Shown here in pieces: positions 1 to 64,000 of a stretch of DNA of 64,000 nucleotides (positions within the stretch are counted from its first letter, which is position 1; every line of letters begins with the position of its first letter). The stretch is taken from contig JBEWZL010000044.1 of assembly GCA_045837725.1 (NCBI GenBank), forward strand, positions 62,001 through 126,000. Reading direction: 5' to 3'. This DNA is from Vermamoeba vermiformis. Its lineage: Eukaryota. The position numbers and the translations under genes were made by a program. The notes beneath the pieces are model-generated. The model was not told the origin of the DNA, ran no database searches, and saw nothing but the letters and a program-made list of their open reading frames with translations.

Positions 1-565
1 TGCGTTCTTGGGATTGAAGCGAACTAGGTTGAATAGAAACAGACCAAATTTCGATAAAATCTTCAAAGAATCAGCTGAGAACGAGTTCAAAGATCAAGGT
101 AAGATACAATAATATCTTTAATTAAGACAGAAAATCTGGCAAATTTCTTTTGCGGATGCGATCCGTTTATGACTTACATCATAAGCTGTCCTTTATGCGT
201 AATACATGCCTTATGCGAAATTGCTATCAAATATGATATAAATATCTATATTTTAAAGATAAATTGTGACACAGTAAATCTCCAAACTTGATTTGGTCAA
301 TTTGGGCGTGGGCGATTGAATCAAGCGTTTTTTTCGGTTCGACAGCTCAACAATAACATGATTATAACATGATATAAGAATATATTAATTTACCGGCTCA
401 GTGACCATTTTCTGGTTTGATTTTTCGATTTCTAACGGATTTGTTTTTGTAGAGGTTGGAGTTTTCTTTTGTGGAGCTCCTGCGGTAGCTAACGACATAT
501 ACAAGGCCTGCATTAAACATTCTAAGAAAAAAACGAAGTTTATCTTCCACAAAGAAAACTTTTAA
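1..565 (+). CDS. 3' end of a NADPH oxidase (NOX/RBOH/ferric reductase family); gene starts left of the window
   Basis: Exon 1-98 (..LGLKRTRLNRNRPNFDKIFKE..) ends at donor GTAAG at 99. Exon 453-565 encodes EVGVFFCGAPAVANDIYKACIKHSKKKTKFIFHKENF*, the typical NOX C-terminus (VGVFxCG..FHKENF). Absent from the ORF track. Confidence 0.9.
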
Positions 566-1104
566 ACGCCAACTCCGCGATCGCAACGAAAATATGAAAC
601 GAATACGAAATTTTAGCGTTTGCGAAGCGGATACGTGGAGTACGTTTGTTGTGCGACTTGTTTTGTAATAAATAGGCTATTTTACTTGACACTAGGGGAA
701 TAAACTTTGGATGCCCACTTCGAACGGATTTCAAAATTTTCAGCAAAAAGGTGGAATTTAAGGTTAAACGTATAATAACGTATTATTATATTATCTGAGT
801 ACGAGGTACTGCCAATCTTTGTTTCTCGTTCTTCATGAATGCGTTTAATGAAAAAGCGGAATTTAGCGCAACGCGAGAAACTCTACAAGTAAAACAAAAT
901 TGCTTGCATAAGGCTTTATAACGAATCAATGAACGTTTCGCAACGAATGCTCCTGATTTTCCCTAAAAAGGAAATAATGTCCGCTCGATCTGGTGCACAT
1001 TACTTAACATCACAAAATTGTTTTGTTTTTAGGCTTTCTGCACGTCATTTTCACAAATTCAGAAGAGGAGTAAAACACAGATAATAGTTCATATAGTTCT
1101 GTGG

Positions 1105-3331
1105 ATGAGCCTTAGAGAAATGTCCCTCGACATCTTGCATTATTTACTGCGGTTTCTAAATCCGCGAGATCTGTGCAAGATAAATCAATGCTCGCATCTG
1201 TGGAGAAATCTAACGGATCAGGAAGTCATATGGAAGTCTCTTACTATTGATAGATGGGAAATACAATTGAAGCAAGATCCGACTGAAATGGAAATTAAAT
1301 TAAAACGCGAGCAACAGGATGCAGATCAATCCAATATTAAAATATGGAAGAATTTATACAAGAGCAAATACCTACAATACAAAAAATACGAAAAGCTGCT
1401 AGATCAAGTCAGTGCGAATTTATTCGAGCGGATTAGGACCTCGTATTCAGTAGAGATGGGCGAATACATATGGGAAAAATTAGACACTGTTAATAGCATA
1501 AGGTAATTTATGTTTAGACTTATTTAGAAGAGACTTCTTCAGTGAAAGCAGGATCCGCTTAAATTTAGCGGATTCGGAGATTTCTATATACTACACAAGT
1601 TTTAAACAATATTAAATCATAATAACGAATCACGTAAATTGCAAAAAAGCATGCGCTAGCGCATTTTTGTGGTTGACGGAAGCACGATCTTGATTACAAT
1701 TAGCTTTAAATGATTATAAACACAGTTTTAGTATTATAAGCACGCTAAACTTATATATACATGTATTCTTTTGCTCATATTTTTCGTTTAGATCCAAGCC
1801 GATTCACAATGGTTCGAATCAACAATCTGCAGACATGAAAGCCGATCCAAGCCCCGTAGAGATCTGGAAAGGCGTGCCTGCAAATGAATATTTTGCGCGT
1901 CAAACGTATACTCATTCTACGGTCTATTTAACCAAGATGCTTTTTGGTGTCCCGTATGCAGATGTGATCAAAATAATCGAACAAGTCGAAGAAAGACATC
2001 AATGGGACCAACAATTACTGCAAGGTAAGCAATACATTATTTGAGCTATTTAAATCATTATTACTCTGATTTACGTCGCTTTTATTGCGGGCGAATCCGG
2101 TTCGCACCATTTTTAGATTTCTTTCCAGATAAAGAATTATCCCGTATAATATTGCAACTTTATATATAGCACATGTGCATATTATTTACGACCCTACAAT
2201 ACTACAAGTAATTACTGAAACAAAAGTTTTTCGAAAGCAATGTGAGCACTACATCCAGCTCACCGCTGCAAATTCTCGCTATTTAATGTGCCCGAAGAAT
2301 ATACTTTCGATTGATTTACGTATACCTATCGGCATAACGTTGTTCCTCGATTACTAAATCGAAAACTTTTGACATTTGGTCATATTCCAGATCTGCACCG
2401 ATTGTTGTTGAGCTTAAATTACAGATATATTGCATAAATAACAGTACGTCGTCGAGTAATCCATGAGTCTGTTGTAAAACGGTCCTTCGGAATAGATCTG
2501 GTTGACACGTGTCATCCTCAGATATTTCGAACCAATAATTGACACGTGTCAAACATAAACAGAATTCCATTTATTCATAACGCTTACAAAAATCCAGCAA
2601 TTTAAAAGAACTGTTGAGGTTTTCAGTTTAAAATACTAACGTGCTCTTTTTCAGGCTGGACTTTGAAGCGCTTAGATCGTCGCACGGACATTGTGTACAT
2701 GTTATTCGAGAGCATGGAACTGTTGTTGCTGCGCCAAAGACACGAGCGCGTCAGAACTGATGGACGCCGCGTATCAGTGTTCGGACAAATCACGCCCAAA
2801 GACGACGAGCTCGATGACGATGTGAAGCAAGCAGTGAATGACAACAGAAAGGCGTACTTTGACGAAGAAGATATTGATGGCTTGACCCGGATCAAGGAAC
2901 AACAGGGGTCTGGCTGGTGCATCGAAGAAGTAGATCCAGCGCAGAATACAGTTCGTGTAAGTACCGTGACGGCTATAATACGTTCCTTAACAAAATTATG
3001 CAATACATTGCTTATCTTTTGTTGGATCTGGTCGGAAAGTTCGCGATCGGATCCAGATCTAGTGCCTTCGAAGGCACTTTAGACAATTTATACTTCAACA
3101 AATTATCCATATACGCGTGTTATAAACAGTTCAATTGACCAGACGAAATTCTCACATGACGTATTTTAGATCTCGTATCAAGTGCGCACACCGCCAGAGA
3201 AAGCGTGGGAAACGAATGTGTTGTTCATGGCACAAGCGACAGCACGAGCAGCGTGTTTGCCGGGACTTGAAGAGTACTATCACACCACATACGTCCACAA
3301 GAAAACGAAGCAAGAGACTACAAGCAAATAG
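1105..3331 (+). CDS. F-box + START/SRPBCC-like domain protein (4 exons)
   Basis: N-terminal F-box (LREMSLDILHYLLRFLNPRDLCKINQCSHLWR). In-phase GT-AG joins at about 1503-1791, 2024-2655 and 2958-3170 link START-like segments ERHQWDQQL, RLDRRTDIVY and GSGWCIEEVD..TVR/ISYQ. Stop TAG at 3329-3331. Confidence 0.7.
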
Positions 3332-4002
3332 ACACAAACGAAGCGAACTGAATTGATGAAAATTACTCGTGCCAGTCATCATTGATTTACGTTCGTTTGC
3401 ACACAACCTGATGATGGCACAGTTTTCAGCGTTTGCGCGCTTAGTCGAGTTACCATCAGCGGCGTGTTGGAGATGCAGAAACAACAGGACGATAAATACC
3501 ACGAATCACTTTTCACGTCAATACTTCAGGACAAGTACATTGTAAAAATAAAGTACTTTCCCATGAGCTGCAAACAAGAGTCTGAGTGGAACAAAAATCC
3601 GTTTCTTATCGAGACAGAACGCGTTCTTGAAAGCGCTACGCCACATTCAATAGTTTCGGTCGTGTTGAAGATAGTACGCTCGCGTCAAATGTTTCTCGAT
3701 TCTGTCACATTTTCCGTGAGCTGAATGTGAACAAGTTGATGGATGTTGTAATTACACATCAAACGTTGTGCTTGTCTTTGATCCGAATGTGTTTAATATA
3801 CTTTATATACACTAAATTACAATTGTTATTTACAGTTATTTACATCAATAATGATAATATTCGTTGTAAGTTGTCTTATTATAATATCTATAGCGAAACC
3901 GAAATTTCTAACCTGGATGTGGATCAGACCATAAGAATTCAGGTCTGTCACTTCTAATAGCCCTCACAAATATGAAGACTATCCATATTAATAGCAGATA
4001 TT

Positions 4003-5139
4003 CTAATGCACGACGACTTCGGTTAATTCACTAGCTGTGACTGCCTTCTCTTTTTCTGTGGATGTAGGCTCCTCTTGGGAAGACGAACCATTATTGGCTG
4101 TTCATTTTAATGTTATTATAAGCCACAATAAATATCAATAGTATAATATGATTAAGCTACGAAGATAAAAATTTAATTTCTAAACGAGATCCGGATCCGA
4201 TCAGTTCCACTTACGATCGTACTGCAAATTCTTTCGTGAAGGGCGTGGGCTTGGCATACCTATTAATAATATGCCTATTAATACTGCAAATAAACCATAA
4301 ACTCGTTTGACGATCGTAATCATGCCAAGAATGAAAAAAAATTTAGCTTTGCCGTGGATTCAGGGGAGATAAATTCCCAGATGAAATATTAAGTCAAATA
4401 TGTATATCATTGGAGATATATATCATTATTATTTGACTTCTATTATTATGACAAACAGATTTAATTTTTCCGGTTTAGATTGAGCTTAAAAATTTTGACG
4501 CGAGATTGGTACTGAATTCCGAAATTAAAATATTGTGAATTAGTTTAAATTAACGGAGTAATTATGAATATGCATAAATCTAATCTTGCTCGTGCTTACC
4601 GATATCGCTAAGGCCATCCACAACGGCGACTCCTTGTTTTTTGGTCATTGTTTCTAGCTCTATAATTTTGTGAATTTTTAGTTGAACTGCGATAATAATA
4701 ATTAAAATTAATATATTTTACCGTGCACGCTTGTTGCTTTCTTCAATGTAGCCAGATCTCGTTTCTGGGCAGCTTCTCGCTTCATAGCCCTTCGTTGAAA
4801 CTTTTTGCGGGAAATTTAGTCATATCATAATATATTATGAACATTAATTGCTTACTATGATGATCGTGATAACCCATGCAACTCCGAACAAGATCATTAA
4901 ACTTGTACCGCCAATCTGTAAGTAAGTGCCAAGTGAAAACGCTCCATTGTTTGTCCAGACGATAATGCCTGATAGAGACATGAATTATTAATATTACTGT
5001 CAGAAATTTATTAAAGTTAAAATTTATCGGATTTGATCTCGGATGAAAAATTCATTTGCTTACCTAACCAGATGGTAGCAGCTACTACCAGAACGAGTCC
5101 TACGCTCAGTTGTCGATATATTTGAGCTTTGGATACCAT
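4003..5139 (-). CDS. Small 2-TM membrane protein of unknown function (5 short exons, about 140 aa)
   Basis: Exons joined in phase via GTAAGC/GTAAAA donors: MVSKAQIYRQLSVGLVLVVAATIWLG / IIVWTNNGAFSLGTYLQIGGTSLMILFGVAWVITIII / FQRRAMKREAAQKR.. / ELETMTKKQG.. / ANNGSS..VVH*. An upstream exon near 5250-5340 also splices in frame (5' UTR or extension). Confidence 0.7.
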
Positions 5140-5501
5140 TTGTGGTCTACTTCTGTATGGCACAACTGTAAATTAAACGAATTGTAAAATTAAAAATTTA
5201 TCGCTTTTCAATTCCGCTTTGGGAGGCAAGTAAAAAAAACTGAACTTACCTTCGTAGGTGCAATTGTTGTATCTAATTTGAACAACTCCGGCAGGAATAG
5301 CCAAAAAAGCCCACGGAAGAGCTGTTTTTCCGTTGATCGTGCGTGGGATCAAATCCAGTCAGTACGAAACGTCTTAGAGACGGGAGATAGCCTTTATATA
5401 TAGTAGCTTGGCGTTAGGAAAGGCATTTGCTTGAGTAAAAGGACTTACTGAATGCTTTGTAATCGAAATTTCTTCGCTGCTAAATCCAGAACGGATTTAG
5501 T

Positions 5502-6829
5502 TTAGCAACCCAAGCAAGGCCTTCCACATTTGCGTAAGTTTGCCTCATGGAAGCTGAAGCGATCTACTTCGGCGATGAAGGCATAATTATCTGCATTGCT
5601 TTCCGTGCACGCGCCTCTCGGAAATAACATATCGTTAATTATACGGATCTTGCGTCCCAAACTCCATATTGCAAGGTTAACATCTTCGTTGAAGTATACT
5701 TTAAGCCAGCCTATGCGACTAGTTAATAATAATACTTGGTTGGATCCATTTTAGTAGATTCACGAATTTTAAATTTTCTAAAGATTTGATGGCACGTCAA
5801 TCTCGCTGTAAAATTTACTGCAACGCGGAAATATAACCCGCTTAGTATCTTAATTTACCGATTAAAGATCAATTTAAGTTCATTTTAAACGGATTTGACC
5901 CAGCAGCTTGGTATAGCCCAGTATCTTGTTAAATGCATGTTATTTACCTTGCTTATGCATTGCCACGAGATAACGAGCTACTCCAGCATGTAGCACATAA
6001 AATTGGCCATTAGGATACGGCGGATACACGGGCATTAATTTTTTGTATTCCGGATCTGCATTCTTGCCTGTGCCCAAAACACTGCTCTCAAAGTGTAATC
6101 TTCCCCATACGAAAAGTTTATCACCTTGCGTGCGGGTCATATTTAAAGCCACTACAAAACCAAAAATCAGATCAGATGTACGAGATCTCAGTAACCCCAA
6201 AAAGAAGTAAAATAAGTCAATTTCAATTTTATGCTATTAATATTAATTGAACCACGCGCGAACGGTTTGATAGCCAAAATAAAAGCAGATGCGCTTACCA
6301 GGATAAAATTTGTCCACGTGTAGCCAAATATCGTCATCAATTTTAATAATTAAATCGCAATTTTCCACGTTCTCCAAGATCCAAGTAAAAGCATTCAGTA
6401 CCTGCACGGAATAATCAAAAATTAATTGATTGAATAAATAAAAAAATAATTTGATTATTTGGTTGGCTTAGTTACCTTGTAATTTAAGAAAGAATATGCA
6501 TCCGTCATATTTAATTTCACTATATCATTGTATGTGGTCATTTCATGTTTAATTAAGTCCGGATTCGTTACATCTGGATCATCTGCCAAAAAGAACAATA
6601 GACGGCTAGCTTCAAGCTTATCAGCTCGAGTTTTCCACGATTCACGTATAGCCATTCGTTTATCATAATTTGTGGGCTTAGATAACACCATAAAGAAGAT
6701 ATTCTTTTGTTTTGAGGTCTCATCCAAATCCAAATCTGTTGCGTCACCATCGTTGCTTGTCCATACCAATAGCAAATCTACCAAAAATAGGCATAATATA
6801 AATAACGCTATTTGTCGCCCTCTGTTCAT
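5502..6829 (-). CDS. GT31 family beta-1,3-glycosyltransferase, copy 1
   Basis: Type II TM anchor, RMAIRESW, YNDIVKLNMTDAY, KIDDDIW (DxD), YPPYPNGQFYVL, NEDVNLAIW; 4 exons, intact frame. Confidence 0.88.
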
Positions 6830-6901
6830 GACTTGGGCACCACAAACAAAAACGGATGATTCTCGTGTCAAACGATTCTCGTAACATGTTGTTCGTTTAG
6901 C

Positions 6902-8123
6902 TTAGCACCTGCAAGGGTTCTCGCATCGCTTCCAATTGTATTCGAATTTTTGCACTTGCTCCTTATTGCGGCTGATGAAGCCGTAGTTCCGTTTCGATGC
7001 CCCTGAACACGCATCTTTAGGAATTTTGTTGTCATGAATAGCTTTTATCTTGCGTCCCCACATCCATATGCCCATATTGGTGTCTTCATTAAAGAAAAGT
7101 CTCAGCCAGCCTAAAGCGTCAAAAGTTAAACGGAGATCTAAGAAGACCCAAAAATGGCAAGTCGGGTAATTTCAGTCTTTGTAATATACTAGTATTTACC
7201 TTGTTTATGCATTGCAACGAGATATCGAGCAGTACCTCCATGCAAAACGTAGAATGGTCCGTTAGGGTAAAGAGGGTACGTCTCTAGGAGCTTTCGATAC
7301 TCGAGATCTGCGTTCTTGCCCTTTATTGCCACCCAAGCCGAGTAATGAATGAACCCCCATATAAAATGCTCTTCATAGTGGTTGTCGATTAAATTAACGG
7401 CTGCTGTAATAATAACAAACGACAGATTAGAATTTTGATCCATGAAATAACAAATTTGCGTAACTTGCTCGGTATAGCAAGATTATAATATTGTTAATGA
7501 ATGGATAAATTTTCGAGGGTATTCAGTTTTTAACGAGAAAGTTTCCGGATGTAACATGAACGAAACATTACCTGGGTAAAACGTGTCCACATTTAGCCAC
7601 ACATCATCGTCAATCTTGACGACCATATTATAATCTTTGATATTATCCGCAAGCCAAGTCAATGAATTGATCACCTATTTAAATTCAAACGACGTTAACA
7701 ACAATCGGAAAATTGTTTCATTACTCAATATACCTTGTAATTCAATAGCGAGTACTTCTCTGTCATATTTAGTACAACTACGTCATTATATGTAGCTATT
7801 TCATCCTTAATCCTTTCTGGACTTTTCACGTCAGCGTCATCTGCAGCCACAAAGAAAAATACTCGGCAATCTGGAAGCTTATCTACGTTTGATTTCCATG
7901 TATTTCGAATTGTAGTACGTTTATCATAATTCGTATGCTTCGATATGACCATGAACACGATTCTGGTTCGGTTCGAAACGATTGGAGTAAGGGATGCTGC
8001 AGGTGCATCTACATCCGCAACTGCAGTCTTTACATTTGCTTCTTCTTTGACCAATAGTATGACGATTATATTGGTTATAAATAGTCCAATAAGATACAAC
8101 ACTATTAATCGACCTCTGTTCAT
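6902..8123 (-). CDS. GT31 family glycosyltransferase, copy 2
   Basis: RTTIRNTW, KIDDDVW, YPLYPNGPFYVL, NEDTNMGIW; same intron positions as copy 1; last exon ends CENPCRC*. Confidence 0.88.
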
Positions 8124-8468
8124 CGTCAACGAAGTCCAAAAAAATAAAATTCCGGCGGAGTTACCAACAATTCACCATCAATTGTGTGATACGCCGTTTG
8201 TCCAAATCGGGGTGAAGCACATATCAGAGTATAGCTGAATGTCTTCACTGTCAGTCTTTGGAAGCGCGTTTCAGTCGCTAATTTGTAACAGATTAAACGA
8301 CGTTTTATTCCAGCCCGGCAAATCCCTTTGAGGCTCATTAAGTTGTGATTTCGTTTTTGAGCCTTTGGTTTGTACCTTTCTTTACCAACGCCTGCGTCGA
8401 AAGCGATCGACGGTTGAGGCTCCACGGACGGTAGAATATTTTTCTTCCCCTCCCTTAGTTGTAATACA

Positions 8469-9682
8469 CTAGAGATGGCAGCTGCAAGGATTTTGGCACC
8501 GTTTCCAACCCGATTCATAAACATGAAATTCACGTTGGTTTGCCAAAAAGCCGTAGTTGTCCTTCGTTTTGTCCGAACACCGTACTCGCGGGATTTTGAG
8601 GTCGTCAATCGCTTTGATTTTGCGCCCCCACGTCCATATGCCCATATTAGTATCTTCGTTGTGGAATAACCGAAGCCAACCTAATGATGCAAAGCTTTAG
8701 CTCGATCCCAAAAAAGATCTCATCAGATCTGGTATCTACGAGTAATTTTTTACCTTGTTTGTGCATTGCTACGAGATATCGAGCAGTATCTCCGTGCAAA
8801 ACGTAGAATGGCCCATTAGGATACGGCGGGTACGTCTCAATGAGTGTTCGATACTCGGGATCTGCGTTCTTGCCAGTTGATGTTATCCAAGCGCCTTGAT
8901 GAATAATTCCCCACAGATATTGTTCATCTTTTTGCTGTTGCATTAATGTTGAGGCCACTACAAAAAATATTAATTTGAGACCTTGTCGTGAACGTAAAGC
9001 TTGAAAATTTAATTTTAGGGCATTTTTTCTAATTAATTTAGATATTATTAGGTCAAATTAATCGTTCAATCGCAGAAAAAATTCGGTTGTAACGTTACAA
9101 AATCGTACCAGGGTAAAACAGATCCACATTCAGCCAAACATCATCGTCAATTTTAACGACCATATCATATTTTTTGATATTATAAGCGATCCAAGTTAGA
9201 GCATTCACGACCTAAATAAAATAAATTTTTTAATATTTTTTTTAACCGAACTAATTATTGTACCGTACCTTGTGATTCAATAGATCGTACTTCTCTGCCA
9301 TATTTAGTACAACTACGTCATTATACGTAGATATTTCATCTTTAATCTTTTCTGGACTTTTCACGTCTGCGTCATCTGCAGCCACAAAGAAAAATACTCT
9401 ACAATCATGAAGCTTATCCACCCTTGATTTCCACGTATCTCGAATATAGTTTCGTCTATCATAATTAGTATGCTTTGATATGACCATGAACACTATTTTG
9501 GTTCCGTTGTGAGGCTCTTCTACGACGCTCACAGGCAGCAGCGCATCCGAATCCGAATCTACTTCTGTTTTCGTCTCTTCAATTTCTTCGTCATTCGGTT
9601 TAGTGGAAGGCACTACTATTAATATATCAGCTATTAATAAGCCTAAGAGAAAAAACAATAATATACGATGTTTGTTCTGCAT
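8469..9682 (-). CDS. GT31 family glycosyltransferase, copy 3
   Basis: RNYIRDTW, KIDDDVW, YPPYPNGPFYVL, NEDTNMGIW; ends CQNPCSCHL*. Confidence 0.88.
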
Positions 9683-10145
9683 GCCTACAAAAAAAAATAA
9701 TCTAAAAATTTGTACCGGCAATTTTTAAATTCCAAAAAATAGCGATATAATTAACGCCTTACTAATATTTTAATATAGGCAATGAGGTTCCTTTATTAAA
9801 TTATTACCTCAACGAAAAACAAATCGCAGGCTTACTTCGCTGATCGCGATCGGATGCTTCTTAAACGCGTTTTAACTTAAAAGAGTCCTAATCGCGTTTG
9901 ATAATATTACTTTAAAGGCCCGCTCAGAGAAGTTGAGGGCACTTAGCAGCAATTACCATTTTGGTTAGTTAGATCGTTGCTAGCGCCGTTTAAACGCCAT
10001 CGCCGAGTCTAAAATCGAGACTAGTCCAATAAATATATTAGTCTTATACCTTACAAAGTAGATTTTGTACTTACTGCGCCATGGCTAGTTTCTACATCAG
10101 TTGGATCCGGATTTGTTGTTGTCCACCACATCACTGGAGACTCGT

Positions 10146-11472
10146 TTAAATACTCAAACAAGCCATGCAAGGGTTGCCACATTTGCGCCAATTGTCTTCG
10201 TACCATCTGAAGCGCACTTTATCAGAAAAGAAGCCGTAGTGCTCGCCAGTAGTGGTCGAACAAGATCCGGTTGGAAACAAGTTATCGTGGATCTGACGTA
10301 TCTTGCGACCCCAAGTCCATATGCCAACGTTAACGTCTTCATTGAAGAAGTATTTCACCCATCCTATCGTAAGAACAGAATTAGTGGAAGTCTTGCGCGG
10401 ATTTACTTTTCTTTTTAAAGAACTTGAGTGCCTGGATCTGACACTCGATGGTGGGCTTAATAGAATAAAGTATATACATATACTTAATGTTATTAAGAAT
10501 GATCCAAGTTTAACGTTAGGTTTTGAATAGCAGAAGCAGATGTGGTCGTTTCGAAAAATGTCTAAAAGCAGACCGTAATTGATCTTCATATTTACCTTGT
10601 TTATGCAACGACACGATCCATCGCGCAGTATTGGCATGAAGAGCGTACAGAGGTCCGTTAGGATAGGGCGGATAATTGGCGAACAGTTTTCGGTACTCGT
10701 GATCTGCGTTCTTGCCAGTTACTTGCACGTCGACACCTCGATGCAAAAATCCCCATATGAACCATTCTTGGCCTTGTGCGTAGATCAGATCGGACGCCGC
10801 TGTTAAACAAAGGTTAGATTCGGATCTAAAAGTTAGATTTGAAAAACCATTTAAAGATCCTACAATATTATTGAAAGTATAGTAGTATTATTTTCTATTA
10901 TATTATTATTATTATATTTAAGCTATAGATTAAGGTTTAAAGGCCTAGCAGGCGAGTTTGACTGACCCGGATAAAATCTGTCCACATTAAGCCAAACATC
11001 ATCGTCGACTTTAACAATTAAATCATAATATCCGACATTGTCTTCGATCCAATTTAGCGCATTCACGACCTGGATCCAATAATTAATACAAAATTGGAAA
11101 ATTAATAAAAATTACTCTTATTTGCATGTGGTTATTTACCTTATATTTAAGTAGTGCATAATTTTCTGTCATATTTAACATCACTATATCGTCATATTTC
11201 TTTAATTCTGATTTTAAAGCGGATGTGTCTGAGTCAGGATCGTCCGTGGCCAAAAAGAAAAATACATGGCTCGCCTCGTGCTTATCGACTCTAATTTTCC
11301 ATGTTTCTCGTATTGCCATGCGCCGTTCATAATTACTGTGCTTTGAAATAACCATAAAGACGATCTTGGGATCTTTCGCTACATCCACGTCAGTCTTTGC
11401 TATCCATATGATTAAAAAATCCGCTATACATAGAAATAATGCAAATAATAAAATCTGCCGAGTTCTGTTCAT
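10146..11472 (-). CDS. GT31 family glycosyltransferase, copy 4
   Basis: RMAIRETW, KVDDDVW, YPPYPNGPLYAL, NEDVNVGIW; ends CGNPCMACLSI*. Confidence 0.88.
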
Positions 11473-11580
11473 GATCAGCAAGCAGAAAGAAAAATCCTCG
11501 TTATTTCTCTTTCTTAACTATTTGCAGCACAGAACAAATTATAGTTAAGTAATTTAATTATTATTATTATAACTCGTATG

Positions 11581-12699
11581 TGTTACCGCCACTTCGAAAC
11601 TGCGAAACCTGTCAACAAAACGGCCAAATCATTCCAGCCGGATCGAAACCGCACTACCACAAACAAAATTTTCTTATTTTGAAAGTCTGAGGAGAAAATA
11701 TAATAGTAATCAAGTGCACTAAAGGATGGCGATAATTATAATTGACTAGTGAAAGTTGTAAGTGAGATCTTTTTAGCAAAAAATTTAATTTCAAGATCTA
11801 GCTCTCCAACCATAGGAGAGCCAAATTGCTTCGTGCTCTGATTATAAATAATATATTCGAAATATAGTATACCTAAATATCATTGTTTTGAGGTGCCCAT
11901 CCGAAAATCCAGCTCCATCTGATTTTCAAACCGAATCTTCACTTCCTAATGTAATTTGCGAATATTTTTAGTGGAATCCAATGTGCTTGTATGTTTTTTA
12001 AATATTGGTGTGGTAAATTCATCTAAAAAATCAAGGCTCGCTGCCATCGTTTGATCCCATCCGGTACCGCGATCGATTGGTCAATTCAACTCTGTCAGAA
12101 AACAACCAAATGAAACCATTTTTTCAATTTTGTACAGTCCTACTATCATACTAATTATATATGGCATTACATTGCATAAACTTTCCGTTTTTTGTTAATT
12201 CAAAACTCAATCCTGATATTTGGCGCACTTTTGAAAAGATCAAATTTAATTTTAAATAGTGTTGAGTTAAGGGCCGATTTAGATATGGGTATATAAAATG
12301 CAGCTTGTAGAATATGAATATTAATTTTTTATCATTACTGGAGGGCTTGAAAGCCCGGCACGGTCGTGTCAATCCAAGCACTAATTCGAAAATCATTTGG
12401 AAAATCTCCAATTTAATTTTAAACAACGCATCCAGTATCTAAATCTACAGGGACACGTTGAATTGGCAGTAAATTGAGTATATAAAAAAATGCGTGACAG
12501 ATTTAAGATCGGACAATGGATGGACTTTGCTTACGAGTTATTTCACTGCCAGTGGACGATTGTCTTCTCTTAATATCAATTGTGCGAAATTGATCAATAT
12601 TCGAATAATTTTTTTGCTTGTGGTTGTGCGGTTTCGATCTGGCTGAAATGATCTTGCCGTTTTGTTGACAGGTTTCGCAGTTTCGAAGTGGCGGTAACA
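11581..12699. mobile_element. Non-autonomous DNA transposon (MITE-like) with about 88-bp TIRs, TGT...ACA ends and a 5-bp TSD; possibly Ginger2/TDD class
   Basis: 11581-11668 is the reverse complement of 12612-12699 (outer 44 bp identical, 6 mismatches in the inner 44). GTATG is duplicated at 11576-11580 and 12700-12704. The interior is AT-rich with no transposase ORF. Confidence 0.9.
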
Positions 12700-12853
12700 G
12701 TATGGTATCATACTCGACCGACCATGGTTGAAAAGAACAGTTCAGATTTTCAAATAACGGAAACTGACATTTTTGGGGGCGCCAAATTTCATTACTTCAT
12801 TCTTACAACAATAGTCAGCTGATGCTATCATAATCTACTTTTAATACAACGCA

Positions 12854-15594
12854 ATGGACTACTCAAAATTAAAACAACCAACTTCGCGTGACAAAAAGCC
12901 GATCGTGTTGTTTTACAACGGCACCTTTGCGCCTATTCACGATGGTAATTGATTTCGTGTAATACAAATGCTATATTTGTCAATGTTATAAGTATAATAA
13001 TGTCAACGGTCGATGCCAAATCGAATTTCATATTCGATTCTATTTTAATTTTATTTGAAATTCGAATTTAGAGCCGACATTGCCGGTCAATAATAACACT
13101 CCAAATATTATTTGCAAATTAATAATTCTAAATTGCTAAACTATTTTGCTAGGCCATTTGGCAGCAATCGACTCAGCGTTTACAGCGTTAGAAGATGCAG
13201 GCTATGAAATACTAGGCGCATATTTATCTCCAGCTCACGGCTGCTATAGTGAAGCTAAACTAAAAGAAAATTACATTCCTTCTCATCATCGAATGGAGAT
13301 GTGTTTGTTAGCGTGCGAAGAACGACCATGGCTTAACGTAGATACTTGGGAAATGATGCAAGAAGCATTTACTTCATTTGTCAACGCCATGCCTGAATTT
13401 TACAAGCGGTTAAAGCAATACGTGCCGTTCTTAAAGAATTTGGACTTTTACGTAAGTTTTCTGGCACCCAATGCTTTATTTATATTCAACCTATCAATAT
13501 ATTATACTCTGGTGCTTATCAAGTTTAGCAAAGGCTTCGCTAATTTTTTGTTGCGGATGCAGATCCAATTTTGCTGACGATATATTTTTTGCTTAAGTCA
13601 AATCCTATTGTGTTAATATTGTATTTTATAGGTCGGATGGGTCGTAGGCGTAGACTCATATCACCCAGTCATGTTCAAAAGAATTCCTAAGTACTTGGAC
13701 ATTTGCATAAGAAACAGATCTGGCTTCGATGAAAAAATTGAAAGCTTCAAGCAAGGTACGATAGATCGAGCACAATATGATCGTTATATAACGTGTTATT
13801 ATAGAGCCAGCGGTTGCAGAAGCCATTGCCAATTCACTGTTTGTTGACGCGGAAATTTTGGACGTTTCATCCACTGCTATTCGCAAAGCTGTGCAGACCG
13901 GAGAAAGTCTTGAAAGTATGTGGTACTTATATACTATATAGTATCCGGCACCTATATTAATAATATGTTATAAGAGTTTTATAAGAACTTGCCTAAGGTC
14001 GCCGAATACATCGTCAAGAACGACCTATGGAAGCCTGCAAAACCTTTGCAATTTCGAAGAATTGAACCTGCTAAAGTCGACTCGGGCATCATAGACTTAG
14101 AATCACAATTAACTCCTCAAAATTTAACAATTGCATTGAGCGCTAGTGGTTGGCTGGGCAAGGATGAAAAAATTGTGAAATTTCAAAAGAATCCGTTAGG
14201 CGAGATGTTCGGATGCAGCGGATCTTTGTATCTCCTCGACGAGATTGAATACGAGCCAGAAAACACGGAAAAATTGAAAAAGTTCGTATTTAAATTTGGC
14301 GGCAAAGCAGCTGGCTTTGGGAAATTTGAACTCGAGGAAAAATTCTTCACAAAATTATCCGTTGACGACCCTCTTTTCCCGAAATGTCTAGCGGCTTTCA
14401 AGAGCAATACGAAGAAGGCATTTACTATGGAGTTCTTGGACAAATACACCTGCTTCGATATGCGCGATGGAATTGAAACGCCTTTGCTCTTTGCGGCTAT
14501 TCGTGAACTGGTACGTGAATGACACTTTGACACTTTGACACTTTGAACATTACTTCATGTATATGACACGTGTCACTGCAGTTTCTTGTCGCTATGAAAA
14601 AATGACAGATGTCATTTCGTGACTTTGGATACTTAACTGACTATTCGTAGGCGAGAATGCACGCAATGTACGCTGGTCAAAAACTCGAAGAAGTGCAAAG
14701 TCTTGGTAGTCCAGCCCTGCGCAACTGGATGGTAGAGCGATTGGTGGGCTACGGCATGAAATTCACAAAAGACGCCGTGGAACACGGGTACGGCCCCGAA
14801 TGCTTTGTACGTACCATCATATTGCCTTATATGGTAATATCTAACGATTGCTATCCAGATTGAAATGCACCATGACAAATTAGAGCAAGAAGTCAACGCG
14901 TACATTGACCGATTAGAAGCATCGAAATTTCAATCGATATTGCATCTAGACTCGTGGATCCACAATTGGATGTTCCGCGAAGATCTAATAGAGGACTACA
15001 GTACGTTATAATAGTCTATCATATGAACTTATCTTTAACGCTTGAGCCTTAGAAACACTATCGGATCTGTCCCTCGAAGAAATTTCAATGCAAATTGGAC
15101 ATCCAAGACACGTTACACGAGGAAAAGTAGCGTTAATAGATTGGGAATATACTTCTAAAGGTAAAAACCTGAGTGTTTGCAACAATTTTTTTCGTTCATG
15201 AACGAACGTACTTAACTTTCCTTTTTTAGGCAATGGCCTCGTTGATTATGGATTCTTTTTCTGGACGAGTGCTATCAATGCGCATGAGATTGAAATGCCC
15301 GCAGCGTTGTTTTATTACACGCAGCTGTGTCACTACGGGATCACCAATTACACGTACAACTCGTTTTTGAAAGATTATAGGGACGCGAAATTATATACTT
15401 TTCATCGCTTAATATCGACTTTTGGACATTGTATGGGTCCTGCTTATAACGCAGTCGAACATTGGAAAAATATTCGGGTCAACATGTTGCAATTGTTGCA
15501 CGATCACGTGCCTGAAAAATACAAGAATAATAATAATAATAACGTTAAAGTTGCTAATAATAAGAAAACGAAACGTGACTGCGTAGTAATGTAA
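12854..15594 (+). CDS. NMNAT-like (HIGH-motif) nucleotidyltransferase fused to an APH/choline/ecdysteroid-kinase-like phosphotransferase
   Basis: FYNGTFAPIHDGH (split by intron 12945-13152), YLSP, HRMEMCLLA, VDTWE, VSSTAIR and VAEYIVKNDLW are NMNAT motifs. They are followed by FVFK, MEFL, LARMHA, LHLDSWIHNWMF (HxDxxxxN) and IDWE. Confidence 0.85.
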
Positions 15595-15712
15595 CATAAA
15601 AATTGAAATGTACAGGGTTAGATCAGCTAATTTTTCATCATTATTTACACTAAAAATACATCTTTTTTGTTTCTATGTTACAATAGTAAAGTACATTTCG
15701 GGCTTGAAGTTT

Positions 15713-18143
15713 TCACCAAATAAACGGCGAGTTGTGACTAAATTTGGCATCGGACATCAACACATCGATCACGTGCCATAGTTTTCGCTTCTTAAGCTCT
15801 TTCAATAGTGATCTGCTCTTCAGCACAACTTCGGTCTTGTCCACCACGTTCATGAACAGCTTCACAATTTCATGATTGCCGCTCGCACAAGCTGCCAAAA
15901 ATGCGCTGAAAACTTTCTTCTTATTGTCTCTGACCTGCGGATAAGACAGCAATTGTTTCACGACTTGAATACCGTTCGGATCTGAGCCAGCAATTTTCAA
16001 CGCGTCACTGCGACAAGATGCTGGATCAATTCCAAGATGATCGACAAAGAGTTTGACAGATGACACGTGTCCAAATTGAGCTGCTGTCTCGAATGCCTTT
16101 GCCATAATTTTCGAGTCAGGGTTGAGGTGTTCAGTGAACCGTTTGTCACGTGCCAATAACAAAATCATCTCCTCGTTGTTGTTTTCTACGGCGATATTAA
16201 GTGGGTTGTCGATCGAATCATCGTACAGCGTCGGATGAGGAAATTTCAGGAGAAATTTCGCGATGTCGATGTTGTTCAGTTTGACGGCCATTCTCAGCGC
16301 GAAGTTATTTTGCTCGTTGATGTCGATCACGTGCTTCTTATTCGAGTTAAGAATTTCTTTGACAACTTGAGGTCTGTTGGCAATGACTGCGTAACTGAGA
16401 ATAGGAAACGTATCGATACCATCAATCATTCGAGATTTATCCCTGATTTGGACTTTGAGATCTATTTTGGGATGTTCTATTAATATCTTCACCATCTCTG
16501 AATTGTTGCAAAGTATCGCTTGTTTGAGCGCGTTGTTGTTGTTTGCTGAAGGTTTGATGATCGGAGAATTTCGGAGAATTAGTTTGACGAACTCGGTGTC
16601 GCCGCTCTCGATGAAATCTAGCAATAGATTATCGTGCCTAATGTTCACAGTGTCGAGCAATAGCTTTTTAAGTTCTTCGGGTTTGAGCCTTGGTCCCTGG
16701 GAGAAAGTATTAACCAACGAAAGTACATACTTTGAACGACTTAAACTTACGCCTAAATGCAACGGTCGACTCCCCATTTTGCCTATATAAAGTAAGTGTC
16801 GGTTAGATTATAGTTTTATTATTGCAATCATACTGAGCTTACTCTGAGTATAGTAAGTTTGGAGCAAAGTGAGCACTTTCAAGCGTCCTTGTTTCCGCAA
16901 ATCGCTGAAGAAATGCCTCGGTTCAATCTCGTTGGCGAGATTAATGTTCATTTGCGTGATTAATATACTAATTACTTGACAATCTTCTCGATCGGATCTG
17001 CAACAATCTGCAAAGATGTTCAAAATATCTCCGCGGAAGTACGTCACGTTGGGGTACTGGAACAGAAATTTCGCTAGCGCCGCGTGACCGTTCAAGCAAG
17101 CAATTCTGAGAATTTTGTTTTTTTCGTGCGCCGGCTCAATGTCGAATTTTTCAACCAGGGTCTTAATTATTCCGATGTGTCCTTCGTGGGCGGCTAACTC
17201 CGCGACTTCGTATACTGTCTCAATACTATACTTGAAGTGCCTAATAAGTTCTTTCAACATGTCCGTACTTCCAGACTTTGCAGCAATTCTGAGCAGTTTG
17301 ATCGATTCTTCGTCTTCCGCCAATGTTTCTATTTTTGGATTCACTGGTTTCTTGTACGTATAAGTACTTATTGCCATCTTACTGGCACTAGTAGTATATA
17401 AATCATCGTCTATTTTCTTCGTTACTAAGGGCATTGGAATTAAAATTTCCTCCGACTTGCTGCATCGGATCAAGGGTTGTTGAGTTGGCTTGTTAAGAAG
17501 GTACCGGACTAACTCGATGTTATTATTCTTTACTGCGTATCGTAGAGTCTTCTTATGAGTATCTTTAAGGTCTATTAAGTAGGTGTGTTCTTCTATCAAT
17601 AGCTTCGCAATGGCAGTTTGATTTTGTTTAGCCGCGTAGTCGATGATATTGTAGTTCTTAATGTTATTTCCATCCTCCACGTCCCATATAGGCAGTGTGC
17701 TATTATATTTGGGGTGTTCTATCAACAGTTGAAGAATTTCAATATTTCCGTTGCCGATCGCTTCGCGAATGATTTTGTTTCTCTTAGCTGATGGGTTGAC
17801 CGTCGTAGATTTGTTCAAAATATTCTCCACTACGGCTAAATTGTTATATTTGACGTATTTATAGAGAAGATCGTTGTGGTTGTAACGATGTGGATTTGAG
17901 ATCATCAGATCCAGGACGAGTTGGTGATAAGGTTTGTTCAGAAAGATGAACTTCGTGGCTACTAGCGGCAAAATAACGAGCTTTACAACCTCTGGAGGCA
18001 ACTCTGATATATTAAACGAGGGTAGCTAAACGGCAGATTAATAAATCACAAATGGAATTATTCCGCCAATTAATTACCTGCTTCGGATTGCGAGAAAGAA
18101 CCAAAGAACTACTTGCCCTATTTAATTCTACTTGTTTTTTCAT
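15713..18143 (-). CDS. Ankyrin-repeat protein with a putative N-terminal F-box; the two track ORFs are one gene
   Basis: Intron GTAAGC..CTAAC..TAG (about 16783-16842) joins the 397-aa and 354-aa ORFs in frame (..TQ-S-KMGSR). First exon MKKQVELNRASS.. splices to LPSFNISELPPEVVKLVIL (F-box-like). Many ankyrin repeats (e.g. AAHEGHIGIIKTL, ACLNGHAALAKFL). Confidence 0.8.
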
Positions 18144-18410
18144 CGCCTCCTTCGCAGCTGATAAAAATCAGAATTTTGGTCGCAGATTGAGGTCCGGATC
18201 TTACCTAACTGGCCTGCAGAGTTCGATGCGCGTACTAAAATAGGTCCAAATGCACTCATAATGATACAAGAAAATAAATATTAGCGTTGTCGCGTGGTAT
18301 CTTGTTAGATCTCGTGTTGTTTCTCGTGCAGTTTTGTTGATTAAATCTGACGCTCGAAAAACATCTATTTTTTTTGTCGGTTTTTTAACAAATACAACAA
18401 CTCCCTAATA

Positions 18411-20930
18411 ATGTTGCGTAGTATTGTATCTATTGGTCGCAAGCAGTTGTTGAAGACTAGCAGATCGTTCTCCACTGCACTCATCAGAAACAACAAAACC
18501 AGATCAACCAAAAAATCAACTCAAAATAATTTATTTACATCGAAAAATGATAATAGAGTAATTACAAATGCCTTTAAGGTAATTTATATGCCCCTACTAA
18601 TTTTTTTAATAATTATTTTCTAACGAATAATTATTTTTTCAGATGCAGGCAATTTTTAACATTAAGAGAAATTACAGCACTGCGGAAACTACTAAAGCAA
18701 CATCAGAAGACTTTGCTAATCAATATCACTTAACTGGTATGCCTTGGTGACGAATAAACAAAACTAGATCAGACAAAAAATTTTCAGCATTTTCCTTTAA
18801 TTGCCTGAATATTATAATAATTATTTTTGTATTATAGCCGAATCAGAAGTACAATTGGGACTTCAATTGCTGTCGTTCCGTGATTTTGACGCCTCGATCG
18901 CACACTTTCAAGCTGCCTTGAACTCCAGTCCTAACTACGTTAAAGCCATCAGAGGTAATTATATGTCATATATAATAATATACTATATCACAGGCTTGTT
19001 GTGAGATCTGGATCGCGAACGATTTTTTTTGTCAATACAGTAAATTCACTGCTTTGTTGCACGAGCAAATTTTACGATTTATTAATAATACGATCATTTA
19101 TTATAGGTCTTGGTATTTGCCATATGAGAAAAGGAGATTACAACAAATCAAAAGAATATTTTAACAAACTTTTGACTTTCATTCCGTAAGTCACCAAAAA
19201 ATTACTTAAAATTCGGCAAAAATAGCCAACAATAATAACATGTATTATACTAAGCTAATAATAATGTTAGGAGCCTATTATCTCTTATTCTAATTTTTCC
19301 TTTTTTAGAAATGACAAAGAAGCGATTCTCGATTTAATTGTTTGCGATTTTGAACAAACGAAAGACGAAGCTAAAGCAGTCGCTGCCTTGGAACAATTTA
19401 TCAGCCAAAATCCCGGTCATCTTTCAGGCTACAAAACTTTAGCGACTTTAAAGTTGTCGTTACAAAAGTACCCTGAAGCTGTGGATGCGTTCAGCAGAGT
19501 ATTGCAAGTTAACCCGAACGATATTGACGCACTTACTTTCATCGGTAAGCACTATAGCAATTCAATTTCATTCTTTAAAGCACTTGAGCCGAGATCCGGA
19601 TGCGGTCGAACCTGAATTTGTTTGAAAATTAATTTAACTGATGTAATTATTATCCCGTTACTAAGACATTATATGTAGGCACAATTTTGGGCAAGACTGG
19701 CGAAATAGATCGTGCTATTGAAATTTTGACTCGTGCGATCGAGCTGATCGAAGCGCACAACAAGGAAGTGTTGTACGGCCAAGAACAGCTTGCAGAACAA
19801 GCTAGACTCGAAGCTGAAGCTGAGAGAAATGGCGGAAAGAAACATGTTGACGAACATAATAAGGTACAATTATACAGCAAAAAATTTGTAACGGGATCTG
19901 CTCACACAAAAATTCAAATTTTTTTCTTAATGCTCGAAATGCTAATAGTATATGTATAGGGTATTTTGGGCTTCGAAGAGTCCAAGCTCCCCAAGAAAAA
20001 GAGACAAATTGCGGATGTGGAAGACGACGACGCAGAAATTAATCAAAACGTTGCTCAACCTGGCCAGAACGACGCTAAGACCGCCAATAACCTCGTCTAT
20101 ATCAACGACGTTGAAGCTTATATCCAATTATCCGAGTTAATTAATGATAATGCTGAACGCGAGCAGATCTTGCGAAAGGCTCATGAAACAAATCCACAAA
20201 ATGAAATTGTTCTTGGACGATTGGCGCAAATTGAAGCTGCTAAGGGTAACAGAGACGAAGCTACTAGACATATTCAAAGGTAAGCACTCAAACTTTCAAT
20301 CTTCATCCAAAAGCCACATCCGTTACAAAAACTAATTTTGATAAAATTTAAATAGAGCTTTGTTATTGAACCCTTCGAACCCTAAACTTTACGAGATCTG
20401 CGGCAGTGCTTCGTTGATGCTCAAGAACTTCAATGAAGCTCTTGAATACTTCCAACGTTCAATGCAACTCAACAAGGGTTTGACGAATTTGATCGTGGCT
20501 AATCTTATGAGCCATGGCGCTAGCTTCGTTGACGACCACTCTGACTATGAGGTAATTAACTATATGAAAATAATTTTAAACAATTACAAAATGAAATTTT
20601 TGGCTCGATCCGTTTTTCGGAAATTTCTTTTCGTAGAGAAATGATACTAATGAATTAATATTACTGTAGTCTGGCTCACGAACATTCGAAATTTTGGTTC
20701 GCTTGTTCTCTGAACCAAAAGAAGCTGAACAAACTGCACGTACCGTTCTGAATCTGATCGGCGACGAAGGACCAGAACTGCCGCTCGTATTGGTTGGCTT
20801 GGCTATTGGTGCTAATCGAAATAAGCTGGATGATTGGGCCGATCGATGGGCCCATGCTGCGCATAAAGAAGGCGTTTATAAGAAGTTGAAGGATTGGGCT
20901 CAGGCTAGCGCTCCGAAAGTTGAGTGGTAA
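18411..20930 (+). CDS. TPR-repeat protein with a probable mitochondrial presequence
   Basis: Basic, Ser/Arg-rich, acid-free N-terminus MLRSIVSIGRKQLLKTSRSFSTA; TPR motifs (AIAHFQAALNSSPNY-like, AVDAFSRVLQVNPND, ALEYFQRSMQLN) across about 9 exons. Confidence 0.8.
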
Positions 20931-21290
20931 AAACAAAGAAAAATAGCCTAAAAAATAAGCCTAAAAATACAAATGAGAAGCTGAATAGTTAAATGAATAG
21001 TATTCACTGGATATGCGAACAATAAAAGCCATAAAAACTAAAATACTTGGACAAGTAATCAAGGAACTTGTTGATCTTCAACCAAAGAGAACAAAATTCT
21101 TTGGCATTTATGCAAACAGAGTGTCCATTGAATTTCTGGAAATGGTTAAGAACATTGGTCAGGCGAAAAAGGCCTTTTTCATTCTTTCAAGCACCACTAA
21201 TGTCGTGGCAGGAAGGTTCTTATGAACGCGTGCACTAAGTAGTGGCATGATCGAGCTTGAGATGATAGTACTTTTTCTTTGCACTGTCTG

Positions 21291-21971
21291 TTACAGCGGA
21301 TGAAGATCTCCCTCCCAGGCTGAGTTTTATAATGTCGTACTCAAGCTCCGCAATTTGTTTTTTTAATATTGCAATCTCATCATTGGTGTGAGGTTGTGCC
21401 TCTAAAGGGTGATTAATAAAGCAAATTTAACAATATCTGTACGTCGCTTACCTGGTTCCGCGAGAGACTTCAGTTTTTTGAGCTCTGCCCACAGAATTCG
21501 CGCGTGCCCATCGAGTAAGCTCAGGCTTGCTTTCAGGTCCATCCTGTCGTCGAATTGTAGCAGTGCAGCGCCATTAATTGCTTGGTCGATAAGAATTTTC
21601 AAACTTTTATCAACAGCAAGCCGTTTTTCCGTAACTCGAAAGTTCAAGACTTTTCGCGCCCAATCCGCCACATCTTCCGTCGTCCATTCTGTTACTGGCC
21701 GTGCAGAATACGCCGTCGTAGCTGTGTCTGTACCAAGAAAGACGTTAATACACAGGAGATCCAAAGGATCTTTTAAAATTCCCGTATTTACATACGTATT
21801 TAATTTAAATTGATTGATTATTGCAAATAATCTATTTTGAAACATACATTATTAATTATTTGAGACAATCTGGGGATTTAATTTTCAGACAAAGAAGATT
21901 CGGATTCAATTTAGCCTAACTTGGGCTATTTACCATTGGATAAATCAGTTACCTTGGTCGTTTTTCTCCAT
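21291..21971 (-). CDS. Short SAM-domain + coiled-coil protein (possibly a truncated Crinkler/RHS-type gene)
   Basis: Exon MEKNDQ splices to DTATTAYSARPVTEWTTEDVADWA..LIDQAINGAALL (SAM-like); last exon EAQPHTNDEIAILKKQIAELEYDII..PL*. Confidence 0.65.
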
Positions 21972-22197
21972 TAAATATGAGATAATAATTGTAAGTTGTG
22001 GACTCCTGCGTTCAATTTGCAACAAATGGCGCCAAACGAATTTACACAGTCGGCAGGCCCGGCGAGAGCACGTCTTAGACTAATTTGGGTAAACAAGGGC
22101 GAGCTCTAAGGAAATCAAAGTAATTGCCAAGACAACATTAAATAAAAAAACTTGTGTAAATTTTAATTTTATCATCATCATCTCTTTTTACAATTGC

Positions 22198-25100
22198 TTA
22201 TTTAGCTCCGTAATTCAGTTTCAATGCCGTATTCGCTCGCTGACTAATTTTTAATCGCCCATTATTTGGCTTATTTTTCGAGCGTAATTGTTCCATTTCA
22301 ATTTCAGGCGTGGCAACTCTTGTTTTCAAATAAATTATCAACGCGTAAGCCACACTAGCTGCCAATCCAACGGCAATAATAATGATGAAAACACTAGCGA
22401 TATCCGAGTCCAGATCTGCAATATAAAAATTAGATCAATCCGGATCTGCAAAAATGATTTTCACTGAAAACTTACAAATCTCGCAAGAATCTCCGGTGTA
22501 CCCGTTATTGCACGTGCAAACGCCTTGACTACACGTTCCGCGTCCGTTACAATCATATTGACATTTGCACGCACCATTGCTGCATCCACCAGGGCACGTG
22601 ACATTGTACAACATCCTGTCGCGCATGCATGTCAATAGATTTCTTCCTTCAGAATCACACGTAAATCCATTGGCCTTTCCTGTGCATTCCAATGCCTAAA
22701 TTAGATTCGTTAGTTTTACAACTCCGGATCTGACTTTCCAAATAAGGAAATAACGTTATACCTGCGAACAATCGTTTCCAGCGTAACCAGTGCGACAGAA
22801 ACAAGACCCGTTCGGTCCGCAGAATCCATTGCCTAATATGGAAAAAAGTGTCAAAAAAATTGATCAAGCGGATGTAGCGTAGATCTGGCGTTACCTGAAC
22901 AATTGTTCTCACAAGCACAACCATTATTATTTCCACAACCTTTGCTGCACTTAGTCGAAGCAGACACAACGCCGTTGAAGCAGTACAACAGCGATGAATT
23001 CGACGATTGACAAATTGTTGTGCTGCTCATGCCGGCACACGGATTCGTTGGCACTTCACAATTATCACCACTAAAACCTATTACAATAGGTCAGACTTGT
23101 TGAAGTTAAAAAAAAATTGCGTATATTTTGTACCTGATGCACACGAGAGCCATCCAGTTTGACACTGGCAGTTGCCGTAAATGTCACAGTCTTTGCCTTG
23201 CGGACCACAATTGCAATTACAACTAGGCAAGGGTTAAGCAATGTTATAGTAATAAATTCATTCATAGTAATACTTACGTTGCGATCGATCGTCCATTGAC
23301 ACTGGATGCGGTGCATCCGTTCGTGCAGAAAATTCTTGACGTAGTATTGGTAGGACTACAATAGCATAATGTTAATATAATGTCTATATATAACTTAACA
23401 CTATTATCGCTTAAACAGACCTGCAGCTGACAACATAATTGCCGACACAAAAGTCTTGATTGCCCGTGAATCGCGTCATTGTGCCGTTAACGCATGGATC
23501 TGAATGCTCGCAAGCACTACCAAAATATCCTATAGACGCCTATTAGCACGAGGTACAATGATAATTAAGACGATAGAAGTACCTGGCGGACACGTGATAG
23601 TTTGACAAGAGTGAGATCCACCCCATAAAGTAGAATTGCAGCCGTACTGGCACGGAGTCGAGCTGACAAATGTGCCATCGAGACAATATACCAAATTGTT
23701 GCCGTCGCAGTAATAGCCTTGAACTTTAGTCGTGCAGAATCCAGAAGCCTAAAATTAACAAAGTTAGAATTTTTCGAAAATTACAAGCAGATCTCGCATT
23801 AACTAACGTTCGTAGTCAAAATTTAATATATGTACTATTATACTTTAGCGAAAATAAGACCTTTTTGGTTTCGGATCTGCCAAGATCTCGAACTTACGGT
23901 AGAATTAACGGCAGGACTAGGAGTACTAGGGGTCGTAGGAATATCACATTTAGGACCACTCCAGCCGCTGCTACAACTGCACTCTCCCGTGGACAAACAA
24001 TAGCCGTTGACGCAACTAGTAGTGTCGCAAACACACGAGCCCAAGTAACATCCGAGCGGACAGTCGATGTAGTACGAACTCAACGTATAACCAGAACAAT
24101 AGCCGACCGTTGTTCTATATGAAAGTTATATATTAGTATATAGGTCCCGCCCACTATCAAATAAGTATGTAATCAGTTAGTTCTTACGAGTTAATGCAGA
24201 CGTAGGATGAGGTAGATAAGCCCGTGCACACTGTTGTCTCGGTACAATATTGACCCACATAGCCATTGAAACACTTGCACGTGCCTGCATCAACACATGT
24301 ACCCTCTTTAATAATATAATTATGTTAGGCACATGTGATAATACCGCGTTATTGCTCAGATCCGTTGTTTACTTACGAGTACCGCATCCAGTGCCGCAAG
24401 TGCAAGAAGCCGTTTTACCACTTACCTATTAAATAGAACAATATTAGTATATGATTATATTCTAATAGTTAACTATTTAAGCTGGTAGCAATTTACTTAC
24501 TGTACATCCGGAGATGCAGTCGAGAGATGAGGCTACGTTTCCATTATAACAATTGACCAATGTCTTGCCACTGCATTGTGACACAGTCAATGATTGAGGG
24601 CACGACGTATAGTTAGTGCTGCAATCTGCGCCGATGAAATTGCCAGTACAACCGCAAGTACCGAGCGAATCGGATGCTTGCGAGCAAACTCCATTTCCTA
24701 GCATAGAGGTATATATAATAAGTATTATAAATATGGAATTTACCTCCAGTTATTAAAAGAAATGAAAGGTGCAATTTTTGTTGAAAAGGATGTAGTAAAA
24801 AGTACCTGAACAATCGTTCGGGCAATTACAATAGCCTCTATTATTCGGGATATCGTCCGTGCAATTTTTGCAATAGTAGTATGACTCACTATTAAGCAAA
24901 AGTATTAGAGTCCGTTATCACGCCAAAAATAGTTCATACGCGATCGACTTAATTAGATTGAAACAGGTAAAGTAATCGATATGATAATATTGATAATAAA
25001 ATATACTTTAAGCTTACATTCGGTAGTTGTAGCAGCCAATCATTTGAGTGCTGTTATTTGGATCGCAGTGGAGTCCATCTGCTTTTCCGAAACAAAAATC

Positions 25101-25507
25101 GGTTTGATCGCAATAAACACCAAAATATCCTAAATATTAAATCGTATCAGAATTAATTTAGGCAAAATCGGTCTGAAATTTGGAGACTTTAATTAAAAAA
25201 ATTAAACCGTACCGTTATCACAGCTGCAAACTCCTGAACTACAATATCCATGACCTGTACAATTTCTAGGACATAGACATTGCTCTGTGTCATAACGGCT
25301 AGCACCACATCCGTACCTGCAGTATTTCAGCGAAGAGTCAGAGCAACTGATTTGCGTAGTATTTGTTAGGCATAATGTTAATGCATTGGGATTGTCCACG
25401 CATGGTGATTTAAGAAAGCAGTTGCAATCCACACAGGTATAAAGAGATTGAGTTTCGCATTCGAAACAAATAAATAAGAACACCAAAATATACAATAAAT
25501 ATTTCAT
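22198..25507 (-). CDS. Cys-rich EGF-like (tenascin-type) single-pass cell-surface protein
   Basis: Signal peptide MKYLLYILVFLFICFECET; repeated CPxNCxGHGxC..CxC..GxxGxDC units over more than 12 exons; C-terminal TM IASVFIIIIAVGLAASVAYALIIYL and a short basic tail. Confidence 0.85.
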
Positions 25508-25809
25508 GATATGGTTACAAATAAATAAGGTGTGGTATATACATAGAAGTAGGAGCTGAAGAAAGATTTTGTCCAGACAACCTTTTAACGGCAACTTTCC
25601 GTGAAGCACGTGACTTTCGCTGAACGATTAAAAGAAGCGCTTAAACGAACCTGATAGATAAATATTGCACGAACAGTATTAAAGCACATCTTTGCGATTC
25701 CATATTTGTCTTATTAAGTTATGAAGGCTTGAAAATTTACGAAAAAACGTCGACGGCTTGTTGCGCAAATTTACTTCATTTTGAACAGTTTTGTAATTAT
25801 AACGCAACA

Positions 25810-27763
25810 ATGAGTCAATATCCAGGTCAATATTCTTCCCAAATGAACCCGCAGAATGCGAACATGGGTTCGGGACAGCCCAATTACAATACACAAGGAT
25901 CTATGGGACAGAACCAATGGGCGAGTCCTAGTTATGGTAATAATCGCATAATTATAGAAATATTTTCATGAACGAATGGGCCAAATTATTGCGTGTCCTA
26001 AGAATCGTTCGGATGGACGTGATCGGAATTCTGACCCATATTTTATTTTAAAATTTAGCGCCAACGCAAAATCTACAAGCTAGCAATATGAATTATGGTC
26101 AAAGTAAGTGAATAATAATCAAAAATAATATGCAAACAATATTCGTAAAATTATGCGTACGTGTTTTTTTCTTTACACGTGGCATGCGATTATTAATTAT
26201 TAGTATTGAAATTTTATATTAATCGCGTGAATTGTATGCGGCTATCGGTAACTAACTGGCTCGATCCGGATTTAGATCAGATGGGGCAAGGAAACTATCA
26301 AGGAATGGGCAATCAAATGGCCGCACCTCAATATCAAACATTTAATCCAGCGCAATCGCAACAGAATTATCCGCAGATCCAAACAGGTACGAGTTTTACA
26401 ACCTTACACTTTATCGAAAACGCAAGAAACCACCTCCGTCGCTTAAACTCATAGCTTACTTGCTCTTCATTATTTATTAAAATTATGACGCATTATTAGC
26501 ATCGAATAATTTGTCTTTCTTGGTCTCGTACGTAATTCCGAGATCCGAAATTTACATTCAACTAAGATCTCGCTCTTAAATAACTGTTATAAATTAATGG
26601 CCTAATATTAATCATACTCATATCAAGGGTACATGGGCATGCCTGCGCAAAATCAAGCAATTCCTTCCATGGGCTCGATGCAGTCGATGCCAACTATGAC
26701 CAGCCAGCCAATGATGGGTACTCAAGCAGTGCCTATGATGACCAATGCCGTGCCCGGAATGATGTCCCAAAATATTCCGCAAGGTCAAATGATCCAGCAG
26801 GGACAACCAATGCCCTTGATGGCATCGCAGATCGGCCACGATAACATCCCGATGGGACAACCCCTCAATCCTAATAGTATTCCTACTGGTATGTAGCCTA
26901 CACCTAATTAATATTTCCAAGGCAAAGCTAACAACCTATTCATATTTAAGGCTTGGCCGGCAATCGAGATCGCGAGTGGGTGAGTTATTGCTTTTATCGA
27001 GCACTATTTATGATTAGAATATTATGCTATGAATATATTATAATACCCTTTAACTATAGTTGCTTCAATATGGCAATCCCAACCCTGATGAAATGTTTTT
27101 GTTGCGCGAGTGGTTCGGAACAGTAGATCAAGATAAGACTGGTCAAATTGACGTCGTCAAGCTTCAAACTGCACTTAGCGCTAGTGGCGAGAAGTTTGGC
27201 GAGAACATTTGCTTCTTGTTGATCAAAATGTTTGACGTGGACGGATCTCAATCCATCAACTTCCTTGGTACGTACCAAATTAGTCACTATATTATGCGCT
27301 TAAACTCATATAGTACCGTATACAGTACTTAAGTAATGCTAGTATCTAACGGTATTTTCTTTAACAGAATTTGCGCAATTGTACAAGTTTATTCGTTCTA
27401 TGCGTGCTGCGTTTGAAGCTGTAGACCATAACCGATCGAGTAAGCATTGATTAAAGTTATCTATAGTAATTTGCACGTGCTTTGCATGTACTAATCGAGC
27501 TTCTATCAGATTTGATCACCTTGCAGCAGTTACAACAAGCTTTGGGTACAGCTGGTTTCAACGGTATTCCTCCACAATACGCAGCGTTGTTGTTCCGAAA
27601 ATTCGATAGAAACAAGCGCCAGAAGCTATCTTTTGAAAATTTTATGGAGTTGTGCGTTATTTTGGGCCATACTAAGAGCTGGTTCATTGCCAAAGACACG
27701 GATCTCGACGGAAAAGTTACGCTGTCTTTGTTTGAGCTATTCGAGCTCGTTTCCTATTGTTAA
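25810..27763 (+). CDS. Penta-EF-hand protein (ALG-2/peflin-like) with a G/Q/M/P-rich N-terminus
   Basis: WFGTVDQDKTGQIDVVKLQTAL, MFDVDGSQSINF.EF, FRKFDRNK, KDTDLDGKVTLS; low-complexity N-terminal exons. Confidence 0.88.
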
Positions 27764-27924
27764 ATAGTCCACGATGTGAATAATAAACCTATGTATTATG
27801 ATCAGTCGGTTCAAGTGTACATCCGATCCTTTTCCTTCTCCGATGAAATCCTTCGCAAAATATGCAACAATTTTGGCTTGATTTTTTCAACGGGCAGTGT
27901 TTGTTCAGATCGCTTTCGTAGACC

Positions 27925-29772
27925 ATGGCTGACGAAAGTAACACCAATACTGCGCCGGGGGGTGAGACTGAAAAGCCTCAGATCACCTTGACGCATCTGA
28001 ACAAGGATCTGATCGAGGAAGAAAAGAAGATCGTCGAAGTCAAGGACGCGTCTGACGAGAAGGAGTCCACTGAAGAGGGTGATAAGAAAAAATGGGTCTA
28101 TAATAACCCTGACGTCGACAGCGATGAGGACAGTTGGGAATCCGACCATCCCTTGCTGATGAACAAACTGCCCAAGGCCGTGGACAAGAACGCCGCCATT
28201 CAAGGTCTTCAAACTCTCCTGTACGACGCTACTCCTGACGAACTGGCCGATAACTTTAAGGAGCAGGGCAATGCTTGCTTACAACGAGGTAAGTTTTTTG
28301 ATCGGATCGCGTGACGAAAATTAAATCAATATAGCCAAGCAAGCAGTTATTATGCTAACACGTTTATAAGCTTATATTAATTGTGTCTGTTACTAGGACC
28401 CAAATATTACAAAGATGCTGCCGAATTCTACACCAAAGCTATCGATCAAAAGATCCAAGATGCAGCGAAAAATTCTATTTTATATGCCAACAGAGCCCAG
28501 GCGAACCTTCTATTAAGTAAGTAATTTGCACGAGTTTCTAATTTTTTTGCACAAAGGCAAGCTGAGATCTAGGTTCCTAATCTGGATCTTGCTCATGTTT
28601 GCCGTGCGTGCTCGTTTATCTCGTCTGACCTTATTTTCTTAAATACCACGATTATTAATGTACACTTTAGAGAACTACGGCAAGACTATCGAAGACAGCA
28701 AGAAGGCGATCGAGCTAAATCCGAAAAACATCAAAGCTTATTACCGAGCAGCCAAAGCCTATTCTGCTCTTGGCAAACATACTGAGGCCGCAGAAATTTG
28801 CGAACAAGGACTTAAAGAAGAGCCAAATAACAAAGCTATCCTGGATGAGCTCAAAACAGCCAAAGATCTTCTGGAAGCTCAAAAGGTACGTGCCAAATAT
28901 CGCAATCTTTATTTTTAAGAAATAATTATATAATTACTGGGTCCTACTACTGAGTCTGGGAGTCTTCGGACAACTAGATTCGGTAACGTCAACTTTTATT
29001 CAATGAGTTGATGAATGCACGGATCCACAGAGTAAAATTGGTGTTTAATTTGGCTAAGAGTAATGGTTTCTACCATATGAACTCTTAGTCACTCGGCACT
29101 GGACATTCTTATCATTAAAAAATTCATCCAATTCCCGATCGAGTTAATTTTTTTCCTAATTTTCTTTGAAATTGTAGTTACGCGACGAAGCTAAAGAGCG
29201 CGAGATTAGAGAACAAGAGGCTAAGCGGTTAGAACTACACAAAGCCCTGAAACAAAGAAAAATTGTCATGGGCCCGTTCCTGTCTGCGGCTTCACAACAC
29301 AGGTAGGCCCATTACTATTCCATATTAAACATCGCTTATACTCATACTTTATTGTAGCTACATGGAGCACGCACCTGTATATTTAGACGATGAAAAGAAA
29401 ATGCACTGGCCCGTGTTGTTCTTGTACGAAGAGCACGGTGCAAGCGACTTCATCAAAGATTTCTGCGAAGATGATACTTTTGGCATGCACTTAGAACGCA
29501 TGTTCCCGGCTGATCAACGATGCGATTGGGACGCTGAAAAGAAATACGTGCATAATAACTTGGAAGTATATTTTGTTGCGAACCACGTGACGCCGTTTAA
29601 AGAAAAGTTAAAGCGAGATAAGCGAAAGAGGAAAATTAGAGTTAAACATACTACTACTTTAAAGACGGTACTAACGCATCATGAATACGTTGTGCCGGGC
29701 TTCCCTGTATTTTGGATCGTTGTTGCGGATTCGCCTTACAAAGAACAGTATTTGAAGAGCGAAATTAAATAA
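27925..29772 (+). CDS. TTC4: TPR co-chaperone TTC4/CNS1
   Basis: HPLLM..ALQ-like helix, ADNFKEQGN, YANRAQANL..NYGK, KAYYRAAKA; wheel domain MHWPVLFLYEEHGASDFI. Confidence 0.9.
28936..29108 (+). ncRNA. Candidate intronic box H/ACA-like RNA
   Basis: Lies in intron 28886-29177. Closing stem TGGGTCC/GGATCCA; 12-bp helix capped by GTC-TTCG-GAC; 9-bp helix; H box AGAGTA at 29029-29034; second hairpin TGGCTAAGAGT/ACTCTTAGTCA; ACA at 29103-29105. Confidence 0.65.
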
Positions 29773-29939
29773 AACCCTTGTAAATATTATTAATACTACT
29801 CAAGCCTCTTCTATCGATTTAAATCCTTTTTATTGCTAATAATACAAAATTGTTCGTTATCTAGTGCTTTCCGCTTTTCTGCGTGGTCAAAAAAAAGGTT
29901 AGATCTGGATCCGACGTAATAATCCCTGTAGGTTATAAC

Positions 29940-31433
29940 TTACATCGAGAGCGTGCTTAACGAAAGCAGTAGGGTGCATATCACGCAAATAATCGTCAGT
30001 GGGGTTGAACAATCTGCGCACTAATTCTTCGCGCTCGTGGTCATCAAGTTCGGACAAAATGTCGTTAGCCTTCAAATCATCCTTCTTGGTAACGCCGTTG
30101 ATGTTGACGATGTGGACTTTACCGTGGCCTATATAATCACGTTAGTCCTCAACTGAAATAATTTGGAGATTCTCAGCTCAGCGGATCCAAAAAATAAATA
30201 TTAATTTTGCGCTAAATTGAGAATAGGCCTTAATTTTCTAGGAATATACTTGTACCTCGTTTGTAGACATCATGAATATCGAACATAGCGCCAATAACCG
30301 TCAATTTTCCTTCGTCGACCAATTGCTTGACTTTGTAATCGCTCAAAATAAGTTGAACTTGAACATCGACGTTAATCTCGCTAATAACGTCCAATCTAGC
30401 ATCGCGGAGCTTAGGACTAGCATTTTCTTGCTTAGCGGCTTCGCTAATTTGATATTCAGCAAAATCAAGAGCCTCCAATAAACCAACGACTTCCTTTTGA
30501 ATAGCAGAATCCAAGAAACGATAGTCAGAAGTGGCAGCCTAAAATAATGAGATTATTGAGCTATCAATCTATCAGCCAAGTTTAACCGTAGCGGATCCAC
30601 GCAACGGAATTTCAAAAGCTAATAATTAATTCAATAACGCTTACTCTGATTGCTCCGCATCCAGTATGGCCCATAACGATCACGATAGGAGTTCTAAGGT
30701 TCAAAATTGCGTATTTAACGGATCCTTCTGAGTTTTTGTATTGGTTTCCAATATTTCTGACCGAGAAGATTTCGTTAGGCGACGCAATGCCCATACAGCT
30801 GAAAGGAACTCTAGAGTCACCTATGATAAGGTATTAGTATCGATTTACAGGTCGCGTTGGTCGTAAAGTATGACAAGTGTTGACAGATCGTGTCTTCTAG
30901 AACACTCTGCGCTTAGTCTAGGCGCAAAGACACTCGGACCATGTTATTTATTAATAAGGTAATATTTTCGTCATTTTTGATTGATTTTAAAGTCCAACCG
31001 AAAATGGAAATGGATTTTCGTTTCAGATTCATTTTTTTTCTCGGTTTAAAGGATTTAATTACTTACCGCAAGTTAACCAAGTTACTTTAGGGTGTTGCAT
31101 GTGCAAAATGTCGTGAAGGTTATCTTCAAAATCAGCGGCGTATTTTCTAGTCCATTTAATATTACCACGGCTGATCTTGGCAATCATTTCGCGAGGGGTG
31201 TTGTATATAATAGAGTGAGGGTCATCCCGGCGCTTTTTGCGCTCTTCTTCGCGGCGGGTTTCAGTCGCTGGGGATTGAGACGACAGTTGCGGAGCGAAGC
31301 CGGACATGTCCAAGCTCTCCTCGGGCATTGTAAATGGAACCTCAGAGGTTCTGCTAATAGAGGGGTAGGCATCAACGGTAATTACATTTCCGCCAAACAC
31401 ATCCACGGCAGTTCGTACAGGCAAATCTGACAT
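29940..31433 (-). CDS. Beta-class carbonic anhydrase
   Basis: Zn ligands WLTC-G-DSRV (across an intron) and GHTGCGA; FSVRNIGNQ; VIGAMFDI. Confidence 0.92.
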
Positions 31434-31848
31434 CCTTAGTTTTTCAATGAATTGTTGCTTTCTTCGCTAATGATATTCTAGAAATGGAAGACGAAGATAT
31501 TTTACGCTTTCGAATTTGCTAGAACCTCCAGCAGGGCCAGAAAACTCGTTTGTGAATCGGTCTCGCGACGGAATTTTCGTTAGTCAGTTACGGAGCGAAC
31601 ATTTCGCTGACAAAAAAATCAATGGTTCTATTTCTAGAAGCATCCTTACGATTGCTAGAACCTCGTTATAATGTAATGCGGGCCCAATGGCAAAAGATTC
31701 GATCTTTTTGACATAGCCCGTTTTTTTGGATCGCATCTCTGCTTTCTTTACGAGTTTCTCTTCGAAGCTTTTTTGGTTTATTATAACATTATTTTTCGAT
31801 ATTACAATTATTCCTAACTTAGAAGCAAAAAGTAGCACTATTATACAA

Positions 31849-34522
31849 TTACAGCGAGGTCAGATCAGTCGCATGATTCGCGTACTTGTCCTCGGTCGGT
31901 AGTGGCACAACAGCTGCATTGTCCGTACCATTTGATATAGGCATGTCGTCTTGAATATTGTACTTCATTTTAACTTGTTGAACCTCCTACAAACGGACCA
32001 ACGTTAGTCCAAAGTGTCACATCCGCGTTACGCAGAGCGTCAAAAATCAAAAATAAATTAACTGGACTAGATCGTTATTAATCATATCATCGATAAGCGC
32101 ATATATATTTGATATTATGATAACAAAAATCTAAATGTGGCACGACGGGATCTAAAATTAGAAAATTGTTTCGTAACTTACTTCAGGCGTTTGACATTTT
32201 TCAAATTCTGCAAATATCGCTGACAAGTCTTGCTGTTGCTGCAATTGTTCCATAAATTTGTTCATATTATCTGACTCTTCGGTCAATTCTTTTTCTGATT
32301 TATCTTTTTGTTCTAATCGCGCATTCCTTTCATCCGCCAAGCTCTTATTTGCATCTAGGTGTAATTCATATTAGAACAATATATTATATAGACTTATATA
32401 GTATTATAATTACCGATAACGTTATTATATACACCTTCTACTGGCTGATCTGTCGCAAAAACTTCTTGTATTGAGTCGTTGTTTAATTTCATTCGTTTAA
32501 TTGCTCGTTCTTTTTCTGAATCAATTGGCGCCTCTATTAAAAATGAAATAACGTGTTAGATCAAGGCCTGCTTAGCTAAGTTTTTTAACGCACGTACCTC
32601 GCTTTAAAGAATCAACAGTGTGCGGGTTGCTCAAATAAGTTTCGTAGCCTTCAGGGTCACACTGTTTGTAATGCGTCAAAAAGTTGGTGCCCACGGCAAC
32701 GATTGATTGTTTGCAGTTCGGACACGTCACTGTTTTGTCTTTGTATTCTTGCAGCTTGTCCAATTGTGCCGACTAAACACCCCTCACGTTAGCTACTAAC
32801 ACTTAATATTATTCGAGGTATACTTACCGTTACGTCGTTCAAAAAGGTTGGTGGTTGAACGAGGCCGGTAGCGTAACTCGAAGCAGCACCAGTGATGTCA
32901 ATCGTGTTCGTGCTCGTGATGCCACCGCCACCTAGATTGAGGTAGTCAGGGAGCACTGGTGCCATCAGTCGTTCGGGAAGTGGAGGTGGTGGCATCGTGT
33001 CAATAGTTTGAATGACGCTCGTTGGTGCGATGAACATGTTGGGCGTGTAGGTCTGTGTGGGTGTTGTCATCACTGGTCCTCCTGTTGGTGCTCCAGCAAC
33101 CTTAGCGCACACGTTAGTATCGATCAGCACATGCAATAGTTGTAGTGACTTACCGGTGTGAAATTTCTTGCGTGAACACTGCACTTGTAGTTTGCTGCGT
33201 TACAACAAGCTTTGCATCGTTGATATTTACACTAATCGATAGTTAGATAAGAGTATGATTACGAGTTGCAGGACTTACGTCTTTGTTTGCTCGCTTGCCA
33301 CATCCAACGCAAACTCCTTCATCGACTGCAACAGAATCATTAGCGACTCTAGTTAAGGGTATACCGCTATAATACGTACCCGAGTCTAGCTTTTGCGATG
33401 ACGAGTGCATCGTGTTCGGATTTGTCATCGCTTGAAATGCTTGATGAATGTCAACGTCACCCCCGAAGCCAGTGAAGTTCGGCGCAATATTTTCAACCAC
33501 GTGATCAACGATGACATTGCCCGCAGACATTATTGGCACGCCGTGATTGGATCCTGTGTTGTGTACGAATTCTGGCTGCACTGCTGCTGTGTGATGGCCT
33601 GCAGGGGCGGCTGAAGTCACGGGGGCTGGACCTTCATGCGGACTCGTTGCGTAGCCCGTAACAGCCGCAGGACTATTAAATATAGCGTTAATAAATAGTA
33701 TTCTCTATAATAATGCGCTTGTTGGTGCAAAAGCGATTGATTTCGGTCCATCGATAAAAATGGCGCGAGAATACGGATCTTTTGTTAATAGTGTCTAAAA
33801 ATTTTGTAGAACGTAAATTATGTAATGCAGTAGTTATAATAAGAATAAATTGAACTTATTAAACTATTAGGGTAATTTGTAAAGCGGAAATATTAATTGA
33901 AATTTTGACGGATCTTGGTATGACGCCATGCTAGCGGCTCATAGAAATATTCAGTGAACGTAAATTTACTTACAGTTGACCCTTTTGAGCTTGGAAAATC
34001 AAACTGCGGAGCTGTCTTTTCATATCCGGTTTGGATTCAGCTGGTTCGATACCTGACGTCAGAAAGAACGGGTATTAGTAAATTATCGTGCAACCATCAT
34101 TTAATAATTATTATGACGTAATTTTATGCTAGAAAATGTTAGAAGAAGCACAGTACGTCTTCCACCGTGCATCCAGCTGATTCGCTTTTCCTTAATTTTT
34201 CAAAATAATCCAAAACAAATATTATATCGATATATATTAATATTTAGTCAATTTTATATCAACCAAGCAAGCGGCAGAATTAACAACAATTTTAGAATTA
34301 TTCGTTAGAATTATTAAAATAATTTGCAAACGAGTAATAATCAAACAGATAGTGCCAATAATTAATTAAAAATATATACTTACCATATGCCTTCAAATAA
34401 CTTCTTAATTCGTCCTTAGTAAAATTCTTTAAGGCATCTGGGTCCAAAGATGTGAGTGCGGGCAGCTCGCTGAGATCAACGAGCCGCCACTCATCACCGC
34501 GTCTCTTTCTATTCGCACTCAT
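31849..34522 (-). CDS. Putative nuclear protein: SAP-like helix pair, SRS/SHI (DUF702)-like zinc finger, C2HC-type finger, coiled coil
   Basis: MSANRKRR (NLS-like); FTKDELRSYLKAYG/IEPAESKPDM; spliced CVGCGKRANKD/CKYQRCKACCNAANYKCSVH; CPNC..FLTHYKQC; last exon ends TDLTSL*. Confidence 0.7.
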
Positions 34523-34899
34523 GGAAGTCGTTGTCGTACACAAGCCTTTAAAACTGTTTCTCGTGTGTTTTCCACGACAACGGAAAAAAACAAAATTCTT
34601 CGTTTGCAGAGACTTTCAAGAACCATCTCAATCTAGTATTAATTTGAATAATAACACCAATATAAGAAATATTCAAATGCAACAATAAGGTTACTTATTT
34701 ACCCTAATTCCGAAGGTAGAAGAAAGATGCGGATCGGAGAATTTTGGATCTCGCCTTGAGGGCATTACGCGATGATTTAAATTCGATATTAATAATTTAT
34801 TTTGTACAAGTTTATCCTCCACAAGAGTTATATATCACAAAACACGCAATCAGGTTCTACTGATCGCATCTGGTCTCCAGATCTAAGACCACATGACTT

Positions 34900-36140
34900 C
34901 TAATCACATTCTAAACGTTGAAAAGTTGAAAGCACTTCTAAAAGTAACTAAAGAAGCTATTTATAGCGGTATTAGTCTCGGTAAGAGTTCGTGTAACGGA
35001 ATCTGATCGCAAGAACATACCTCGATGTTGCTCGACTTCTAGTTTATATTTAATGAACTGCTCGTTCTCTTCGTCTATTTTGTATCCTAGTCCTTCAAAT
35101 AAAGCCAGTTGGCGTTGGAAGCCAGGATTGGGATTAATCCAAGATCTCTTTTCTTTGACAAACGCTAGAGCATCTTCTGCCGATAATTTCTTTTTATACA
35201 TAACATATCTATGATAGTAATAATTATTAGTATTATGAAGCAATCTTGAAGGAGGACAGCAAGATCTCGTATTACCAAAATTAGTAAAACTTTCAAAAGT
35301 CTTTCTGCGGTGCGCAATTAAATTTAGGTTTAATTACCATATATAATCTCAATATAAATTTTTATCTTTAAAATAGTTAAATTGCTTCGGTTTGGCATTG
35401 AGATCTGATGGAAAACCACTTACCCAACCATTATTGTTGGACTTCGCGATACACCAGCGGCGCTATAATAACGGAGAATTATTGAGATGAGCTAATTTAC
35501 AAACTATACTCGAAGAGGCACATTATGAGGTTTGCGATCGGGATCCGTTCGGTTCACTGAAAAATTTAAAAAGCTGTAGGAGGCTAACTTACCAATGAAT
35601 AAGCACTCTGCCGCCTTGCTCGACTACTTCGTCGATGAAATCGAAGCCTGTTATCAAAATATGAGAAAATAAATTAATTTTCGTCGCGATCAGGGAACTT
35701 ACAGTCCTCGAAGTGAGAAAGCAGATCTTCGTGCTCAAAATCTAGTACATCAATAAACTTCCAAATATAGCTAAATTGCTGCATGAAATAACAATTAGAA
35801 CGCTTAAATAATTAATTATAATAACCTACCTCGGGAAACTTTCGAGACAAAGATGCACCTACGGGTAGGATATGTGTAATTCCATATTTCTTTAATAATT
35901 CTATAAAAATAATAATTAGTAAGCCTGTAAATTTATCGAAGCGCAAAAACGGATTGGCTTGGACAGCTTGAATAAACGTCGCTAAATGAATACCAATCGT
36001 TTATATATAATTTATCATAATATAATTTATTGGCGCGAGGTCATACCGCTATTATAGGCTTGAGATTCGCTGCCAAGATAAACACTAGGAAGAATTTCAT
36101 CCAGAACTTCTGGATTGCTCCATCCAAATACGGGATGCAT
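34900..36140 (-). CDS. Dual-specificity protein phosphatase (atypical DUSP)
   Basis: EILPSVYLGS, spliced active site VLIHCAAGVSRS, INPNPGFQRQL. Confidence 0.92.
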
Positions 36141-36275
36141 AACCTTCTAAGAGACTATTTAATATATACAGGCGAATTCCTTATACGTTGTGCACCAGCA
36201 GCTGAAAAATTAAAATTGGTTTTGTTCGTCATTTTCAATTTATTTCCAGCTGGCGAGACTACAGACCATTTAAAT

Positions 36276-38848
36276 ATGGGCAATAAACCTTCAACTGCTG
36301 GCGGTAAGCCTGATAAGCGCCGTAATACGATTGCATCAGAACCAGCTGCGCAACCTAAATCCACGCCATCTTTTGGATCAGACCACCACGAACTTGCATC
36401 TGGCTCAACTGACGAAGATTTCACCTTAGATAAATTCTTACCACCTGGTTTCGTTGGAATTACCATTAATCCTCGTGTATTTTTCGAGGGTATTGAAACG
36501 CCAGACAACACATTCACTTGGTACCGTCAGATTTCAGAAACTGAAAAAACGCCCGTTGGAGACAAGAGGTAAATAATGATTTAATACATATTTTACTCGT
36601 AATTATACAATTACTTGTTTTTTACGTTGGAATTTTTAAATCTGACACTTTTCCAGCTCTGCCTCGTTAACGATGCTAATATTTCTGGATATAATTAGAA
36701 ACGATGATTAATACAATTACGGCTAATTCAATGCAATACTGCTTTTAATTTAATTCAATTCTAACGGAAAATCTTCTATCGCACTTTAAATTGCAATTAA
36801 ATTTGTGCTTCTTTGCTGCTTGCCACTAAACATCTGAATTATCCTATTAAACATAATATTAACAATATTGCAATATTGTTGCGGAACAACACTGCTTTTG
36901 AAATTGCGATTAAAAATTTTTAGATCTCGGATCTACAAAACTTAAAAATTATATAGTAACGTTATGAAATTTATCCTAATATGCAACATAATGCATATAA
37001 TTAAATAATTTTATTCCGTAGAGCGTACACACCTGTCCCCGAAGACGTCGATCACGTGCTCATCTTCGAGGTCACAGCCAAGTACAAAAAAGGAAAAGTC
37101 CTCACGAAATCTACCACAACGAAAGAGCCCGCCAAGGCATTGCAAACACCACCTCCTCGTACTGAATGGACTTTACACAAGGACTCTACTGAGACGGGTA
37201 AGTCATAGCCCAAAAATGGAAACTTTAATCGATGTTTGTTTCATGAAAATATATTAATTATTTCCTTTTATAGCACGTGAGAATTTGATTAAAGTATGCA
37301 CGTATAACATTTTGGCACCGATTTGGACGAACCCGGCCAACTACGATTGGTGTCCCGCTTGGGCTCTAGAATGGTCTTATCGTCGTGCAATTATCGTCAA
37401 AGAATTGTTGTCATATGACGCCGATATTATTTGCTTGCAAGTAAGTAACATAAGCACGACTAATAACATTTTCGTTGGAAAGTAGGGTCTGTTGTTAACC
37501 ATCACTTTTTCGCTCCTTTTTAGGAAGTCGATAACCAAGGATTCGAGAAAGATTTGCACCCCGAATTAGCCAAGCACGAGTACGAAGGTATTTTCAAGGA
37601 GAACGGCTCACGTGAAGGCACTGCTATCTTCTGGCGACGAAAGAGGTACGTCTCTGACACAAACTTTTGACACGTGTCAAACTATGTCATCAGCGATCAA
37701 TATCGCCACAATAATATCCTAGCATATACTTGCCTAATACAACTGACTTAAAATAATTTGAATTAGATTTGGACTCGTGGACTCGAAGAGCATTACCTTC
37801 AATGACACCGTCACGAGCCCTCGCGGTGAAAACGATTTGTACGATAAGATCAAAGAGAGACTCAAAGTCATTCACCACCACAACGTGGCACAGCTTTTGT
37901 TGCTCAAAGAAAAGGCTACTGGCAAACACCTCGCTGTGGCAAACACTCATGTACGTACCTTAGTACTCTATTCTTGTAATAATAGTTGATGATATTGTAA
38001 TGATTATATGGATACTCGTACTAATTGTTTTGTAGTTGTACTGGGGTTCGGATCCACATCCGTTGATCTACCAATTGCAAATTATGCAAGTCGAAATTAT
38101 TATGAAAGAATTGCAAGAGCTGCTCGGTGAGAATAAGGTAAGCAAATTATATATCGATTTAGTTTATATATTTTACTGACTTTTTGGTGTTGTAGCTGAG
38201 CGAGGAAAACTCTGGCATCTTGTTCGCTGGTGACTTTAACTCAACTTTGGAGAACGCTGTTCAACGATTTTTGAAGAGCGGACAAGTTGAAACGAACGAC
38301 GCCGAGCTCATTGATGGTAAGAAACTTGATTTTAGCTATTTTGATCGCGGACATTTTTGACACGGGCTTGGCAAGTCATGGTCGAGCACCAACTTCTCAT
38401 ATCATTTTAAAATATAGCATACGTACTAATCATATGTTACTTCCAGGATACTTTAAGGGCACCATTGACAAGCCATTGACCATTCCTTACAAGTTCCACA
38501 GTGCCTACGAACAATGCGGAGGCGAGCCCAAGTTCACTATCTACATCAAGTCTCACCAGAAGAGCATCGATTACATTTACTACAATGATAAGGCTTTGAA
38601 GGTTCATGGTGTTCTCAATCTTAGCCCGGAAGAGGTACGCTAATCTGAAGTTAATCGAAGTGATCTGAGCTAACCTTTTTTTGTAGGCGTACAAAGAGAA
38701 TCAATTTATTCCTAGCGTTCGCATCCCTTCTGATCACATTGCATTGATTAGTGCGTTCAAATGGAACGACGGCTCTGCACCAAAATCGGAACCCAAATCC
38801 GAGAAGATCGAACCTGAGAAGAAGGTTGAAACTGCTAGTGAAGAGTAA
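36276..38848 (+). CDS. CCR4/nocturnin/PDE12-family EEP nuclease
   Basis: VCTYNILA, DADIICLQEVD, VANTHLYW, FAGDFNS, IDYIYY, IPSDH; PDE12-like N-domain (FTWYR..YTPVPEDVDHVL); N-terminus MGNKPS. Confidence 0.9.
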
Positions 38849-39000
38849 CCTAAACTTGTTATATTATACGCATATTAAACACCTATTTATTTCCTCAAGG
38901 AAAGTCTTTTTCTGCGGACTAGATCCCGACACCAAACTAGCTTTAGTGTAACAAGTTTTTATTGGATTTTAATACAATATGGGTTGCTTAATTAGTTAAC

Positions 39001-39971
39001 TTAAGCAGTGGGGGTGGGAACTACGCAAGTGTTAGCGGCGTTACGGACACATCCGCCAGGGCAAGGGTTGGTGGCGTTGAATTGCCAGCCAAAGTATTGA
39101 TCGTAGTAAGCAGTGTCGGAGAAGCTGATCAAAGTGGTAGCAGGAAGGACGTTACCATCAACAGACTTCTTGTCGATTTCCAAAGAAGAGACCATGATCT
39201 GAGTGAATCCCAACTCGGTCAAACGAGTGATGCTAGTGGCATAGATGTTTTCACCGAGACCAGCCCAGCGAGTAGCAGACATGCACATGGGGCAAGATTC
39301 ACCAGTAGTGTACAAAGAGAGTTCAGACCAGACAGCCTTGTTGCGGCCAGCACCAGGACCAACGGTGTTTTGGAACAAAGCAGCGCATCTAAATAAAATA
39401 ATATTAGTATTTGAATCATGAATTCGCTTTTCCCTAAAGTTTAAAATCAAGCTCAACAAATTTTGTGAGTTTGGATCGAGTGTCATATGTTTTTCCGTCT
39501 TAAGAGTCTTTGCAATGATTTAGCACAAAATCTTTTTTGAAACAACACACAAAGCAGTAAATAATAAGAAGAAAATAAATCGCTAAATTCAACTTACTCT
39601 CTGATGAGACGGATCTCAGCGTGATCAGTAGGATCGTAAGTGCTGCGAATACCAGTGGTAGCGCAGAGAAGAGTATCAGTGGTTCTGTTGACGATAACGG
39701 CACCAAATCCGTCACGAGGGCAAGGACCTTGAGCAGTGAAGCGAGTGGACATGGCGTAGTTCATCCAGTAGATGCGACGAGCGGGAGGAACACCGTTGAT
39801 AGTTTCAACACCAGTGAAGGTGTGGAAGTAATCGGGGTTGTGGTGGTGAGGAGGACGAGGAGGACGACCGTGACCGTGGCCGTGTTCGTGATCTCCACCT
39901 TGGCCACAAGCAACGACCAAAGTGCATCCGATCAGAGCGAAAACAGCGAGAAGAGCAAGCTTGTTGTTCAT
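39001..39971 (-). CDS. Secreted cytidine/guanine deaminase-fold (CDA/TadA-like) Zn enzyme
   Basis: Signal peptide MNNKLALLAVFALIGCTLVVA; FGAVIV, DPTDHAEI and LYTTGESCPMCMSA; one intron (about 39390-39597) joins in frame. Confidence 0.88.
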
Positions 39972-41848
39972 CTTGTATGTTATTATTGTTATGAAAAGTT
40001 GATTGAAATAAACTGTCGTGCCTCTTTGCTATTTATCCTTTTTGCAATCGCGAGCCCTGATCGATATCACAGACTAATTTTTATTGTGAATGGACAGCGG
40101 AGAAACTAATTTTAGCGACGATCTATGACATTCGGGGTGTCTCGGAGATAAATGCCGAGGGTCTCTTCGCTGAATAGACAATAAGGTATTGATTATACCC
40201 GCATTGATTGCTCTTAATTTCAAAGGTATACCGAAAAAGTATATGTGACAGTTGAAGACACGCAGGAGACCTCCGAAGGTCGCAAATTCGTTTTTAAAGT
40301 TTATCAGTATTATATATCGAACACGTAGCTCTACTTTCCGAGCAAATTGTTCGAAAAAATTGATTTTCACGAGCAGAAAAAGCGGAATGGAATTCAACGC
40401 GGAAGATTGAACCGTTTCTTATTTTTTATGACATTAATAACGTCATATAGCCAAACAATAGTTACCGTAAAATTTGGTCTTTGAATCACCACTTTTGTGA
40501 ATTACAAAACGTCATAGAATAGCTGATACGTTCTACCAAATTTCTAACTCCCGACGCTGATTGACGTTGACTTTGCGCCCAAACATTTATTTTTGAGGAG
40601 CACCACAAATGAAGACGGAAAACTAGTGCTTAGGGAGGGCTTCTTTAATATTTTAATTAATTTTCGCTGGTGTGACTAAAGCGGTTGCACCCAAAATTGA
40701 TTGTCTTTCCTTAAATTCAATTTTTTTAAGCAAAATAGACAGAAAAATCGCGTTTTTGCGCTCGATCTGACTCGTGCACCTTAAATTGATTAATGAGCAA
40801 GCACCAACAACAACGCTTGATATAATATAGTGCCGCAGTGCTGAGCTGTGGCCATGTATCACGTTGTTTTTGTTTGTTTCAGCGTAACTAATCAAAACGG
40901 TGACGGGCACTTCCCAGGGTGCCTATTGGTCAGAAATTTGGCAGAAATTAAATAGTAGTGGTGATTACTGCTGTCATTTTGATTGGCAGGAGTAGCATCT
41001 TTTTACACTAACTATTGTTTGGCTATATGTTAGCATGAATAAATATTATGCCAAGACACAAAGACTTTTTGATTTGTTCGCTGGCAAGCACAAATTGTCG
41101 GGGCCGAAGCGCAGATCCCTTGTTTCGCTTGATCTGCACTTCTTACCACTGACATTTGATATATTCATACTTTAGGGAAATTTATATCGTATCAAGTGCG
41201 GAGAAAGCTTTTCGGGACCGAACGTTTAGCGTAATAAATCAATGGATCCAAATTAAACCGTGGCGCTTTTTGATCCAACCGACGTATCAATCGGGAAAAT
41301 AGGAGTTTGAAGTATAATATTATGATTTAACGAAAAGAATAAGAAATTATCAATACTACACACAATTGAGATTCTCCTTCAGCGGAGAATTGAGGGCTTT
41401 CGGAGCCCTGGAAATAGGCGCATTAAATCTTATTATTGGATGTACATGAGCATCCACAATATTATTGCAACTGAGCAAGCGGGCTGGAATCAGATAATCA
41501 TGATCCGATCAAAATCCAACGGGATTGGATAAAAAATCAATCAAATTGAAAAATCGTGTGGTAAATAATATAATTTTACTTTGATTTAATACGCCCTGGT
41601 AGGCATTAATGTAACTACTATCTACCGGTCACGTACCTTACTTCGCGCCACAATTTCAAATGACAGTTGCAACAGTCCAATGAATAATACGTAATACCAA
41701 TGATATAAAGTACTTTATGAGCTTATGCTGAGTTGTTACTTTCCGCTGGTGTTGTTGTTCTGCTGTTGCAGATTTGATTTTGTCCGCGTAATAAAATACT
41801 CAAAACCATACGTCCTTCAGTACGCTTCATAGCTTAATTAATATTAAA

Positions 41849-43156
41849 ATGGAAAAAAATAAGCCAAAGAAGAAGCGGAGCAAGCTAGACGTCGTGATAG
41901 GAGCAGGTAAGTTGTCAGTTCAATTTTCTTTATTTTTTCTATTAAAATCAATTAATTCAGTTAAACACTGGTAAATATTTAATTAATTTTTACGCTACGC
42001 AGTCTAACTTTTGCGAATATTACTAATGGACACCAGATCTAATTACATCTTTTTCTTTGTAAAGAGCGTGGTCTATCGTTTCAAAGCGATTTAATCAGCA
42101 TATTAGGTAAAGAACCAAAACGATCGTGAATCCACCCTAATTTCGATTCTCGTTAGTAACGATGAAGCTCTTCAAAAATCAGTTGAAAAGTATAAATTCT
42201 TACATAAGCCAGCATTTCCTCCAATTAACGATCGAGTAATTGCTATCGTAAGTAAAATGCTTGCTTTACTCCGCTGATCTAATCCAATCACAAAGGCGAT
42301 GAGTGGTCCAGGTGCTGCAGGTACAATAATATAATATATATTATAGTCGTGATCAAGGTTCCTTAATAAAGTTACAGGCAAGTCATCAAGTGCGATGAGA
42401 TTCACCCAGCCGAATGTCCCTATCGAAAGTAAGTCTTGCTGATGTTTCTTTACTATCCATTATCTAATTATTGACAGATTATGGTATGTGAAGACTCAGC
42501 TCGATTTAATACTGAACTGAGTTTGAACTTGCAAGATCCAACGATCGAAGATACAGATCGTGTCAAAGTAACTATCGATGGCGAAGAATACACCGTCCAG
42601 ATAATGTATTGGGGTAGTGTAGATGATGTATGTAGGCGGACCTATTCTTTTTTATTGACCTTCGCGGTATTAGGCCACAGCGGTGGAATTGTTTTACAAA
42701 ACTGGGATCCACGGCGTTTATCTCGTGTACAGCGTGGTCAGTGCCAACGCATTAGACGACGTCAAGAATTACATCGAAAAAATTCAAAAGTGGAAAGAAG
42801 CAGCTAATTTTCCGTTGCTAATAGCAGGGTAGGTCGACCGCTACGATACCCTGGTTTAAACACTAATTAATACTATTTTCTTAGAAATAAAATCGATTTG
42901 CCACAATGGCGAATAATTCGGCCAGAAGACGGACAAGCATTGGCGGACCAATACAACGCGCTATTTTTTGAAACTAGGTAAGCCCTCATATATACATAGC
43001 TTTAATATAGGTATCAATCTTACAGTCTAATGTAGTGCTAAAAATGGCACGAATGTTCACGAGGCATTCATGGCGCTCATTAAGCGGATCGTTGAAGTAC
43101 ACAAATACAAGACTAGAGTCAACAAAAAGTCAAAACGAGAGTGCAGCGTAATGTAA
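41849..43156 (+). CDS. Divergent Ras-family small GTPase with CAAX; the first exons are uncertain
   Basis: Spliced GPGAAGKS (G1), ENYDPTIED (switch I), GNKID (G4), ETSAK (G5), C-terminal KKSKRECSVM*. The G3 region reads QIMYWGSVDD. Confidence 0.82.
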
Positions 43157-43476
43157 CTCAAGTCATATTATGACATGGCGAATGAGAGCTCCGTGATGCG
43201 ATAAGCGAACATCAGCACGCGTATGGTTGGAAATTTCCTTTAATTTCTGTGCACGGGTCTACGTTTTAAATTTCAAAGTGCCTTGTAGCACTAAGTGAAA
43301 TAGGAGCTTATAGAGACGTAGATAGTTGAATTTCGATTTGTACCAAAACACAATAAATTTGAAAGATTCATGACGCGAGAGCCACTTTTAGTGTGATTCT
43401 GCAGAAGCTTTTCCGTCTTTCAAGTATTTGTATTGCCGTTAGTTTTGTTATTTGAATTGTTTCCAATAGAAAAAGA

Positions 43477-46400
43477 ATGCAGATGCGCAGCGCTGCTTTT
43501 TTATTTATTTTAACATTCTTATTCTGCGCACTACAAGTCTCAGCAGAACCTGCTTGGGCGTGGATAGAAGGAGATATTACGGTACCTAATCTTCCTTCCC
43601 TCGTTGGCTCTTCTGTTGTACAAAGCGCAAACAAGAGAGATCTGTGGTTGTTTGGCGGATTAGGTACGAGCTTGCGCGAAAAAATATTTAAAATCTACAA
43701 TTAAGACAGAACATCTCGCAGAAAAAGTTATAAATAGTATGGCCATACTTTAAACGGTAATAAAATTATTCGCTATTTCTAACTTTTTTTGCGCTAAGGG
43801 CCAAACGAGCAGGATGGCAATAATTCCACCTTATTATGGAAGCTAGATGTGAAAAATAATTATACATGGGTGCCTATCACTACTGCAGGCGAAGATCCAA
43901 CTCTTCGAACTCAATCTCTTGTGTGGGTTGACACAAACGATAATTTTTTCGTTTATGGCGGTTATTTGCAAGGCAATCCTTACCAAATAGGCTCAGACTT
44001 ATGGATATATAATATAACAGCTAATGAATGGCGATTATTAAGAAAAGAATCAGCTGTGGTGCGAGGAGATCTTGGATTTGGAAACTCGACTACAACTCCT
44101 GGCCCTAGAGCGGCCTCTTGCACTTGGTTCGAAAATGACGAGTTGTGGTTATATGGAGGAGCAGTAGCATATGTTGACACGAGAAGATCAGCAGCGGATG
44201 TTTGGAAATACTCGATCACATCTGACACCTGGACTTGGACTTCAGGACAGATAGGAGAGAATGTACGGCCGTTGAACGAGGTTGACCTTCGTGTACCATC
44301 TAGTACGGCATTTCCAGGCTCATTTAACGAAGGTGGTTGTACTAAAGATATGAACGGAAACGTGTGGTAAGATCAGATCGAAATTTTATTTTTTTGGTTT
44401 TTTATTTATACAATAATTTACAATTATTAGGTTTTATGGATCAACACCCGACACAACCGTCGAATCAAATCAAATTTGGAAATTCAATCTGGCTAGTTTG
44501 AATTGGACTTTTGTGGATGGGACTTGTATTGTGCAAAATGGAAGTTGGGTGCAAGGACGATATGGCTGGCAAAGCACTATTGGCGAGTACAATGGGCTGA
44601 ATTTCCCGCCATATTCATTTTCAATCACGCTGGTCTATTCCGGCAACAACATGATCACGCTATTTACCAGACAGTCTGCAATATGGAGCTACAACATCAC
44701 TAGTAATCAATGGGCTACTATAATACCTTCGGGTATTAGAATATACGAAGATTACAACGTCACTGCAAGTCGTTCGGAATTTCAAGTGCGATCTGCATCC
44801 AACAACCCTGGCGCAAGACTTCAATATGGATATCCGCAAACATTAGGAAGCCTTTGGATTGTACGTGGAAACGCGACTGCTGACGGAGATCTCCCTGCAG
44901 ATACCTTCGTCTACTCAATTGATATTTGTGGCTCGGATCTGGCTCCGAGTTGTAGCCCAAACTCAGCGTGCGTCGATAAGATTGGCTACGCAGAGTGCCG
45001 ATGCGATGAAGGATATGAAAGTGATGGAGTCACGTGCCAGAAGATCGTAATTCCGTCACCTGAAGATTCTTTCTGGCCCGCCAATAATGAAGGGCTTGGC
45101 TCATCTCCCCTCGCGATATCTCGCAACGCGGAGCTCGTTAAAAAAGTCATCCCCGGCGTTCTCGTGCCTGTTGCAGTACTGGCGGTGGCTATTCCGTTTG
45201 CTGTTGTTTGCCTCAAGCGTCGCAAAAGTGCTGCCAAGAAGGATGAAAAGAGCTACGAAGACCGCAGCTCTAGTGGCACTACGGTTAGTTTGATTAATTC
45301 TCAATCTCAATAGACCACATGGACTAATGGATTTGATAGTACTTGAATATGAGCGGAGTTACTATGACCAACACGACTTCGGGATCTACCAACAATTTGG
45401 ACTTGCCCGTCTCGAATTTCACTCAAAGCCAAAGTAGCTCAGAGGCAGATAAGATGAATATACCTTACTCTGAATTGAAGATTCGTCACGAGATTGGTGC
45501 GGGAGCGTACGGCAAAGTGTTCATCGGTGAATGGCAAATGACAACAGTGGCCATGAAGATTAGTGGCTACACTTCATCACAAGAGTTCTTGCACGAGGCT
45601 GCCCTATTGACGTAAGTTTTGAATGGCAAAGTTGGGTGACGTCACAGCAATGGCTAACTCGTTTTTGAAGCAATCTTCAGCCACATCCAAACGTCGTTCA
45701 AATTATTGGTGTGTCAAAGTCAACCGACGGCGTAAACACAATTATGATTATGGAGTACTGTGACGGAGGTACGCTACTCGATATTCACATCAATCACGTG
45801 TTCGCTCAACATCATTTTTTTTTTGCCTATTTAGGAAGTCTCGACAAAGTACTGTCAAAGTCTAAGGTGCCATTCGCGGCAAAACTGCATTACTTGTCGG
45901 GCATTGCTAAGGGCGTGTATCACCTGCACAAAAACAATATTATTCATCGTGACTTGGCTGCTCGCAATATTTTATTGTCTCGGGGTGAGCCCAAGATATC
46001 AGTAAGTAATACATTTTCCTATATAATAATTTTGCGAATAAAAATTAATTTTTTTATTAGGACTTTGGTTTGTCTCGTAAAGTAGAAGATCCGACGAACT
46101 CTGGCAAGACTAAATCAACTGTGGGTCCCTTACGATGGATGGTACTATATTATCGCTATTATAGCTAAAAATTAGCGAGTTAATGATTTAAAATACACAG
46201 GCGCCCGAATCTATTGCAACGACTGAATATAGCGTTAAATCGGATGCTTGGAGCTTTGGAATACTTTGCTGGGAAGTTCTCGCTGAAGAAGAGCCGTATG
46301 ATAAGTCACAAGAGGATCAATTGGATCTCGCTATTGCAATTAGGTACGAAAAGACTTGGAATTCTTTTTAAGTATTAAAAATCTAAGTTTTAATATGAAT

Positions 46401-46619
46401 TTATAGGGATCAGGGAGTGACTCCTCCTATTGATGATAAATGGAACAAAGAACTTGTAAAGCTGATGCAAGATTGTTGGAGTAAAAATCCTGAATCCAGA
46501 CCGGTACGTAGTCGTTACGACGCATCCACAAAAGCTCGTTTATTGAACTGGCCTCATTAACGTGATCGCTGCAGGATTTCAAAGATATATGCGAAAGAAT
46601 AAGCAGAATTGCAAGCTAA
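43477..46619 (+). CDS. Receptor tyrosine-type kinase 1: signal peptide, Kelch propeller, EGF, TM, kinase
   Basis: LWLFGG/FVYGG/LWLYGG kelch repeats; CSPNSACVDKIGYAECRCDEGYESDGVTC; TM followed by KRRK; IGAGAYGKV, HRDLAARN, DFG, PLRWMAPE, SDAWSFG. Confidence 0.92.
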
Positions 46620-46850
46620 GCATTGCTGTTTCTGGATGCGGCGAGCGCCGGATTTAGGTTCGACATACGATTTTGAGTACGACGGTGCATCACAATTTAT
46701 TCAAGCAATACGTGCTAAAGATCACATTAAATTGCCTCACTCGGTCTTCTACCAATCACAGCAAAGATTCTGTGATGGCAGGTATAAATAACAATCGATT
46801 TTGCAATTCAAAACCTATAACTTATTTTCATTAGACGCAACAACACTGCA

Positions 46851-48407
46851 ATGGATAAGAAAATCATTCTAGTGTGCGCTTTACTCATTTTTACTTTGTC
46901 TTTCGTGTCCTGCTTGCATCAGCCGTTCACGAAAGGAAATCTGTTGGCGCTCAAGAAAAACGGTAAGATCTGCTGTATTTTTTAGTATAGCTTTGTACTT
47001 ATTCGTATTATAGTTACTCCTATTCGTGCAAATAGTCCTTGTGCTGCAGGAGGGTTCGTCGAATTTACGCCGGATGGTCAGATCGTGCAAGAGGTGCTTC
47101 TTCCGACCAACGCGACGTAAGCTATACCTTTCACTTATAGTGGTTATTATTCTTTTGCGTGAGCTCTGAGTAAAAAGATTTCTGGACTAAAAAGGCAATT
47201 TAATTTTTAACCTTTACTCCAACCTTAAAGTTTGTTTATGTTGATAAAATCTTTGTAGCAAGGTTTACGCCTATATTAATATACTATATTAACAACAACC
47301 CTTAGGAATGAGCATCAAGCTTGCCTGCTCTTCACTGGCGATTACAATAGTCGACATACTATTACTACGGATGGGCTACGTGTGATCATCCCTTGCTGCA
47401 ATGTGAATGAAGACCCTGCTATATCTGACTCATTGGTTAGCTTTGCAATTGTGCACGGCGATGGTCGCTTCGAAACTACTCCGATCTTGAACAATACAAT
47501 TAATCAAGTGCCCACTAACTCCGTTATGGATGGCGATGATATTTGGTATAGCTTTGGAGGGTCTAGCGGAGCTATATTTTACGCGCCAGCTAATTCCACC
47601 GTCACAACTCCGATCTTCACCGGACCGATCTTCGCGCTTCAGATCCACGAGGGAAATCTCTTCGCGTCCAACTTTGAAGGCTTTCCAGGCTCGCTTGTTC
47701 AAGTCGGGATTGGTCTGCCCAAAGAACTCACGACAGATAGAGTGGATTTATTGGAACACAACGACGTCAACAGCTTTTTGTTCCTTGGCGAGCACGTGGT
47801 TTTGAGTCTCTATCCTGACGGCTTGAAGATTTACAACGTGACGTCTGGAGAGCTGGTTCTTGGCTCTGGCGGCACTCGCGAGATAGTCCAATCTGTTCCA
47901 CTGTTTGAGCACAACACAGTCATCGCGCATGTCGCGGGGTTTGGTAGCCAAACGCCTGCAATCTACTCATTCCCTTGGAACGAAACTAACAACATTGGCA
48001 CATTCGACACGGCCACGATCTTGCTGAACACTACGGCCGATGGATTCTATTACTACAGTCCTACATTCGTGCCCATCAACAGCTGTGAGGACGGCAAGAA
48101 AAACAACGACGAGACTGACGTGGACTGTGGTGGTTCATTCTGCTCGCAGAGGTGTGACGGAGGCAAACAATGCTTGACTGACAACGACTGCGTGACAAGT
48201 GGTTGCACGAACAACGTTTGTGACCTGCCTCCAACACCTCCTGTTGCCGAGCCAATTGCTGCTGAACCAAATACTCCTATTACTGACGCACCGAGTGGCG
48301 CTTCGACTAGCCCGTCAAGCAGACCTCGGGCTAATTTAACTTCGTCGGCGAGTTTGTTCGCAGCCTCCTTGGCTTCAATCGCTTTGATTTCCTTAATGTT
48401 AGTTTAG
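46851..48407 (+). CDS. Secreted beta-rich protein, paralogue A, with a Cys-rich DETDVDCGG module and a GPI-type C-terminus
   Basis: Signal peptide, PFTKGNLLALK, VEFTPDGQIVQEV; CEDGKKNNDETDVDCGG; P/S/T stalk and hydrophobic tail. Confidence 0.8.
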
Positions 48408-49043
48408 CGCTTGCCGTTTCTTACCGAGATAAATCCCAGATTCTTCTTCCTCTTTTACGCTGCATCTTTCGATTGCGTGAGCTCAAACTGCACGGGGAGA
48501 TAGTTGCAATTTGTGCCGTTGTTCGATCAAAACATGCTCATCGCTCACATCGTCAATATAGCTCCGCACTTTTCAGCACGATGGATCTACATTAGCTTTG
48601 CCTAAAATGGAAAAAAAGACTATGAAGACTGAAGCGGCAGCTGTGGACAGCGGCGGTCCTTCGTGCAATCAAGATTCGAGAAGGCGGTCTAAGACGTGCT
48701 CTAGGCCTGTCTCGTGACATTTGGGCGCACAAGTGGCGTATGTGACGTTTCCATTCCTCCGTTAAGCTTTGGACGAGTTGCAACTTTGACGTGATTCAAT
48801 GTTTTTATGTAGTCGAAGGTAAAGATGTTCATATTATAAGTGCTTCTCTGGCCTCGCTAATGTTTCAGTTAGCCATTTCTCCGGCAAATTAATTTTTATC
48901 TCGCCTGTCACGTCAATCCATCAAATCTCGTCCCTTTGTGGTCGCCTTACGGGACCGTTATTTCCTTCCGGAGAAAGATTAAAAGCAGAATTTGATTCAA
49001 TTTCAAAACAATAACAAACCCAGACACAACAACACAACTCTCC

Positions 49044-50193
49044 ATGCTCCGACAAGTTATTCTTTGCACCTTACTTTGTGTGCTTCTTTCCGTGGAGGCA
49101 ACCCGTCCTAGAGCCTTCACCAGAGGAAACCTGCTGGCCCTCAAGCAACTGAGCAGTAAGCGTATTATTATACTTGATTATGAAGATGACTAACGTTTTT
49201 TAAGGTTCGAGCAGCATGTGCGCTGACGGAACTCTCGTGGAATTCACTCCTTCCGGCTCAGTCGTGCAAGAAATTGACCTTACTACAAGCGTTCCGTAAG
49301 TTTGATAGATATATTAAGCGATTTATATCATAATTAATCTTGATTTCAAAATGAATCAATATTTGGAAATTAACGGTCATGATTCAAAATCGACTTAAAG
49401 TCATTAATCGTTTGCTTTCAGTGGTGGTTGCAAGGTCTTTACCGACGATTACTATGGCCGCCTCACTTTGGCAACTGATGGCACTCGCGCTATTCTTCCT
49501 TGTTGCCACGTCGATCCGACAAACGCTACGCAATACATGGTTAGCTTCGCCATTATTAGCGCCAATGCTAACTTTGACCGAACCTGCGTCAAGCAAAATT
49601 CCGCTGGACTTGGTCAAGTTGTCAATGCCGCTTTGAAGGCAAACGACATCTGGTACTCGAAGGACTCCCAAGTGTGGTATACTTCAATTTACGCTCCTAC
49701 ATCGACTGCCATCTTCGCGCAAGACTTCTTCCAATTGCAGATCTACAACCGAAATCTCTACGTCGGAAACTACGATCATCTTCCGTTCACAATTGCTCAA
49801 GTCGGAAGTGGTTTGCCCAAGAGATTCGTCGCTGGAAGCGGAACGGCTTATCTTGATACCAACCCTACTCTATCCGTCAATGCCTTCGAGTTCCTTGATA
49901 AATACTTGGTCGTGAACATGTACCCGAGTGGCATCAACATCTACAACTTGACCTCTCAAGCACTCGTCTACTCAGTTGCTGACACCGAAGAGATCGGTCA
50001 ATTGGTTTCGTTGTTGGATCAAGGCAAGATCATTGCTCATGTTCATAGCATTGGCACCACTCCTGCTTCGATCTACTCCTTCCCGTTCAACTACGCTACT
50101 GGCATCGGATCTTTATCCGAAGCCACCGTTCTCTTGACCTCTGCTACTTCAAAGTACTACAGCCCTATTCGTGTTCCCCAAACTCGTTATTAA
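49044..50193 (+). CDS. Secreted beta-rich protein, paralogue B (no anchor)
   Basis: MLRQVILCTLLCVLLSVEA, FTRGNLLALK, VEFTPSGSVVQEI; stops just after YYSPIRVPQTRY. Confidence 0.8.
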
Positions 50194-50520
50194 TAGGCTA
50201 TCATCGGATTTTCCTTTGATTTAGTACTTGTATTTGTAACTAAATAAAAACTTCACCCGTGGAGTTTTTCCCTGTCAGCTATGACGCGTCATAATTAAGT
50301 AATTGGTATTATGACACCCTTATTGATGACTTTTCTAGTCTTGATCGATTACTATTAAGGCAATTATCGAAGCGCTGTTTCATTTTCAATTCGTTACGGC
50401 CGTCACATGTCACCATTAGTCCCTTTGCCGTAGTGACGGGAATTCAAAAGGACAGCTCTACCAAAAAAGATTCTTTTTTCATTATTTTCGTTTCAGAGTT
50501 GCAACAAGCAAACGCAAGCC

Positions 50521-51813
50521 ATGAACGGAACAACTATTGTTATTGCTCTACTTTGCGCTCTTCTTCTGTCGACAGCGCAGGCAGCCGTCTTTTCTCCCTT
50601 CACCAAAGGAAATCTTTTGGCGCTGAAACAGGCTGCCACTAGCAACACTACGTGCGTCGACGGATACTTGGTAGAATTTACCTCTACAGGACAGATCGTG
50701 CAAGAAGTGATGCTAACCACTGATTCTGCGTAAGTATGAATATTACTGTGTCAAAATTATTCAATCAACCCAATATTTACGAGGGTATTGTTAAGCGAAA
50801 ATTTTAAAGTGGTTAAGTAATGTTACAAAACAACACGCGACAACCAGTCCACTAATCGTCTTTGAAGTAATGATTGCCAATTGTTCACTGATGACTATTA
50901 TGGCCGTCTTACCTTGGCCACTGACGGTGCTCGTGTCATTCTGCCCTGTTGCCATCCGGATCCAGCCAACGAAACTCTATACTTGGTCAGCTTTGCTGTC
51001 ATCCACAGCGATGGCACTATGGAAAGAACAGACATTATTCAAAACTCCAGCGCTAGACAGGTCGTCAATGCGGCGTTAAACGGAAGCGACATCTGGTACT
51101 CGCAAGACGGACACGTGCTGCACACTACTACTGAGGTCAGAGCTACTGCATCCACTAAAATATTCGAGCAAGATTTCTTCCAATTGCAGATCTACCAAGG
51201 AAATCTCCTCATCGGAAACTACGATCATCTTCCGCACACCATCGTTCAGGTCGGAAATGGCTTGCCTAAGGAACTTATCAGTGGCAATGGAACTGCGTAT
51301 CTTGACACTGACCCTACTCTATCCGTCAATGCCTTCGAGTTTTTGGATAAATACTTGGTATTGAACATGTACCCGAGTGGCATCAACATCTACAACTTGA
51401 CCTCTCAAGCACTCGTCTACTCAGTTGCTGACACCAACGAGATCGGTCAGTTAGTCGCGTTATTGGACCAAGGCAAGATCATCGCTCATGTTCATAGCAT
51501 GGGCAACGTACCTGCTTCGATCTACTCTTTCCCCTTCAGCTTCGCTGACGGAATCGGAACCTTGTCCGCAGCAACAATTCTTTTGACTTCTAACGCCACA
51601 GAAGAGTTCAAGTACAAGTACTATAGTCCTATTCACGTGCCTCAAGGCAGTTACGTTCCTGTTGCAGCTCCTACGACTACAACTCCGACTTCTCAACCAA
51701 CGACATCCGTTCCTGCCGCAGCACCCACCGGCAAAACACCAATTAAGGCAAGCGGCAGTGATTCCGTAGTTCCCTATCTTTCGTTGTTAGTAGTTGTTGC
51801 TGCATTACTGTAA
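50521..51813 (+). CDS. Secreted beta-rich protein, paralogue C, GPI-type C-terminus
   Basis: Signal peptide, PFTKGNLLALK, VEFTSTGQIVQEV; T/P stalk and SGSDSVVPYLSLLVVVAALL. Confidence 0.8.
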
Positions 51814-52104
51814 GCAACGAGTGCACTTGCCGTATTTAGCCGGCTCATTTCCGATCGTTCAAATAAAAATTTCGAGATAATTTGGAGTTCGTCCAGGAGC
51901 GCTTTTACTGCTTACTATAAGCCAAGGTACCGGTTAGTATAGGTCTTTAGTGTTCGAGAGTAAAGGGCGCTGGGCAATCTATGCAAATTAACAAGTGTGA
52001 ATTGAAGGAGATCTGCTTTCGAACGCATTAACGTTAATTATTGGCAGCTGCCATAAATTATTTGTTTGGAAGTATTTTTTACCTACGATTATTGTTTGAA
52101 CAAC

Positions 52105-55100
52105 ATGGAGGCAAGAAAAAATCTGTTTTTGATCTCGATTTTTCTCCTAGGCTTTTCTGCTGTTAGTTTAGGCTTGAAACCACCAGCATGGGTCGAAGGA
52201 GGATTAGAAGGATTCAATCCAAGCGGTCGCATGTACTATTCTGCGATCCAAAGCTCAAACAAACGCGATCTGTGGTTGTTTGGCGGTTTTGATGGTAACA
52301 ATAAGATAATTTCAAAAATTATATTTACAGACGGGATAATTACCGTGTATTTTTTTGAAGTGATATCCTCCAAAACTAATCCGTTAATGTAAAATTAAAT
52401 CAGGTATAACGTTGCAAGGATTGGGCGATCTGTGGAAGCTAGATGTGCGAAACAATTATACATGGGTTAATTATACTGTAGAAGGCGATAAGCCCGCGCC
52501 AAGAGGCGAAGCAGTCCTTTGGATCGATAGCAAAGAAAATCTTTATATTTACGGCGGGAATAGCAATAACACAATGGATGTGATTACGTATTCAGACCTA
52601 TGGATGTTTAATTCGACCTCATTGCAATGGCACTTACTCCGAAATGAATCAGATCTCGTTCGAGGAGACCTTGGAAATGGCACGGCAGCAACACATCCAG
52701 GACCACGCGTTGGTGCGGCTGGTTGGACTCAAAATGACAACGAATTATGGTTCTTTGGTGGCATTGGCGTCCCTAGTCTATTTATTTATGCCGATGTATG
52801 GAAGTACACAATCGACAGCAATGTTTGGACTTGGATGTCGGGCCAAAGCGATCCGAGTCCTGGCCCAACTGACGACGTTACGTATAACAACCCTTCGACT
52901 ACTGCTTTACCCGGTGGAGCATATGGCGCCGGCGTTACTAAAGATACGGATGGAAACGTGTGGTAATTTATCCGATCTGATACACAATTTCAGATTTTGT
53001 GATTTGGCTCACTAAAAACCGGCCATAATTAACGAATATTATTAGGTTTATGGGAGGCCGAAACTTTGAGACTTCAAATCAACTCTGGAAATTTGATCCA
53101 AAAACTCTCGAATGGACGCTATTGAACGGAACACTGCGATTAAACAACGGAACGGTGGTTAACGAAGTATTTCAGAGTTATTATGCAGTTGGAGTCTATT
53201 CTCCTTCAGCGTACCCGCCGAATCCGTTCAAGTGCCCGTTGATCTACTCCGGCAATGGTTTGTTAACTCTAGTGCTTGGCGAAGGCTACAACGCACAAAC
53301 ACAAACGTCACAATTTCTAATGAATTTATGGAGCTACAACATCAGTTCTGGTCTTTGGGCGTTCATGTACGGACAACAAGGCCGCCAGTACGCGAAATTT
53401 CAACAATCGGATCTTGCAAATAGTCCCGGAGTACGAACCGGATTTGGAATGATCGGCACTGGCAGTGCATGGGTCATTAGAGGATTTTATTTGCCGGAAG
53501 CACCGACGGATACATTTGTTTATTCAGTCGATGTTTGCGGCACAGATCTCGCACCGGTGTGCACCATCAACGCCACGTGCATCGATAAGATTGGATATGC
53601 AGAGTGTCAGTGTAAAGAAGGATACGAAGGTGATGGAGTCACGTGTCAAGAAGTGATTGTGACAGCTCCACCGGTCTCCGAACCTGCCGTTGTACAAGCA
53701 CCACTTGCGGAGAATATAACGCCAACACAAGATCCAAACTTGGTCAATATAATAGTGCCCTCTGTTGTGATACCCGTTGTCGTTATAACAGTAGGTGTGA
53801 TAGTGTTAGTCGTGCTTCTCAAACGACGCAAACGAGCGTCAAAGAAGCGGTCAAAACTCGATGACGATAACAATGACAGCACTCTCGTAAGTTTATTTTT
53901 TTATGATTTGTTATAAAAAAAATAACAACGTACTAACTGACTTTAATAAGTACACGTCAATCGTTGGTCACGAGTTAAATGTCAAAACTGAATCGAATGT
54001 CACATCACACACTGCAACTATAACGACGAATCCAACGAGTGACTTGCACTCAAGCGAAGCTAAATCGTCAAATGATATCGATCGGATGAACATTCCGTTC
54101 AGTGAATTGAAATTTCGTCACGAGATTGGCGCGGGAGCGTACGGCAAAGTGTTCATCGGTGAATGGCAAATGACGACAGTGGCCATGAAAATCAGTAGCT
54201 TCTCTTCATCACAAGAGTTCTTGCGCGAGGCTGCTCTGTTAGTGTAAGTTATACCGTCAATTTAAACGAAAACTCATTCGTTCGTTCATAGAAATCTCCG
54301 ACCACATCCAAATGTCGTTCAAATACTTGGTGTGTCAAAGTCGATTGACGATGTGAATGTTGTAATGATCATGGAGTACTGTGACGGAGGTACGCTCGAG
54401 ATTAGTTTAGTTCAAGCAATACTAACGATCGGCTATTTCCTTTTTAGGAAGTCTCGACAAAGTGCTATCAACATCTAAAGTGCCATTTGCAACGAAAGTT
54501 CAGTACTTGTCTGGTGTTGCGAAGGGCCTCTTCCACTTGCATAAAAACAAAATTGTTCATCGGGACATTGCTGCTCGTAACGTTTTGGTAAGCACGATAA
54601 TTATAATGCTGTAAAGCCATTTAACAATAACTAATGACTTTAATATTTGTAGTTGTCGCGTGGAGAAGCCAAGATTTCCGTAAGTCACGACAAATGACAC
54701 GTGTCATTTTTTGCATTAGGTATTAACCAAAAGATAATTTAGGACTTTGGAATGTCACGAAAGATCGACAACCAAAGCGCACAAGGTACTTCAAAGTCAA
54801 CGGTTGGTCCAATTCCTTGGATGGTATGTGATCTGGCCACGAGGAGTGATTTGATACTAACGGCAAAATTTAAGGCACCCGAATCGATCAAGTCAATGGA
54901 GTACAGCAGAAAATCAGACGTGTGGAGCTTTGGTGTCTTATGCTGGGAAGTTCTGGCTGAAGAAGAGCCGCACAAGGGCTTAGATCTGCTTGAGACTGGC
55001 ATTGCAATTCGGTACGTACGCTGATTGATCAAGTTTAGTTTCTTTTTGCTAACTTCTTTTAGTGACTTTGGCAAAACACCAATAATTGACACTAATTGGC

Positions 55101-55260
55101 CTAAAGACCTTGTTGAGCTCATGCAAGATTGTTGGCAAATGGATCCAGATCTTCGACCAGTAAGGAATAATTGCTTTAAATATTTGTTAGGCTAATCACT
55201 CTGCAGACATTCAAAGATATCTGTGAAAGGATGAAGAAACATTTGAAAGTGAGCCAGTAG
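52105..55260 (+). CDS. Receptor tyrosine-type kinase 2 (paralogue of 43477-46619)
   Basis: Same architecture; HRDIAARN, DFG, PIPWMAPE, SDVWSFG; one extra intron in the kinase domain. Confidence 0.92.
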
Positions 55261-55359
55261 ATTACAAACTGAATGCTGGCCAAAAGAGAATGACTAAAAG
55301 ATTAATTTACTTTGACCATAATCTGCCGTAAAATTAAGAGCAATCAACTCTCTAACAAG

Positions 55360-58300
55360 CTACTTAGTGGTGTTGCCTTGTGTATTTCTTGTCTTCTTTA
55401 CTGGAGGACTTAAATTAATTTCGTCTTCATCATGCTTGCGCTTCACTTTCTGTTTTGTATCACTCTCTTGTTGTTCCAAGAGACTATTTCTGTAGGCAAA
55501 AATAAACAATGGTGATAACCAGTGGTCTCCATTTGAAATAACAACTTGATTTGCTTGCTCCAACTCAACCAATTGTTTGTAATATGGATGCTCTTCCTTT
55601 GCTTGAGTTAACTGCACACTAATTGGAGCAGCGTTTATGTTTGGAGAAATAAACATCCAAATTAGGTGTGGTTGTGCTGGCAAGTCCAGAGCCTCAATGT
55701 TATTTGCCAGATTGACAGGTTTAATCTCATATGTGGAGTTAGTAAAAGGATAAGCTCCATAGGCAACTTACTAATTCACTATTGTTTTCTACATTGTAAC
55801 ACTTAATGCACAACAGATGTGAGGCAGTGTTTCTATGGTTTGTTGAATAGAGTGGTACAATTGCATCTGCAAATGAAGTTTTCTTCTTGTTGAAAATGAT
55901 GTTTAGAAGGGAGTCCTTGGTGATATCTTCTATTGCTTGAACAACTGTAACTCCAGACAAGCAAATCTAGATTGACATTAGAAAAAGATTATACTTCAAC
56001 AGATTCAACTTACAAAATGATTGCTTGGCCAAGAGGGAAATACAGCAGACAATGGCACAAACTCTCCTAGTTGTGTGACATGAAGTTGATATTGAGCCCA
56101 AAGTGTTGCAGCAACTGCACACTCTAGTACACCATCTTCCTTTGTCATATTATTAGAGTTAAGCCCAGAACTTCCAACAATATGATCAATGGTGAAGTTA
56201 ACATGGTCGATGTTGTTTGGGATAGGAAACAAATCAATAGAAGACTAGTAAAGGTTAGTATAGTAGCACAATAGTTAACAGCAAAACTTACCTGACAAAG
56301 CTCTGTAAAGTAATGGAAGGGCATAGTGTAGCAACGCTTGGCAGTGGCCTCTTGTCCTGAACCAACAAATTCAAATGGAAAGAGAATTTCTGTCTCCAAT
56401 TTTGCATAGGTCTGCTTGCTGTTGCCAATAATGTCATCAGGTGTCTTTGGCAGGCATAAACTGCACTCTACCAACAGCCTTTGCCAATCTTTCTTCTTCA
56501 AAGCATACTTTTTGTTGGATGGTGGGTTTGCATGTTGCTCCATGAAGTAAGATTTCAATTTTAACATTAAAGAGTTCTCAACTTTCTGTAACTCTGCATT
56601 CTGGGGATCTTTTGATGATAAAATATACTTGTTGGATGAGATAGAACTGAACAAAAATTCAATTGCTCTTGGGATTCCAAATGTTTTGACCCACATCCTG
56701 TGTAGAAGTGATTTGGTTGCCTCAGCAAGTTCATCAGTATCACCTTCTTGCTTGTACTCCTCATTGTAATACTTGTGCATAACTGATGAGCACAAATTGC
56801 TGAGATATTTTTCATCCTTCAATGGGTTAAGAGGTAAGCTTGATCTTAAGAAAGCAACAGTTGGATCTTTCATCTCTTCAAGATTTCCAGTCTTGAGCCC
56901 AACCTGGCATTGAGGGATTAGTTAAGTATAATACTTGTTTTGTGAAGCACCTTACCATTAGTATGTGAGTAATCTTCAACTCATTAAAAATCTTCGTCAC
57001 ATGGTAGGCCATGTTTCTTTCTTCAACCTTGACATTTGTATAATTCTGAAGGTCTGATTAGTTACATCTGAATAAAGGTTTACTAATGGGCTTACCTGAC
57101 ATTCATCAATGTTTAGAAGAGTGACTTCATTTGTTGGTGACATTTCAATGCCTGGAAAAACTGGAACATATGGAATTTGATCAGCTGCTTGTTGAAAAAG
57201 CAGATACAATGCTTCTAAGGGACTTTTGGCAGGGAACAACTCTTTCAGTACTTGATCAGTTAATTTGGATGCCTCCAGCACTTTGTTGTTAACCAGCAGT
57301 ACAGGCCATTGATGTTGAATTGCTTTATGCAATATTTTTTGACAGACCTTCACAGGATCATTGTCACGCCCCCACATAAAGGCTGAAGTTGTTATAACTC
57401 TCTTTTGGCTGAGTGTCTTGTGCAGTTGGCCAAGGAAAGTTAAACGCTCTTCTATTTCTCCAATTGCTTCATCACTGTAATTCATGGCTTTGAAATGATC
57501 TTTTCTTTGCTCTTTTGTTGCCTGAAGGTCTGCCAACGTAATTTCTTTTTCATTGATGAGGTGTTGAGAGCGAAGTAAAAATGAAGATAGCACAATTGGT
57601 GTATGAAAAACTCTAATACCCCATTCTACTAACAGCCTAGTTTTTCCAAATCCAGGGCTAGTTGCTGCAATTGTGTACGTTTTCTTGGATGCTTTGGCTT
57701 GATAATTATTGAAGCAATCGTTTAATAACTCCAATATTGCCTGCTCTCGATTGAAAAACGGTGGATAAGTGAGTCCCTGCCATTGGCTAATGGAAGCAGA
57801 GCCCACTGGAACTTCGAAGGCAAATTTTTCTTGTCCAGGGAAGTCCAATCTTGGTTGACTCAAGATTCTATCCACGCAATCTTTGAGTTTTTTCAACTCA
57901 TCGTGCTGTGCTCTTGTAACGTAGATTAGGGCACCAGTGAGATCGATGCTCTTATACAGCTCTTAAAATTTGGTTAGAATGAATGTCTTGGGAATTAGAT
58001 GCAAGTATCATACCATATTGGGAGCTCTGTTTCTGTCGCTCCTTGAAATCTGCATACAACGCCCATCCGTCGCCCACTACGATTTGTGTACCAGTAATGA
58101 ACTCCTGGGCGGATTTGACGCCTAACAAACTTCTTCCTGTGATACGACAATCAGCCAACGCTTGTAGTGTTTTCGGTGCAGGTTTGTTCTGCAGAATAGT
58201 TGTTGCCCAATTTTGAACGTCGTAAAGGTCCCACTCGACGGGCTGCTTTTGTTTCCACGCATCTACATAACAAGTCACTCAAACTATCGGTAAACAATTA

Positions 58301-58465
58301 AAAATAATTTCTAAAATTATTAGGCAATATATGAAAGCTTTACAACGGAAAAATGAAGCGATAGGATTGCTACGACGTCGTTGCAATTTTGGATCAATGC
58401 ACACCGGCTCTTAAATTTGGTAATAACAGTCGTAAAAACATACCCGAATTATTATTATCCATCAT
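55360..58465 (-). CDS. SAM + P-loop NTPase + probable REase-fold protein (Crinkler/RHS-type architecture)
   Basis: All exon joins are in phase: MMDNNNS/DAWKQKQPVEWDLYDVQNWA (SAM); Walker A ATSPGFGKTRLL; Walker B LLNIDECQ; GIPRAIEFL; C-terminal FADAIV..LLCIKC. Confidence 0.75.
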
Positions 58466-60107
58466 CGTAAAGCGAAACAGACAAATGGAGTTTTGGTGAG
58501 GTAAAAACTACGCGATCAGCTGAAAAAGAAATCAGTTTTAGCTTCTTTCTGCCAATAAGGAATGAAATGAGCTAATTTAGAACTTACTATATATTTAGGA
58601 AGCTACTGCGTACTCTGTACGACGTGTTGGGTCGATTTCAGATGAGTTACGCCAACTCAACCCAGAAAAACCGCGCCGAATGTGCAAATGAACGAAAGTG
58701 AAGACTGTATTGATGATCATCATGAAGCAGGCATTCGTTAATAGGCGTGCGTCTTGTGTTCAGTTGTGCTAATGGAAGAAAAGCACGATTTTGGTTTTTT
58801 TTTGTTTAATACTTAAGTAAGCCCTTGTTGGCCACATTACCATGGATCAAATAATAATATAGTAATTTGATAATAATTGCATATTTTCGTCCCGTGCATT
58901 AGCCAAAAGAAGAAACCACAAGAGATTCGGATTGACGTAAAGGCGCCTCAACCAATAATCCAGGTAAATACCACATATCCATGAATAAAAAATATTCTTT
59001 TTTATGAGACTGTTTAAATTGCTGAGCGAATTTCTACTTATTTTGCAAATCTGATCGAGTACGGGGGGCACGATAAATTTGTATCGTCCAATTATTAACT
59101 AGTTGAGACAGCAAACATTCTTCCTGATCGGGTCTGTTCAAAACGAATCTTGGAAGCGTACAAGTCGATACGAAAGAGCCAATAACGACTCAGGAGCTAA
59201 TCGTACCATTAGCGCACCACGTTGTTCTCGCTATTAGTGCCAGTCTCGAGCAGAAAGTTTTTACACGTACGTTGATTACTTTAATACAGCAAGCACGTGC
59301 TTGTGAGCGTATTTAATCCACGCCGTTTAAACGCAACAAGTGGGAAGAATTTGAATTTCGAATAGTTGACAAGTAGCAAACACTGCTGTAAGCAAAAACG
59401 ATTGTTGCTTCATAATATGACATTTGTTTCCGAATAATAGCAAAATGAATCGTCAACGGAAGTTTACGCAACCTCCATCACTAGATCTGTCTTGTCTCTA
59501 AAAGATATTGAAATAGGTTACCCGTAACCTGTGTATTTTAGCGACGAGGACTTTCAGGGAGCGAAGCGAACAGATCTGCTGTTGTGGGTTATGAAATCGC
59601 ATTGTGGTGACAATTCCTTCGCTCGTTGTTGAGTAAGTTGTAAGATGTTTCGATCAAAGTATCAAAATCAATTAACAGGATTATTACGATGCAATTATGT
59701 GTGCTTTTGCGTCCAAATTAACATTTAATTACGAAATCACGTTCAGAATCTCCAAAAATAGCATACGATTTCTTCTGGAAGCGCAATAATTGTCATAGAC
59801 AGTAAACGTAAAGCTTCGAAATTAATATGTTAATGATATTGAATCAAATCGATTTCGCTAAGCAGCGTTTCGTAACTCTTCCGTTGGAAATATATTCGTT
59901 CATTATTATAGAGCGAATTCCAGTGACCGTTGCGGGTAATAAAGCTTTGAAATTAATGTCAAGCTGTCTAAAAATGGAAATTAAAATATAATTTAACGTA
60001 GGTCGGTCCATGATTGGCCAGTTTTTTCCTGACAAACCCATAAAAAGCTAAATCAGCGCAACTAATTTCATTCTATTCTTAACTTTCAGTAGACAACGAA
60101 AGCGATA

Positions 60108-61375
60108 ATGTCTATCAAGAAGTTTATTTGCTTACTTGCTATCTTCGGCCTCCTCGCCGTTTCCTTGGCTTCAACTCCCGGATCTGACGCTCCATCTGCT
60201 AACGCTCCTCAATCCGACTCTCCTCAAGCTGAAACTCCGAACGCCGATAGTTCTACTCCGGCGGTCGATTCTCCTGCCTCCAACTCCAACTCCACTGAAG
60301 TTGAAAGAAGATTCGAATTCTCCTTTGGTTCCGACCAGATTGAAGCCCGTATTCGCATTCGTCAAGGTGACTCCGAGAGTGAAGTCCGTCACGAATTGAG
60401 AGCTGAATCCTCTGGCGCTGAATTCAGAGTCGAATTCGAACAAAAAGCTGGCGACACCGAAAACCAACTCCGCATGCGCTTGCGTTTGTTCGAGTTGATC
60501 GAGTACGTCCCTGACCAAACCCCTGGCTATCAAAACGAGACAGTAAGTATTGAATTGACGTAACAATTTCATATTTACATTTGTGTTCACGAGATTTTTT
60601 TTGGGATCTCAATTAATTAACTTTGCCACGCAGATCGTTAACACTTACAACTCTTGGGACTGGGGCAATGGCTTCGCTGACGAGACTCCTGCTGGATCTA
60701 ATGACTCTAGAGTCTTTACTTTGAAGACTGCTGACAACATTTTTGCCATCACCATCCGCATCAACCGCCCTGTTGAAGGAAACCTCACTGTAAGTATTTA
60801 AGCTTTAATACTATGTAGAGCCAAGGATTAATATTTCCGGTCGCTAGGTTAACCCTGAAGACGTAAAGTTTGACCTTCATTTGGACGCTGATGCGATGCG
60901 TGCCGCTGGTTGGTTGAACGGTACTGAAGTCGCTTTGAATGCTGCCTTGGCCTCAAGACTCGAGACTGAGCAAGGCCAAGAAGGCTCTAGCGACGAGCAC
61001 TCCATTGCTTTGGGCACATCTGGCGCTGCTGAGTTCGGTGCTTTGTTCGTGTCTTGGATCAACTACATTCAGTGCGGTGACACTAAGGTCTCCGTTGTTC
61101 CTTCTGCCTTGCGCGTGGACAACAACCAAACTGATGCGAGCGACGACGCTGGCAGCACCGCCCACGTCGTTTCTTTTGCCTTCGTGGATTTGAGTGCTCC
61201 ATCCAACACTCAATGCATCTGGGACCCTACTCTTTCTGCCACCCGTGCTAGTGCTGTTGCTGCTCCTACTACCGGCACCAATCCCTCCACTGGCGTTCCT
61301 ACTGCCAGAACCAGCGGTGCTACATCCGTCGTTGCTTCGATGGCTGTTTTGGCCACAGCAGTTGCTTTGTTCTAA
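60108..61375 (+). CDS. Secreted, probably GPI-anchored protein of unknown function
   Basis: Signal peptide, S/P/A-rich linker, beta-rich core ending CIWDPTL, T/P stalk, SGATSVVASMAVLATAVALF; 3 exons; strong codon bias. Confidence 0.8.
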
Positions 61376-61605
61376 ACCGTGCATTGTATTTTCTCAAATG
61401 TCAAGCGTACTGCTTGAAATAAATATGGTTAGAGAAAAATTAGGCAACGAAGGAATTTTTTTAATTTTTTCATACGCTTTATTATATATTACAGGCTAAA
61501 TAAATAAAAATGAAGTGTATTTGATGGGTTTAGAAAATATAGTGATAGACTAGTATTCTATAAAAAAAATTCTAAACTGAAAAAAAGATCTCGATCAGAA
61601 TCGCT

Positions 61606-63794
61606 TTAGAGCGTCTTCTTTCGATATTCTTCTTCGGACACGAGCTTAGCAACACGAAGACCGGCTAACTCGTTTCTAGCAGCTTGAGAGTGATTGTAGA
61701 CTGTCTCATTGAAGGCTTGAGTCGCGTCTTTGCCAATGTACGCTTTGATCAACGCACGGCCACCCGGGTGTTCGTTAATGAAATCCGTCACGTCGTGAAC
61801 GAGGTTATCGATCGTGATCAAATGAGCTCCTTCAGCGCATCGGGACTTGAACTGTTGCAAAGACATATCGGGCAATTCGTCGATAGATTTGCCCCAGGAG
61901 AACTTTGACTTCTGTTCGTCAATTCTCTTTTGCTTCATTTGGATGACTCCCTTTTCGAACAAATCGGGCTTGAATCGCTTCAAGTTGTAGGCAATGCCGA
62001 AGTAGCCCAGCAACGAGATCAACCACTTGCCTAATGTATTGTACGTTAGTACCACACGTGTCAATAGTTAGAGCGTTGCACAACTTACCAGGGTCGTAGT
62101 GCATCCATCTCAAGCCATTTCTGTAGTCATAAGGGAACTCGTGATGGAAGTTGTGATAGCCTTCACCGAATGTGAACAACGAGACAATGTAGCTGTCACG
62201 AGGAGTGCGTTGATCGCTGTACGTGAAATCGCCCCACCAGTGAGCCAAACTGTTGATGAAGAAAGTAGCGTGTTGAATGAAAACAGCCTTAGCAAAGCCA
62301 CCAATGAAGAGACCGCCGAGCCAGTCACCCCAGCCGAGGCCAGCAATTAAAGTAGGCAAAACAATGCCCAATCCGAGAGCGAAGTAAGGGTAGTACTTGT
62401 GTTGGAAGGCTATAAGTTACATCGTTAGAAAAAGTTTTGATATCTTGGGTAATGTAAGAAGCTAGGACTTACTCAAAATAGGATCGGCTAACAAGTCGCT
62501 AATGTCGACCTCAGCTTCAGTGTAGTACTCAGGACCCCACGATTCACGCTTCCAAATCAACCAGCCCATGTGCGAGTACCAGAATCCACGCTTAGCGTTG
62601 TACGGGTCCTTGTTTGTGTCGGTGTAACGGTGGTGAGCACGGTGATCGCGGCACCACGAGATAACGGAGCCTTCAAAAGTTGAGGCACCAGCCAACATCA
62701 AGGGAATCTTGGCGATGCTCTTGACGTCGTAGGAACGATGAGACCACAAGCGGTGATAGCCCGAAGTAATACCAATGCCACCAATGTAGTACAAGATGAA
62801 GCCGAGCAACAAAGTCTTGGCGTGAACTTCACACACGAAGAAACCGATGAAGGCCAAGAAGATAGAGCCGAACAACCAAGCAGTGACGAACCAATCAACC
62901 TTCTCTGCGAGGGACTTGACACTAAGGCCAGTGTCGTCATTGGAGAAAATGAACTTGGTCAATGAAGTTTCTTGGAGTTGCTACGTTTGTGCGTTAGATC
63001 CGGCCATTAAAAAACTTGAATTGCGCAACTTACCTTATCAAACTTCTCTTGCAAGTGCTTGTATGCTTTCTTAATGTTGTAGTTGGGTACGGCGATGCTG
63101 TCGACAATCATGTAGTTGAAGTTGTCGGACAAGAGCTCGACCCACTTGGGAAACTTGACGGCAAAAGTGACGGAGATTTCGTTCTTGAGCTGTTCTTTGG
63201 TCTTTTGCACGGTCTCTTTGTACTCCTCGTAACGCTCAGAGGCCAACTTGAGCAAGGCAACGTGAGGTAACTGATGGGCCTTTTGGAACGAGCTGGCCCA
63301 GAAGTGATAGACCAACCACGGCATTAAGTAGTACTTGACGAGACTAAGTAATGTGTTAGTAATTGACATTATAAAATGAAGCTTAGAATCATCAAAAACC
63401 GGATCTTGATCTCCATCCGTAAGGAAAAAACTTACCCCCACCAGCCCAAGTTTAGAGCCATCAATGGGAAGAAGATGCAAACAAACGCGTAAATAAGGAT
63501 CATATTCACCATTGCTCGCTTCTCTAAGTTAATGTACGGAGTGACTTGCGCCTTGATCCATTGCCAAGGCGAAGCCACGAACCAGAAAGGAGACGATAAA
63601 AGTCCTATAAATATGCTTATTAGTAATGTACTCGACAAGTACTAAGTGAAGTACATACTTGAATTGTTATAATATTTCTGCCAGGATTGGAAAGGAGTCA
63701 TTAAAGGCAGCATGCACAACGTGCCAATAACGTCGTTTAAGCGCTTATTTTCAACAAAAGCGCCTTTACTGCACGCGTAAGAAACTGTGAGCAG
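61606..63794 (-). CDS. Delta-9 acyl-CoA desaturase (OLE1-type) with C-terminal cytochrome b5 and an N-terminal degenerate FAD6/DesA-like domain; 5' end probably outside the window
   Basis: His boxes HRLWSH, HRAHH and HNFHH; b5 motif HPGG; in-phase upstream exons (..EKFDK/QLQETSLTKF..). Confidence 0.92.
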
Positions 63795-64000
63795 CTATAT
63801 AATAAGGTTAGAGATTGCTAATTATTGTAATTAGATTGCGCATCCATTAATAGTCCGAATCCAAAAACTTTAAATTATTTGTAAGCCAGCAAATTCGAAT
63901 TTGCATTTGCATACGCTAAAATTGAGGTAATCGAAGATGCAATAATTCATCTGCGATTGATTTTCCGTTCATGAAAACAAGAAAAAACTTTGAAGATCCG

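Follow-up and report, generated by a model that had tools for sequence, protein, structure and literature searches.

Chains in which a kinase is fused to an adenylyltransferase of the HxGH class recur in the formation of cofactors and activated metabolites, namely NAD (NadR), FAD (RibF) and ADP-heptose (HldE), and in every characterised kinase-HxGH fusion known to us the two activities catalyse consecutive steps, as in the fused kinase and HxGH transferase of HldE. The kinase of NadR is a P-loop enzyme with a Walker A motif, and many NadR proteins carry a helix-turn-helix (HTH) at the N-terminus; the kinases of HldE and RibF are respectively ribokinase-like and a riboflavin-kinase barrel. AmgK, LicA and the choline kinases are of the aminoglycoside phosphotransferase (APH) type, and a LicCA fusion occurs in Treponema. 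NadR is described as a single protein that converts NR into NMN and this in turn into NAD (PMC7221760), and bacterial FAD synthetase as one chain in which the phosphorylation of riboflavin is coupled to the adenylylation of FMN (PMC2573891). NMNAT2 is reported to be lipid-anchored via palmitoylation (PMC4239634), while the EcKL kinases are presented as a family tied to steroid and xenobiotic metabolism, the members of which are mostly of unknown function (PMC10859841).

The gene considered here lies in a window of 64,000 nucleotides from Vermamoeba vermiformis (the whole stretch of DNA that was analysed), and appears to be a eukaryotic instance of the same logic, the kinase being drawn from a completely different superfamily and a lipid anchor being probable. 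Like NadR, its predicted product is a single chain in which an HxGH domain of NMNAT type precedes a kinase in the same domain order; it differs in that the kinase is of EcKL/APH type and lacks a P-loop, the transferase resembles eukaryotic NMNATs, and the chain ends in a CaaX-type box. No HTH was found by Pfam in the predicted protein. HldE and RibF likewise combine a kinase with an HxGH-class adenylyltransferase for consecutive steps, but are bacterial and act on other substrates. The best sequence matches of the N-terminal part are NMNAT1-3 and Nma1-2, with which it shares GxFxPxHxGH, ISSTxxR, VDTWE and the last helix; the canonical forms, however, are without a kinase, and here the SPV.DAYKKKGL loop is altered and Phe replaces Trp after GADLL. 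A further likeness, to NMNAT2 (PMC4239634), is the predicted lipid anchorage.

From the EcKL/APH/choline-kinase superfamily the predicted kinase takes the HxDxxxxN loop, the metal-binding Asp, the beta-3 Lys and the helix-C Glu, and its modelled N-lobe lies nearest to choline kinases and APHs, but kinases of this superfamily are normally solitary, whereas this one is fused and has an insert of some 33 residues before IDWE. The pairs choline kinase plus CCT, LicA/LicC and AmgK/MurU resemble it in that the phosphate ester made by a kinase is then activated by a nucleotidyltransferase. In the cases examined, however, such pairs are separate proteins, and LicC and MurU are GlmU-like rather than HxGH enzymes (for MurU, as described in PMC5371407); by comparison with the Kennedy pathway, the transferase of the fusion is NMNAT-like and not CCT-like, and the likeness of its kinase to choline kinase is confined to the fold of the N-lobe. 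A literature search found no paper pairing an NMNAT with an EcKL or APH kinase in one protein, and the words 'fused', 'fusion' and 'nucleotidyl' were absent from the EcKL phylogenomics paper. The one paper that contained both NMNAT and aminoglycoside phosphotransferase was a cyanophage genome report, and was set aside.

Gene Structure and Transcript Evidence

The fusion gene comprises nine exons on the plus strand (12854-15594) and specifies a product of 643 amino acids (aa) from an open reading frame (ORF) of 1932 nt, followed by TAA; all eight introns are of the GT-AG type, and an in-frame TAA lies 12 nt 5' of the ATG. Its features, together with those joints recorded in spliced contigs from run X6 (a relative ~96-97% identical), are as follows.

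11473-12853, no strand: 1381-bp divergent spacer separating the last GT31 ATG (11472, minus strand) from the fusion-gene ATG
12854-12944, plus strand: exon 1, aa 1-30 and one base; start codon and beginning of the ATP-binding motif GTFAPIHDGH
12943 to 13152 (cut +1), plus strand: exon 1 joint in the X6 contig
13153-13451, plus strand: exon 2, aa 31-130; NMNAT-like core with SPAHGCY...HHRMEMC, and VDTWE at 13338-13352
13632-13755, plus strand: exon 3, aa 131-171; GWVVGVDSYHPVMF, equivalent of the NMNAT GADLL...W region; X6 joint
13805-13915, plus strand: exon 4, aa 172-208; VSSTAIRK (ISSTxxR motif) at 13864-13887; X6 joints
13975-14510, plus strand: exon 5 (fusion exon), aa 209-387; last transferase helix, linker and kinase N-lobe
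13992-14030, plus strand: last transferase helix PKVAEYIVKNDLW (aa 215-227), in exon 5
14031-14111, plus strand: linker of ~27 aa, in exon 5
14211-14231, plus strand: GCSGSLY of the kinase N-lobe, in exon 5
14283-14303, plus strand: FVFKFGG with the beta-3 Lys, in exon 5
14328-14348, plus strand: ELEEKFF with the helix-C Glu, in exon 5
14424-14438, plus strand: hinge TMEFL, in exon 5
14651-14806, plus strand: exon 6, aa 388-439; first, helical part of the kinase C-lobe, colinear with P0002; X6 joints
14859-15000, plus strand: exon 7, aa 440-486; catalytic loop HLDSWIHN at 14943-14966
15053-15160, plus strand: exon 8, aa 487-522; family-specific insert, and metal-binding IDWE at 15136-15147; X6 joints
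15230-15594, plus strand: exon 9, aa 523-643 and TAA; remainder of the C-lobe, Asn run, KKTKR at 15562-15576 and CVVM at 15580-15591

A preliminary description of this DNA had placed the last NMNAT helix and the kinase N-lobe within the same exon, and exon 5 does hold both. The X6 contigs go further, each of the eight modelled introns being absent from them: seven were reported with GT..AG boundaries, and the second was displaced by two bases with one extra letter, an offset that one substitution would produce together with sliding of the alignment along the shared GT. The first X6 record (891 nt) extends from 12823 to 14209 and consists of 5' UTR, the first four exons and 235 nt of exon 5, so that the entire transferase part and the entry into the kinase part are present in one spliced contig; the second record corresponds to 14275-15456. 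The transferase-kinase fusion is thus a real gene, spliced in this close relative as one RNA across the junction. Three RNA-seq runs bearing the same species label contributed 0, 1 and 3 reads to a 3.5-kb stretch and none to the gene, numbers too few for a test.

Among the 39 coding differences listed between the window and the X6 relative, which are spread over both domains, 33 were synonymous and six non-synonymous, and the comparison of these two sequences shows the fusion gene to be under purifying selection. This synonymous bias, the E-values of exon 2 against NMNATs and the alignment to P0002 (vide infra) together argue that the gene is not a product of chance.

The N-Terminal Transferase Domain

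The N-terminal ~225 residues form what is, on the evidence of motifs and alignments, an NMNAT/NaMNAT-like adenylyltransferase of the HxGH class with its motifs intact. GTFAPIHDGH (aa 23-32) conforms to the GxFxPx(H/T)xxH ATP-binding motif, and its HDGH (aa 29-32) is divided by intron 1, the joint being confirmed in X6; VSSTAIRK (aa 192-199) conforms to the C-terminal ISSTxxR motif, and aligns via the relative P0003 with DISSTKIRRAL of human NMNAT1. ISST.IR was without variation in all five relatives compared, and the end of the domain was aligned to residues 211-266 of human NMNAT1. The motifs HDGH, SST, HLDSWIHN and DWE, named in the preliminary description, are accordingly all present, and the catalytic motifs are both intact and conserved among relatives.

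The NMNAT likeness noted at the outset was borne out by searches with single exons. Exon 2 alone gave seven NMNAT-named matches among PDB sequences (E 1.7e-8 to 8.7e-6), bacterial NadD entries appearing only at E 0.17-0.33, and none of its 11 PDB matches at E<=1 was a CCT, ECT or glycerol-3-phosphate cytidylyltransferase chain; the short exons 1 and 3 matched no PDB sequence. The TIGR00482 profile matched exon 2 over its positions 13-94 of 194 (E 3.4e-8; 33.7 bits, a single exon being scored against a cut-off of 112.45 bits for the whole domain), and the N-terminal part of P0003 over positions 98-191 (E 1.8e-6; 28.1 bits). PF01467 matched exon 2 alone with E 4.2e-4 and 21 bits, the cut-off being 21. 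Among HxGH transferases it is clearly the NMNATs that this domain resembles most by these alignments.

In NMNATs, particular residues have roles in NMN binding. VDTWE is retained here, while the NMN-binding loop (SPVNDAYKKKGL, or SPV.DAYKKKGL, in canonical NMNATs) is replaced by SPAHGCYSEAKLKENY, with a four-residue insertion. After GxDSY, where the loop is shorter, Phe takes the place of the aromatic Trp, and Phe was also present in each of the four relatives covering the site. The altered loop and the exchange of Phe for Trp suggest that the acceptor site may have changed.

The C-Terminal Kinase Domain and Tail

The remaining ~360 residues are, as judged from motifs and similarity, a small-molecule kinase of the EcKL/APH/choline-kinase type with intact motifs. 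HLDSWIHN (aa 468-475) and IDWE (aa 515-518) correspond to the HxDxxxxN catalytic loop and the metal-binding Asp, and are separated by an insert of ~33 residues common to P0002, a EukProt Trinity transcript. HxDxWIHN and DWE were present in both of the sequences that reach the C-lobe, the P0002 version being HNDPWIHN. In an alignment of 11 sequences (A1) the beta-3 Lys (K106) and the helix-C Glu (E120, both in exon-5 numbering) were at least 90% conserved, and the Ser-Gly of the glycine-rich loop was invariant. No Walker A motif, GxxxxGK(S/T), was seen in the translation by eye.

The APH/EcKL assignment made in the preliminary description was substantiated largely by way of P0002, which aligned with the spliced model as a single HSP of 423 columns (37% identity; E 4e-83) and which itself exceeded the Pfam cut-offs for both EcKL (PF02958; 43.7 against 22 bits) and APH (PF01636; 36.3 against 23.2 bits). 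Its nearest Atlas clusters were likewise EcKL/APH, and PF01633 (Choline_kinase) was not among its Pfam matches at E<=1. The kinase of the window is distributed over five exons, the best of which taken singly (exon 7) scored 14.3 bits against EcKL (E 0.025); the family is assigned to the window gene from its identity to P0002 over those 423 columns.

Structural comparison pointed the same way. The AF2 model of the exon-5 N-lobe had a pLDDT of 71.4, and the best 10 rows of a fold search conducted with it were all choline kinases, APHs, PsiK or hydroxysteroid kinase (Z 8.7-6.8); the choline kinases gave Z values of 8.7 and 8.0, PsiK 7.7, the APHs 7.3 and 25-hydroxysteroid kinase 7.1, where values within 1 of each other count as ties and a Z of 7-8 is a common best value in the middling range. 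Choline kinases, and not a ribose kinase, thus headed the structural neighbours of the N-lobe, an observation that tells against a pyridine riboside as substrate. The AF2 model of the whole P0002 kinase was poor (pLDDT 52.3), and Foldseek with the P0002 and exon-5 models gave no match at E<=0.001, the top rows being protein-kinase N-lobes. Among solved structures none matched the P0002 kinase by sequence, the A4 profile found nothing significant among PDB sequences, and exons 5 and 9 had no PDB match below E 0.1.

The protein ends in KKTKRDCVVM, a polybasic stretch followed by a CaaX-type box of the farnesylation type, the CaaX consensus consisting of Cys at -4, an aliphatic pair and one terminal residue. 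The tail of P0002, NCCVN after a Lys-rich stretch, also has Cys at -4. The fusion protein is probably farnesylated and attached to a membrane from the cytosolic side, a position made probable by the basic stretch together with CVVM.

Relatives and Age of the Fusion

An exhaustive protein search with exon 5 returned 11 matches, ten of which were counted as true relatives; the other, P0006, is a 1073-aa repeat protein matched in seven short stretches, and was set aside as spurious. Transferase residues and the kinase N-lobe occurred in one frame in seven of these ten distant relatives (27-37% identity). The starts of P0003, P0005, P0008 and P0010 align with exon 3. By this distribution the fusion is old. 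The ORFs of the other three (P0007, P0009 and P0011) displayed the kinase N-lobe alone, and may be cut by introns; the ORF of P0002, recorded as 'complete', begins at the last transferase helix, so that a kinase-only form may exist in some species.

None of the protein libraries searched yielded a full-length fused protein. Word-index searches for longer proteins gave no match with exon 5, only an 83%-identical fragment (P0012) with exon 2, and only P0002 itself with P0002, which found nothing in prokaryotic genomes. Fourteen metagenome loci matching A2 were rejected as ordinary NadD-like genes, the matches being confined to query residues 3-104 (the transferase half), as was a viral locus (L015) in which a phage NAMPT gene is followed by a NadD-NadE fusion without a kinase.

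Proposed Function and Alternatives

The reading that we tentatively favour is of one chain, probably lipid-anchored, with two intact domains that would catalyse consecutive kinase and adenylyltransferase steps, perhaps those from NR through NMN to NAD. The kinase domain would phosphorylate a hydroxyl group on a small molecule at the expense of ATP, and the transferase domain would then add AMP to the new phosphate, the coupling of the two steps being suggested by the precedent of other kinase-HxGH fusions. Nicotinamide or nicotinate riboside is the leading candidate substrate because the transferase is of NMNAT descent and keeps the relevant landmarks (VDTWE, and a conserved aromatic residue following GxDSY); a riboside imported into the cell could be trapped at the membrane. 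APH-type kinases phosphorylate sugar hydroxyls. Against the riboside reading, besides the altered acceptor loop, we know of no EcKL/APH-type kinase that phosphorylates a nucleoside 5'-OH, and the NR kinases known to us are P-loop enzymes. If true for NR, the fusion would represent a eukaryotic NR kinase not orthologous to the known ones, and an NAD salvage unit tethered to a membrane. It would also give a rare functional handle on the EcKL-type kinases found outside insects, nearly all of which are without a known substrate.

A serious rival, though a less likely one, is that the two coupled steps act instead on an alcohol other than a pyridine riboside, such as a choline- or ethanolamine-like compound, a sugar, a sterol, or a hydrophobic metabolite or xenobiotic, to give an ADP- or CDP-linked product that would be a new nucleotide-linked metabolite. 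The structural proximity of the N-lobe to choline kinases, PsiK, APHs and 25-hydroxysteroid kinase is consistent with such a substrate, as are the altered NMN-binding loop and the predicted lipid anchor, which would suit a membrane-bound or hydrophobic molecule. EcKL, the best Pfam match of P0002, is moreover treated as a steroid and xenobiotic family in PMC10859841, and AmgK/MurU, as described in PMC5371407, offer a precedent in salvage for a kinase followed by a nucleotidyltransferase. The transferase, however, is nearest to NMNATs, with no CCT, ECT or GCT chain in its 11 PDB matches (E<=1), and retains VDTWE as well as an aromatic residue following GxDSY, while PF01633 is absent from the Pfam matches of P0002 (E<=1).

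That each domain has its own complete catalytic motifs would also accord with two independent activities in one chain, in which an ordinary NMNAT would serve NAD synthesis, an EcKL kinase would act on unrelated molecules (in detoxification, or on hormone-like compounds), and fusion would signify co-localisation or co-regulation only. EcKL-type kinases are usually solitary (Atlas clusters of 358-419 aa), three of the ten relatives (P0007, P0009 and P0011) show the kinase N-lobe alone, and P0002 has a complete ORF from the last transferase helix. Those kinase-alone ORFs, however, may merely be intron-cut, and conservation of the junction in seven of ten relatives at only 27-37% identity is not to be expected of an accidental fusion; NadR and FAD synthetase, moreover, are fusions described as running consecutive steps (PMC7221760, PMC2573891). 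We regard independent activities as a serious rival, though again a less likely one.

A bolder proposal, which we consider unlikely, is that a new nucleotide-linked metabolite is made at the inner face of the membrane, where the kinase would act on a hydrophobic or imported alcohol and a re-tooled NMNAT would convert the resultant phosphate to an ADP- or CDP-conjugate, which would serve as a new activated metabolite or signal in a sparsely sampled lineage of eukaryotes; in a variant, the product would be a phosphorylated dinucleotide of the NADP or NAADP type. The latter product would also arise if the order of the steps were reversed, the transferase making NAD or NaAD and the kinase then phosphorylating it to give, at the membrane, NADP or a messenger of the NAADP type. 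The transferase-first domain order, the membrane anchor and the APH-type kinase are all compatible with this reversal, but neither sequence nor fold searches revealed any similarity to NAD kinase, and with no EcKL/APH-type NAD kinase known to us as a precedent it is judged very improbable.

The Adjacent GT31 Genes

Four PF01762 (GT31) genes occupy the minus strand between 6.4 and 11.5 kb, head-to-head with the fusion gene, and their protein products have an N-terminal hydrophobic stretch resembling a signal anchor, as is typical of lumenal enzymes. The suggestion in the preliminary description that the fusion enzyme might provide these four glycosyltransferases with an unusual activated donor has adjacency across the 1.38-kb divergent spacer as its sole support, and is very improbable, the cytosolic anchor predicted for the enzyme being at odds with the signal-anchor-like start of the lumenal-type GT31 proteins. 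GT31 enzymes use UDP-sugars, which come from a different transferase fold, and the sole sugar nucleotide known to us to be made by an HxGH enzyme is ADP-heptose.

Gene structure and splicing

Reading of the frames between 12854 and 15594 on the forward strand of the window, the DNA of which is eukaryotic with a G+C content of 35–46% and short GT-AG introns, and the subsequent joining of those frames at canonical splice sites yielded a fusion gene model of nine exons. The introns measured 49–208 nt, and the open reading frame encoded 643 amino acids, with an in-frame TAA 12 nt 5' of the ATG.

Exons of the fusion gene (each defined by its frame and canonical splice sites)
12854-12944, +, exon 1
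13153-13451, +, exon 2
13632-13755, +, exon 3
13805-13915, +, exon 4
13975-14510, +, exon 5
14651-14806, +, exon 6
14859-15000, +, exon 7
15053-15160, +, exon 8
15230-15594, +, exon 9

Exon 5 proved to be a single open frame in which the last transferase helix, PKVAEYIVKNDLW (aa 215–227), is followed by a linker of ~27 residues and the kinase N-lobe, bearing out the preliminary description, in which helix and N-lobe had been placed in the same exon. Contigs from run X6, derived from a close relative, aligned to the gene at 95–99% likeness and skipped eight of eight introns at the modelled coordinates. Seven of the skips were given as GT..AG, and that of intron 2 as 13453 to 13635 plus one extra letter, an offset attributed to the aligner sliding over a GT common to the donor and the first exon 3 codon, together with one substitution. 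The first contig (891 nt) corresponded to 12823-14209, comprising the 5' UTR, exons 1–4 and 235 nt at the start of exon 5, and the second to 14275-15456; the interval 14209-14275, bridged by no X6 piece among those listed, which were all but four, is internal to one exon. Although the designation of the run as RNA is a guess, contigs from which every one of the eight introns is missing are almost certainly cDNA. The exon 5 frame and the skipped introns confirmed the proposed fusion as a whole: this is one gene with one spliced RNA across the transferase–kinase junction, the RNA being that of the close relative.

Among the 40 listed of the 50 differences between the window and the X6 contigs, 39 were coding, 33 of these being synonymous and six non-synonymous, distributed across both domains; purifying selection is acting along the length of the gene. 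In three RNA-seq runs carrying the species label of the window, no read fell on the fusion gene and 0, 1 and 3 fell on the 3.5-kb stretch around it, too few to bear on its transcription. The few reads touching that stretch, from runs X22 and X23, mapped to an ankyrin gene (15793-15900), and since they were 95–99% alike before running into unlike sequence, the source of the runs may be a diverged strain or a paralogue.

The transferase domain

Among the 11 PDB matches to exon 2 alone were seven sequences bearing the name NMNAT (E 1.7e-8 to 8.7e-6) and bacterial NadD entries with E values of only 0.17–0.33; cytidylyltransferases of the CCT, ECT or TagD type were absent from these matches. The NCBIfam profile TIGR00482 (nicotinate/nicotinamide nucleotide adenylyltransferase) aligned with exon 2 over profile positions 13–94 (E 3.4e-8), and with the N-terminal part of P0003, a relative described below, over positions 98–191 (E 1.8e-6). 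The same relative aligned with residues 211–266 of human NMNAT1, through ISSTKIRRAL to the last helix. Both GTFAPIHDGH and VSSTAIRK were found in the transferase part, and ISST.IR showed no variation in five relatives. On these sequence comparisons, the domain is of NMNAT descent. It deviates from canonical NMNATs in two features. One is the loop SPAHGCYSEAKLKENY, aligned to SPVNDAYKKKGL; the other is a shorter loop C-terminal to GxDSY, which ends in Phe instead of the canonical Trp, a Phe common to the window and all four relatives covering the position. The NMN-binding residues are presumably those identified in the NMNAT literature.

The kinase domain

Division of the kinase among five exons made for poor single-exon scores, the best being a match of EcKL to exon 7 (E 0.025). 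An exhaustive HMMER search with exon 5 against 1.84 billion representatives (E ≤ 0.001) matched 11 proteins, ten of which were true relatives; P0006, a repeat protein matched in seven short stretches, was set aside. One relative, P0002 (435 aa, a EukProt Trinity transcript), is continuous between the last transferase helix and the C-terminus and aligned with the spliced model in one HSP of 423 columns (37% identity, E 4e-83), thereby validating exons 5–9. With scores of 43.7 bits for EcKL and 36.3 bits for APH it exceeded both Pfam cut-offs, and its nearest Atlas clusters were EcKL/APH families.

The Ser-Gly pair of the glycine-rich loop was invariant in 11 aligned sequences, in which the beta-3 Lys and helix-C Glu were conserved to at least 90%, and HxDxWIHN and DWE occurred in both sequences reaching the C-lobe (the window model and P0002). 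These two also have in common, in the segment separating the catalytic loop from the metal-binding IDWE (14967-15135; aa 476–514), an insert of ~33 residues with GHPR conserved, which we take to be longer than usual for APH/EcKL enzymes. The earlier statement that the catalytic motifs of both parts are intact was upheld, each domain having intact and conserved catalytic residues.

The AF2 model of P0002 (12-row alignment) was poor (pLDDT 52.3) and without a usable Foldseek match; that of exon 5 (11 rows) reached a pLDDT of 71.4, with 84–95 in the N-lobe core, and Foldseek ranked protein-kinase N-lobes top, none at E ≤ 0.001. A Foldseek-independent VIA search of 48,161 chains with the exon 5 model placed small-molecule kinases in all ten top positions: four choline kinases (Z 8.7, 8.0, 7.2 and 6.9), PsiK (7.7), a putative APH plus three named APHs (7.3–6.8) and a 25-hydroxysteroid kinase (7.1), values that lie in the middling range and, where differing by no more than 1, are ties. 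These model-based matches support the class, a small-molecule kinase, rather than any substrate.

Relatives and extent of the fusion

In seven of the ten true relatives, a single frame contained both kinase N-lobe and transferase residues, extending from GWxxGxDSY via ISST into the N-lobe in P0003, P0005, P0008 and P0010, beginning at ISST in P0004, and at the last transferase helix in P0001 and P0002; P0007, P0009 and P0011 comprised the N-lobe only. Identity to the window was 27–37%, or 81% for P0001. The open reading frames of four relatives started exactly at the start of window exon 3 and those of seven ended within a few residues of the exon 5 end, edges which suggest conserved introns at both places and hence eukaryotic relatives. 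None of the protein libraries searched with exon 2, exon 5 or P0002 yielded a fused protein of full length, and searches of metagenome, viral and prokaryotic contigs gave no relatives.

The frame of P0002, recorded as 'complete', begins (residues 1–20) with a Met lying three residues ahead of the FY at the start of window exon 5; the transcript either kept an upstream intron or represents a kinase-only isoform retaining the last transferase helix. The search for related loci also met a 189.6-kb viral contig in which a 523-aa NAMPT-like gene immediately precedes a fusion of a 415-aa NadD-like adenylyltransferase with an NAD-synthetase-like domain (1175-3999, +); read by eye, the pair suggests a phage NAD salvage/synthesis module, unrelated to the fusion gene.

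The C-terminal tail

The fusion protein ends in ...KKTKRDCVVM, a feature absent from the preliminary description: a Cys-aliphatic-aliphatic-Met box after a basic stretch, as is typical of Ras and other farnesylated proteins bound to the plasma membrane. P0002 ends in NCCVN, its Cys likewise at -4 after a Lys-rich stretch, so that this residue is kept in both available C-termini. The fusion protein would accordingly be a candidate for prenylation at that Cys.

Proposed function

In HldE, where kinase and HxGH adenylyltransferase are fused, the phosphate ester made by the kinase is then adenylylated by the transferase. The same order of events is described for the fused kinase and HxGH adenylyltransferase of NadR (PMC7221760) and of bacterial FAD synthetase (PMC2573891). 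By these precedents, the two domains probably act in sequence, the kinase generating a phosphate ester which the transferase would adenylylate. The two-step activating enzyme proposed previously, phosphorylating and then nucleotidylating, is partly supported: two domains with intact, conserved catalytic residues are shown, its sequential action being drawn from precedent. Given the NMNAT descent of the transferase, nicotinamide or nicotinate riboside would be the most economical substrate, and the enzyme would be a membrane-tethered eukaryotic NadR analogue with an unrelated kinase fold, an assignment offered tentatively.

Coupled steps on a different alcohol, with which the changed NMN loop, the choline and steroid kinases among the structural neighbours and the putative lipid anchor would agree, are a serious but somewhat less likely alternative. 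Two independent activities on one chain, each with its own intact residues, are a little less likely again, and phosphorylation by the kinase of the transferase's dinucleotide product is very improbable.

As a putative NadR analogue, the enzyme would work like NadR, RibF and HldE; it falls outside the NadR family, since the defining P-loop kinase is absent, and its two parts belong to the NMNAT and EcKL/APH families or are closely related to them. The main-text literature yielded no account of a fusion between a transferase of the NMNAT type and a kinase of the EcKL/APH type, a database or supplement listing being possible; 'fused', 'fusion' and 'nucleotidyl' had zero occurrences in an insect EcKL phylogenomics paper.

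Neighbouring genes

Other features of the window
6455-11517, -, four tandem GT31-type galactosyltransferase genes (first exons match PF01762, E 8.7e-7 to 1.7e-8)
15713-18025, -, two adjoining intron-less ankyrin-repeat genes (364- and 405-aa frames; Ank_2 E 7e-25 and 9e-19)
39001-40028, -, two adjoining frames with cytidine/deoxycytidylate-deaminase-like zinc motifs (one matches PF00383, E 1.5e-4, below cut-off)
43798-46085 and 52057-54247, +, two paralogous receptor-like genes
47280-48407, 49408-50193 and 50866-51813, +, three tandem Cys-poor paralogues
61606-62980, -, fatty-acid desaturase exons, then a C-terminal cytochrome b5 domain

Each GT31-type gene opens with a hydrophobic signal-anchor-like stretch, and the four look like a young tandem array. 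The nearest of their start codons lies 1381 bp from the fusion gene ATG, and a link between the two found no support beyond this adjacency; against it, HxGH transferases are not, to our knowledge, the fold that makes UDP-sugars.

The ankyrin-repeat genes lie directly downstream of the fusion gene and convergent with it. Each receptor-like paralogue combines a Kelch beta-propeller with an EGF-like module, followed by a hydrophobic stretch plus basic stop-transfer and, after that, protein-kinase exons, with a PK_Tyr_Ser-Thr Pfam match (E 3e-19) in the first copy only. The Cys-poor paralogues, which have a tail rich in Ser, Thr and Pro and a C-terminus of hydrophobic character, look like secreted or GPI-anchored proteins; of the three copies, two were scanned, and neither matched a Pfam family at E ≤ 0.001. 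The desaturase exon matched PF00487 at E 5.6e-6, a single exon below cut-off, and the cytochrome b5 domain scored E 6.4e-17; the locus looks like a desaturase–cytochrome b5 fusion gene.

Follow-up and report, generated by a model that had tools for sequence, protein, structure and literature searches.

A gene on the minus strand of the window, the 64,000-nucleotide stretch of Vermamoeba vermiformis DNA analysed here, encodes a membrane protein built of three modules. Its N-terminal domain (N-domain) has the entire fold of an omega-6 (Delta-12, FAD6/DesA-type) desaturase of the cyanobacterial/plastid kind and keeps none of the eight canonical histidine ligands of the di-iron site, while the modules that follow have the sequence features of an intact acyl-CoA Delta-9 desaturase and a cytochrome b5. 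The product is almost certainly a true tripartite protein with a histidine-less FAD6-type domain. The reading preferred here, with a probability of about 0.6, is that the dead omega-6 shell is a non-catalytic partner built into the same protein as the Delta-9 module. Since the N-domain is strictly conserved despite having lost its iron-binding histidines, such a non-catalytic partnership is probable.

A single expressed gene with three modules

The six exons in the window, running from 63794 to 61606 on the minus strand, join in frame to give an open reading frame of 622 codons that ends with a stop codon at 61606-61608 (Table 1). The five introns between them all run from GT to AG, contain a CTAAC/CTAAT motif resembling a branch site and preserve the frame. 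These introns are absent from the assembled contigs of four public runs from four studies, which carry the labels ‘RNA?’ or ‘?’, so that splicing is read from the intron-free contigs; from 3′ to 5′ along the gene, the joints are seen in 4/4, 4/4, 4/4, 2/4 and 3/4 runs. In run X2, the 1605-nt contig 18 covers part of an N-domain exon (63034-63309) and continues across the exons for the Delta-9 and b5 modules as far as 61564. The first-pass annotation had named separate transcription of the N-terminal exons as an outcome that would overturn its proposal of a tripartite desaturase; this spliced contig instead joins the domains in one transcript. The tripartite gene is a single expressed gene.

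Table 1. Features of the tripartite gene within the window, from 5′ to 3′ along the gene, with joints given as the number of runs in which they are seen
Feature	Position	Strand	Support
3′ part of long intron	63795..64000	-	contigs leave window sequence at 63794, 4/4 runs
N-domain exon, remnants of His box 1 and His box 2	63659..63794	-	joint 63603/4-63658/9, 3/4 runs
N-domain exon, amphipathic segment and hydrophobic helices ahead of PWLVYHFW	63436..63604	-	joint 63343-63436, 2/4 runs
N-domain exon, PWLVYHFW, charged insert, FPKWVE, His box 3 remnant, VPNYN	63034..63343	-	joint 62980-63034, 4/4 runs
Linker and Delta-9 transmembrane helices 1-2, HRLWSH, HRAHH	62473..62980	-	Pfam FA_desaturase E 5.4e-6; joint 62409-62473, 4/4 runs
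Delta-9 transmembrane helices 3-4, NSLAH, HNFHH	62089..62409	-	Pfam FA_desaturase 34.9 bits; joint 62029/30-62088/9, 4/4 runs
Delta-9 end, hinge, cytochrome b5 (HPGG ... NHS), stop	61606..62030	-	Pfam Cyt-b5 E 5.2e-17, 62.1 bits
3′ untranslated region	61550..61605	-	spliced contigs extend to 61550-61564

The end of the window truncates the gene, because two 5′ coding exons of about 18 and 48 codons, which encode transmembrane helices 1-2 of the N-domain, sit past base 64000. Translated on the minus strand, the loose contig end past 63794 gives WMFLGTAITG; contig depth is 0 across 63846-64000. In the relative L004, the exons MNSF...LLPKE and VFQTS...WMFLGTAITG are followed by a 453-nt intron and then by LLTVSYACS. 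The range 61606..63794 originally assigned to the gene is thus correct for its in-window part but falls short of the full gene. A candidate first exon of 12 codons at 63950-63915 was ruled out, since the contigs of all four runs diverge at 63794 and L004 shows the true upstream exons. The complete product is an eight-helix membrane protein of the endoplasmic-reticulum type, with about 688 residues in its three modules.

The middle module belongs to the acyl-CoA Delta-9 desaturases of the SCD/Ole1 type, as judged from its three histidine boxes, the N...H motif in helix 4 and its homology to SCD1. The boxes HRLWSH, HRAHH and HNFHH, together with NSLAH, are all intact in the translation, as had been claimed, and their residues correspond to the ligands of SCD1. 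The Pfam FA_desaturase score of one window exon is above the cut-off and rises to 67.2 bits in P0001, a protein of 594 residues that is 97% identical to the window protein and is encoded without interruption in a contig of 1877 nt. The related protein P0002 matches the SCD1 structure 4zyo_A with an E-value of 9.8e-60, and the human and mouse SCD1 structures are matched at about 1e-59. The C-terminal module is a member of the cytochrome b5 family, scores above the cut-off of PF00173 and has both the HPGG motif and the second haem histidine (NHS).

Fold, histidine loss and conservation of the N-domain

The likeness of the N-domain sequence to desaturases is far beyond chance. In hhalign, the histidine-less N-domains match canonical FAD6/DesA-type proteins with a probability of 100% (E 6.2e-55, 265 columns), a profile similarity whose absence the first-pass annotation would have taken as disproof. 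A tblastn search with the canonical eight-histidine desaturase P0012 finds two of the N-domain exons in the right order and on the right strand (E 6.9e-12 and 3.5e-5), while phmmer with the 103-residue N-domain exon alone gives 19 matches at E ≤ 1e-3 among 1.84 billion proteins, canonical desaturases among them. The best 80 prokaryotic relatives comprise 70 from Cyanobacteriota, one from Sericytochromatia and nine unnamed. Cyanobacterial DesA and plastid FAD6 are homologous to the N-domain from end to end, are 29-34% identical to that of P0002 over residues 12-284 and have in common with the N-domain the motifs PW..YHFW, P.W.E and IP.YN.

The AlphaFold model of the N-domain (pLDDT 84.6, pTM 0.83) shows the fold of four membrane helices and a cytosolic cap. 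Its best match in both sequence and fold is the FAD6-like subunit of Chlamydomonas, 8xks_K, which is the sole match of the profile among PDB sequences (E 1.6e-22, positions 24-302 of 306) and is also found by Foldseek (E 1.6e-9, TM 0.73) and VIA-align (Z 25.2, rmsd 3.3, 262 aligned); this comparison of models had been suggested as a check. VIA-align also gives Z 10.4 for the alkane hydroxylase AlkB (8sbb_A) and Z 5.9 for SCD1 (4ymk_A).

Family models do not detect the domain reliably. For PF00487, the window N-domain exon scores 16.5 bits (E 0.0075) against a gathering cut-off of 29.7, the N-domain of P0002 gives no match and that of P0022 reaches 21.0 bits, still below the cut-off, whereas relatives that retain some histidines pass (85.6 bits for the subgroup A proteins described below and 51.6 for L003). 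The only NCBIfam match to the histidine-less N-domain is a local one of 20.5 bits, to a bacterial DesA model. An Atlas label, ‘FA_desaturase-like’ with a score of 0.90, was treated as a lead and not as evidence.

The canonical proteins P0012 and P0016 have all eight histidine ligands, while the window protein, P0002 and P0022 have none, which bears out the original claim that all three boxes of the N-domain are replaced. In box 1, SYACSK stands in place of HDCGH; the first-pass annotation recognized this replacement but gave the second position as S, where the residue is K (Y-A-C-S-K versus H-D-C-G-H). In box 2, WQKYYNN replaces W..H..HH, and in box 3, LSDNFNYMIVD replaces CHDINVHIPHH. The three peptides quoted in that annotation are all found on the minus strand at their reported places: the one ending in WQKYYNN lies in exon 63794-63659, the second, of 23 residues, crosses from exon 63604-63436 into exon 63343-63034, and VKFPKWVELLSDNFNYMIVDSIAVPNYNIKKAY lies within exon 63343-63034. 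Since all eight di-iron ligands are lost, a canonical di-iron site in the N-domain is impossible, and judging from its sequence, the domain very probably has no desaturase activity.

Even though the metal ligands are gone, purifying selection on the N-domain appears to be as strong as on the catalytic part. Omega is 0.035 (dS 0.92, dN 0.032) for 205 N-domain codons of the window protein against L004 and 0.043 for the Delta-9 and b5 part against L001, each value coming from one pair and the two parts from different relatives. With selection as strict as on the catalytic part, the N-domain almost certainly does something. The motif ending in.WVE and the IP.YN motif show little or no variation among 22 sequences, and PWLVYHFW is conserved, while the charged helical insert before FPKWVE is lineage-specific.

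The tripartite family and related desaturases

The first-pass annotation had suggested that the architecture might be unrecognized rather than unique, and relatives do exist, with the histidine-less form lying under the Pfam threshold. P0001, P0022 and L003 come uninterrupted from intron-free contigs with the same order of domains, and the N-domain is fused to the Delta-9 module in every relative that spans both parts. The family is small, and its members retain six, three or none of the eight histidines. Subgroup A (P0011, P0023, P0024 and P0025) keeps six, with Q..HY as its third box, and L003 keeps three. Members that are 40-53% identical share the open frame and the conserved motifs, and the cap-region insert varies in length among them. 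These relatives are filed simply as ‘stearoyl-CoA desaturase’. Literature searches, with most subscription journals outside their coverage, found no description of the tripartite architecture.

Single and multiple origins of the fusion are both compatible with the trees. The best tree of the N-domain places the fused forms on one side of a branch with support of 56/72, and in the Delta-9 tree a single clade of fused forms is not rejected (p-AU 0.31), so a single origin agrees weakly with these sequence data. The ancestor may have been an active omega-6 desaturase fused to a Delta-9-b5 enzyme, in which one cytochrome b5 would have served two successive desaturations. The omega-6 site would then have died stepwise in several lineages, with the 6/8, 3/8 and 0/8 forms as surviving stages. 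With no clear sister relation between subgroups A and B in the trees, parallel fusions are possible instead of stepwise decay.

Each module has known counterparts, which differ from the window protein in distinctive ways. DesA and FAD6 are stand-alone enzymes with 8/8 histidines that receive electrons from ferredoxin, whereas the N-domain, with 0/8, precedes a b5-dependent enzyme. The fungal-type Delta-9-b5 enzymes, such as yeast Ole1 and Aspergillus SdeA, have an identical order and identical motifs in their Delta-9 and b5 modules but, unlike the window protein, lack a second desaturase-like membrane domain. According to the report on SdeA, its b5 is needed in cis and the enzyme works as a self-associated complex (bioRxiv 10.64898/2026.10.23.760519). 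The ‘non-canonical Delta-9 desaturase’ of thraustochytrids was set aside as a precedent, being, as described in PMC8390409, a Delta-12-like enzyme with Delta-9 activity and no fusion.

The closest parallel to the N-domain is FAD6a, or ‘FADL’, of the Chlamydomonas Orf2971(Ycf2)-FtsHi import motor (8xks chain K, 8xqw chain M), which likewise combines a FAD6-type fold with degenerate histidine boxes. One report describes this subunit as lacking iron density, with boxes conserved in part and a density resembling a fatty acid bound inside it (bioRxiv 10.1101/2024.09.02.610899). It differs from the N-domain in being a stand-alone protein of the plastid inner envelope, with 682 residues and part of boxes 1-2 kept. 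The FADL-like proteins P0018 and P0020 cluster with plastid-type canonical proteins (99/99 in one tree, a 100/97 clade in another), while the fused N-domains form clades of their own, and no orthology with the algal FADL/FAD6a is found. Since P0018 groups with the plastid-type enzymes, the algal subunit lost its ligands independently, and the N-domain is not its orthologue.

Possible roles of the N-domain

Several other explanations of the N-domain must be weighed against a partnership with the Delta-9 module. That two neighbouring genes, or a pseudogene beside a Delta-9 gene, were read through as one is hardly credible; before the transcript data, this idea drew its sole support from the truncation of the gene at the window end, and it is contradicted both by the spliced contigs that bridge the domains in runs from four studies, unless these are wrongly assembled, and by the uninterrupted relatives. 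A decaying relic of a bifunctional enzyme, with no present function, would account for the loss of every metal ligand, for the variable cap-region insert and for the failure of Pfam to see the domain. Such a relic is nevertheless improbable, given an omega as low as that of the catalytic part at a dS of 0.92, an open frame and motifs kept among divergent members, and a confidently predicted fold. Survival of an oxidative activity with the metal bound by other residues is highly improbable. The His of HFW is invariant and stray histidines occur near box 3 in P0006 (1/3) and P0021 (2/3), but just four histidines are left in the 205 in-window residues of the N-domain, and Y, K, Y, M and gaps have taken the place of the ligands, while the aligned sites show no cluster of acidic residues that would compensate.

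The dead domain might also have a job of its own, in lipid transport or storage, in membrane targeting or retention or in docking to another complex, and be fused to the Delta-9 module only for co-expression. Its closest solved relative, the Chlamydomonas subunit, does belong to a motor for protein import, with no part in lipid desaturation. Moreover, since the N-domain is present at only two of 80 Delta-9-related metagenome loci, Delta-9-b5 enzymes generally need no such domain; a second desaturase-like domain is absent from the 13 non-fused b5-bearing loci examined. An independent job is nonetheless unlikely, because the linker to the Delta-9 module is short, at about 25 residues, the fusion is kept wherever both parts are covered, and the algal subunit stands apart from the fused forms among plastid-type enzymes.

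For the preferred reading, that of a non-catalytic partner, there is a rationale in the way desaturases associate. Yeast Ole1 dimerises, and plant FAD2 and FAD3 form heterodimers with channelling, so that two desaturase-fold domains lie side by side in the membrane; in these cases, unlike the window protein, the partners associate non-covalently and are both active. The dead shell would correspond to one half of a covalent ‘heterodimer’ that stabilizes or positions the Delta-9-b5 unit, and an acyl chain or lipid may sit in its old substrate tunnel, by analogy with the Chlamydomonas subunit. There is a roughly even chance that the domain serves the Delta-9 module in such a way, whether as partner, as scaffold or by binding lipid. 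The AlphaFold model of full-length P0022 is of moderate quality (pLDDT 71.6, pTM 0.52).

A bolder and quite tentative proposal is that the omega-6 half of an ancestral, self-sufficient two-step desaturase died stepwise and that the histidine-less half became a regulatory lipid-binding partner at the Delta-9 module's dimer face, tuning that module's activity or stability by the acyl chains held in the old substrate tunnel, while a single polypeptide of the 6/8 subgroup may still convert stearate to linoleate. If this is true, the dead half would be a built-in sensor of membrane unsaturation.

For annotators, the family is a caution, with its members filed as stearoyl-CoA desaturases and the dead domain missed by Pfam. 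Membrane desaturases are thought to work as dimers or heterodimers, and no natural covalent desaturase pairs were previously available for studying this. The tripartite proteins provide a natural series in which the first module has six, three or none of its eight iron ligands and the second module is intact. This series could show what a desaturase-fold domain contributes apart from catalysis, whether one fused cytochrome b5 serves two desaturation steps and how membrane di-iron pseudoenzymes arise.

Structure and transcription of the tripartite gene

The desaturase gene lies on the minus strand and has six exons in the window, placed from an all-frame listing together with GT donors, branch-site-like CTAAC/CTAAT motifs and AG acceptors. 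Joined by coordinates with a script, these exons form a 622-codon reading frame that stays open as far as its stop at 61606-61608 and contains all three peptides quoted by the first-pass annotation. The Delta-9 boxes HRLWSH, HRAHH and HNFHH, together with NSLAH, all fall in the middle part of the translation, and HPGG and a later NHS are located in its C-terminal part. Pfam was run separately on each exon; the match of the first exon of the N-terminal FAD6/DesA-like domain (N-domain) to FA_desaturase is sub-threshold (E 0.0075, 16.5 bits; cut-off 29.7).

Exons and spliced joints of the desaturase gene, and other frames in the window
Feature	Coordinates	Strand	Evidence
N-domain exon	63794-63659	-	GT/AG and branch-site-like motifs
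N-domain exon	63604-63436	-	GT/AG and branch-site-like motifs
N-domain exon	63343-63034	-	GT/AG and branch-site-like motifs
Delta-9 exon	62980-62473	-	Pfam FA_desaturase, E 5.4e-6
Delta-9 exon	62409-62089	-	Pfam FA_desaturase, E 1.8e-8
Last exon, with cytochrome b5 (b5)	62030-61606	-	Pfam Cyt-b5, E 5.2e-17
Spliced joint	62029/30 to 62088/9	-	4/4 runs
Spliced joint	62409 to 62473	-	4/4 runs
Spliced joint	62980 to 63034	-	4/4 runs
Spliced joint	63343 to 63436	-	2/4 runs
Spliced joint	63603/4 to 63658/9	-	3/4 runs
Two adjoining long ankyrin-repeat frames	15713-18025	-	Ank_2, E 7.5e-25 and 9.2e-19
EGF_3 frame, ~295 aa	44417-45313	+	EGF_3 at residues 178-207
EGF_3 frame, ~295 aa	53029-53916	+	EGF_3 at residues 178-207; weak Kelch matches
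Long frame	47280-48407		No Pfam family found
Long frame	49408-50193		No Pfam family found
Long frame	50866-51813		No Pfam family found
Ala/Ser/Thr-rich frame	60848-61375	+	No Pfam family found

Part of the stretch is contained in 19 of the 24 listed public runs, and four runs, from four studies, were mapped; these are not on record as RNA, and it is the spliced form of their contigs that counts. The assembled contigs omit exactly the five predicted introns, whose CT..AC ends on the plus strand are GT..AG on the gene's strand, and the intron bin 63354-63435 has zero depth in all four runs. A 1605-nt contig (run X2, record 18) covers the N-domain exon at 63034-63309 and every exon of the Delta-9 and b5 modules as far as 61564, and another (record 20) joins the three N-domain exons. 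Independently of the mapped runs, the relative P0001 (594 aa, 97% identical over the query exon) is encoded by an uninterrupted frame in a 1877-nt contig and spans every predicted junction with the predicted residues. The alternative named by the first-pass annotation, in which the N-terminal exons form a separate transcript, is therefore ruled out by contigs that bridge the modules and by the read-through in P0001.

The 5' end of the gene is beyond the window. A candidate 12-codon first exon at 63950-63915 is wrong: the contigs of all four runs leave the window sequence at 63794. Their continuation, in letters absent from the window, reads WMFLGTAITG on the gene's strand, in agreement with P0002, a full-length relative whose residues ahead of this junction are identical. 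The genomic contig of a close relative from a metagenome (L004), with exon DNA 83-90% identical to the window, holds an exon of 18 codons with an initial ATG; a 109-nt intron separates it from a second exon of 48 codons, which includes two hydrophobic helices and ends in WMFLGTAITG, and a 453-nt intron then precedes LLTVSYACS. Since only 206 bases of the window remain upstream of 63794, the two 5' exons are outside it, and the complete protein in the window's lineage should have about 688 residues.

In the region 63109-63312, inside the exon 63343-63034, other contigs from three of the four runs match only the flanks of the variable insert. They have a joint 63159..63261 with an undefined stretch between its two sides, and their loose ends, at 63109 and 63312, give LFKYYFIPLA when translated from the gene's strand, as in the relatives P0004 and P0010; in run X2, depth is up to 499. 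A further, related gene that differs in the insert, whether a paralogue or from a relative that occurs alongside, seems to have higher representation than the window gene.

Among the other frames, the two that are full of ankyrin repeats probably belong to a single gene or to a tandem pair, and the two EGF_3 frames, 8.6 kb apart with long frames between and around them, are likely paralogues. The Ala/Ser/Thr-rich frame, which is convergent with the desaturase gene at 230 bases from its stop, ends in a hydrophobic tail, and its product resembles a surface protein that is secreted or lipid-anchored.

Homology and fold of the N-domain

A phmmer search with a 103-aa exon against 1.84 billion representative proteins gives 19 matches at E <= 1e-3, including P0012 and P0016, canonical stand-alone desaturases with all three boxes; FA_desaturase is found in 10 of the 12 matches scanned. 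When seven His-less N-domains and seven canonical proteins, each set aligned separately, are compared with hhalign, the probability is 100% (E 6.2e-55) over 265 columns, residues 7-285 of 291. The sole match to a profile of 11 N-domains among all PDB sequences is chain K of 8xks (E 1.6e-22, profile positions 24-302 of 306), entered as 'fatty acid desaturase domain-containing protein / FADL', the FAD6-like subunit of the Orf2971-FtsHi import motor in Chlamydomonas. The profile similarity to FA_desaturase on which the first-pass annotation had staked its reading is thus present. According to the preprint on 8xks, the histidine boxes of the subunit are partly conserved, iron density is absent, and a density resembling a fatty acid lies within it (bioRxiv 10.1101/2024.09.02.610899).

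The AlphaFold model of the P0002 N-domain, from a 22-row alignment, is confident (pLDDT 84.6, pTM 0.83). With this model, Foldseek gives 8xks_K (E 1.6e-9, TM 0.73) and 8xqw_M (E 2.0e-8), with no further match below E 0.001. Among the 48,161 chains compared with VIA-align, 8xks_K has a Z of 25.2 (rmsd 3.3 Å, 262 aligned), the membrane di-iron alkane hydroxylase AlkB (8sbb_A) 10.4, and SCD1 (4ymk_A) 5.9, a value that is common for helical proteins according to the tool.

A scan of prokaryotes, with one genome per species and PW.[VGL][YF]HFW.[SN] as the only pattern, which favours the cyanobacterial/FAD6 type, confirms 574 relatives of the N-domain. The best 80 of the 574 are 29-34% identical to it, mostly over residues 12-284, and come from Cyanobacteriota (70), Sericytochromatia (1) and unnamed bacteria (9). 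The plastid/cyanobacterial assignment of the first-pass annotation is borne out. The DesA-type locus labelled Candidatus Sericytochromatia (L136) adjoins a Coleofasciculus sequence in the tree (97/95); Sericytochromatia are a non-photosynthetic sister group of cyanobacteria.

Ligand loss, selection and the history of the family

Histidines were counted in eight box columns, defined on P0012, in an alignment of 24 N-domains whose fragment rows cover fewer than eight. The canonical P0012 and P0016 keep 8/8, and the window protein, P0002 and P0022 keep 0/8. Among the fragments, P0001 and P0014 keep 0/6, P0004 0/3 and P0006 1/3; P0021, where only box 3 is covered, keeps 2. In the window N-domain, box 1 is Y-A-C-S-K, the box 2 region is KYYNN and box 3 is N-Y-M-I-V-D, and only four histidines, the invariant one in HFW among them, are left in the 205 in-window residues. 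Across 22 sequences, there is little or no variation in the structural motifs [10 protein letters not shown].WVE and IP.YN.

Between the window and L004, the three N-domain exons (205 codons) have 64.7 synonymous and 15.3 non-synonymous differences, with dS 0.92, dN 0.032 and omega 0.035. The Delta-9 and b5 modules (339 codons), compared with the metagenome locus L001, have dS 0.97, dN 0.042 and omega 0.043; each omega comes from one pair, and L004 and L001 may be different relatives. The N-domain is maintained by selection, and a neutral relic is excluded by the omega of 0.035 in this one pair. At the greater distance of P0002, identity is 48-50% in the N-domain and 61% in the Delta-9 part.

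Searches with the exon, the P0002 N-domain and an N-domain profile, plus one metagenome scan, recover a small family with a common module order, whose proteins are named at the source simply 'stearoyl-CoA desaturase'. Subgroup B, without histidine boxes, consists of the window protein, P0001, P0002, P0022 (a complete 693-aa transcriptome protein), P0006, P0021, P0014 and P0004. In subgroup A (P0011, P0023, P0024, P0025, P0026 and P0017), boxes 1 and 2 are intact and box 3 is Q..HY (6/8); P0011 and P0023 to P0026 are tripartite proteins of 699-800 aa, P0025 and P0026 having a linker insert of ~60-80 residues. The N-domains of these five might still be active omega-6 desaturases that share the fused b5 with the Delta-9 module. 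A third type is an uninterrupted 769-aa tripartite frame in a metagenome locus (L003:50-2359, plus strand), whose N-domain retains only HDCVH (box 1) and, in box 2, the first histidine (3/8), with HIL in place of HFW. Pfam recognises the N-domain in subgroup A (85.6 bits) and L003 (51.6 bits), and leaves that of subgroup B unrecognised (21.0 bits or no match).

Among 80 of 291 Delta-9-related metagenome loci, tblastn (E 1e-4) finds the N-domain only in L003 and L004, a count from which introns or distance could conceal more. Another locus, L044, has a stop-to-stop frame of 685 codons that lacks b5 and in which Delta-9 box 1 does not come until position 343; the long part before it, which has no match to the N-domain, may be read-through of non-coding sequence or an N-terminal extension of unrelated origin.

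In a 22-row N-domain tree, which omits the near-copy P0001 and the short fragments P0003, P0005, P0010 and P0019, each subgroup is a clade (support 99/99 for B, 100/100 for A), with the FADL-like P0018 and P0020 placed among canonical proteins. When 16 loci chosen by hand from the 80 cyanobacterial ones are added and P0007, P0017 and P0020 also omitted, the 13 fused rows are on one side of a branch (56/72) in the best tree, with P0018 again among plastid-type proteins. The Delta-9+b5 tree, built from 11 fused rows, 12 of 13 non-fused b5-bearing loci and an outgroup of 8 hand-picked from 59 b5-less ORFs, has clades B (90/87) and A (98/99); forcing all its fused rows into one clade lowers the log-likelihood by 2.5 units (p-AU 0.31). 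Because of these results from both parts of the protein, a single ancient fusion followed by ligand loss is compatible with the data and weakly favoured. Ligands were lost independently in the algal import-motor subunit.

A possible role for the N-domain

Taken singly, the modules are all of known kinds, and there is one precedent for a dead FAD6-like protein. In a literature search that left most subscription journals uncovered, no description was found of a desaturase-like domain fused ahead of a Delta-9-b5 enzyme, nor, apart from the one in the algal motor, of any FAD6-type pseudoenzyme; as far as can be told, the tripartite architecture and its graded series are undescribed.

The N-domain cannot hold a di-iron centre, and the chemistry of the protein is therefore Delta-9 desaturation, for which its own b5 would supply the electrons. 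FAD6-type domains have four membrane helices and both ends in the cytosol, a topology with which the helices of the P0002 N-domain model are consistent. The predicted full-length model, of P0022, is only moderate. Because both ends face the cytosol, the connection to the Delta-9 module may be direct: the C-terminus of the N-domain would lead through a ~25-residue linker to the N-terminus of the Delta-9 module, which is cytosolic, and b5 would remain in the cytosol.

Ole1 reportedly forms dimers, and FAD2 and FAD3 are said to form heterodimers. The algal import-motor subunit, iron-free and fatty-acid-holding, is a precedent for the dead N-domain. According to another preprint, a fungal Delta-9-b5 enzyme functions only in a self-associated complex (bioRxiv 10.64898/2026.10.23.760519). 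On indirect grounds, namely the strict conservation, the constant fusion order and, by analogy, the algal, fungal and dimer precedents, we infer that the dead N-domain would be a partner without catalysis of its own, covalently joined to the Delta-9 module and serving as a scaffold or as a stand-in for a dimer mate and possibly still holding an acyl chain in its old tunnel.
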